Shown piece by piece: positions 1 to 25,762 of a stretch of 25,762 nt of DNA. Position 1 is the stretch's first letter. Each line of letters opens with the position of its first letter. The notes under the pieces are model-generated. The model saw nothing but the letters and a program-made list of their open reading frames with translations. It was not told the origin of the DNA and made no database searches. Both the position numbers and the translations under genes were made by a program. Origin of the DNA: a virus (taxonomy: Duplodnaviria > Caudoviricetes); the IMG/VR virus record IMGVR_UViG_3300047403_000169, positions 1-25,762 of that record. One strand, 5' to 3'.

Positions 1-2
1 AT

Positions 3-239
3 CTAAAAGAACGATTGATTTTAAATCACTTGATAGTATTATATAATGTTTTTGGTATTGAAGCTTCCACGAGAATGTTGTTTTTGAAGATTGGCAAAAA
101 AGAGCATGATATACTAAAAACATTTTTATTATTTCTCAATTTTATGCCTAATGTTGTAAAAGGAATAAACGGTAGAAACATAAGATCATCCGATATAGCA
201 GTAGACATGAATGTAGCAAAAAATCTGAGAAATATATAA
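3..239 (+). CDS. Conserved T4-like phage hypothetical protein, 5' truncated by the window edge
   Basis: Frame is open from the window start (LKERLILNHLIVLYNVFGIEASTRMLFLKI), a motif I recognise from T4-like environmental phages; stop just before the next ORF. Confidence 0.7.
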   Translation, partial: LKERLILNHLIVLYNVFGIEASTRMLFLKIGKKEHDILKTFLLFLNFMPNVVKGINGRNIRSSDIAVDMNVAKNLRNI

Positions 240-246
240 AAGTATC

Positions 247-1323
247 ATGATCAAGTTCAAACAAATTCGCAAAAAACTAAATGAAATGGGCGCAGGTGGT
301 GCTGGTGGCGGTATTGCAAATGTCGCTGGATCAGGCGCTATTGCTGGTCTGGGTGTTGGTCCACAGGGTGAACCTCCAGGACCAAAAGCTGTTTTAGCCA
401 GAATCAGAAGAAAAAAAACAGAAAATAAAGAGTTAGTCGAATCCAAGCGCGACTATAAAGCAGAATATAAAAACTACCATTCAAAACCAGAACAAAAAAA
501 GAATCGAGCAAAGCGTAATTATGCACGCCGATTGTTGACTCGGTTAAATAGAGTTCATAAAAGCGATGGTAAAGATGTAGATCATCAAGATTCAAATCCA
601 CAAAATAATGATATTAAAAATCTGCGCGTACTTAAAGCATCGACTAATCGGTCAATGAATGAAGTTTTTTCAAAAGTTAAATCATATAAATGGACTGTTC
701 ATGGTCCTGAAATAAATCAAGCTGAATTTGAGGTGGATAAAAACGATAAAATCAGAGTCACATTTAAAAAATTGGATGCTTCAAAAAACGATTGGGAAGT
801 CGATTTTGCGCGTTCAAATATGGACACTAAACATGATTTTACCACAGCAAGACTAACCACTGGTTTTTCCTATGAAATACTTTCAACTGTGCTTGAAGCA
901 ATTAAGGAATTTGTGGAAGACATGAGACCTGATTCTTTGTGGATTACAGGAATAGGAAAAGGTGATAAATCAGATTCCAGAACTAAACTTTATGATACAA
1001 TGACAAAACTTTTACCACAAAAAATTGGTTATAAACTTACACATAGACAGGACTTGGGTGGCTCAGTCGTTTGGGTATTACAACCAAAAAATAAGCTTAA
1101 TGAAGAAACTTTCGCAGGTCATCGCGTATTCAAGGTAAAATCTGAATACTATCATCGCTGTCGCATGGGTAAGAAAAAGTTTTTGCGTTATGAGAAATAT
1201 GTTGGTAATGATGAATTTGGTGAAGAAATAAGAAAATACGGAAGAAAAAATCATAAAACAGGAATCATTGTGCAAGATGAAGCAACTGGTGCAATGGTAT
1301 ATCTAAGAAAAGAACGCAAATGA
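247..1323 (+). CDS. Multi-module protein with an internal HNH-like domain; probable capsid-packaged internal protein
   Basis: 358 aa. N-terminus MIKFKQIRKKLNE resembles a capsid-targeting leader. HNH-like segment KDVDHQDSNPQNNDIKNLRVLKASTNRS. L/M-x-E motifs lie between apparent modules. Confidence 0.6.
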   Translation: MIKFKQIRKKLNEMGAGGAGGGIANVAGSGAIAGLGVGPQGEPPGPKAVLARIRRKKTENKELVESKRDYKAEYKNYHSKPEQKKNRAKRNYARRLLTRLNRVHKSDGKDVDHQDSNPQNNDIKNLRVLKASTNRSMNEVFSKVKSYKWTVHGPEINQAEFEVDKNDKIRVTFKKLDASKNDWEVDFARSNMDTKHDFTTARLTTGFSYEILSTVLEAIKEFVEDMRPDSLWITGIGKGDKSDSRTKLYDTMTKLLPQKIGYKLTHRQDLGGSVVWVLQPKNKLNEETFAGHRVFKVKSEYYHRCRMGKKKFLRYEKYVGNDEFGEEIRKYGRKNHKTGIIVQDEATGAMVYLRKERK

Positions 1324-1934
1324 TTACGGTCGATATTCTTCAATCTTGTTTACCACAAGCTAATCCACAGGCTGTAGAGTTATTTGCAGAGCCTATTTCC
1401 AATACATGTGACGAGTTTGATATTTCAACACCAGAAAGAGTCGCTGCCTTTATTGCACAATGCGGGCATGAATCTGGCAATCTGAAATATGTAAAAGAAA
1501 ATCTGAATTATAGCGCACAGGGACTTTGCAAAGTGTTTCCAAAATACTTCAACACACAAAACGCAATGCAATATGAAAGAAATCCAGAAGCAATCGCTAA
1601 TCGTGTGTATGCAAATCGGATGGGCAACGGCTCAGAAGAATCTGGTGATGGTTGGGCCTTTCGTGGACGTGGATTGATCCAGTTGACAGGCAGAACAAAC
1701 TATGAGAAATGTGGGCAGGGCCTTGGTCTGGATTTGATTTCCGATCCTATGTATCTAGAATCACCGGAAGGAGCAGCGAGGTCCGCTGGCTGGTTTTGGC
1801 ATGTCAATAAACTAAATATTCTAGCTGATTCTGGCGATATCAAAACCATGACCAAGAAGATTAATGGTGGTTTCATAGGGCTTGAGGACAGAATCAAACA
1901 TTATGAACATATTTTACATATATTGAGGGATTAA
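1320..1934 (+). CDS. Glycoside hydrolase family 19 endolysin
   Basis: AAFIAQCGHESG, ENLNYS, FRGRGLIQLTGRTNY and TKKINGG motifs typical of phage GH19 lysins. Confidence 0.93.
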   Translation: MITVDILQSCLPQANPQAVELFAEPISNTCDEFDISTPERVAAFIAQCGHESGNLKYVKENLNYSAQGLCKVFPKYFNTQNAMQYERNPEAIANRVYANRMGNGSEESGDGWAFRGRGLIQLTGRTNYEKCGQGLGLDLISDPMYLESPEGAARSAGWFWHVNKLNILADSGDIKTMTKKINGGFIGLEDRIKHYEHILHILRD

Positions 1935-2408
1935 ATGTTTGGTTTATTTGGTGGAATTCAACTCAAAATAATCATAGCAGTAGCATTACTTGGTATTGCT
2001 ACAACTGGTTATTTTTATGTTCAAAGTCTGAGACATGAACTTCAAGCTTCCTTAGAAGCACAACAAAAGCTTGCTGATACTGTTGATGCACAACAAAAAG
2101 TTATGGATTCACAGAAAAAAGACATTGAAAAAATGCAGGTTATAAACAAAAAGATGAATGAAGATTTTGCTGCTGCTAATCGTGAAATGTCAGCACTGGA
2201 AAAAAAGTTCAAGGAATCTTCTTCGGGTCAACAAAGAAACTTCAATGCATTAGCTATTCAGAATCCACAATCGATTGAAGAAAAGGTCAATCGTGGAACC
2301 AAATATGCTTTAAGATGTAATGAATTGGCTACCGGTTCTCCGATAGAATCGGATGATGAAAAAAATAATATATGCCCAGATTTGGTAAAAAAGAGAAAAG
2401 CTAAATGA
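1935..2408 (+). CDS. Inner-membrane spanin (Rz-like)
   Basis: N-terminal TM helix followed by a long coiled coil; directly after the endolysin and overlapping a lipoprotein gene. Confidence 0.75.
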   Translation: MFGLFGGIQLKIIIAVALLGIATTGYFYVQSLRHELQASLEAQQKLADTVDAQQKVMDSQKKDIEKMQVINKKMNEDFAAANREMSALEKKFKESSSGQQRNFNALAIQNPQSIEEKVNRGTKYALRCNELATGSPIESDDEKNNICPDLVKKRKAK

Positions 2409-2803
2409 AAAAATTAATAACACTAGCTTTTATTATACCATTGGCTGCATGTGGAAGCACTTCACCAAAAGTCGTGCAAAAACCTGTTATTGTGGACAGA
2501 CCACCTTTGATGGTTCAAGAACCACAACCAGTCGATCAGTTACCTATTGAATTTCTTGTGATAACAAAAGAAAACTACGAACAGAAACTAAAACTTCTTG
2601 AGGAAAAAGCTCAGGGACCTGTTGTATTGTTTGCGCTAAATTCGGATGGATATCAAAATCTAAGCATGAATGTTGCCGAACTTCGTCGCTATATCATTCA
2701 ACAGAATACTGTGATTGATGCTTATAAAACTTATTATACTAAAAAAGATGAACCCCAACCAGAGCCACCAAAGGAAGAAAAGCCATTTTGGAAGCTCTGG
2801 TAA
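2405..2803 (+). CDS. Outer-membrane lipoprotein spanin (Rz1-like)
   Basis: Signal peptide with lipobox LAAC; Pro-rich; follows the i-spanin candidate. Confidence 0.75.
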   Translation: MKKLITLAFIIPLAACGSTSPKVVQKPVIVDRPPLMVQEPQPVDQLPIEFLVITKENYEQKLKLLEEKAQGPVVLFALNSDGYQNLSMNVAELRRYIIQQNTVIDAYKTYYTKKDEPQPEPPKEEKPFWKLW

Positions 2804-3214
2804 ATGACTGAAAAAGTAGAAGAAAAAAAATCAGAAGATTGGATGTCAAAAAGATGGCGTCCAGCCATGGGATGGTTATATATGACCACGTGTTCCATGG
2901 ACTTTATTATATTTCCGGTTTTATGGGCAATCATTCAAACTGCTACCCATCAACCTGTAACACAATGGAATCCGATCACACTTCAAGGAGCCGGGCTCTA
3001 TCACCTGGCCATGGGTGCTATTTGTGGTGTAGCAGCGTGGTCGCGTGGTCAAGAAAAAATGGCTGGAGTAAATTCCGGTATGAGTGGTTCATCCATGCCA
3101 GCGTCAACATATAAACCACCTATGCAATCCACTATGCAAACACCACAAAGATCAATGACTAGACCAATGCTTCCTGATACAGACGTGGAAGATGCTGACA
3201 GAAGAATAAGATAA
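2804..3214 (+). CDS. Putative holin (3TM/GTA-holin-like)
   Basis: WMSKRWRPAMGWLYM motif, two hydrophobic segments, WSRGQEK motif; lysis cassette context. Confidence 0.65.
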   Translation: MTEKVEEKKSEDWMSKRWRPAMGWLYMTTCSMDFIIFPVLWAIIQTATHQPVTQWNPITLQGAGLYHLAMGAICGVAAWSRGQEKMAGVNSGMSGSSMPASTYKPPMQSTMQTPQRSMTRPMLPDTDVEDADRRIR

Positions 3215-3234
3215 ATATATAAAAGGAGAAAAAA

Positions 3235-3360
3235 ATGTCTACAATAGTCACTTTTGTTATAGGTCTTATCGTTGGTTGGAATTTCCTAAAGCAACCCGAA
3301 TGGTCCAAAAAAACAGTTGATCTGGTTGTTGAAAAAGTAAAAAGTTATATTTCAAAATAA
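3235..3360 (+). CDS. Small membrane protein, 41 aa (not in ORF track)
   Basis: AAGGAG SD then ATG; MSTIVTFVIGLIVGWNFLKQPEW...ISK*; fills the intergenic gap. Confidence 0.7.
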   Translation: MSTIVTFVIGLIVGWNFLKQPEWSKKTVDLVVEKVKSYISK

Positions 3361-3372
3361 TATAAAAGTGTC

Positions 3373-3876
3373 ATGGCTGGCGAGTTAGATAACTTACGTC
3401 TTGATGTTGGTCTATTGAAAAAGGATGTAGAAACATTTACAACCATTTTCAATAAACTTGATGTTACTATAGAAAAACTTCAAGAGTTATCAACCAACAT
3501 GACAAAAATGATAACTGTCCATGAACACCGTCTTGAATATCAAGAAAAAATGGACCAAGAACTCGCAAAGTTAATAGAACAAAGAAGATCAGAGTTTCAA
3601 ATGGACATAAAAGACCTGCATTCCCGTATTACTACAGTTACGCGAGAGTTAACTGAAAAGATTGAAGAATCTGAAAAAGGTATCAAAGAAGAAATAAAGT
3701 CTTTGCGTGATTGTATTACACAAAAAGAACTGGAAAAAAATAAAAGTATTCTCGATAGACTCCAATCAATTGAATCATGGAAATGGAAACTGACGGGTGC
3801 TATTGTTGTATTAATCTGGTTTTCCGACAGTTTCCTTGTTCCATATGTAAAAAAGATTTCAAAGTTATTCAACTGA
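3373..3876 (+). CDS. Coiled-coil protein with C-terminal TM anchor
   Basis: Heptad-rich sequence ending WKWKLTGAIVVLIWF; resembles a conserved T4-like hypothetical. Confidence 0.75.
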   Translation: MAGELDNLRLDVGLLKKDVETFTTIFNKLDVTIEKLQELSTNMTKMITVHEHRLEYQEKMDQELAKLIEQRRSEFQMDIKDLHSRITTVTRELTEKIEESEKGIKEEIKSLRDCITQKELEKNKSILDRLQSIESWKWKLTGAIVVLIWFSDSFLVPYVKKISKLFN

Positions 3877-4452
3877 TTATTTTGTTGTAGTCATATTTGA
3901 TAATGGATTCTCTAGTGCTTTTTGAATCTTATTGTCTAATTTCTTTTCAAGTTCATCGATTTTGGTATCAACACGATACAACTTATCGTCCCATCTTTTA
4001 TCTGCATTAGAAATCAAATTCTTTACATCCCGTTCAGCGCCAGTCATTGTACCTCTGACTTCTCTTTCAATATCACGCGATCTTCCATCCATTTTAGCGA
4101 TTTGATCAGCTTGCTTGCCAATTTCGGTTCTCAAATCTGTTCTGATATCACGGACAATATCCACAGATTCAGTAAGTTTTGATTCAAATATGGCCATTCT
4201 TTTATCATATCCGGATAAATCGGGAGAAACATATTCCGCGATCTTCTTTTTCATACCAACATAATCTTTATATACTTCAAATACACCATAAAGTCCACCA
4301 AGAATGGAAGATAATAATGTAAATGCTACCATTAGTTTTGCTGGTGTAAACTCATAACCACCAATGCTGATTACTGTATCTTTACTCGCATATTTCTTTA
4401 CTGCTGCTTCCGCTTCGTCTATTTTTTTATTTACGTCTACTTTTTCAGACAT
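3877..4452 (-). CDS. Membrane-anchored coiled-coil protein
   Basis: GGAG SD; one TM (LMVAFTLLSSILGGLYGVFEVY) then a coiled coil ending ALENPL. Confidence 0.75.
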   Translation of the reverse strand: MSEKVDVNKKIDEAEAAVKKYASKDTVISIGGYEFTPAKLMVAFTLLSSILGGLYGVFEVYKDYVGMKKKIAEYVSPDLSGYDKRMAIFESKLTESVDIVRDIRTDLRTEIGKQADQIAKMDGRSRDIEREVRGTMTGAERDVKNLISNADKRWDDKLYRVDTKIDELEKKLDNKIQKALENPLSNMTTTK

Positions 4453-4462
4453 TTATTTCTCC

Positions 4463-5011
4463 TTAGAGTGTAATGGGTATCCATAACCAAATACCCTGAC
4501 TCATAAGCAATGCACCTACCAAACTCATAACTAAACTTGAATAAAACATGGGCATACTTACTGCTAAAATACTTGCTGATAGCAAAACTATAGCAAACTG
4601 ATATGATGTTCCTGCAAAAGTTAACCATGGAGTATGCTTGCGAAGTTCATCACGCGATTCTTCCAATGATCTTGCTTTAGTCAATAGTTCCTTTTTACCT
4701 TCTCCGGTCGTCGGTTCTGATTCATATCTGGCTATTTTAGCTTTTAACTCTGTTATTTTTTTATTATCTTTTCTCTCAATAGCATCTTCAAGCTGCCCCT
4801 CCGCTATGGATTGTTTAATACTTTTGGCTTGATAAAAACTCCATGTGTCGTTAGCTTTGATTGTATTTGATAAAATGGTGCTACTCATACCATTGGCCAA
4901 ATATGTGTTTATAGATAGTAATAGTGCGATTAAAGTAATAACCCATCCTGCTTTATCTTTTACTTTTGCTTCTCTTTCGGATCGCGATAATGGTTTTATT
5001 TGATCGGACAT
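4463..5011 (-). CDS. DUF4337-like membrane protein
   Basis: ANDTWSFYQAKSIKQ motif and three TM segments. Confidence 0.7.
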   Translation of the reverse strand: MSDQIKPLSRSEREAKVKDKAGWVITLIALLLSINTYLANGMSSTILSNTIKANDTWSFYQAKSIKQSIAEGQLEDAIERKDNKKITELKAKIARYESEPTTGEGKKELLTKARSLEESRDELRKHTPWLTFAGTSYQFAIVLLSASILAVSMPMFYSSLVMSLVGALLMSQGIWLWIPITL

Positions 5012-6231
5012 TATTTTACTCCGTATTGTATTTCTATTAGTTTGTCCATCATTTTATCTTGCGCTAGATTGAATAATCTACCATAAGGATCACTTAGTTC
5101 TTTATTATCATATATTTCCTTATCATCATACCATTTTATAGCATCTTGAAGATCACGGTCTTTGTATTCACTACCTATCATACTCATTAAAACAACCTTT
5201 GTTGCTTGATTTGCTGGATCAAATGTGTCTTTTATAGCGTCAAGAATCTTATTAGCAACGGATGTAGCGCCTTCTTTTGTTCCTGATGATTTTATATCAC
5301 CCTTAGCGCCTTCAGCTTGACTGGATTGTTGTGATTGTGGTCCCTGAGGCATTTGTATAGTGAATGTTTCTGGTCCTCTGTCTGGTCCAGAAACTGTTAC
5401 TGTCGCTGTTTCACCACCACCATGTCGATCCACTTGTATATCCACATGTTGACCTGGCTGTTGCTGTTGATGTTGCGCCATAGGAGATTGTGGTGCGATT
5501 GGCGATAACATTTGATTTTGTGGATCAGACTGTTGCTGCTGCTGTTGCTGTTGGTTGATGGGGTTGGCAGGATTTGCCGGATTTGCCGGATTTGCCAAAT
5601 TTTGTGCTACTGTCGTTGTGGTGTTATTTGTCGATGATACAACATGTTCTATAATCTGATATGTTAATGTCATGATAGGATCAATAAACTTCGGTCCAAA
5701 CATTCCACAACAATAACCAGCATCAACACCATATAGTTGAAATGTCGCATATGGATTAGCAAAGTTATTTGCTTCTACCGTATTATTCAAAGAATATGTT
5801 TTATAACCACCATAATCAAGAACATATGTATTTTCAAACTTCTTAACAAGAATGCCGTTATCCATTATCGATAATGTAATATTGACTATATCTTTACAAT
5901 CAATACCACCATTTCCGATACCTGATGTACAAGATGGAACATAAAGATTACTGTAATCTGAATATACTGTTACGGAATAGTTTAACGTAAATCCAGCATT
6001 AATCTGTTCTTTTGTCAAATATTGACTCAATGGAACAGTGTATGAATATGTTCCGCCCGGAGTTGCTCCTGTGTTGCCCCGACCGTCTGCTGTTCCTGAA
6101 TAACTAAACGATGTTATTGGTGGTAAAATATTAGCTGTCGTTGATGTTGTTTGCCCATAACCTTTCATGGGAAAGGCTAAACAGAACAAAAATGCTATCC
6201 AGATAAAAAATAAAAATGTTGTTATTTTCAC
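5011..6231 (-). CDS. Secreted protein with a Cys-containing N-domain and Q/P-rich linker
   Basis: 406 aa; hydrophobic signal peptide; ANPANPANP and polyQ linker; start (GTG) uncertain. Confidence 0.7.
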   Translation of the reverse strand: MKITTFLFFIWIAFLFCLAFPMKGYGQTTSTTANILPPITSFSYSGTADGRGNTGATPGGTYSYTVPLSQYLTKEQINAGFTLNYSVTVYSDYSNLYVPSCTSGIGNGGIDCKDIVNITLSIMDNGILVKKFENTYVLDYGGYKTYSLNNTVEANNFANPYATFQLYGVDAGYCCGMFGPKFIDPIMTLTYQIIEHVVSSTNNTTTTVAQNLANPANPANPANPINQQQQQQQQSDPQNQMLSPIAPQSPMAQHQQQQPGQHVDIQVDRHGGGETATVTVSGPDRGPETFTIQMPQGPQSQQSSQAEGAKGDIKSSGTKEGATSVANKILDAIKDTFDPANQATKVVLMSMIGSEYKDRDLQDAIKWYDDKEIYDNKELSDPYGRLFNLAQDKMMDKLIEIQYGVK

Positions 6232-6268
6232 TTGTTTTTTTCCATTAGTTTATTGTGTTGTTTATATA

Positions 6269-6805
6269 TTAGTCCCTTCTGTTATTTAAATATTCAAAAT
6301 CTCCTGGTTTTGCTGCCCAACGGCCAGTTAGCTGTGTTGATCTTGTTTCAGCAACAATCATTTTAGAACCAACAGGAACATCTTTTGTATTTTCCTGCCA
6401 GGCTTTCAATGCGTCTGTGCCGATTAATCCTTTATATGGGCATGGAGTTCCAGCCATGATCATTGCGTCAAACACTCTTACATCCTGGCATAATGCGGAA
6501 ACTGCTGCTACTTTCATTCCCATACCATATAATGATCGAGATAGTTTTATGATTTCGCATGTTTCATCCTGAATGGTCAAACCTGTAGCAATACCAAGAA
6601 TCTGTGTTTGAACTGCTCCACTAACACCAGATTTACATACGTCGGAATTATTAATAATAACACCTGGTGCCATTGCTGTTGGCGGTGCTTTATCCACTGT
6701 AATAGTATTTGTTCCCGTAACTGTCGATGAAATAGTATCTGTTGCAAAACAGACAGAAGTAGTATATAATACAAACGACAAAGCCAATAAAAACTTCTTT
6801 ATCAT
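6269..6805 (-). CDS. Secreted Cys-rich hypothetical protein
   Basis: AGGAG SD, signal peptide, PPTAMAP...DVC...CEIIKLSR...LCQD...GTPCP pattern seen in aquatic phages. Confidence 0.8.
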   Translation of the reverse strand: MIKKFLLALSFVLYTTSVCFATDTISSTVTGTNTITVDKAPPTAMAPGVIINNSDVCKSGVSGAVQTQILGIATGLTIQDETCEIIKLSRSLYGMGMKVAAVSALCQDVRVFDAMIMAGTPCPYKGLIGTDALKAWQENTKDVPVGSKMIVAETRSTQLTGRWAAKPGDFEYLNNRRD

Positions 6806-6850
6806 ATGAATCTCCTATTATGAGGTATAAAAATTATATGATAATAGCGA

Positions 6851-6879
6851 TTGACTTTTCAATACATTCACTGTATAAT
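6851..6879 (+). promoter_or_regulatory. Sigma70-type promoter of primase
   Basis: TTGACT-17-TATAAT; ATG at 6887 lies 8 nt after the -10 box. Confidence 0.8.
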
Positions 6880-6886
6880 GTTAAGC

Positions 6887-7903
6887 ATGACTATTTATAT
6901 TGATCGGAAATATATTCAACTGCTATCTCCGAAATTAAACAGATTTTCTCGAAAAAACGACGATCTGTTTAATTTCAGGTGTCCTATTTGTGGTGATTCA
7001 CAGAAAAACAAATACAAAGCCAGAGGATACGTCTTCCGAAAAAAGAACGATCTTTTCTATCGCTGTCACAACTGTTCCGTTGGAATGACGATAAGCAACT
7101 TTATCAAATATGTTGATGTTAATCTTCATAAAGAATACATCATGGAAAGATATAAGGCTGGCGATTCTGGGCATTCAAACTATGAGAAACCTAAAGTTTT
7201 AACAGATTTCATTCTTCCCAAATTCAAAATCAAACTTGATCTGGATACAATTGAAAGTTTATCAAACAATCATTATGCTAAGTCTTACTTACTGAATCGA
7301 AAAATACCCAAACCATTTCTAAGCGAGTTATATTACGCTCCTGATTTTCGAAAGTTTATCGATAATCTGATACCAAATCATGAAAAAAATCTTAAGGAAA
7401 ACGATCCAAGAATCATTATTCCTTTTTATGATAAGGATAAAAATCTGATAGCAATTCAAGGAAGAGCCCTCGAAGCAGACTCAAAAACACGATATATTAC
7501 AATAAAGATTGATGAACATAGTCCAAAAATATATGGACTTGACAGAATGGACAAGAATAAAAAGATTTACATTGTTGAAGGTCCATTCGATTCAATGTTT
7601 ATTCCAAATGCGATTGCTGCTGCTGGATCAAATTTGAATGATCTAGGTCGATTTGTCGATATAAATAATAGTGTCATTGTTTATGACAATCAGCCCAGAA
7701 ATAAGGATATAGTCAGACAACTTTCAACAACAATTGAAAGTGGATATAATGTTTGTATTTGGCCTAATAATATGATGTTGAAAGATATTAACGATATGAT
7801 TTTGGATGGAATGAATATATCAGAAATACTTTATATTATCGATCATAATACTTTTAATGGATTAGAAGCAAAATTTAGGTTACAGTCATGGAAAAAAATA
7901 TAA
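6887..7903 (+). CDS. gp61: DNA primase (T4 gp61-like)
   Basis: Zn finger FRCPICGDS...YRCHNC, TOPRIM VEGPFDS and KDINDM; start placed at ATG 6887. Confidence 0.93.
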   Translation: MTIYIDRKYIQLLSPKLNRFSRKNDDLFNFRCPICGDSQKNKYKARGYVFRKKNDLFYRCHNCSVGMTISNFIKYVDVNLHKEYIMERYKAGDSGHSNYEKPKVLTDFILPKFKIKLDLDTIESLSNNHYAKSYLLNRKIPKPFLSELYYAPDFRKFIDNLIPNHEKNLKENDPRIIIPFYDKDKNLIAIQGRALEADSKTRYITIKIDEHSPKIYGLDRMDKNKKIYIVEGPFDSMFIPNAIAAAGSNLNDLGRFVDINNSVIVYDNQPRNKDIVRQLSTTIESGYNVCIWPNNMMLKDINDMILDGMNISEILYIIDHNTFNGLEAKFRLQSWKKI

Positions 7904-8064
7904 AATATCTGTTGATAACTATGTGTCTGATGCTTTCTGGTTGTATAAATCTTAGTGATGCTTCAGGCAATATGTCAAATAAAGACATATGTAGCGGAAA
8001 GCCAGCATATTTGGGTGCTGAATCTAAACCATGCAGAGTGACATTTTTTAAACAATCATTTTGA
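7888..8064 (+). CDS. Small lipoprotein, 58 aa (not in ORF track)
   Basis: MEKNIKYLLITMCLMLSGC lipobox plus two further Cys; fills the primase-thyX gap. Confidence 0.6.
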   Translation: MEKNIKYLLITMCLMLSGCINLSDASGNMSNKDICSGKPAYLGAESKPCRVTFFKQSF

Positions 8065-8073
8065 GAATATATC

Positions 8074-8751
8074 ATGAATGTGAAACTTATTTCTTATACA
8101 AGACCTTCTGTTGATTTAATGAGTGATGGAATTGGCCTGCCCATCGATCTAATATCGTATTGTGCGCGTGTTTCAAATCCAGCGAATCAACACAATACAG
8201 ATACATCCGAAAAACTTATAAAGTATCTTATAAAAAACAAACATTGGTCGCCATTAGAAATGGTGGATGTTACATTGGAGATTGAGACAACAAGAGATAT
8301 TGCCAGACAAATATTACGTCATAGAAGTTTTACGTTTCAAGAATTTTCACAAAGATACGCAGTCGCAGATTTGGGACACGAATTTCGCGATGCTAGATTA
8401 CAAGATAATAAAAACAGACAAAATAGTATCGAAAATACCGACGAACATCTGAATAATAATTGGCTGAATTATCAACAAAAAGTTTTAGATACGGCGAATG
8501 AAGCATATAATTGGGCTATAAACAATGGTATAGCAAAAGAAGTTGCTCGCGCCGTTTTACCTGAAGGTATGACATTATCGCGAATGTATATGAAAGGAAG
8601 TTTGCGTTCATGGATTCACTACATAGAATTACGTTCTGGCAACGGAACTCAAAAAGAACATAGAGAAATTGCTAAAGAAGCTGCTAAAGTTATATCAGAT
8701 ATATTTCCAACAATAATAAACCTAACAATGGAGACAAATAATGTCAAATAA
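8074..8751 (+). CDS. thyX: Flavin-dependent thymidylate synthase
   Basis: HWSPLE and ThyX motif RHRSFTFQEFSQRY. Confidence 0.96.
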   Translation: MNVKLISYTRPSVDLMSDGIGLPIDLISYCARVSNPANQHNTDTSEKLIKYLIKNKHWSPLEMVDVTLEIETTRDIARQILRHRSFTFQEFSQRYAVADLGHEFRDARLQDNKNRQNSIENTDEHLNNNWLNYQQKVLDTANEAYNWAINNGIAKEVARAVLPEGMTLSRMYMKGSLRSWIHYIELRSGNGTQKEHREIAKEAAKVISDIFPTIINLTMETNNVK

Positions 8752-10054
8752 TTATTTTCCAACACAGTACCAGGAATTTATCCATCTTTCCCGGTATAGC
8801 AGATGGTTGCCAGAAAAGAATCGCCGTGAAATCTGGCCTGAAACTGTTGGAAGATTTTTTGACTTTTTCACAGATCATTTGAAAGAGAAGCATGATTATA
8901 ATCTGAGTAAAGATGAAAGATCGTATCTGGAAGATGCTGTTCTGTCTTTGCGTGTAATGCCATCGATGCGGTGTGTAATGACTGCTGGTGAAGCACTAAA
9001 GCGTGAAAATGTTGCTGGATACAACTGTTCTTATGTTGCTGTCGATAATCCAAGATCATTTGATGAAATTCTATACATTCTGATGAACGGAACTGGAGTT
9101 GGATTTTCAGTTGAACAAAAATATACCGATCAGCTTCCCGTTATCTCAGAAGAATTTCATGATACCGAAACGACTATTCATGTTGCAGATTCGAAACTTG
9201 GTTGGGCAAAAGCATTTAAGGAATTGATTCACCTTCTTTATGGCGGCCAGATTCCCAAGTGGGACATGTCGAAAGTAAGACCAGCCGGCGCACCGTTGAA
9301 AACTTTTGGTGGTCGTGCTTCTGGACCAGAACCACTTGTTGAATTGTTTAAATTCTGCTGCAATACATTCAAACATGCTTCGGGAAGAAAACTAACTTCA
9401 TTAGAGTGCCATGATATTGTTTGTAAGGTGGCTGAAATAGTAGTTGTGGGTGGTGTAAGAAGATCAGCGTTGATTTCACTTTCTGATTTGTCTGACGATA
9501 ATATGAGAATCGCTAAAAGTGGACAATGGTGGGAACAAAATCCACAAAGAGCATTGGCTAATAACTCTTATGTTGCTAATCGGAAACCAGATATCGGCAT
9601 ATTCATGAAAGAATGGCTTGCTCTTTATGAATCGAAATCCGGAGAACGTGGTATTTTTTCCCGAGCAGCTTCAAAAATACAAGCTGGTAAAAGTGGTCGC
9701 AGAAACAATAACTTTGATTTTGGAACGAATCCATGTTGTCTCGTAGGTTCAAGCGAAATCATCACACGCAATTATGGTAAGACTACAATTAAAGAAGTAG
9801 TTGAAATCTTCGACAATGATAAGAATATTCAAGTTCTCGCTTTCAACACTCACACTGATAATATTGAATGGGCACCCATTAAAGCCGCACAGTTGACAAG
9901 ACCAAATGCTGAACTGGTAGAACTTGAGATTGATACTCTGCATGGAGTAAAGACTATCAGATGCACTCCAGATCATCCCGTTTATACCAAAAATAGGGGT
10001 TATGTGAGAGCAGATGAACTTACAGACGATGATGAACTGGTAGTTGCTATCTAA
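8741..10054 (+). CDS. nrdJ: Class II (B12-dependent) ribonucleotide reductase N-part fused to split intein N-half
   Basis: MPSMR, YNCSY, GTGVGFS, GGVRRSA, GTNPC followed by intein start CLVGSSEII. Confidence 0.95.
   Translation: MSNNYFPTQYQEFIHLSRYSRWLPEKNRREIWPETVGRFFDFFTDHLKEKHDYNLSKDERSYLEDAVLSLRVMPSMRCVMTAGEALKRENVAGYNCSYVAVDNPRSFDEILYILMNGTGVGFSVEQKYTDQLPVISEEFHDTETTIHVADSKLGWAKAFKELIHLLYGGQIPKWDMSKVRPAGAPLKTFGGRASGPEPLVELFKFCCNTFKHASGRKLTSLECHDIVCKVAEIVVVGGVRRSALISLSDLSDDNMRIAKSGQWWEQNPQRALANNSYVANRKPDIGIFMKEWLALYESKSGERGIFSRAASKIQAGKSGRRNNNFDFGTNPCCLVGSSEIITRNYGKTTIKEVVEIFDNDKNIQVLAFNTHTDNIEWAPIKAAQLTRPNAELVELEIDTLHGVKTIRCTPDHPVYTKNRGYVRADELTDDDELVVAI
9737..10051 (+). other. Split intein N-fragment (NrdJ-1 type)
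   Basis: C1 after TNPC; block B CTPDHPVY; ends ADELTDDDELVVAI at the stop codon. Confidence 0.93.
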
Positions 10055-10065
10055 AATCGAGATAT

Positions 10066-10073
10066 TATAAATA
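10066..10073 (+). promoter_or_regulatory. T4-type late promoter
   Basis: TATAAATA 30 nt upstream of the endonuclease ATG. Confidence 0.6.
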
Positions 10074-10102
10074 GTATAAGGGTTGGTAGAAAGGATTCTT
10101 AT

Positions 10103-10849
10103 ATGTTTACACATTTCGAAAAGCGACAACTACAAGAGTGGTATACCAATATAAAACAACAAAGACATTCCAGAAACGAATACTCTGGAATGTCTCAAAG
10201 ACAAATCTGGATAAAGGCAAACCCGTGCCCATTGGAACAAAAGATAATTTCTCTATACACTGAAGGTCACGGATTCAAAACACTTGCCAAACATCTTGGA
10301 TTGACATACTCTGTATGTAGAAAATTGTGTATTGATTATATTGGTATAGAACACAGAAAAGGAATGAGTGTTGTCACCGACGCTCTAAGACAGAAAAGGA
10401 GTGATAATGTTAAGGGTGAGAAGTCGCCTTGGTATGATTGGCCACACAAAATGCCACAACTATTATCCAAGAATGGAAAAACGATACAAGGGTATTATAT
10501 AAAGAAAGATGGCAGCAAAGTTTGGTTACGATCTACATATGAGTATATAATGGCCAAATGGTTAGACAAAATCAATGCTGATTGGAAAACAGAAGAAAGA
10601 TGTTATATTCTCTCTAATGGAGAACGATACAGACCGGATTTCTTTATATATGAAAATAATGAAATGAAGACTATAATAGAAACGAAGTCAAGATATTTTA
10701 ACAAGGATAACAGAGAATACAAGTTTCATCTATTCAAGGAAGAATATAAATTGAATTGTATGATTGTAACAGACATAACAAAGTTTACGAATAATACTTA
10801 TCAACAGGAGTTAAAAGAATGGAAGCAAAAACGTATATTGGAAAACTAA
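10103..10849 (+). CDS. Free-standing putative homing endonuclease, PD-(D/E)XK type
   Basis: LRSTYE...YRPDFFI...IIETKS; sits between the two intein halves. Confidence 0.8.
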   Translation: MFTHFEKRQLQEWYTNIKQQRHSRNEYSGMSQRQIWIKANPCPLEQKIISLYTEGHGFKTLAKHLGLTYSVCRKLCIDYIGIEHRKGMSVVTDALRQKRSDNVKGEKSPWYDWPHKMPQLLSKNGKTIQGYYIKKDGSKVWLRSTYEYIMAKWLDKINADWKTEERCYILSNGERYRPDFFIYENNEMKTIIETKSRYFNKDNREYKFHLFKEEYKLNCMIVTDITKFTNNTYQQELKEWKQKRILEN

Positions 10850-10938
10850 AGTCCAGAAAGATTGTATCAAATGAAGATACATATGATATTCAAACATCAA
10901 CTCATAACTTTTTTGCTAATGACATTCTGGTACATAAC
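10819..10938 (+). other. Split intein C-fragment (NrdJ-1 type)
   Basis: Ends His-Asn with +1 Ser. Confidence 0.93.
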
Positions 10939-11880
10939 AGCGAAATCGTTCTTAGAAATCGTGAATTTTGCAATCTGACAGAAGTTGTTGTTAGAAGCAC
11001 CGACACTTTGGAAACTCTAAAGGAAAAAGTGAAGATTGGTACAATCTTTGGTACATTTCAATCGACATTGACAGATTTCAAATATCTTACAAAAAAATGG
11101 AAAGAAAACTGTGATGAAGAAAGATTGCTTGGTGTATCTTTGACTGGAATCATGGATAGTGCGCTAACAAATGGTAAACAGGGTCCGGAAAAACTAAAAG
11201 CTGTTTTAAATGAACTTCGAAAGATTGCGATAGATACAAACAAGATTTGGGCCAAGAAACTTGGGATTAATCAATCCGTTGCTGTGACTTGTGTTAAACC
11301 TAGCGGAACGGTTTCACAATTGGTAGATTCTGGTTCCGGTATTCATGCCAGACATTCACCTTATTATGTTCGGACGGTCAGAGCAGACAAAAAAGACCCA
11401 TTAGCTAAAATGATGGTCGATGCTGGATTTCCAGTTGAAGATGATGTAATGAAACCAAATCATACATATGTGTTTTCATTTCCTATTAAAACTTCTGGTG
11501 ACGCTGTATATCGAAAAGATTTAACAGCTATTCAGCAACTTGAAACCTGGTTGATATATTATCGCGAATGGTGTGAACATAAACCATCAATCACTGTAAC
11601 AGTCCGTGAAGAAGAATGGATGGAAGTTGGTGCTTGGGTATGGAATCATTTTGATGAAATGTCAGGTGTATCATTTCTACCATATTCAGATCATGTTTAT
11701 AAACAAGCGCCTTATCAAGACTGCACAAAAGAAGAATATGAGGCATTAGAAGCAAAGATGCCCAAGAATGTGGATTGGTCGAAGTTGTCTGAATATGAAA
11801 CACGCGATCATACTGCTGGTTCTCAAACAGCCGCATGTTCGGCAGATGGTTCTGGATGTGAGATTGTCGATCTAGTATAA
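10819..11880 (+). CDS. nrdJ: Split intein C-half (40 aa) fused to class II RNR C-part
   Basis: TYDIQTSTHNFFANDILVHN|SEIVL, FCNLTE, TCVKPSGTVSQL, C-terminal redox Cys pair. Confidence 0.95.
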   Translation: MEAKTYIGKLKSRKIVSNEDTYDIQTSTHNFFANDILVHNSEIVLRNREFCNLTEVVVRSTDTLETLKEKVKIGTIFGTFQSTLTDFKYLTKKWKENCDEERLLGVSLTGIMDSALTNGKQGPEKLKAVLNELRKIAIDTNKIWAKKLGINQSVAVTCVKPSGTVSQLVDSGSGIHARHSPYYVRTVRADKKDPLAKMMVDAGFPVEDDVMKPNHTYVFSFPIKTSGDAVYRKDLTAIQQLETWLIYYREWCEHKPSITVTVREEEWMEVGAWVWNHFDEMSGVSFLPYSDHVYKQAPYQDCTKEEYEALEAKMPKNVDWSKLSEYETRDHTAGSQTAACSADGSGCEIVDLV

Positions 11881-11883
11881 ATA
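11876..11883 (+). promoter_or_regulatory. T4-type late promoter candidate
   Basis: TATAAATA overlapping the nrdJ stop codon, just before ORF 11888. Confidence 0.5.
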
Positions 11884-11887
11884 CTAG

Positions 11888-12298
11888 ATGAATAATAATA
11901 AACAAACGGCAAAATTCATAGTTATAAACACCATGCTGATTTCCTTATTGGGATCAGCATGGTGGGCTGATTTTCTATTTGGTTTCTCAAAACTTCACAT
12001 GATGGAATACGCGATGATTTTATTTCTTTTAGCGTATTTTATGGTGGGAATTATATCATCATTATTTAAAAAATGGGAAATAGTGAGACATATTGCTAAT
12101 GGATTACCAATGTGGGCCTTGGCTTTTACTGGTATTGGTATCATAAATGCAGCAATAGGACTTTCAAATACTGAAACAGATACGCTTTTGATTGTTTTTA
12201 AAAATCTTGCTTTAGCTATTTCGCCCAACATCGTGGGTGTATTTCTGATGATTTGGCTTAGAGAAATCGCACTATGGTGCGGTCATGAAGAAACCTAG
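11888..12298 (+). CDS. Multi-pass membrane protein, possibly MotA/TolQ/ExbB-like
   Basis: About four hydrophobic segments; coupled to a single-TM protein with an intramembrane Asp. Confidence 0.55.
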   Translation: MNNNKQTAKFIVINTMLISLLGSAWWADFLFGFSKLHMMEYAMILFLLAYFMVGIISSLFKKWEIVRHIANGLPMWALAFTGIGIINAAIGLSNTETDTLLIVFKNLALAISPNIVGVFLMIWLREIALWCGHEET

Positions 12299-12857
12299 TG
12301 TAGGATTTGAATGGTCGTATAGAGATTTACTCTTTACGATGATGATCGCATTTATGGCCATGTCAATCATGGCTTTGATCATAACAACAAAAAAACTTGA
12401 AACAGATTCGATAAATCAGGGTAATATTCTCATAGAACTTTTCTGGGATAAAACTATTACCGCTGATATTGATTTATGGGTGAAAGCTCCCAATGAAAAA
12501 TCTGTGGGTTATTCACGAAAAAATGGAATAACTTTCAATCTGCTTAGAGACGATTTGGGGCGTGCATATGATCCTGAATCACGAAACTCGGAAATCGCTG
12601 TTGGACGTGGAATAAAATCCGGAGAATATATTGTCAACATTCACAGATTTTCTTCAATAACAGAAAGTCCCATATCATGTACCATTTCTGTCACGGTTCA
12701 TAAAAATGGCACAACCGTTAATATTTTTAAGGAAAAACATGTATTAACGCTTCCATTGGAGGAAGCAACGGTCGCGAGATTTACATTAGACGAAACTGGT
12801 CATTATAATCCAGCCAGTTTCAATAAAGTATTCAGAAGTCTTAGAGAGGATAAATAA
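12285..12857 (+). CDS. Single-TM protein with YfaP/DUF2135-like periplasmic domain
   Basis: YRDLLF TM; ELFWD...DIDLWVKAP...LRDDLG...EYIVNIH. Confidence 0.6.
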   Translation: MKKPSVGFEWSYRDLLFTMMIAFMAMSIMALIITTKKLETDSINQGNILIELFWDKTITADIDLWVKAPNEKSVGYSRKNGITFNLLRDDLGRAYDPESRNSEIAVGRGIKSGEYIVNIHRFSSITESPISCTISVTVHKNGTTVNIFKEKHVLTLPLEEATVARFTLDETGHYNPASFNKVFRSLREDK

Positions 12858-12859
12858 CG

Positions 12860-13318
12860 TTGTTGTTGATCATATTATTCCTTCTTATATCGCTTTTTCT
12901 TGGTATCATATTGACTTTAAATATGTACGATAGAAAGATATCATCGTCTTTTCTGTATATGATGTTTTTATTGTTTATTCTTGGTTGTTTTCTGGAAATA
13001 AAAGGAACATCAAAAAATATCAATCATGAATGGAGAAGCATTAAGGAAAATACAATCATTTCTACATATGAGGATGAACCAAAAGCAATTTATGTGTGGT
13101 TAATATCAAACGAATCAAAAGAACCTAAAGCATATCGATTGCCGTGGTCTATTGAAACTGCTGAAAATCTTAGAAAGGCCAAAGAAAGAGCTAAATCTAA
13201 TAATACAGATATAGAAATGGACACAACTAAATATGAAGAAAATGATAACTCGGAAATGTCTTCCGTGTTGTTTAGGGATAAACCACCAAAAGAGTTACCA
13301 CCAAAAGTATTAAAATGA
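12860..13318 (+). CDS. Membrane protein
   Basis: Two N-terminal TMs, IYVWL...EPKAYRLPW; TTG start uncertain. Confidence 0.65.
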   Translation: MLLIILFLLISLFLGIILTLNMYDRKISSSFLYMMFLLFILGCFLEIKGTSKNINHEWRSIKENTIISTYEDEPKAIYVWLISNESKEPKAYRLPWSIETAENLRKAKERAKSNNTDIEMDTTKYEENDNSEMSSVLFRDKPPKELPPKVLK

Positions 13319-13770
13319 AATCGTTTAGATTATTTTTAGAATCAAAAGACGACAATCCTAAAATGGCTGCTGGAGTTCTATTTTATGCTCCAGATACAAA
13401 AAAATATGGTGCTGCGTTGAGAAGCGCAAAGTGTGATTCTCCACACACATATGGTCCGGTCGGTGGTTCAGGAAAAGGAAATGAAACTCCAGAACAAGCT
13501 TGCTGTCGTGAAACGGATGAAGAAATAAAGTTCAAACTAAATCCAAAGAAACTTACAAAACTCGATTCAAGCACCAAAGGTGATTTCACATATCATACAT
13601 TTTTATACAAACTAAATAAGCAGACTGATATGAATGATATAAGTCTAAATGATGAAAATGATGATTTTGTCTGGTTTGATATCAACAATCCACCAAAACC
13701 ACTTCATCCTGGATTTGCCAAAACACTGGAAAAAAATAAAGAAAGACTGGAGAATCTATCTTATGAATAA
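13315..13770 (+). CDS. Nudix hydrolase
   Basis: Nudix box GGSGKGNETPEQACCRETDEEI; PLHPG. Confidence 0.88.
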   Translation: MKSFRLFLESKDDNPKMAAGVLFYAPDTKKYGAALRSAKCDSPHTYGPVGGSGKGNETPEQACCRETDEEIKFKLNPKKLTKLDSSTKGDFTYHTFLYKLNKQTDMNDISLNDENDDFVWFDINNPPKPLHPGFAKTLEKNKERLENLSYE

Positions 13771-13933
13771 CATAACATGTGAAAACTGTGAATCAATCTA
13801 CACAATAATATTTAAAGACGAGGACACGATTGGAACACCCGAATATTGTCCTTTTTGTGGTGAGATTATTGAAGAAGATTTGAAGAAATATGATTCCGAT
13901 GATGAAATAGATGAATCACGATGGGAAGAATAA
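13763..13933 (+). CDS. Small Zn-ribbon protein
   Basis: MNNITCENC...YCPFCG with acidic tail; GGAG SD; start placed at ATG 13763. Confidence 0.75.
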   Translation: MNNITCENCESIYTIIFKDEDTIGTPEYCPFCGEIIEEDLKKYDSDDEIDESRWEE

Positions 13934-14478
13934 TAGGAATCGATTATAGTCTTACTTGTCCTTGTATATGTGTTCAAGAAAAAAGCAATACCAAATTTAT
14001 CGATTCTAAAATTCATTATCTAACAGACAATAAAAAAATGACTGGTGTTTTTGGTAATATCATCGGTCATTCTCATATGGATTATAATAGTCCAGAACAA
14101 CGCTATGAACAAATAACGTTTTGGACTATAAATCAGATGGAAAAGATATCAGATATAGAAAAAGTTTATATGGAAGATTATTCCTTTGGTAGCAAAGGAA
14201 AAGTATATAATATAGCCGAAAATGCAGGTCTCCTGAAATACCAAATGTATAAACTAGGAATAAAGTTTGAAACTATACCACCAACAAGAATAAAGAAATT
14301 CGTTGGTAAGGGAAACTATTCAAAGGATCAAATGTATGATGCTTTTCTGAATAAAACAGAAATAGATTTATACAAACAATTAGGAATAACAAGAGGTAAA
14401 AAAGTATCTTCTCCTGTTTCTGATATAGTAGATTCTTATTTTATTGCTTGTTACGGATTAGAACAAAATAATACTTGA
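13921..14478 (+). CDS. RuvC-like Holliday junction resolvase
   Basis: IIGIDYS, YMEDYSF, IAENAG, KKFVGKGN-SKDQM, DIVDSY. Confidence 0.85.
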   Translation: MGRIIGIDYSLTCPCICVQEKSNTKFIDSKIHYLTDNKKMTGVFGNIIGHSHMDYNSPEQRYEQITFWTINQMEKISDIEKVYMEDYSFGSKGKVYNIAENAGLLKYQMYKLGIKFETIPPTRIKKFVGKGNYSKDQMYDAFLNKTEIDLYKQLGITRGKKVSSPVSDIVDSYFIACYGLEQNNT

Positions 14479-14493
14479 AAACCAGACACACTG

Positions 14494-14522
14494 ATTATAT
14501 ACCACTGTCAATAGTGTGTCAA
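14494..14522 (-). promoter_or_regulatory. Minus-strand consensus sigma70 promoter
   Basis: Reverse complement reads TTGACA-17-TATAAT. Confidence 0.6.
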
Positions 14523-14640
14523 GTAAAAAAATCACATATTCATAAAAATATTTTTTGTCACAAAGCTTGATTTTGCTGCACCTGCTCACTATATATTAGT
14601 AGTCGCGCCAATCGTGGGCGACACAAAACAGGAGGTGCCT

Positions 14641-14886
14641 ATGTGGCCTTTATTTACCGATACTGAAAATAAGTTTTATTCCGAAGCAAAGAAGAACATG
14701 GAAACTTATGTAGAAAGAACAAAAGACTTTGTTTCCGATGTTACACAGTTTCAAGTCCGAGTTGCTAAGGATGTTGTTGATATGATCAACAAATATTCTG
14801 GAAATTCCTTTAATGTTTTTGAAGATATGTTCACAAAACAGGCTGAGGAATATCTCCGCATAGTTTCCGTTTATACTAAAAAGTAA
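14641..14886 (+). CDS. Small helical protein, possibly phasin-like
   Basis: GGAGG SD before ATG 14641; amphipathic helical 81 aa. Confidence 0.6.
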   Translation: MWPLFTDTENKFYSEAKKNMETYVERTKDFVSDVTQFQVRVAKDVVDMINKYSGNSFNVFEDMFTKQAEEYLRIVSVYTKK

Positions 14887-14908
14887 TATTCTGTAAAATA
14901 TTGTTATG

Positions 14909-14943
14909 AATCGTCTGTAATTGGATACAGTTGCAGACGATTT
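14909..14943 (+). terminator. Stem-loop / probable terminator
   Basis: AATCGTCTGTAATTG-GATA-CAGTTGCAGACGATT. Confidence 0.6.
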
Positions 14944-14955
14944 ATCACATATTTC

Positions 14956-14984
14956 TTGACTTCTTATGCATTATATTATATAAT
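14956..14984 (+). promoter_or_regulatory. Sigma70 promoter of the solitary QV mini-gene
   Basis: TTGACT-17-TATAAT; ATG at 14991. Confidence 0.8.
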
Positions 14985-14990
14985 GTAGGA

Positions 14991-15185
14991 ATGAAACTCA
15001 AATCAGTCAGTCATCAAGTCTCGGATCAAGTCAGGGATCAAGTCTGGGATCAAGTCTCGGATCAAGTCTATGATCAAGTCGGGGATCAAGTCTGGAATCA
15101 AGTCTGGAATCAAGTCTGGAATCAAGTCGGGGATCAAGTCTTGGATCAAGTCTTAGATATCATCAATAAAAATAAAACCCAATGA
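14991..15185 (+). CDS. Solitary xxQV-repeat mini-protein (64 aa, 12 units)
   Basis: MKLKSV-(xxQV)12[10 protein letters not shown]; same start as the array genes. Confidence 0.75.
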   Translation: MKLKSVSHQVSDQVRDQVWDQVSDQVYDQVGDQVWNQVWNQVWNQVGDQVLDQVLDIINKNKTQ

Positions 15186-15239
15186 AATCAATCACTTAGG
15201 CTAAGTCATTGAAATCATTGATTTTTTAGTTGTTGACTT
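15145..15239 (+). repeat. 95-bp direct repeat, copy 1 (mini-gene tail, palindrome and -35 box)
   Basis: Identical to 18308-18402. Confidence 0.9.
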
Positions 15240-15261
15240 GACTATATAATAATGATACAAT
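15233..15261 (+). promoter_or_regulatory. Sigma70 promoter of the partner gene
   Basis: TTGACT-17-TACAAT with TGn extension. Confidence 0.7.
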
Positions 15262-15318
15262 ACACATACAAAATCGGAATGGTTCTGATTTTTCATAAAG
15301 AAATAGGATGAATATAAC

Positions 15319-15672
15319 ATGAAGACTTTTGATCGAATGGCAGCGCAGGGTGACTTTATTATCATGCGAATTGCCGATCTTCCTGCTAATCTTGTGCCGC
15401 TTGCTACTGAGAATGGGAAGTATGTTGTCGCCCACTCGGAAACTGGTCATAATCACGTTATGACTATGGATCGTGTTAAGGGTTACAAGCGTAAGGAAAT
15501 CACGGACGATTCCAAGTTGTTTGAGTTGTTCTTTGCCGTTGAGGCACCTACGGAGATTGAGCATCTTCGGTCGTTTGATACCCATGAGACTATTCAGGTC
15601 AAGCCTGGTAACTATGTGGTTAAGCGGCAGCGGGAGTATGTCGCTGAAGGTTTCCGTAAGGCAGCCGACTAA
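15319..15672 (+). CDS. His-rich hypothetical protein, typical neighbour of DUF6745 genes
   Basis: QGDFII...AHSETGHNH...EH...THE...PGNYVVKRQREY motif set. Confidence 0.75.
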   Translation: MKTFDRMAAQGDFIIMRIADLPANLVPLATENGKYVVAHSETGHNHVMTMDRVKGYKRKEITDDSKLFELFFAVEAPTEIEHLRSFDTHETIQVKPGNYVVKRQREYVAEGFRKAAD

Positions 15673-15678
15673 TTCGTA

Positions 15679-15792
15679 TAACTCATTGATTTTATTGATA
15701 AAGAAAAACGTCAATAATTTCAATGGGTTATCCTAACTAACTGAAATCATTGATTTCTTTTCTCTTGCTTTAATATCCACCTGTGTTATTAT
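15679..15792 (+). promoter_or_regulatory. Palindromic cassette plus promoter of the DUF6745-like gene
   Basis: Inverted repeat 15679-15730; TTGCTT (15765) and TGn-TATTAT (15787). Confidence 0.6.
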
Positions 15793-15828
15793 ACACAGAC
15801 TAAACAGAAACGCCAAACGGAGTTTATT

Positions 15829-16689
15829 ATGATTAAAGAATTGACTAAGGTTCAGCAGGATCAGATTCCTGTTTATCGTGACAAGTGGCTTGATATCGGT
15901 CTTTCAACGGATCGTATTGATCGTGATAAGGCAATCGAGTCTGTAAAGAAGGCTTATAGGCTGGTTGGCCTAAAGGAACCGACTAAGTTTCATTTTGTTG
16001 ATTCCCCCACGGCTGCTATTAAATATATTCGGTCAATCGATTCCTCATTGACTGTTGATGATATTCTCGGTTCGACCATCTATGGCGCACATGACGCTGG
16101 TTGGCTTTCGTTCTATGAATACTTTAAAGAAGTTTGTGATATCAATGACTGTAACAAGCTTGATGGTCTATTTGAGTTGGCCAAGAATGTTGGTTGGACA
16201 AACGTATATGAGGACTTAGTCGTTTTCCAGGAAAAGCCTATCGCTATTCGGTTTGACGATCAGAAGCGGCTCCACTGTGAGACTGGTCCGGCTGTTGAAT
16301 ATGCTGATGGTTTTGGTTTTTATTCGTGGCATGGTGTAGTCATTCCGGCCGAGTGGATTACCAAGCGGTCTGAGTTGTCTCCCAAGACTGCACTCTCTTG
16401 GTCCAATATTGAGCAGCGCCGTGCGGCCTGTGAAATTGTGACTTGGGCTCGTATTCTTCGCGAGTTGAATGCTAAGATTATTGACGAGGATGCCGATCCT
16501 ATGATTGGTACGCTTGTCGAGGTTACTCTGCCCGATCTTGGTAAGGAGAAGTTTCTAAAGGTTCTTTGTGGTACCGGTCGTGAGTTTGCGATTCCTGTGC
16601 CGCCGGAAATGAAGACTGCGTTGGATGCCAATGCTTGGACTTTCGATCTTGATGGTAACACCCTTCGAAAGCTTGAAGTCCGAACCTGA
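15829..16689 (+). CDS. DUF6745-like protein without an internal repeat tract
   Basis: DKW...LST...DSP...YGAHDAGWLSFY...GW...EKP...RLHCETGPAVEYADGFGFYSWHGV...NIEQRR...CGTGREFAIPVPP; GGAG SD. Confidence 0.75.
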   Translation: MIKELTKVQQDQIPVYRDKWLDIGLSTDRIDRDKAIESVKKAYRLVGLKEPTKFHFVDSPTAAIKYIRSIDSSLTVDDILGSTIYGAHDAGWLSFYEYFKEVCDINDCNKLDGLFELAKNVGWTNVYEDLVVFQEKPIAIRFDDQKRLHCETGPAVEYADGFGFYSWHGVVIPAEWITKRSELSPKTALSWSNIEQRRAACEIVTWARILRELNAKIIDEDADPMIGTLVEVTLPDLGKEKFLKVLCGTGREFAIPVPPEMKTALDANAWTFDLDGNTLRKLEVRT

Positions 16690-16723
16690 TTAAAACTTGA
16701 TATTTTTAAACTCTATGTAAACT

Positions 16724-16757
16724 GGGAGGAGAGTTTTAAACTCTTCTCCCTTTTTTT
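16724..16757 (+). terminator. Intrinsic terminator
   Basis: GGGAGGAGAGTT..AACTCTTCTCCC followed by T7. Confidence 0.8.
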
Positions 16758-16765
16758 GAATTGCG

Positions 16766-16993
16766 ATGAAACTCAAATCAGTCGAGGCTCAAGTCTCGGA
16801 TCAAGTCAGGGATCAAGTCGAGGCTCAAGTCTCGGATCAAGTCCGGGATCAAGTCTGGCATCAAGTCTGGGGTCAAGTCGGGGCTCAAGTCAGGGATCAA
16901 GTCTGGCGTCAAGTCGGGGATCAAGTCTGGGATCAAGTCGAGGCTCAAGTCAGGAATCAAGTCTCGATTCAAGTCAGGACTATACATCGATGA
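16766..16993 (+). CDS. xxQV mini-protein A1 (75 aa)
   Basis: MKLKSV-(xxQV)16-RTIHR. Confidence 0.65.
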
Positions 16994-17169
16994 AACTCAA
17001 ATCAGTCAGGACTCAAGTCAGGGATCAAGTCTCGGATCAAGTCTCGGATCAAGTCGGGCGTCAAGTCTATGCTCAAGTCGGGAATCAAGTCTGGGATCAA
17101 GTCTGGAATCAAGTCAGGATTCAAGTCGGGGATCAAATCTGGCGTCAAGTCAAGACTCTACATCAATGA
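16990..17169 (+). CDS. xxQV mini-protein A2 (59 aa)
   Basis: ATGA overlap; 12 units; KTLHQ tail. Confidence 0.65.
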
Positions 17170-17405
17170 AACTCAAATCAGTCAAGAATCAAGTCTGGCA
17201 TCAAGTCGCGGCTCAAGTCTGGCGTCAAGTCGAGGCTCAAGTCTATGCTCAAGTCAGGAATCAAGTCTGGGATCAAGTCAGGGATCAAGTCAGGGATCAA
17301 ATCTGGAATCAAGTCTGGCATCAAGTCAAGAATCAAGTCAGGGATCAAGTCAGGGATCAAGTCAGGGATCAAATCTATGATCAAGTCAGGGCTATACATC
17401 GATGA
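17166..17405 (+). CDS. xxQV mini-protein A3 (79 aa)
   Basis: ATGA overlap; 17 units; RAIHR tail. Confidence 0.65.
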   Translation: MKLKSVKNQVWHQVAAQVWRQVEAQVYAQVRNQVWDQVRDQVRDQIWNQVWHQVKNQVRDQVRDQVRDQIYDQVRAIHR

Positions 17406-17641
17406 AACTCAAATCAGTCAAGGCTCAAGTTGAGGATCAAGTCGGGGATCAAGTCTGGGCTCAAGTCTCGAATCAAATCGGGATTCAAGTCTGGAATCAA
17501 GTCTCGGATCAAGTCAGGGCTCAAGTCTGGGATCAAGTCTGGAATCAAGTCTCGGATCAAGTCTGGAATCAAGTCAGGGATCAAGTCAGGGATCAAGTCA
17601 GGGATCAAATCTGGCGTCAAGTCAAGACTCTACATCAATGA
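17402..17641 (+). CDS. xxQV mini-protein A4 (79 aa)
   Basis: ATGA overlap; 17 units; KTLHQ tail. Confidence 0.65.
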   Translation: MKLKSVKAQVEDQVGDQVWAQVSNQIGIQVWNQVSDQVRAQVWDQVWNQVSDQVWNQVRDQVRDQVRDQIWRQVKTLHQ

Positions 17642-17733
17642 AACTCAAATCAGTCAAGAATCAAGTCAGGGATCAAGTCAGGGATCAAGTCAGGGATCAA
17701 ATCTGGCGTCAAGTCAAGACTCTACATCAATGA
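17638..17733 (+). CDS. xxQV mini-protein A5 (31 aa)
   Basis: ATGA overlap; 5 units; KTLHQ tail. Confidence 0.6.
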   Translation: MKLKSVKNQVRDQVRDQVRDQIWRQVKTLHQ

Positions 17734-17945
17734 AACTCAAATCAGTCAAGAATCAAGTCTGGCATCAAGTCGGGGCTCAAGTCTGGGATCAAGTCTCGGA
17801 TCAAGTCTCGGATCAAGTCTCGGATCAAGTCTGGCGTCAAGTCAGGGATCAAGTCAAGTCTCAAGTCTCGGATCAAGTCTTGCGTCAAGTCTGGGATCAA
17901 GTCTGGATTCAAGTCAGGAATCGAGTCAGGACTATACATCGATGA
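17730..17945 (+). CDS. xxQV mini-protein A6 (71 aa)
   Basis: ATGA overlap; 15 units; RTIHR tail. Confidence 0.65.
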   Translation: MKLKSVKNQVWHQVGAQVWDQVSDQVSDQVSDQVWRQVRDQVKSQVSDQVLRQVWDQVWIQVRNRVRTIHR

Positions 17946-18121
17946 AACTCAAATCAGTCAGGACTCAAGTCAGGGATCAAGTCTCGGATCAAGTCTCGGA
18001 TCAAGTCTGGGATCAAGTCGGGCATCAAATCTGGAATCAAGTCTCGGATCAAGTCAGGGTTCAAGTCTATACTCAAGTCTGGCATCAAGTCTGGGTTCAA
18101 GTCAAGACTCTACATCAATGA
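17942..18121 (+). CDS. xxQV mini-protein A7 (59 aa)
   Basis: ATGA overlap; 12 units; KTLHQ tail. Confidence 0.65.
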   Translation: MKLKSVRTQVRDQVSDQVSDQVWDQVGHQIWNQVSDQVRVQVYTQVWHQVWVQVKTLHQ

Positions 18122-18348
18122 AACTCAAATCAGTCAAGAATCAAGTCTCGGATCAAGTCTGGAATCAAGTCAGGGATCAAGTCAGGGATCAAGTCAGGGA
18201 TCAAATCTGGCGTCAAGTCTGGGCTCAAGTCTCGAATCAAATCGGGATTCAAATCTGGAATCAAGTCAGGGATCAAGTCAGGGATCAAATCTGGAATCAA
18301 GTCTGGCATCAAGTCTTAGATATCATCAATAAAAATAAAACCCAATGA
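18118..18348 (+). CDS. xxQV mini-protein A8 (76 aa)
   Basis: ATGA overlap; 15 units; [10 protein letters not shown] tail. Confidence 0.65.
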
Positions 18349-18402
18349 AATCAATCACTTAGGCTAAGTCATTGAAATCATTGATTTTTTAGTTGTTGAC
18401 TT
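18308..18402 (+). repeat. 95-bp direct repeat, copy 2
   Basis: Identical to 15145-15239; its TTGACT pairs with GATAAT at 18419. Confidence 0.9.
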
Positions 18403-18430
18403 ATTGTATCGGATATGAGATAATCTTTCC

Positions 18431-18694
18431 ATGATGAATAGGGATAAAAACATGACTGACAACATTAAGCCTTGTATTCATTTTGTGGGTTTTCGTGGAG
18501 AAGAATATAACTCGGCCGTGAAGATTTGGGGTAAGCCTGATTTTTTTCATAAGATTTGGGATTATCGCGCCGTCGGAGATATTGTTCCTGGTGTTGATAC
18601 TGTTATTTTCGCAAAATATTCGCCTGATGATAAACCGTCGGAATATTCATATGATGATTCTTCCTTTTATGCTGGTGATACTTATAACGCATAG
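18431..18694 (+). CDS. Hypothetical protein
   Basis: 87 aa, CIHFVGFRGEEYNSAVKIWGKPDF; has its own promoter. Confidence 0.75.
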   Translation: MMNRDKNMTDNIKPCIHFVGFRGEEYNSAVKIWGKPDFFHKIWDYRAVGDIVPGVDTVIFAKYSPDDKPSEYSYDDSSFYAGDTYNA

Positions 18695-18750
18695 CAGATA
18701 TGCAAAAAAAACATATTGACTTTTATTTTTGATTATGTTAGTATTACACC

Positions 18751-18912
18751 ATGATTGATGAAGAAAACATGATTGATCCGTTTGGCGATCCGGAATTTGT
18801 CGAGGGCTATAATGAATGGTTGGATAAATTCTGGTCACCAAACAGACTGAATAATTTTGAAGCAATGTTGACTTATTATAAGAGTTTGGAAGAATACGCG
18901 GAAAAAATTTAG
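18751..18912 (+). CDS. Small acidic protein, 53 aa (not in ORF track)
   Basis: Promoter TTGACT(18716)-17-TAGTAT directly upstream; MIDEENMIDPFGDPEF...EKI*. Confidence 0.55.
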   Translation: MIDEENMIDPFGDPEFVEGYNEWLDKFWSPNRLNNFEAMLTYYKSLEEYAEKI

Positions 18913-19010
18913 GTAGACTTTTGGATTAGATCGAATAGAATATTCAGTGAAGGTACAGCGGAATTTTAACCCACCCAGGCCAATATTCAAAAGTCTTCCT
19001 AAATTTTTTC

Positions 19011-19116
19011 TTGACAGTGACATAAAATTAAGATAGAATGATATATATATACTAAAGAGACACGAAAATTTTTTGGAAAAAAATATGTTGACAATTGGTA
19101 CAAAATATAATACACT
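19011..19116 (+). promoter_or_regulatory. Tandem sigma70 promoters upstream of the ncRNA/tRNA region
   Basis: TTGACA(19011)-17-TAGAAT and TTGACA(19088)-17-TACACT. Confidence 0.7.
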
Positions 19117-19122
19117 AAGAAA

Positions 19123-19720
19123 TCATAAAGAATGGCTGCGCTCATCGTTTGCCATCGATATGAAGGCTTGTTAGTAGGTAGTATATCTACATTTGTCTAC
19201 TGACAAGCCCGCCTCCAACAAGGCGGGTTTTTTGTTGAAAAGTGGCGGCATCCAGATAGTATCTGAAATGCCTTATGCGGAACGAGACTGCGGCACCACT
19301 ATAAAAAAGTCGAATGGTCGGCACCGAGGATGGATTTGCTGCTACGGTAGCAATGAAAAATACGGAGAAATTGGTAAAAAGCATATCATAGCAATATGGT
19401 ATGCTTACAATAGAGAATTTCCGGGTCTCAACATAAGTGCATTTGGGTGAGAAAGGACACTTGCTTTCATCCGTGACACAATCGGCCAAATGTAATTATG
19501 GTTCTGGTTATCAGTGGTGATATCGGACCTAGTTGTGAGGGAATGATATACAATCTATAACGCACCTCGACCGCGTCGAGGGGGTCCCGGAAATTTTCTA
19601 TTGTAAGCATATTATAGAGGCACGGTCGGGTCTGATACATGATACATAAGAAAGAGACCATCAGATGGCTGTCATGAGTGTGACTTACTCGCCGAGAACG
19701 TGAAAAGCGCGGCCACAGAG
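19123..19720 (+). ncRNA. Large structured non-coding RNA candidate (~590 nt)
   Basis: End-to-end helix 19133-19142/19706-19715; long internal helices with G-U pairs; GNRA and UNCG tetraloops; no credible ORF. Confidence 0.65.
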
Positions 19721-19734
19721 TCAATCAATCGTGT

Positions 19735-19803
19735 CGCGGGAAGCAAAAGTTGCCGTTTGGCCTCATACGTCAAATATAGCTGGGGCAGTACCAGCTCCCG
19801 CTA
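19735..19803 (+). tRNA. tRNA-Met (CAT), initiator-like, atypical
   Basis: GCGGGA/TCCCGC acceptor with unpaired C1; anticodon loop CTCATAC; non-canonical D and T loops. Confidence 0.55.
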
Positions 19804-19809
19804 CTTAAT

Positions 19810-19885
19810 GTCCCCATCGTCTAGTGGCCAAGGATAGAAGGCTTTCAATCTTTTGACGCCGGTTCGAATCCGGCTGGGGACACCA
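19810..19885 (+). tRNA. tRNA-Glu (TTC)
   Basis: Cloverleaf, GTTCGAATC, CCA end. Confidence 0.9.
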
Positions 19886-19970
19886 ATTTCATTTTCAACA
19901 CCACTGCAATGGCTTGAAAATGTTAGAGTGTCTTTTTCATAAAATGTCTTGCAGGACATTCAATGAAAAT

Positions 19971-20037
19971 GCTTGATTCGTCTAGAGGTAGGACGCCATC
20001 GATGGATGGGGACATTGGTTCGAATCCAATATCAATA
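19971..20037 (+). pseudogene. Degenerate tRNA-like element
   Basis: Intact D arm and T arm (GGTTCGAATCC); collapsed anticodon loop; no CCA. Confidence 0.5.
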
Positions 20038-20143
20038 TTACACTCTCAAAATTTTCCGCAGTTTCATCGAAAACTCCGGCGTACCCTAACCACGATAGAA
20101 CCGCTAAACAGTGTTATGGGCTCCTGTTTAGCACCGAATTTAT

Positions 20144-20218
20144 TGCTTCATAGTTCAGCGGTAGAACGCCTGACTGTTAATCAGGATGTCCGTGGTTCGA
20201 TCCCACGTGAAGCAGCCA
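20144..20218 (+). tRNA. tRNA-Asn (GTT)
   Basis: Cloverleaf, CCA end. Confidence 0.92.
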
Positions 20219-20223
20219 ATTAT

Positions 20224-20297
20224 GCTTCTGTAGTTTAACAGTAAAATCCTCGGCCGATAACCGAGAGACACAAGGGCGGAACTTGTCGGAAGCACCA
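20224..20297 (+). tRNA. tRNA-Ile (GAT)
   Basis: Loop CCGATAA, atypical T loop, CCA end. Confidence 0.8.
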
Positions 20298-20301
20298 ATT
20301 T

Positions 20302-20385
20302 GCCCAAGTGGTGTAATGGGAGCCACTCCAGTCTTAGGAACTGGTGGAGAAATCCGTGTCGGTTCGAATCCGACCTTGGGCACCA
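20302..20385 (+). tRNA. tRNA-Leu (TAG)
   Basis: Cloverleaf with long variable arm, CCA end. Confidence 0.92.
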
Positions 20386-20536
20386 AATTAGACTTGTAAT
20401 AGAACCACTAATTCTATGATTACAAGGAAAACGATTTCTATTTACTCTTATGAGTGGATAAGTTTGATAGAAATCTAAATTTTATGGTGATGATAGTAAG
20501 ATATAGTTTGTGTTAAGCCAATTGCCGCAATAATCC

Positions 20537-20619
20537 GGACCGGTTACCATAGCGGCGAATGGCGCAGACTTTTAATCTGCTATACAACATCGTGGGTTCG
20601 AGTCCCACCCGGTCCTCCA
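20537..20619 (+). tRNA. tRNA-Lys (TTT)
   Basis: Loop CTTTTAA, CCA end. Confidence 0.9.
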
Positions 20620-20628
20620 ATTTTATAA

Positions 20629-20703
20629 CCGGGAGTAGGAAAGTGGAAATCCGCATGTTTTGGGTACATGAAATCGTCAGTTCGAATCTGACCTTCCGGA
20701 CCA
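20629..20703 (+). tRNA. tRNA-Pro (TGG)
   Basis: Loop TTTGGGT, CCA end. Confidence 0.88.
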
Positions 20704-20713
20704 TTTTTGCAAT

Positions 20714-20789
20714 GAACCCATAATCATAATTGGCAATGAGACGGCCTCTTACTCCGTACATCCCAGTTCAAGTCTGGGTGGGTTCACCA
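20714..20789 (+). tRNA. tRNA-Lys (CTT)
   Basis: Loop CTCTTAC, CCA end. Confidence 0.8.
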
Positions 20790-20909
20790 TTTCTAAATAG
20801 TTTTATGTGTATAAACGAAAAACTATTTTTTATCGAAATCATTGGATTATGGGTAGCAATATTTTTATTGCTATTGTTAATCATTATGAAAAAATGAAAG
20901 GAGAAAACA

Positions 20910-21467
20910 ATGATTGGTCTACGGACTCTAGTTTTAAACTACGATTACATGCCAATTTCATTGTTTCCTCTTCACACTATTCCAGTTGAAGATGCTGTAA
21001 CGCGAATCTGTAACGATACATGTCGTGTCGTTTTTGAATATGACAGAAAGATTTTGACTCCATCCGTTGATATGAAATGGCCTTCTGTCATTGCTAGAAC
21101 GGACGTGAAGAAGATCAAGGAAAACGTCAAGCTTCGCCCGGAAGCATTATACTATCGGGATCATGGTGTTTGTATGTATTGCGAAAAGCGAATTACACTC
21201 CATGAAATGACTTGCGACCATGTCTATCCAAAAAGCCAAGGTGGCAAGTATGAATGGACTAATATCGTTTCTGCCTGCCCAAAATGTAATTACGAAAAAG
21301 GTAGTTCATTGCCAGTCGGTCGTTGGAGACCAAAACAGTTTCCAATCAAGCCATCTTATTATCAGTTATTAGAAGTTAGAAAAAGATTTCCAATCGTAAT
21401 CGATGATGAAAGTTGGATTGACTTTTTGAATGGCTGGAAAAGCGATGTTATCGTAAGAGCATCATAA
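20910..21467 (+). CDS. HNH endonuclease (McrA-like)
   Basis: TLVLN...PSVI...RDHGVCMYC...TCDHVYPKSQGG...WTNIVSACPKCN; AAGGAG SD. Confidence 0.92.
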   Translation: MIGLRTLVLNYDYMPISLFPLHTIPVEDAVTRICNDTCRVVFEYDRKILTPSVDMKWPSVIARTDVKKIKENVKLRPEALYYRDHGVCMYCEKRITLHEMTCDHVYPKSQGGKYEWTNIVSACPKCNYEKGSSLPVGRWRPKQFPIKPSYYQLLEVRKRFPIVIDDESWIDFLNGWKSDVIVRAS

Positions 21468-21472
21468 CCTTT

Positions 21473-21558
21473 GGGATTGCGGTAAAGTTGGAGAGTTACG
21501 GCGGACTGTAAATCCGTTGCCTAAGGCTCAATAGGTTCGATTCCTATCAATCCCACCA
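21473..21558 (+). tRNA. tRNA-Tyr (GTA)
   Basis: Cloverleaf, long variable arm, CCA end. Confidence 0.92.
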
Positions 21559-21562
21559 TTTC

Positions 21563-21639
21563 GCCCATGTAGTCCAATGGCAGGAGACACGGAACTTAAA
21601 ATTCCTACAGTGTCGGTTCGAATCCGACCTTGGGCACCA
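21563..21639 (+). tRNA. tRNA-Leu (TAA)
   Basis: Loop CTTAAAA, short variable arm, CCA end. Confidence 0.88.
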
Positions 21640-21642
21640 ATT

Positions 21643-21717
21643 GCGGTCGTGGTCTAGTGGTTTGGGCCCTGCGCTTCCAACGCAGAGACAGGATTTCGAT
21701 TATCCTCGGCCGCTCCA
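21643..21717 (+). tRNA. tRNA-Gly (TCC)
   Basis: Loop CTTCCAA, CCA end. Confidence 0.88.
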
Positions 21718-21725
21718 GTTTCAAT

Positions 21726-21799
21726 GCGGGTATGATGTAGTGGTAGCGTATCACGTTGCCAACGTGAATGTGTCAGTTCGATTCTGACTATCCGCGCCA
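21726..21799 (+). tRNA. tRNA-Gly (GCC)
   Basis: Loop TTGCCAA, CCA end. Confidence 0.9.
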
Positions 21800-21803
21800 T
21801 TTT

Positions 21804-21878
21804 GCCCATATAGTATAGTGGCTATTACAATGCTTTGGTAAGGCGTAAACAGTGGTTCAATTCCACTTGTGGGCACCA
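21804..21878 (+). tRNA. tRNA-Thr (GGT)
   Basis: Loop TTGGTAA, CCA end. Confidence 0.88.
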
Positions 21879-21920
21879 GTTATACGCATTTTGCATTTTG
21901 AGTATAACACAAATATTCAT

Positions 21921-21995
21921 GGACCCTTAGTTCAGCAGCAGAACGTCGCCTCTACACGGCGAATGTCGGCGGTGCAATCCCGTCAGGGTCTACCA
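21921..21995 (+). tRNA. tRNA-Val (TAC)
   Basis: Loop TCTACAC, CCA end. Confidence 0.8.
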
Positions 21996-21998
21996 ATT

Positions 21999-22073
21999 GG
22001 GGACGTAGTGCTAATGGGAAAACACTGGTTTTGCACTCCGGAGTTGAGGGTTCGATTCCCTCCGTCTCCACCA
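21999..22073 (+). tRNA. tRNA-Ala (TGC)
   Basis: G3-U70 pair, loop TTTGCAC, CCA end. Confidence 0.9.
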
Positions 22074-22078
22074 ATTTT

Positions 22079-22153
22079 GGCTCCATGGTCCAGTGGCTAA
22101 GATGCCTGTCTGTCTAACAGGAGATAGGGGTTCAATTCCCCTTGGAGTCGCCA
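22079..22153 (+). tRNA. tRNA-Asp (GTC)
   Basis: Loop CTGTCTA, CCA end. Confidence 0.9.
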
Positions 22154-22156
22154 CTC

Positions 22157-22232
22157 CGCGCTATCGTCTAATTGGCCAGGATTTCATCCTCTCAAGATGA
22201 AGGTACGGATTCAAATTCCGTTAGCGCGTCCA
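22157..22232 (+). tRNA. tRNA-Glu (CTC)
   Basis: Loop CTCTCAA, CCA end. Confidence 0.85.
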
Positions 22233-22349
22233 GATATTGATTATAAACTTATAGAATGTGGTTGGATTACGATTCAAGCATCGAAACATAACAACATACA
22301 ATAAAACAAGTAAGATGCATCCAGGCTCAAATTCCAATGTCATATTATG

Positions 22350-22492
22350 TAATAAAATCAAGCACTTGGAAATATGGCTAAGTCATTGATATTATTACTA
22401 AAAATAAAACTCAATGAAATCAAGCACTTAGGCTAAGTCATTGATATTATTGATTTCTTAGTTCTTGCTTTAGATTCCAGTTGATGTATAAT
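22350..22492 (+). promoter_or_regulatory. Doubled palindromic cassette plus sigma70 promoter of QV array 2
   Basis: AAATCAAGCACTT..GGCTAAGTCATTGATATTATT twice; TTGCTT(22465)-16-TATAAT; ATG at 22500. Confidence 0.75.
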
Positions 22493-22499
22493 AGTCAAC

Positions 22500-22703
22500 A
22501 TGAAACTCAAATCAGTCTGGCATCAAGTCAGGGATCAAGTCTGGGATCAAGTCAGGGATCAAGTCTCGGATCAAGTCAGGGATCAAGTCGGGGATCAAGT
22601 CTGGGATCAAGTCTCGGATCAAGTCTCGGATCAAATCTATGATCAAGTCAGGAATCAAGTCAGGAATCAAATCTATGATCAAGTCAGGGCTATACATCGA
22701 TGA
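22500..22703 (+). CDS. xxQV mini-protein B1 (67 aa)
   Basis: 14 units; RAIHR tail. Confidence 0.7.
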   Translation: MKLKSVWHQVRDQVWDQVRDQVSDQVRDQVGDQVWDQVSDQVSDQIYDQVRNQVRNQIYDQVRAIHR

Positions 22704-22915
22704 AACTCAAATCAGTCAAGGCTCAAGTTGAGGATCAAGTCTGGGATCAAGTCTGGGATCAAGCCTCGGATCAAGTCTATGCTCAAGTCTGGGATCAAGT
22801 CTGGCATCAAGTCTGGGCTCAAATCGGGGCTCAAGTCTGGCTTCAAGTCAGGCGTCAAGTCTTGGTTCAAGTCGAGGCTCAAGTCAGGCATCAAGTCTGG
22901 ACTATACATCGATGA
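22700..22915 (+). CDS. xxQV mini-protein B2 (71 aa)
   Basis: ATGA overlap; 15 units; WTIHR tail. Confidence 0.7.
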
Positions 22916-23127
22916 AACTCAAATCAGTCTGGCGTCAAGTCTCGGATCAAGCCTGGGCTCAAGTCTATGATCAAGTCTGGGATCAAGTCTCGGATCAAGT
23001 CAGGAATCAAGTCGGACGTCAAGTCTCGAATCAAGTCAGGAATCAAGTCGGACGTCAAGTCTCGAATCAAGTCAGGAATCAAGTCAGGGATCAAGTCTGG
23101 CGTCAAGTCAGGACTATACATCGATGA
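22912..23127 (+). CDS. xxQV mini-protein B3 (71 aa)
   Basis: ATGA overlap; 15 units; RTIHR tail. Confidence 0.7.
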
Positions 23128-23315
23128 AACTCAAATCAGTCAGGAGTCAAGTCAGGAGTCAAGTCTCGATTCAAGTCTGGAATCAAGTCTGGCGTCAAGT
23201 CTCGGATCAAGTCAGGGCTCAAGTCTCGAATCAAGTCTGGGATCAAGTCAGGGCTCAAGTCTGGGATCAAGTCTATGCTCAAGTCAGGCATCAAGTCAGG
23301 ACTATACATCAATGA
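23124..23315 (+). CDS. xxQV mini-protein B4 (63 aa)
   Basis: ATGA overlap; 13 units; RTIHQ tail. Confidence 0.7.
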   Translation: MKLKSVRSQVRSQVSIQVWNQVWRQVSDQVRAQVSNQVWDQVRAQVWDQVYAQVRHQVRTIHQ

Positions 23316-23503
23316 AACTCAAATCAGTCTGGCGTCAAGTCGGGCATCAAATCTGGAATCAAGTCGGGTCTCAAGTCTCGAATCAAGTCTGGCGTCAAGT
23401 CAGGGATCAAGTCTGGCGTCAAGTCGGGGATCAAGTCTGGGCTCAAGTCACGGCTCAAGTCTGGACTCGAGTCTGGGATCAAGTCAGGACTATACATCAA
23501 TGA
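23312..23503 (+). CDS. xxQV mini-protein B5 (63 aa)
   Basis: ATGA overlap; 13 units; RTIHQ tail. Confidence 0.7.
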
Positions 23504-23667
23504 AACTCAAATCAGTCTATGCTCAAGTCTCGGATCAAGTCTGGACTCAAGTCTCGAATCAAGTCTGGGCTCAAGTCTCGGATCAAGTCTCGGATCAAGT
23601 CTATGATCAAGTCTCGAATCAAGTCTGGGATCAAGTCTGGCGTCAAGTCAGGACTATACATCGATGA
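23500..23667 (+). CDS. xxQV mini-protein B6 (55 aa)
   Basis: ATGA overlap; 11 units; RTIHR tail. Confidence 0.7.
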
Positions 23668-23855
23668 AACTCAAATCAGTCAGGACTCAAGTCGAGGCTC
23701 AAGTCTGGGATCAAATCTGGGATCAAGTCGAGGCTCAAGTCTGGGATCAAGTCTGGGATCAAGTCTGGGATCAAGTCAGGGCTCAAGTCGAGGCTCAAGT
23801 CTGGGCTCAAATCAGGGCTCAAGTCTGGAATCGAGTCAGGACTATACATCAATGA
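23664..23855 (+). CDS. xxQV mini-protein B7 (63 aa)
   Basis: ATGA overlap; 13 units; RTIHQ tail. Confidence 0.7.
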   Translation: MKLKSVRTQVEAQVWDQIWDQVEAQVWDQVWDQVWDQVRAQVEAQVWAQIRAQVWNRVRTIHQ

Positions 23856-24103
23856 AACTCAAATCAGTCAGGCGTCAAGTCGAGGCTAAAGTCAGGCGTC
23901 AAGTCGAGGCTCAAGTCTGGCGTCAAGTCGAGGCTCAAGTCTGGGCTCAAATCAGGGCTCAAGTCTGGGATCAAGTCAGGGCTCAAGTCTGGGCTCAAGT
24001 CTTGGTTCAAGTCAGGCGTCAAGTCAGGAATCAAGTCTGGCGTCAAGTCTGGACTCAAGTCTGGGATCAAGTCTGGCGTCAAGTCAGGACTATACATCGA
24101 TGA
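23852..24103 (+). CDS. xxQV mini-protein B8 (83 aa)
   Basis: ATGA overlap; 18 units; RTIHR tail. Confidence 0.7.
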
Positions 24104-24414
24104 AACTCAAATCAGTCAGGCATTCAGTCTATGATCAAGTCTTGGATCAAGTCTGGGATCAAGTCTGGGATCAAGTCTCGATTCAAGTCAGGAATCAAGT
24201 CTGGGATCAAGTCTGGGATCAAGTCTGGGTTCAAGTCTCGAATCAAGTCTGGGATCAAGTCTGGCGTCAAGTCAGGGATCAAGTCTGGGATCAAGTCTGG
24301 GATCAAGCCTCGGATCAAGTCGGGGATCAAGTCTCGGATCAAGTCTTGGTTCAAGTCTGGAATCAAGTCAGGCGTCAAGTCAGGGATCAAGTCTATGCTC
24401 AAGTCCGGAACTAA
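24100..24414 (+). CDS. xxQV mini-protein B9 (104 aa)
   Basis: ATGA overlap; 24 units; ends RN*. Confidence 0.7.
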
Positions 24415-24422
24415 GATAGTTA

Positions 24423-24451
24423 TTGACTTATCTTTATTATAGTAGTATAAT
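24423..24451 (+). promoter_or_regulatory. Sigma70 promoter of the downstream tRNA block
   Basis: TTGACT-17-TATAAT. Confidence 0.8.
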
Positions 24452-24461
24452 ACAAATATGA

Positions 24462-24535
24462 TGGGAGATCGTCCAACGGCAAGACCGCGGCCTTTGACTC
24501 CGCTAATCTAGGTTCGAATCCTAGTCTCCCAACCA
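24462..24535 (+). tRNA. tRNA-Gln (TTG)
   Basis: Loop CTTTGAC, CCA end. Confidence 0.9.
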
Positions 24536-24543
24536 GTTTCAAT

Positions 24544-24617
24544 ATCGCGTTGGTATAGTGGTTGTGCACCAGTCTCCAAAACTGGCAAGGTGGGTTCGAT
24601 TCCTACACGCGGTGCCA
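24544..24617 (+). tRNA. tRNA-Trp (CCA)
   Basis: Loop CTCCAAA, CCA end. Confidence 0.9.
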
Positions 24618-24623
24618 TCCAAT

Positions 24624-24700
24624 GCTTCCGTAGCTCAATTGAATAGAGCACCGAGCTTCTACCTCGGGGGTTGTGGGTTTGAATCCTACCGGGAGCGCCA
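24624..24700 (+). tRNA. tRNA-Arg (TCT)
   Basis: Loop CTTCTAC, CCA end. Confidence 0.9.
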
Positions 24701-24707
24701 ATTTCAT

Positions 24708-24784
24708 GGACCTATAGTTCAATCGAATAGAACGTCCGGCTTCGAACCGGAAGGTTGTGAGTTTGAGTCCCACTAGGTCCTCCA
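24708..24784 (+). tRNA. tRNA-Arg (TCG)
   Basis: Loop CTTCGAA, CCA end. Confidence 0.88.
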
Positions 24785-24788
24785 TTTT

Positions 24789-24864
24789 GTTTCCTTGGTG
24801 AAATCGGAAATCACAAAAGTCTACGAAACTTTAGTTCCAGGTTCGAATCCTGGAGGGAACACCA
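24789..24864 (+). tRNA. tRNA-Arg (ACG)
   Basis: Loop CTACGAA, CCA end. Confidence 0.88.
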
Positions 24865-24865
24865 T

Positions 24866-24937
24866 GGCTCTGAATATGATTATTGCTTGCGTTTCATAAG
24901 CGCGATGTTTTCGGTTTGATTCCGAACGGAGCCACCA
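24866..24937 (+). tRNA. tRNA-Met or Ile2 (CAT)
   Basis: Loop TTCATAA, reduced D arm, CCA end. Confidence 0.7.
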
Positions 24938-24941
24938 AATT

Positions 24942-25015
24942 GCCGCAATAGTATAATGGCATTATTTCTCTTTCGTAATGAGAAGACTCAGGCTCGAATC
25001 CTGATTGCGGCTCCA
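24942..25015 (+). tRNA. tRNA-Thr (CGT)
   Basis: Loop TTCGTAA, CCA end. Confidence 0.85.
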
Positions 25016-25020
25016 ATTTT

Positions 25021-25096
25021 GCCCTAGTGACGGAATGGCATACGTATCTGATTCAAAACCAGAGTTTTAGGAGTTCAAGTCTCCTCTGGGGCACCA
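25021..25096 (+). tRNA. tRNA-Leu (CAA)
   Basis: Loop TTCAAAA, short variable arm, CCA end. Confidence 0.85.
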
Positions 25097-25157
25097 ATGG
25101 TAAAGGACGTTATTATCGTAGAGTTCGATATGCTCAAGGAAAAAGCTTTTAGTTTAG

Positions 25158-25240
25158 GCCGGCATCGCATAGTGGCTATTGCAACGGTTTTGTAAACCGT
25201 CGGGAAACCTTCGGGGGTTCGAGTCCCTCTGCCGGCACCA
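25158..25240 (+). tRNA. tRNA-Thr (TGT)
   Basis: Loop TTTGTAA, extended variable arm, CCA end. Confidence 0.85.
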
Positions 25241-25373
25241 GTTTCTTATGCGAGCCTCCTTTTGTAAATGCAGCCGATCCAATGGTATGTATGGAGATAA
25301 TGACTTGGACATATTCCTAGGTAAATATGAAAGTCTAAATGTCTTGAAAAAGAATGCTCGCTCCAATTTCAAT

Positions 25374-25449
25374 GGCGCCGTGGTCCGAATGTCTAGGCAA
25401 CTGTCTGCAAAACAGTTTTATGTGGGTTAAAGTCCCATCGGTGCCTCCA
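25374..25449 (+). tRNA. tRNA-Cys (GCA)
   Basis: Loop CTGCAAA, U73, CCA end. Confidence 0.88.
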
Positions 25450-25454
25450 TTATT

Positions 25455-25530
25455 GTCTCTCTAGTGTTGTTGGTCAGCACGGCGCGCTGAAAACGCGCAG
25501 GATACGGTTCGATCCCGTGGGGAGGCACCA
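25455..25530 (+). tRNA. tRNA-Phe (GAA)
   Basis: Loop CTGAAAA, CCA end. Confidence 0.9.
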
Positions 25531-25536
25531 TTTTAT

Positions 25537-25613
25537 GGTGTTTGTAGTGTTAGCGGCTAGCACGACTGATTGTGATCCAGTTAGCGCGGGTTCGAATCCC
25601 GTCAATCACCCCA
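25537..25613 (+). tRNA. tRNA-His (GTG)
   Basis: G-1/C73, loop TTGTGAT, CCA end. Confidence 0.88.
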
Positions 25614-25663
25614 AAATGTATGCGATAAACGACATTTTGAAATGTATGCGATAAACGACATTT
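25614..25663 (+). repeat. 24-bp tandem direct repeat
   Basis: AAATGTATGCGATAAACGACATTT at 25614 and 25640. Confidence 0.85.
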
Positions 25664-25665
25664 AT

Positions 25666-25739
25666 GGGCCCTGAGTCCGAAAGTAAGACGGCGCTTTGAC
25701 ATGGCGTAGAAACAGGAGCGTTACCTGTAGGGCCCACCA
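25666..25739 (+). tRNA. tRNA-Val (GAC)
   Basis: Loop TTGACAT, atypical T loop, CCA end. Confidence 0.8.
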
Positions 25740-25762
25740 TTTTATGGAGAGACAGCCATTGG

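What the first reader, a model, noticed from the sequence alone, without database searches (positions are those of the whole stretch)
14991..24414. Arrayed library of 18 xxQV-repeat mini-genes beside a DUF6745-like gene and its partner: candidate new phage system
Seen: three loci (1, 8 and 9 genes) encode MKLKSV-(x-x-Q-V)n-tail with n = 5 to 24, about 257 units in all. Array genes are joined by one conserved ~35-nt junction that supplies the tail, the stop and the next start as an ATGA overlap, usually with AGGA about 10 nt upstream. Every internal gene length is 11+4n aa, with no frameshift or internal stop, and all 18 peptides differ. The layout is like CRISPR (constant junction, variable insert) but the inserts are coding and combinatorial. 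Two loci directly flank a DUF6745-like gene and its His-rich partner, and the same promoter cassette family marks all three. Inference: a diversified peptide repertoire working with the two larger proteins, for example as variable specificity modules or decoys against host defence. The function is unknown.
Basis: partly seen in the sequence, partly recalled or inferred. Interest (0 to 1): 0.95.

Follow-up and report, generated by a model that had tools for sequence, protein, structure and literature searches.

The report
Plug-in mini-gene library for phage DUF6745
A freshwater T4-like phage encodes, as 18 different tiny chained genes, the fast-changing four-amino-acid repeat that related phages build into the middle of one unstudied protein (DUF6745); a tested mini-protein is predicted to clip onto the phage's own repeat-less copy, which would give one core many swappable surfaces, likely for binding varied host proteins such as defence proteins.

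Summary
The arrays are real: 18 distinct MKLKSV-(x-x-Q-V)n genes, 257 units, three loci, no in-frame stop where about 20 are expected. They are the tetrapeptide tract that fused DUF6745 proteins carry internally; this phage's DUF6745 lacks it. Free mini-genes lie beside 49 of 62 repeat-less DUF6745 clusters and 1 of 27 fused ones (a false hit), though few contrasts are independent. A complex model docks one mini-protein on DUF6745 at the missing tract's place: 0.78, best control 0.00; 116 of 157 solved and 2 of 215 mismatched pairs reach the mark. Q-V faces in, the variable residues mostly out. Arrays change much faster than DUF6745, probably by recombination between units and junctions. It is not CRISPR-like in mechanism. 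No target is known; anti-defence is inferred, by analogy with mycobacteriophage Tweety gp54, which is homologous at most in the repeat. No paper on DUF6745 was found. This scan reported the same architecture in at least a dozen earlier notes on other genomes.

The parts
14956..14984 (+). sigma70-type promoter TTGACT-17-TATAAT; ATG of gene A1 follows 6 nt after the -10 box, so the mRNA is predicted to be leaderless
   Evidence: 11 of 12 consensus matches
14991..15185 (+). mini-gene A1, 64 aa, 12 xxQV units, tail [10 protein letters not shown]
15145..15261 (+). repeated cassette: end of mini-gene, AT-rich imperfect palindrome, TTGACT promoter; 95 nt identical to 18308-18402
   Evidence: (fold z -2.4)
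15319..15672 (+). 117-aa His-rich partner (phrog_27831); predicted all-beta; invariant H39, H44, H46, H82, H89, D12, D87, E106 suggest a metal site (inference)
   Evidence: next to 57 of 62 repeat-less and 27 of 27 fused DUF6745 clusters
15673..15797 (+). related cassette (AT-rich hairpin and TTGCTT promoter-like site) in front of DUF6745
   Evidence: z -6.1
15829..16689 (+). 286-aa repeat-less DUF6745 (PF20530, phrog_31813); a ~25-aa helical linker (residues 60-85) stands where fused relatives carry the tract; predicted docking core
16724..16760 (+). 12-bp hairpin plus T-run (terminator- or attenuator-like) between DUF6745 and array B; the same element lies in relative L135
   Evidence: (z -4.2)
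16766..18348 (+). array B: 8 ATGA-coupled mini-genes starting at 16766, 16990, 17166, 17402, 17638, 17730, 17942, 18118 (5-17 units each)
   Evidence: L135 has only 2 genes at this place
18308..18424 (+). second copy of the cassette; with 15145-15239 it makes a direct repeat around partner + DUF6745 + array B; its promoter leads ORF 18431-18694 (no family found)
22340..22492 (+). duplicated palindromic cassette and TTGCTT/TATAAT promoter-like site; ATG of C1 follows 7 nt after TATAAT (predicted leaderless)
   Evidence: (z -4.75)
22500..24414 (+). array C: 9 ATGA-coupled mini-genes starting at 22500, 22700, 22912, 23124, 23312, 23500, 23664, 23852, 24100 (11-24 units each), inserted in the tRNA cluster between tRNA-Glu(ctc) and tRNA-Gln

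Best explanation
The 18 mini-genes are the four-residue tract that fused DUF6745 proteins carry internally, here encoded as separate chained genes whose products are predicted to dock on the phage's repeat-less DUF6745, and the reshuffled outward face likely serves as a tunable binding surface against variable host proteins, most likely defence proteins. Steps: (1) SHOWN: same repeat and register as the fused tract; this DUF6745 lacks it; free copies and fused tracts are almost mutually exclusive. (2) SHOWN in sequence: selection against stops, ATGA coupling, fast turnover between strains. (3) INFERRED: recombination between 12-nt units, 36-nt junctions and promoter cassettes makes the diversity. 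(4) PREDICTED: host-type promoters give leaderless or coupled translation early to middle in infection, and array B depends on read-through of a hairpin. (5) PREDICTED by one model: the KSV head binds strand 126-128 of the core, the Q-V stripe packs on its N-terminal helices, and x2 (partly x1) faces solvent. (6) INFERRED: core plus His-rich partner form the constant unit, and each mini-protein sets a different specificity, as tract length tunes Tweety gp54. Odds: steps 1-5 about 0.8; step 6 as anti-defence about 0.5 given those.
For: Fused tracts lie between the 'D-S-P' and 'G-x-H/Q-D/E-A-x-W' motifs as xxQV (L088, L098, L103, L113, L116, L118, L126, L128), xxQL, xxSV, xxSL, xxNL, xxAT, xxAV or xxAA, mostly with W/R/G/Y/S/E at x1, as in the window. 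Of 97 clusters (90% identity) from 196 loci, 49 of 62 repeat-less clusters have free mini-genes and 1 of 27 fused ones do; that one is an unrelated repeat on the other strand. In 22 of 85 distinct repeat-less loci a mini-gene starts at the DUF6745 stop; one of these is a false start. Stops: 0 against 20 expected in the window; 1 against 185 in 2747 units from 59 loci. Complex model: 0.78, best of 3 controls 0.00; the mark was reached by 116 of 157 solved complexes and 2 of 215 mismatched pairs; runs agree in at least 96% of contacts; partner pLDDT at least 80. All 12 Q and 12 V/I of gene B2 touch the core, 9 of 12 x1 and only 1 of 12 x2 positions do, and core residues 60-85 are in the interface. 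Head KSV occurs in 212 of 385 mini-proteins, redundant loci included. Turnover: in 168 strain pairs with DUF6745 97.7% identical, the first downstream mini-gene is 88.6% identical over aligned bases, 11 are identical and 26 have equal length. Shared blocks: 6 gene pairs share runs of 4 or more units against 0.1 in shuffles; a 76-nt block is shared by B and C and a 95-nt block by A and B. Context: 11 of 15 loci scanned lie among repressor, recombinase, integrase or replication genes. Ma-LMM01 gp174 and gp175 are expressed in the non-late class B5 (PMC5780444 Table S3). Tweety gp54 analogy: PMC9262239, PMC2884959.
Against: No target, activity or defence link was found: no PADLOC or NCBIfam family and no fold match. 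Tweety gp54 is not homologous to DUF6745 outside the repeat (hhalign probability 0.1%; no PF20530). The fused label needs only 5 changes on a weakly resolved tree, so the Fisher p of 8.5e-12 is inflated. 13 of 62 repeat-less clusters show no free repeat nearby, 12 of them with at least 3 kb of flank; 2 of the 13 (L076, L196) hold a degenerate one. So the core can occur without a nearby library. Only one mini-protein (B2) was modelled, halves of a split gene tend to pass, and the calibration holds only roughly for my alignments. Net charge runs from -4 to +12, which fits no single target class. No translation data. Length differences between short-read assemblies may partly be collapse. The B5 class holds 162 of that phage's genes, so it says little.
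Confidence: 0.42

Rival explanations
1. Dose and drift: the mini-protein is only a structural subunit that completes the DUF6745 fold. Copy number and x-x diversity are a largely neutral product of recombination in repeats, filtered only against stops and helix breakers.
For: Synonymous sites are nearly fixed (CAA GTC in most units), as expected from DNA-level homogenisation. Array B has 8 genes here and 2 in L135. Variable codons are mostly one-step neighbours.
Against: Variation sits in first and second codon positions of two sites while third positions stay fixed, the pattern the Tweety authors read as selection for variation (PMC2884959). Unrelated lineages with different junctions hold the same W/R/S/Y/G alphabet and multi-gene arrays. 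A single gene would do for a structural role.
Confidence: 0.25
2. Phage-versus-phage role: the complex is a self/non-self or exclusion device acting on co-infecting phages or resident prophages, and the library widens the range of rivals it handles.
For: Fused forms sit in prophage early regions. Hypervariable alleles are typical of recognition systems (general knowledge).
Against: No membrane segment in the models and no known exclusion family. There is no direct evidence.
Confidence: 0.15
3. Nucleic-acid reader: the two variable residues per unit read bases or backbone, in the manner of TALE repeat-variable diresidues, and guide the His-rich subunit to DNA or RNA.
For: Two variable residues per unit; aromatic or Arg at x1, D/N/H/R at x2; a helical rise of about 6 A per unit is close to the spacing in extended single strands (general geometry); the partner has invariant His/Asp/Glu.
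Against: Asp fills 109 of 257 x2 sites, several peptides are net acidic, the helix face drifts 40 degrees per unit, and neither protein matched a nuclease or nucleic-acid-binding fold with confidence.
Confidence: 0.1
4. Assembly artefact or non-coding minisatellite.
For: Short-read assemblies of 12-nt repeats can collapse or shuffle; the +1 frame of the tracts is also stop-free; no listed contig spans an array.
Against: Stop avoidance; starts that fit promoters; the frame is fixed by fused homologues; the +1 frame is open by composition; the same design appears with other junctions in dozens of phages; contigs bridge into loci A and B without differences. The exact unit order may still hold errors.
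Confidence: 0.03

Closest known systems
Fused DUF6745 (Pfam PF20530, phrog_31813) proteins with their small His-rich partner (phrog_27831), e.g. Mycobacterium prophage prophiGD102-1 gp38/gp37, MW202476 UOF77368, Microcystis phage Ma-LMM01 gp174/gp175
   Same: Same N- and C-terminal domains, same partner, same period-4 tract with W/R/G/Y/S/E at x1. Ma-LMM01 gp174 has a long insert without a clear tract.
   Different: Here the tract is absent from the protein and is encoded as 18 free, coupled genes in three loci. The family has no known function, and no paper was found.
[quoted passage not shown]
   Same: 12-bp unit, two invariant and two variable residues, fixed third codon positions, variable unit number (PMC2884959 passages). 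Escape mutants change the repeat number (PMC9262239 passage). Its WS-AA unit also occurs in the fused DUF6745 of L133. It lies in a similar early region upstream of whiB-type genes.
   Different: Flanking domains are not homologous to DUF6745. It is a single gene with the tract in cis, with no library and no His-rich partner shown.
PeSL cassettes (promoter early stem loop) of T4-type phages, and the variable internal-protein (IP) loci
   Same: Repeated sigma70 promoter plus stem-loop cassettes that flank variable genes and offer recombination sites (PMC2839356 passages; PMC4122927 abstract). The 95-nt direct repeat around partner-DUF6745-array B fits this.
   Different: PeSLs shuffle whole unrelated ORFans. 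They do not explain a combinatorial coding repeat or docking on a shared core. The stems here are AT-rich; the paper describes polyG/polyC stems as frequent and AT-rich ones at the IP loci.
CRISPR arrays and diversity-generating retroelements (definitions from general knowledge)
   Same: A constant junction alternating with variable inserts (CRISPR); a hypervariable protein surface on a constant scaffold (DGR).
   Different: Inserts are endogenous coding repeats 60-288 nt long; variation is not adenine-specific; no Cas1 or reverse transcriptase in the fragment.

Membership tests
DUF6745 (PF20530) | Pfam match above the gathering threshold (15829-16689) | tested here: met
   113.2 bits against cut-off 27
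DUF6745 (PF20530) | adjacent small His-rich partner gene | tested here: met
   15319-15672; 57 of 62 and 27 of 27 clusters
Fused (tract-bearing) DUF6745 | internal period-4 tract between DSP and G-x-H-D-A-x-W | tested here: not met
   25-aa non-repetitive linker instead
Tweety gp54-type counter-defence proteins | 12-nt unit with two fixed and two variable residues | tested here: met
Tweety gp54-type counter-defence proteins | homologous N- and C-terminal domains | tested here: not met
   hhalign probability 0.1%, E 0.55; no PF20530 in gp54
Tweety gp54-type counter-defence proteins | repeat change alters escape from a defence system | not testable with these tools
   needs an infection assay
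CRISPR array | unique foreign-derived spacers of uniform 25-45 nt length | tested here: not met
   inserts are 5-24 copies of an endogenous 12-nt unit; Rfam finds only tRNAs in 14400-25762
CRISPR array | cas genes | tested here: inconclusive
   no Cas1 in a 17%-complete record
Diversity-generating retroelement | adenine-specific variation between a template and a variable repeat | tested here: not met
   the A's of CAA are nearly invariant (253 and 257 of 257); T, G, A and C all vary at positions 1-5
Diversity-generating retroelement | reverse transcriptase gene | tested here: inconclusive
   no PF00078 in a 17%-complete record
PeSL cassette | repeated sigma70 promoter with an adjacent stem-loop, upstream of non-core genes | tested here: met
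   four related cassettes; fold z from -1.0 to -6.1, so stem support is uneven
PeSL cassette | recombination between copies (mini-circles, indels) | not testable with these tools
   only the 95-nt direct repeat is seen
Known anti-phage defence proteins | PADLOC profile match | tested here: not met
   0 families for 5 proteins at E 0.01
Known folds (cupin, nuclease or other) for core and partner | significant structural match in the PDB | tested here: inconclusive
   see Tried and rejected

The most novel reading that the evidence does not exclude
A widespread, undescribed phage system in which one conserved scaffold (DUF6745) with a metal-binding partner is loaded in trans with a genome-wide library of plug-in helices, at least 18 here and probably more than 20. 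Recombination among 12-nt units keeps rewriting them, so the phage carries an antibody-like, protein-coded repertoire that neutralises many host immune proteins at once without any reverse transcriptase or site-specific recombinase.
Probability: 0.3. Interest if true: 0.92.

Novelty: categorically new. Interest (0 to 1): 0.72.

Why it matters
If the docking holds, this is a way to diversify protein specificity that differs from DGRs, shufflons and CRISPR: a variable tract is cut out of a protein and kept as many coupled micro-genes that plug into one core. It is common in aquatic phages of different types (49 of 62 repeat-less clusters) yet easy to miss in annotation. It also gives a handle on an old puzzle, how tetrapeptide tracts such as that of Tweety gp54 tune specificity: core and tract are separate small proteins, so binding, structure and target screens become simple. 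The class 'categorically new' refers to the architecture. The building block has precedent, the function is not shown, and this scan had already noted the architecture in other genomes.

Tried and rejected
Fold searches found nothing clear. Foldseek against the PDB gave no match at E <= 0.001 for either model. VIA-align best Z was 3.4 (rmsd 3.9, 80 aligned) for the partner and 4.1 (rmsd 4.1, 65 aligned) for DUF6745, with rows covering mainly residues 205-274. The viral library returned only DUF6745-like or uncharacterised proteins. This shows neither a new fold nor a different one. My recalled idea that the partner is a cupin found no support. Sequence searches of the PDB gave nothing significant. 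Pfam and NCBIfam hits on the mini-proteins (DUF4816, over its cut-off for C9; GvpQ; Cas2 and others) were treated as compositional noise. The ESM Atlas gave only unnamed viral clusters; its DUF6745 structure row (TM 0.61) is weak because an unrelated Rpn protein scored 0.90 on the same long helix. Simple slippage as the main driver is not supported: adjacent identical units number 16 of 239 against 11-13 in shuffles (p 0.09-0.22). No T4 late promoter (TATAAATA) was found in 14-25 kb. The head-motif scan of viral contigs gave 16 loci, of which only L007 and L011 were arrays. RNA runs X18 and X19 hold contigs over a variant of A1, the partner and DUF6745, but these may be DNA. They give next to no cover on L007, which is no proof of absence, so expression is not shown. 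The careful tree did not finish; the quick tree was used. Dropped before the 2x2 count: 5 long-insert clusters, 2 unclassifiable and 1 mixed; fused labels were set by hand from the printed linkers. Literature searches with no relevant result: 'DUF6745' 0, 'PF20530' 0, 'dqvw'+'phage' 3 unrelated, and three concept searches. The library holds only CC-licensed PMC papers and bioRxiv, and supplements were not searched, so a mention elsewhere is possible.


Full report
SETTING. The window is a 25.8-kb fragment of a T4-like phage, 17% complete by CheckV. It holds a T4-type primase (best hits 46-48% to cyanophages and Methylophilales phages), a RuvC-like resolvase and a cluster of 25-27 tRNAs. Runs that hold the locus are mostly freshwater or aquatic metagenomes from 13 studies. 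The host is unknown.

OBSERVATION. The head ATGAAACTCAAATCAGTC occurs 18 times, all on +, in loci of 1, 8 and 9 genes. There are 257 units of 12 nt (60 distinct) and 18 different peptides. All 15 internal genes are 11+4n aa and are chained by ATGA overlaps. Unit positions 6-12 are nearly fixed (T-CAA-GTC). Variation is confined to two codons: x1 is W 91, R 62, S 41, G 20, Y 14, E 13, K 8, L 6; x2 is D 109, N 41, A 40, R 27, H 14. TAG is one step from six of the x1 codons in use and never appears: 0 stops against 20.2 expected. In 59 related loci, read at DNA level without regard to stops, there was 1 stop against 185 expected in 2747 units. The +2 frame has 10 stops. The +1 frame has none but is open by composition. 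A1 and C1 start 6-7 nt after a -10 box, which predicts leaderless mRNAs.

IS IT AN ARTEFACT? Contigs from runs X1 and X2 match 14400-15042 and 15210-16809 with no difference and run into loci A and B; one run may be the source sample. No listed piece spans an array, so the exact unit order is not confirmed. The same design with other junctions (overlaps of 4, 8, 14 or 17 nt) occurs in many phages, including ones with a T7-like primase-helicase context (L017, L018).

WHAT THE PEPTIDES ARE. 15829-16689 is DUF6745. Longer family members carry a period-4 tract between the motifs D-S-P and G-x-H-D-A-x-W: xxQV in L088, L098, L103, L113, L116, L118, L126 and L128; xxQL in the Mycobacterium prophage L021; xxSV, xxSL, xxNL, xxAT, xxAV or xxAA in others. 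The window's protein has a 25-residue helical linker at that place. I collected 196 loci: the best 80 of 214 viral, the best 80 of 495 or more metagenomic, all 32 genomic, 3 annotated and the window. This sample leans to close, repeat-less relatives. They form 97 clusters at 90% identity. Free xxQV genes lie beside 49 of 62 repeat-less clusters (the window's own included) and 1 of 27 fused clusters, and that one is an unrelated repeat. Eight clusters were set aside. On a quick tree the fused label needs 5 changes and mostly forms one group; L087 is repeat-less with free genes inside that group, and L097 is fused without free genes outside it. The pattern is therefore strong but rests on few independent events. 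The His-rich partner is next to 57 of 62 and 27 of 27 clusters. In about 21 of 85 distinct repeat-less loci a mini-gene starts right at the DUF6745 stop.

DOCKING MODEL. DUF6745 folds with pLDDT 91 and the partner, all-beta, with 82. The complex of DUF6745 with mini-protein B2 scored 0.78 against a best control of 0.00. The mark was reached by 116 of 157 solved complexes and 2 of 215 mismatched pairs; the runs agree in at least 96% of contacts and the partner's pLDDT is at least 80. The head residues 4-7 touch core residues 126-128, Y43 and L48. All 12 Q and 12 V/I touch the core; 9 of 12 x1 and 1 of 12 x2 positions do. The linker 60-85 is part of the interface, so the free helix sits where the fused tract would. 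KSV is the commonest head in relatives (212 of 385, redundant loci included). The model supports binding but does not show it. Halves of split genes tend to pass, my own alignments were used, and only one peptide was tested.

HOW DIVERSITY ARISES. Six gene pairs share runs of four or more identical units (0.1 in shuffles). B and C share a 76-nt block across a junction. A and B share 95 nt of tail plus promoter cassette, a direct repeat around partner, DUF6745 and array B. The close relative L135 has the same neighbours and the same hairpin but only two genes in array B. In 168 strain pairs (not independent), DUF6745 is 97.7% identical and the first downstream mini-gene 88.6%; 11 pairs are identical. 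Assembly collapse may add to the length differences but not to the different unit content. Recombination between units and junctions is the simplest reading. L007 (three genes beside uvsW/uvsY-like genes) and L011 (one gene at the contig end) carry the same head and junction. L007 is matched by contigs of X1 and X2 with 0-2 differences, so this phage probably has further arrays.

FUNCTION. No family, fold or paper gives a function. Context points to a non-structural accessory role. 11 of 15 loci scanned (the 9 longest ORFs each, 126 in all) lie among repressor, recombinase, integrase or replication genes. In Ma-LMM01, gp174 and gp175 are in expression class B5, not late, but that class holds 162 genes (PMC5780444: passages and two rows of Table S3). 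The only studied analogue I found is Tweety gp54: 40-48 tetrapeptide units between two domains, with fixed third codon positions, and escape from the Phrann gp29/gp30 defence when the unit number changes (PMC2884959 and PMC9262239, passages; the primary study was not read). Tested here, gp54 shares only the repeat type with DUF6745. I therefore commit to a constant core with swappable variable helices that most likely bind host defence proteins (0.42 for the whole chain; about 0.8 for the split-and-dock part). The rivals are neutral amplification of a structural subunit (0.25), phage-phage competition (0.15), nucleic-acid reading (0.10) and artefact (0.03).

KNOWN SYSTEMS. It is not a CRISPR array or a DGR by the features testable here. 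The promoter cassettes resemble PeSLs (PMC2839356 passages, PMC4122927 abstract), which is ordinary for T4-type phages. Searches for DUF6745, PF20530, a repeat word and three concept sets found no description, within the limits of the library; supplements were not searched and could mention the family.

EARLIER NOTES. The scan has reported the same architecture in other genomes in at least 12 notes. I had reached the split-tract reading before opening them. They are not independent evidence.

VERDICT. Real, coding, widespread and apparently undescribed in print. The architecture is well supported, docking is predicted, and the function is inferred. Interest 0.72.

Noticed in passing
window 8741-11880: The ribonucleotide reductase reading is in two ORFs (8741-10054, 10819-11880). 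The first ends and the second begins with intein-like sequence (C......HN-S), with a 248-aa ORF between them that looks like an endonuclease. This suggests a split intein with an inserted homing endonuclease gene (read; labels recalled).
   Followed up: no
L007 3019-3622; L011 6259-6457: Further MKLKSV arrays beside uvsW/uvsY-like and helicase/recombinase-like genes. The third L007 gene shares its first units with window gene C9. L007 is present in runs X1 and X2, so it is probably the same phage.
   Followed up: partly
window 16724-16760; L135 1639-1669; L025, L079, L083, L184 and others: A terminator-like hairpin separates DUF6745 from the first mini-gene in several lineages, while in others the mini-gene overlaps the DUF6745 stop. 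Array B may be a low-expression or reserve set.
   Followed up: partly
L133; L215 5645-6769: A fused DUF6745 carries W/R/E-S-A-A units, the same unit type as Tweety gp54, so the tract type may be shared by unrelated carrier proteins.
   Followed up: partly
L108 5182-6624: The N-terminal domain of a fused DUF6745 is in a different frame from its C-terminal domain, with the shift inside the tract: slippage or an assembly error.
   Followed up: no
L116 7295-7957: A hexapeptide-repeat (LbH) gene lies directly after a fused DUF6745, a second repeat protein in the same early operon.
   Followed up: no
L052, L053, L059, L198; L047: The partner lies in a much longer open frame (240-280 codons) in one clade that lacks free mini-genes nearby. 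In L047 the partner and DUF6745 profiles hit one frame, unlike the identical L048, which may be an assembly error.
   Followed up: no
window 18692-19407 and on to 19800: A mostly non-coding stretch before the tRNA cluster is 86% identical in L135, more than DUF6745 is, yet has no Rfam match at the gathering score. It may hold a structured RNA.
   Followed up: no
window 20910-21467: An HNH endonuclease gene lies inside the tRNA cluster, 1 kb upstream of array C.
   Followed up: no
runs X1 and X2, window 15025-15152: Contigs show other junction types joined to xxQV units, so related phages with their own arrays live in the same samples.
   Followed up: no

What the first reader, a model, noticed from the sequence alone, without database searches (positions are those of the whole stretch)
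15319..16689. DUF6745-like protein lacks the repeat tract of its homologues; the tract may be supplied in trans
From recall, not a search: many DUF6745-family proteins carry a tandem tetrapeptide tract (DQVWDQV- or SQLxSQL-like) between the N-terminal ...SP motif and the GxHDAGW motif, and lie next to the QGD...GHxH...RQREY gene. Seen: here DSP and GAHDAGW are joined by a short non-repetitive linker, while the same kind of repeat is encoded as free mini-genes on both sides. Inference: a split architecture in which one constant scaffold accepts up to 18 interchangeable repeat modules.
Basis: partly seen in the sequence, partly recalled or inferred. Interest (0 to 1): 0.88.

Follow-up and report, generated by a model that had tools for sequence, protein, structure and literature searches.

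The report
Split DUF6745 with repeat mini-gene library
A T4-like phage has a protein of unknown function (DUF6745) that lacks the four-amino-acid repeat its relatives carry inside it, and encodes that repeat instead as 18 different tiny genes, whose products likely dock back onto the protein as interchangeable parts, probably in phage-host conflict.

Summary
Observation confirmed. 15829-16689 is DUF6745 (E 1.4e-32) with a 25-residue non-repetitive linker between DSP and GAHDAGW. Homologues at 46-49% identity carry xxQV, xxSV or xxAV tracts exactly there. The window holds 18 distinct in-frame MKLKSV-(xxQV)n mini-ORFs. Distribution is complementary: among 80 loci chosen by scaffold homology, 54 of 74 repeat-less loci and 0 of 5 insert-bearing loci have free xxQV ORFs; none of 112 fused loci found by repeat pattern has real ones. 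The repeat-less state arose at least 3-4 times. Free-ORF type matches the nearest fused relative in 4 of 7 lineages. AlphaFold2 models the fused tract as one long helix. Against: the scaffold keeps a short helix at the site, the slot tolerates unrelated inserts, and a second scaffold family uses the same tracts. No fold match, no function, and no paper on DUF6745 in my searches. Tweety gp54 is an analogue, not a homologue. The scan already noted this architecture in at least six other genomes.

The parts
14956..14984 (+). sigma70-like promoter (TTGACT-17-TATAAT) ending 6 nt before the ATG of mini-ORF 1; leaderless-like start (inferred)
   Evidence: 11 of 12 consensus match
14991..15185 (+). 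xxQV mini-ORF 1, 64 aa, 12 units
15165..15261 (+). repeated stem-loop plus sigma70-like promoter in front of the partner gene (PeSL-like layout); core also at 18344-18375 and 22413-22444, diverged copy at about 15685-15775
   Evidence: 3 matches, 0 in 100 shuffles; z -2.5, -2.6, -2.9; the 22400 copy only -0.8
15319..15672 (+). His-rich QGD/HSETGHxH partner, 117 aa; G11, E41, H46, H89, G97, D117 invariant and H44, H82 nearly so in 40 sequences; possible metal site (inferred)
   Evidence: no Pfam, NCBIfam or PDB-sequence match
15829..16689 (+). repeat-less DUF6745 scaffold, 286 aa; linker 61-85 predicted as two short helices (60-70, 76-82)
   Evidence: pLDDT 91.6
16724..16758 (+). intrinsic terminator-like hairpin between DUF6745 and array 2
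16766..18348 (+). array of 8 ATGA-coupled xxQV mini-ORFs (31-79 aa)
22500..24414 (+). array of 9 ATGA-coupled xxQV mini-ORFs (55-104 aa) inside the tRNA cluster; TATAAT 7 nt before the first ATG, stem-loop element upstream

Best explanation
This phage carries a split form of a DUF6745 system: the scaffold gene lacks the internal four-residue-repeat segment of its fused relatives, the repeat is encoded as 18 different small genes, and their helical products likely dock on the scaffold (with its His-rich partner) as interchangeable parts that would vary its specificity, probably against a host or competitor function early in infection. Shown: the anatomy, the position of the tract in fused homologues, the complementary distribution, the repeated origin, and stop-free variable codons in the units. 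Predicted: the tract is one long helix. Inferred: fission origin (about 0.9), docking in trans (about 0.55), diversification by recombination among 12-bp units (about 0.8), early expression (about 0.7), and a role in host takeover or counter-defence (about 0.35, by analogy only).
For: Position of the tract. Scaffold-selected loci: free xxQV ORFs beside 54 of 74 repeat-less, 0 of 5 insert-bearing and 0 of 1 partial. Of the 21 records without local ORFs, 4 hold distant arrays, including the only complete record. Repeat-selected loci: fused genes with real free ORFs in 0 of 49 xxQV, 0 of 20 xxQL and 0 of 43 xxSV loci; two automatic flags (L088, L358) were opposite-strand readings. After de-replication at 90%: 46 of 49 repeat-less clusters against 0 of 44 insert-bearing clusters (this pool includes repeat-selected loci). 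Among 34 bacterial-genome loci the only full-length repeat-less gene (L226) has free xxQV ORFs. Tree: the repeat-less label needs 4 changes (3 forced by strong branches; shuffled mean 31). L071 is repeat-less, sister to fused L235 (SH-aLRT 98), and both use xxQL. Free xxSV arrays lie beside tract-less scaffolds whose best fused hits are xxSV (L298 group with L333, L328 with L352). Coding constraint: 0 stops in 256 variable first codons against 20.2 expected from column frequencies; every TA- codon is TAT. Other phages keep QV with synonymous codons. AlphaFold2: fused tract is one helix, residues 86-180, pLDDT 50-78. The scaffold and partner differ by only 0-21 bases per 1.6 kb in four contigs from four studies that span them, while the repeat regions break into many variant contigs.
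Against: The scaffold keeps its own short helix (76-82) where the tract ends in fused forms, so the site may be filled in cis. 58 of 150 representatives have non-repetitive or degenerate inserts there, so the slot is permissive. Free-ORF type does not match the best fused hit in 3 of 7 lineages (L090, L128, L197), and 5 of those 7 lineages were found through the repeat itself. 15 of 21 repeat-less records show no xxQV pattern at all, though they are 2-73% complete. One 96%-complete record has free ORFs and no DUF6745 (G013). The same xxSV tract sits inside a second scaffold family in 33 loci, not detectably related (hhalign probability 0.3%). A terminator separates DUF6745 from array 2, whose first gene has no evident ribosome-binding site. 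Units are copies of one another, so the stop-codon statistic overstates independence. 45 of 48 repeat-less tree rows are one clade, so most of the co-occurrence is shared descent.
Confidence: 0.5

Rival explanations
1. The mini-proteins came from the tract but now act without the scaffold, for example as free helices that bind or titrate the tract's target or bundle with each other. The shortened scaffold works alone, and linkage reflects descent.
For: Residual helix 76-82 in the scaffold. Tracts occur in an unrelated scaffold and AAxS tracts occur both in DUF6745 (L255, L258) and in Tweety-type proteins. The nine-gene array lies 6 kb away behind its own promoter-like site. G013 has free ORFs without a detected scaffold.
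Against: Free ORFs were never seen beside a fused gene (0 of 112 repeat-selected fused loci). An independent effector need not avoid fused genes. Separately derived repeat-less lineages all keep free ORFs, L071 being found by scaffold alone.
Confidence: 0.27
2. Only the promoter-proximal copies (14991 and 22500) are expressed well. The downstream copies are mainly a reservoir whose 12-bp units are recombined into the expressed copies.
For: TATAAT lies 6-7 nt before the ATG at 14991 and 22500. Array 2 starts behind a terminator without a ribosome-binding site. A contig of a related strain has other units in mini-ORF 1 (X19 record 12).
Against: All 15 internal junctions keep an exact ATGA stop/start overlap and every copy is an intact in-frame ORF, as expected for coupled translation.
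Confidence: 0.12
3. The arrays are neutral or selfish expansions of a 12-bp repeat, and the peptides have no function.
For: One codon per amino acid in nearly all units, which shows copying. All three plus-strand frames are largely open within the arrays. The arrays sit next to repeated stem-loop/promoter elements of the kind reported to drive shuffling (PMC2839356 abstract).
Against: Stop avoidance in the QV frame. ATG in that frame in 18 of 18. Similar length (median 63 aa, 10th-90th percentile 53-78, in 251 distinct free ORFs). QV kept with different codons across phages. Degenerate but intact 55-75-aa ORFs beside scaffolds in L049, L053 and L068.
Confidence: 0.08
4. The arrays are an assembly artefact of a fused repeat gene.
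For: Public contigs break inside the repeats, so the number and order of copies in this contig were not confirmed independently.
Against: Single contigs span the repeat-less linker in runs X1, X2, X3, X7, X8 and X13. 18 distinct genes with their own start and tail sequences. The same layout occurs in dozens of other contigs.
Confidence: 0.03

Closest known systems
DUF6745 (Pfam PF20530; phrog_31813) proteins with an internal tract, e.g. Mycobacterium prophage prophiGD102-1 gp38 (xxQL), MW202476.1 (xxSL), loci L072, L082, L135 (xxQV); Microcystis phage Ma-LMM01 gp174 (non-repetitive insert) with gp175
   Same: Same scaffold (46-49% identity to the closest fused forms), same His-rich neighbour, same repeat unit and register.
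   Different: Here the tract is absent from the scaffold and is encoded as 18 separate coupled genes. No function is known for either form; 0 papers hold the family names.
Mycobacteriophage Tweety gp54 (with Che8 gp57, PMC gp51)
   Same: 12-bp units encoding a tetrapeptide with two fixed and two variable residues, variation in first and second codon positions (PMC2884959, passages). Repeat-number changes tune counter-defence against Phrann gp29/gp30 (PMC9262239, passage). AAxS tracts also occur inside DUF6745 in L255 and L258.
   Different: Not homologous: no DUF6745 or partner HMM match. The unit is AAxx, the tract is internal to a single gene, and no free mini-gene library is described in the passages read. 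An analogy for how it might work, not membership.
PeSL promoter/stem-loop cassettes of T4-type phages RB49 and phi1 (PMC2839356, abstract and outline seen)
   Same: Repeated stem-loop plus sigma70-like promoter elements among non-essential genes of a T4-like phage.
   Different: Sequence identity to PeSL, terminator activity and mini-circle formation were not tested. PeSLs explain shuffling of genes, not the repeat library.
Diversity-generating retroelements (recalled, no call)
   Same: One constant scaffold with a hypervariable binding part.
   Different: No reverse transcriptase among the 20 window proteins scanned (the contig is a fragment). Adenines of CAA are invariant. Diversity is held as many genes.

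Membership tests
DUF6745 (PF20530) | HMM score above the gathering cut-off | tested here: met
   113.2 bits against 27, profile 7-199 of 206
DUF6745 (PF20530) | Adjacent QGD/GHxH His-rich partner gene | tested here: met
   15319-15672; 73 of 80 and 32 of 34 related loci
Fused tract-bearing DUF6745 | Period-4 tract between SP and GxH[DE] | tested here: not met
   25-residue non-repetitive linker
Tweety gp54-type counter-defence proteins | Homology of the N- and C-terminal domains | tested here: not met
   no match of gp54 to the DUF6745 or partner HMM at E up to 100
Tweety gp54-type counter-defence proteins | 12-bp tetrapeptide units with two fixed and two variable residues | tested here: met
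   Q 252 of 256 and V/I 253 of 256 fixed; 57 different units
Tweety gp54-type counter-defence proteins | Repeat changes overcome a host or prophage defence | not testable with these tools
   needs phage, host and defence system
Known defence systems (PADLOC) and NCBIfam families | HMM match | tested here: inconclusive
   no match for scaffold or partner; weak compositional Cas2 and GvpQ hits for the repeat
PeSL cassettes | Repeated sigma70 promoter plus stem-loop | tested here: met
   (layout only)
PeSL cassettes | Terminator activity and recombination or mini-circles | not testable with these tools
   not tested
Diversity-generating retroelement | Reverse transcriptase and adenine-specific variation | tested here: not met
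   invariant adenines in the units; no RT among 20 proteins scanned, window is a genome fragment
Any solved fold | Structural match of the scaffold model | tested here: inconclusive
   Foldseek best E 0.19; VIA best Z 3.9 (rmsd 4.0, 62 aligned) and 4.1 (rmsd 2.7, 49 aligned)

The most novel reading that the evidence does not exclude
Phages have repeatedly turned a variable internal repeat helix into a trans-acting library. One conserved DUF6745 plus His-rich partner core takes any of tens of recombination-diversified helical adaptors, giving a single genome many specificities at once: a combinatorial counter-defence or host-takeover repertoire without a reverse transcriptase.
Probability: 0.35. 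Interest if true: 0.85.

Novelty: new variant of a known kind. Interest (0 to 1): 0.62.

Why it matters
DUF6745 is a very large unstudied phage and prophage family (11,510 clusters at 50% identity with E up to 0.001). The natural split form separates the constant and the variable part, so a simple pull-down can show whether the repeat helix is a plug-in specificity module and which host protein it reaches. If true, it is a route to many specificities per genome that differs from diversity-generating retroelements and from Tweety-type repeat-number tuning. It would also explain the long arrays of tiny ORFan genes in many aquatic T4-like phages.

Tried and rejected
Fold searches of both models found only DUF6745 relatives in BFVD and nothing clear in the PDB; this shows neither a new fold nor a function. 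The partner gave no PDB-sequence, Pfam, NCBIfam or PADLOC match, and the ESM Atlas gave only unnamed or DUF6745 clusters; its fold was not predicted. Pfam DUF4816, EnY2, Cas2 and GvpQ hits of the mini-proteins were rejected as compositional. Homology to Tweety gp54 was rejected. Homology of the second scaffold to DUF6745 was not supported. RNA-library contigs of one study cover parts of mini-ORF 1, the partner and DUF6745 in a related strain and include one array-type junction, but contigs cannot show strand or level and may be DNA, so they are not used as evidence of expression. Summed depth over repeats is not a copy number. The promoter scan as a whole is little above chance (29 against 21.6, sd 4.6); only the 10-12 of 12 matches next to start codons were used. 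A genome-wide check that fused-gene genomes lack distant free arrays was not done, so that control covers only the fetched stretches (up to 6 kb each side, often less). The careful tree did not finish; the quick tree was used. Literature searches without a relevant hit. The metagenome-contig scan and the longer/shorter protein searches were not used.

Full report
Setting. The window is a whole 25,762-base virus contig. It carries a T4-type primase (best cultured hits are Synechococcus phages at about 48%), thymidylate synthase, endolysin and RuvC-like genes and 25 tRNA genes. Near-identical DNA occurs mainly in freshwater, estuary and wastewater runs. The host is unknown.

Observation. 15829-16689 encodes a 286-aa DUF6745 protein (PF20530, E 1.4e-32). 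Its DSP (58-60) and GAHDAGW (86-92) are joined by 25 non-repetitive residues. 15319-15672 is the His-rich QGD partner (phrog_27831). Eighteen ORFs begin MKLKSV and consist of xxQV units: one at 14991, eight at 16766-18348 and nine at 22500-24414, 31-104 aa long, with 256 units of 57 kinds, Q in 252 and V or I in 253. All 18 proteins differ, net charge runs from -4 to +12, and all 15 internal junctions are ATGA overlaps. The variable first codon is never a stop, where column frequencies predict 20.2, and TA- is always completed as TAT. Units are copies of each other, so this overstates independence. Other phages keep QV with CAA or CAG and GTC, GTT or GTG.

Do homologues carry the tract there? 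Yes. L072 and L082 (xxQV), L083 and L084 (xxSV) and L081 (xxAV), 46-49% identical to the window protein, insert it between SP+helix and GxH[DE]. Thirty-one full-length long homologues printed show the same place. The repeat-less form is common too: the 120 best of 837 hits are 285-306 aa. The best 150 of 11,510 representatives split into 52 repeat-less, 36 clear tracts, 58 other or degenerate inserts and 4 partial. The ESM Atlas also lists a cyanobacterial cluster with DUF6745 plus LRR domains.

Do repeat-less genes go with free repeat genes? In 80 viral loci chosen only by scaffold homology, 54 of 74 repeat-less loci had free xxQV ORFs in the fetched DNA, against 0 of 5 insert-bearing loci and 0 of 1 partial. 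Whole-record search of the 21 records without local ORFs found arrays in 4, among them the only complete record; 2 had one weak hit and 15 none, all fragments of 2-73% completeness. Some of these have degenerate 55-75-aa ORFs beside the scaffold (L049, L053, L068).

The converse test started from the repeat. Of 104 xxQV loci, 49 were fused, 24 had a repeat-less gene plus free ORFs, and 31 had no DUF6745 in the stretch. Of the 30 records behind those 31, 11 hold DUF6745, five of them fused at the match. Two near-complete records have none: G005, where the tract sits in another protein, and G013, a real exception with free ORFs at the contig end. Of 25 xxQL loci 20 were fused, and of 127 xxSV loci 43 were fused. 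No fused locus had genuine free ORFs (0 of 112); the two flags, L088 and L358, are opposite-strand readings. De-replicated at 90%, 46 of 49 repeat-less clusters and 0 of 44 insert-bearing clusters have free ORFs; that pool includes repeat-selected loci and 148 proteins with both ends present. In 34 bacterial-genome loci the only full-length repeat-less gene, L226, has free xxQV ORFs. The control for fused genes covers only the fetched flanks.

Independent origins. On a quick IQ-TREE of 92 tract-free cores, the repeat-less label needs 4 changes (3 forced by strong branches; shuffled mean 31.2). The lineages are a 45-row clade that includes the window, L071, L090 and the long-branch L128. L071 was found by scaffold alone, is sister to fused L235 (SH-aLRT 98), and both use xxQL. 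Further tract-less scaffolds with free xxSV or xxQL arrays turned up (L280, L298 group, L328, L332). The free-ORF type equals that of the best fused hit in 4 of 7 lineages (main clade, L071, L298 group, L328) and differs in 3 (L090, L128, L197); a few main-clade rows also have a non-QV best hit. This fits repeated fission but is not decisive, and most co-occurrence is shared descent within one clade.

Structure. AlphaFold2 gives a confident scaffold (pLDDT 91.6) whose linker forms helices 60-70 and 76-82. In fused L135 the tract is one continuous helix, 86-180, at pLDDT 50-78, ending just before the conserved motif. Helix 76-82 of the window protein therefore looks like the remnant of the tract's end (inference), which could leave or could fill a docking site. 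No solved fold matches, and BFVD returns only relatives. Other agents' notes report predicted docking in other genomes; I did not test this and do not count it as support.

Expression and variation. A TTGACT-17-TATAAT site ends 6 nt before mini-ORF 1, and a TATAAT lies 7 nt before 22500, which suggests leaderless early transcripts (inference). A repeated stem-loop precedes promoter-like sites three times, a layout like the PeSL cassettes of RB49 and phi1 (PMC2839356, abstract). A terminator-like hairpin lies between DUF6745 and array 2. Contigs spanning partner and scaffold differ from the window by 0 (X1), 20 (X3), 19 (X7) and 21 (X8) bases in about 1.6 kb, while the repeat regions break into many variant contigs; one related strain has other units in mini-ORF 1.

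Mechanism. Most likely the tract was detached, then amplified and diversified by duplication and recombination among 12-bp units. The peptides are likely made early by coupled translation and bind the DUF6745 and partner core as exchangeable helices. The only functional precedent I found is Tweety gp54: 12-bp tetrapeptide units with two fixed residues (PMC2884959, passages), where repeat-number changes overcome the Phrann gp29/gp30 defence (PMC9262239, passage; the primary paper was not read). Gp54 is not homologous, so a conflict role is analogy only (about 0.35). The strongest rival is that the freed helices act without the scaffold. It draws on the retained short helix, the permissive insertion slot, and a second, unrelated scaffold family with the same xxSV tract in 33 loci, none with DUF6745 or the partner in the fetched DNA and none in this window. 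That rival does not explain why free ORFs avoid fused genes.

Novelty. No paper in the library holds DUF6745, PF20530 or the two PHROG ids, and topic searches found nothing on this layout; subscription papers are not covered. The scan itself noted the split layout in at least six other genomes. Verdict: a real, widespread and apparently unpublished variant of variable tetrapeptide-repeat phage proteins. The split is well supported, docking is plausible but untested, and the function is open.

Noticed in passing
L287, L307, L312, L319, L362, L363 and others (33 loci): A second phage protein family carries an internal xxSV tract between an LLKxW-like helix and an LWxxGxVPSFDG motif, with at least two kinds of N-terminal domain. 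No DUF6745 or QGD partner nearby, and no detectable homology to DUF6745.
   Followed up: partly
window 8741-11880: The ribonucleotide reductase-like gene is in two ORFs (8741-10054, 10819-11880) with intein-like ends and a 248-aa endonuclease-like ORF (10103-10849) between them, by eye; no family scan was run on these three ORFs.
   Followed up: no
window 19050-19810: About 750 bases without a long ORF before the first tRNA, with promoter-like sites and a hairpin at 19205-19230, partly covered by contigs of both RNA-library runs. It may hold a non-coding RNA; Rfam was not searched.
   Followed up: no
L120:5802-6551 (minus strand): An xxQV tract inside a non-DUF6745 protein whose two parts are separated by a stop, among other repeat-protein genes, in a complete 38-kb genome. 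Possible recoded stop or split gene.
   Followed up: no
L118:4920-7483: Two repeat-less DUF6745 paralogues with two long free xxQV ORFs between them.
   Followed up: no
L231 and L259: Fused DUF6745 genes whose frame changes inside the tract, giving separate N- and C-terminal ORFs; a possible first step of fission, or phase variation, or assembly error.
   Followed up: no
L255, L258, L233:229-984: AAxS tracts like Tweety gp54's occur inside DUF6745 (L255, L258), and a separate AAxS-tract gene lies near a fused xxQL DUF6745 (L233).
   Followed up: partly
window 15148-15240 and 18310-18403: Mini-ORF 1 and the last gene of array 2 share an identical tail, stem-loop and -35 box, so 14991-18400 looks like the product of a local duplication around the partner and scaffold.
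   Followed up: partly
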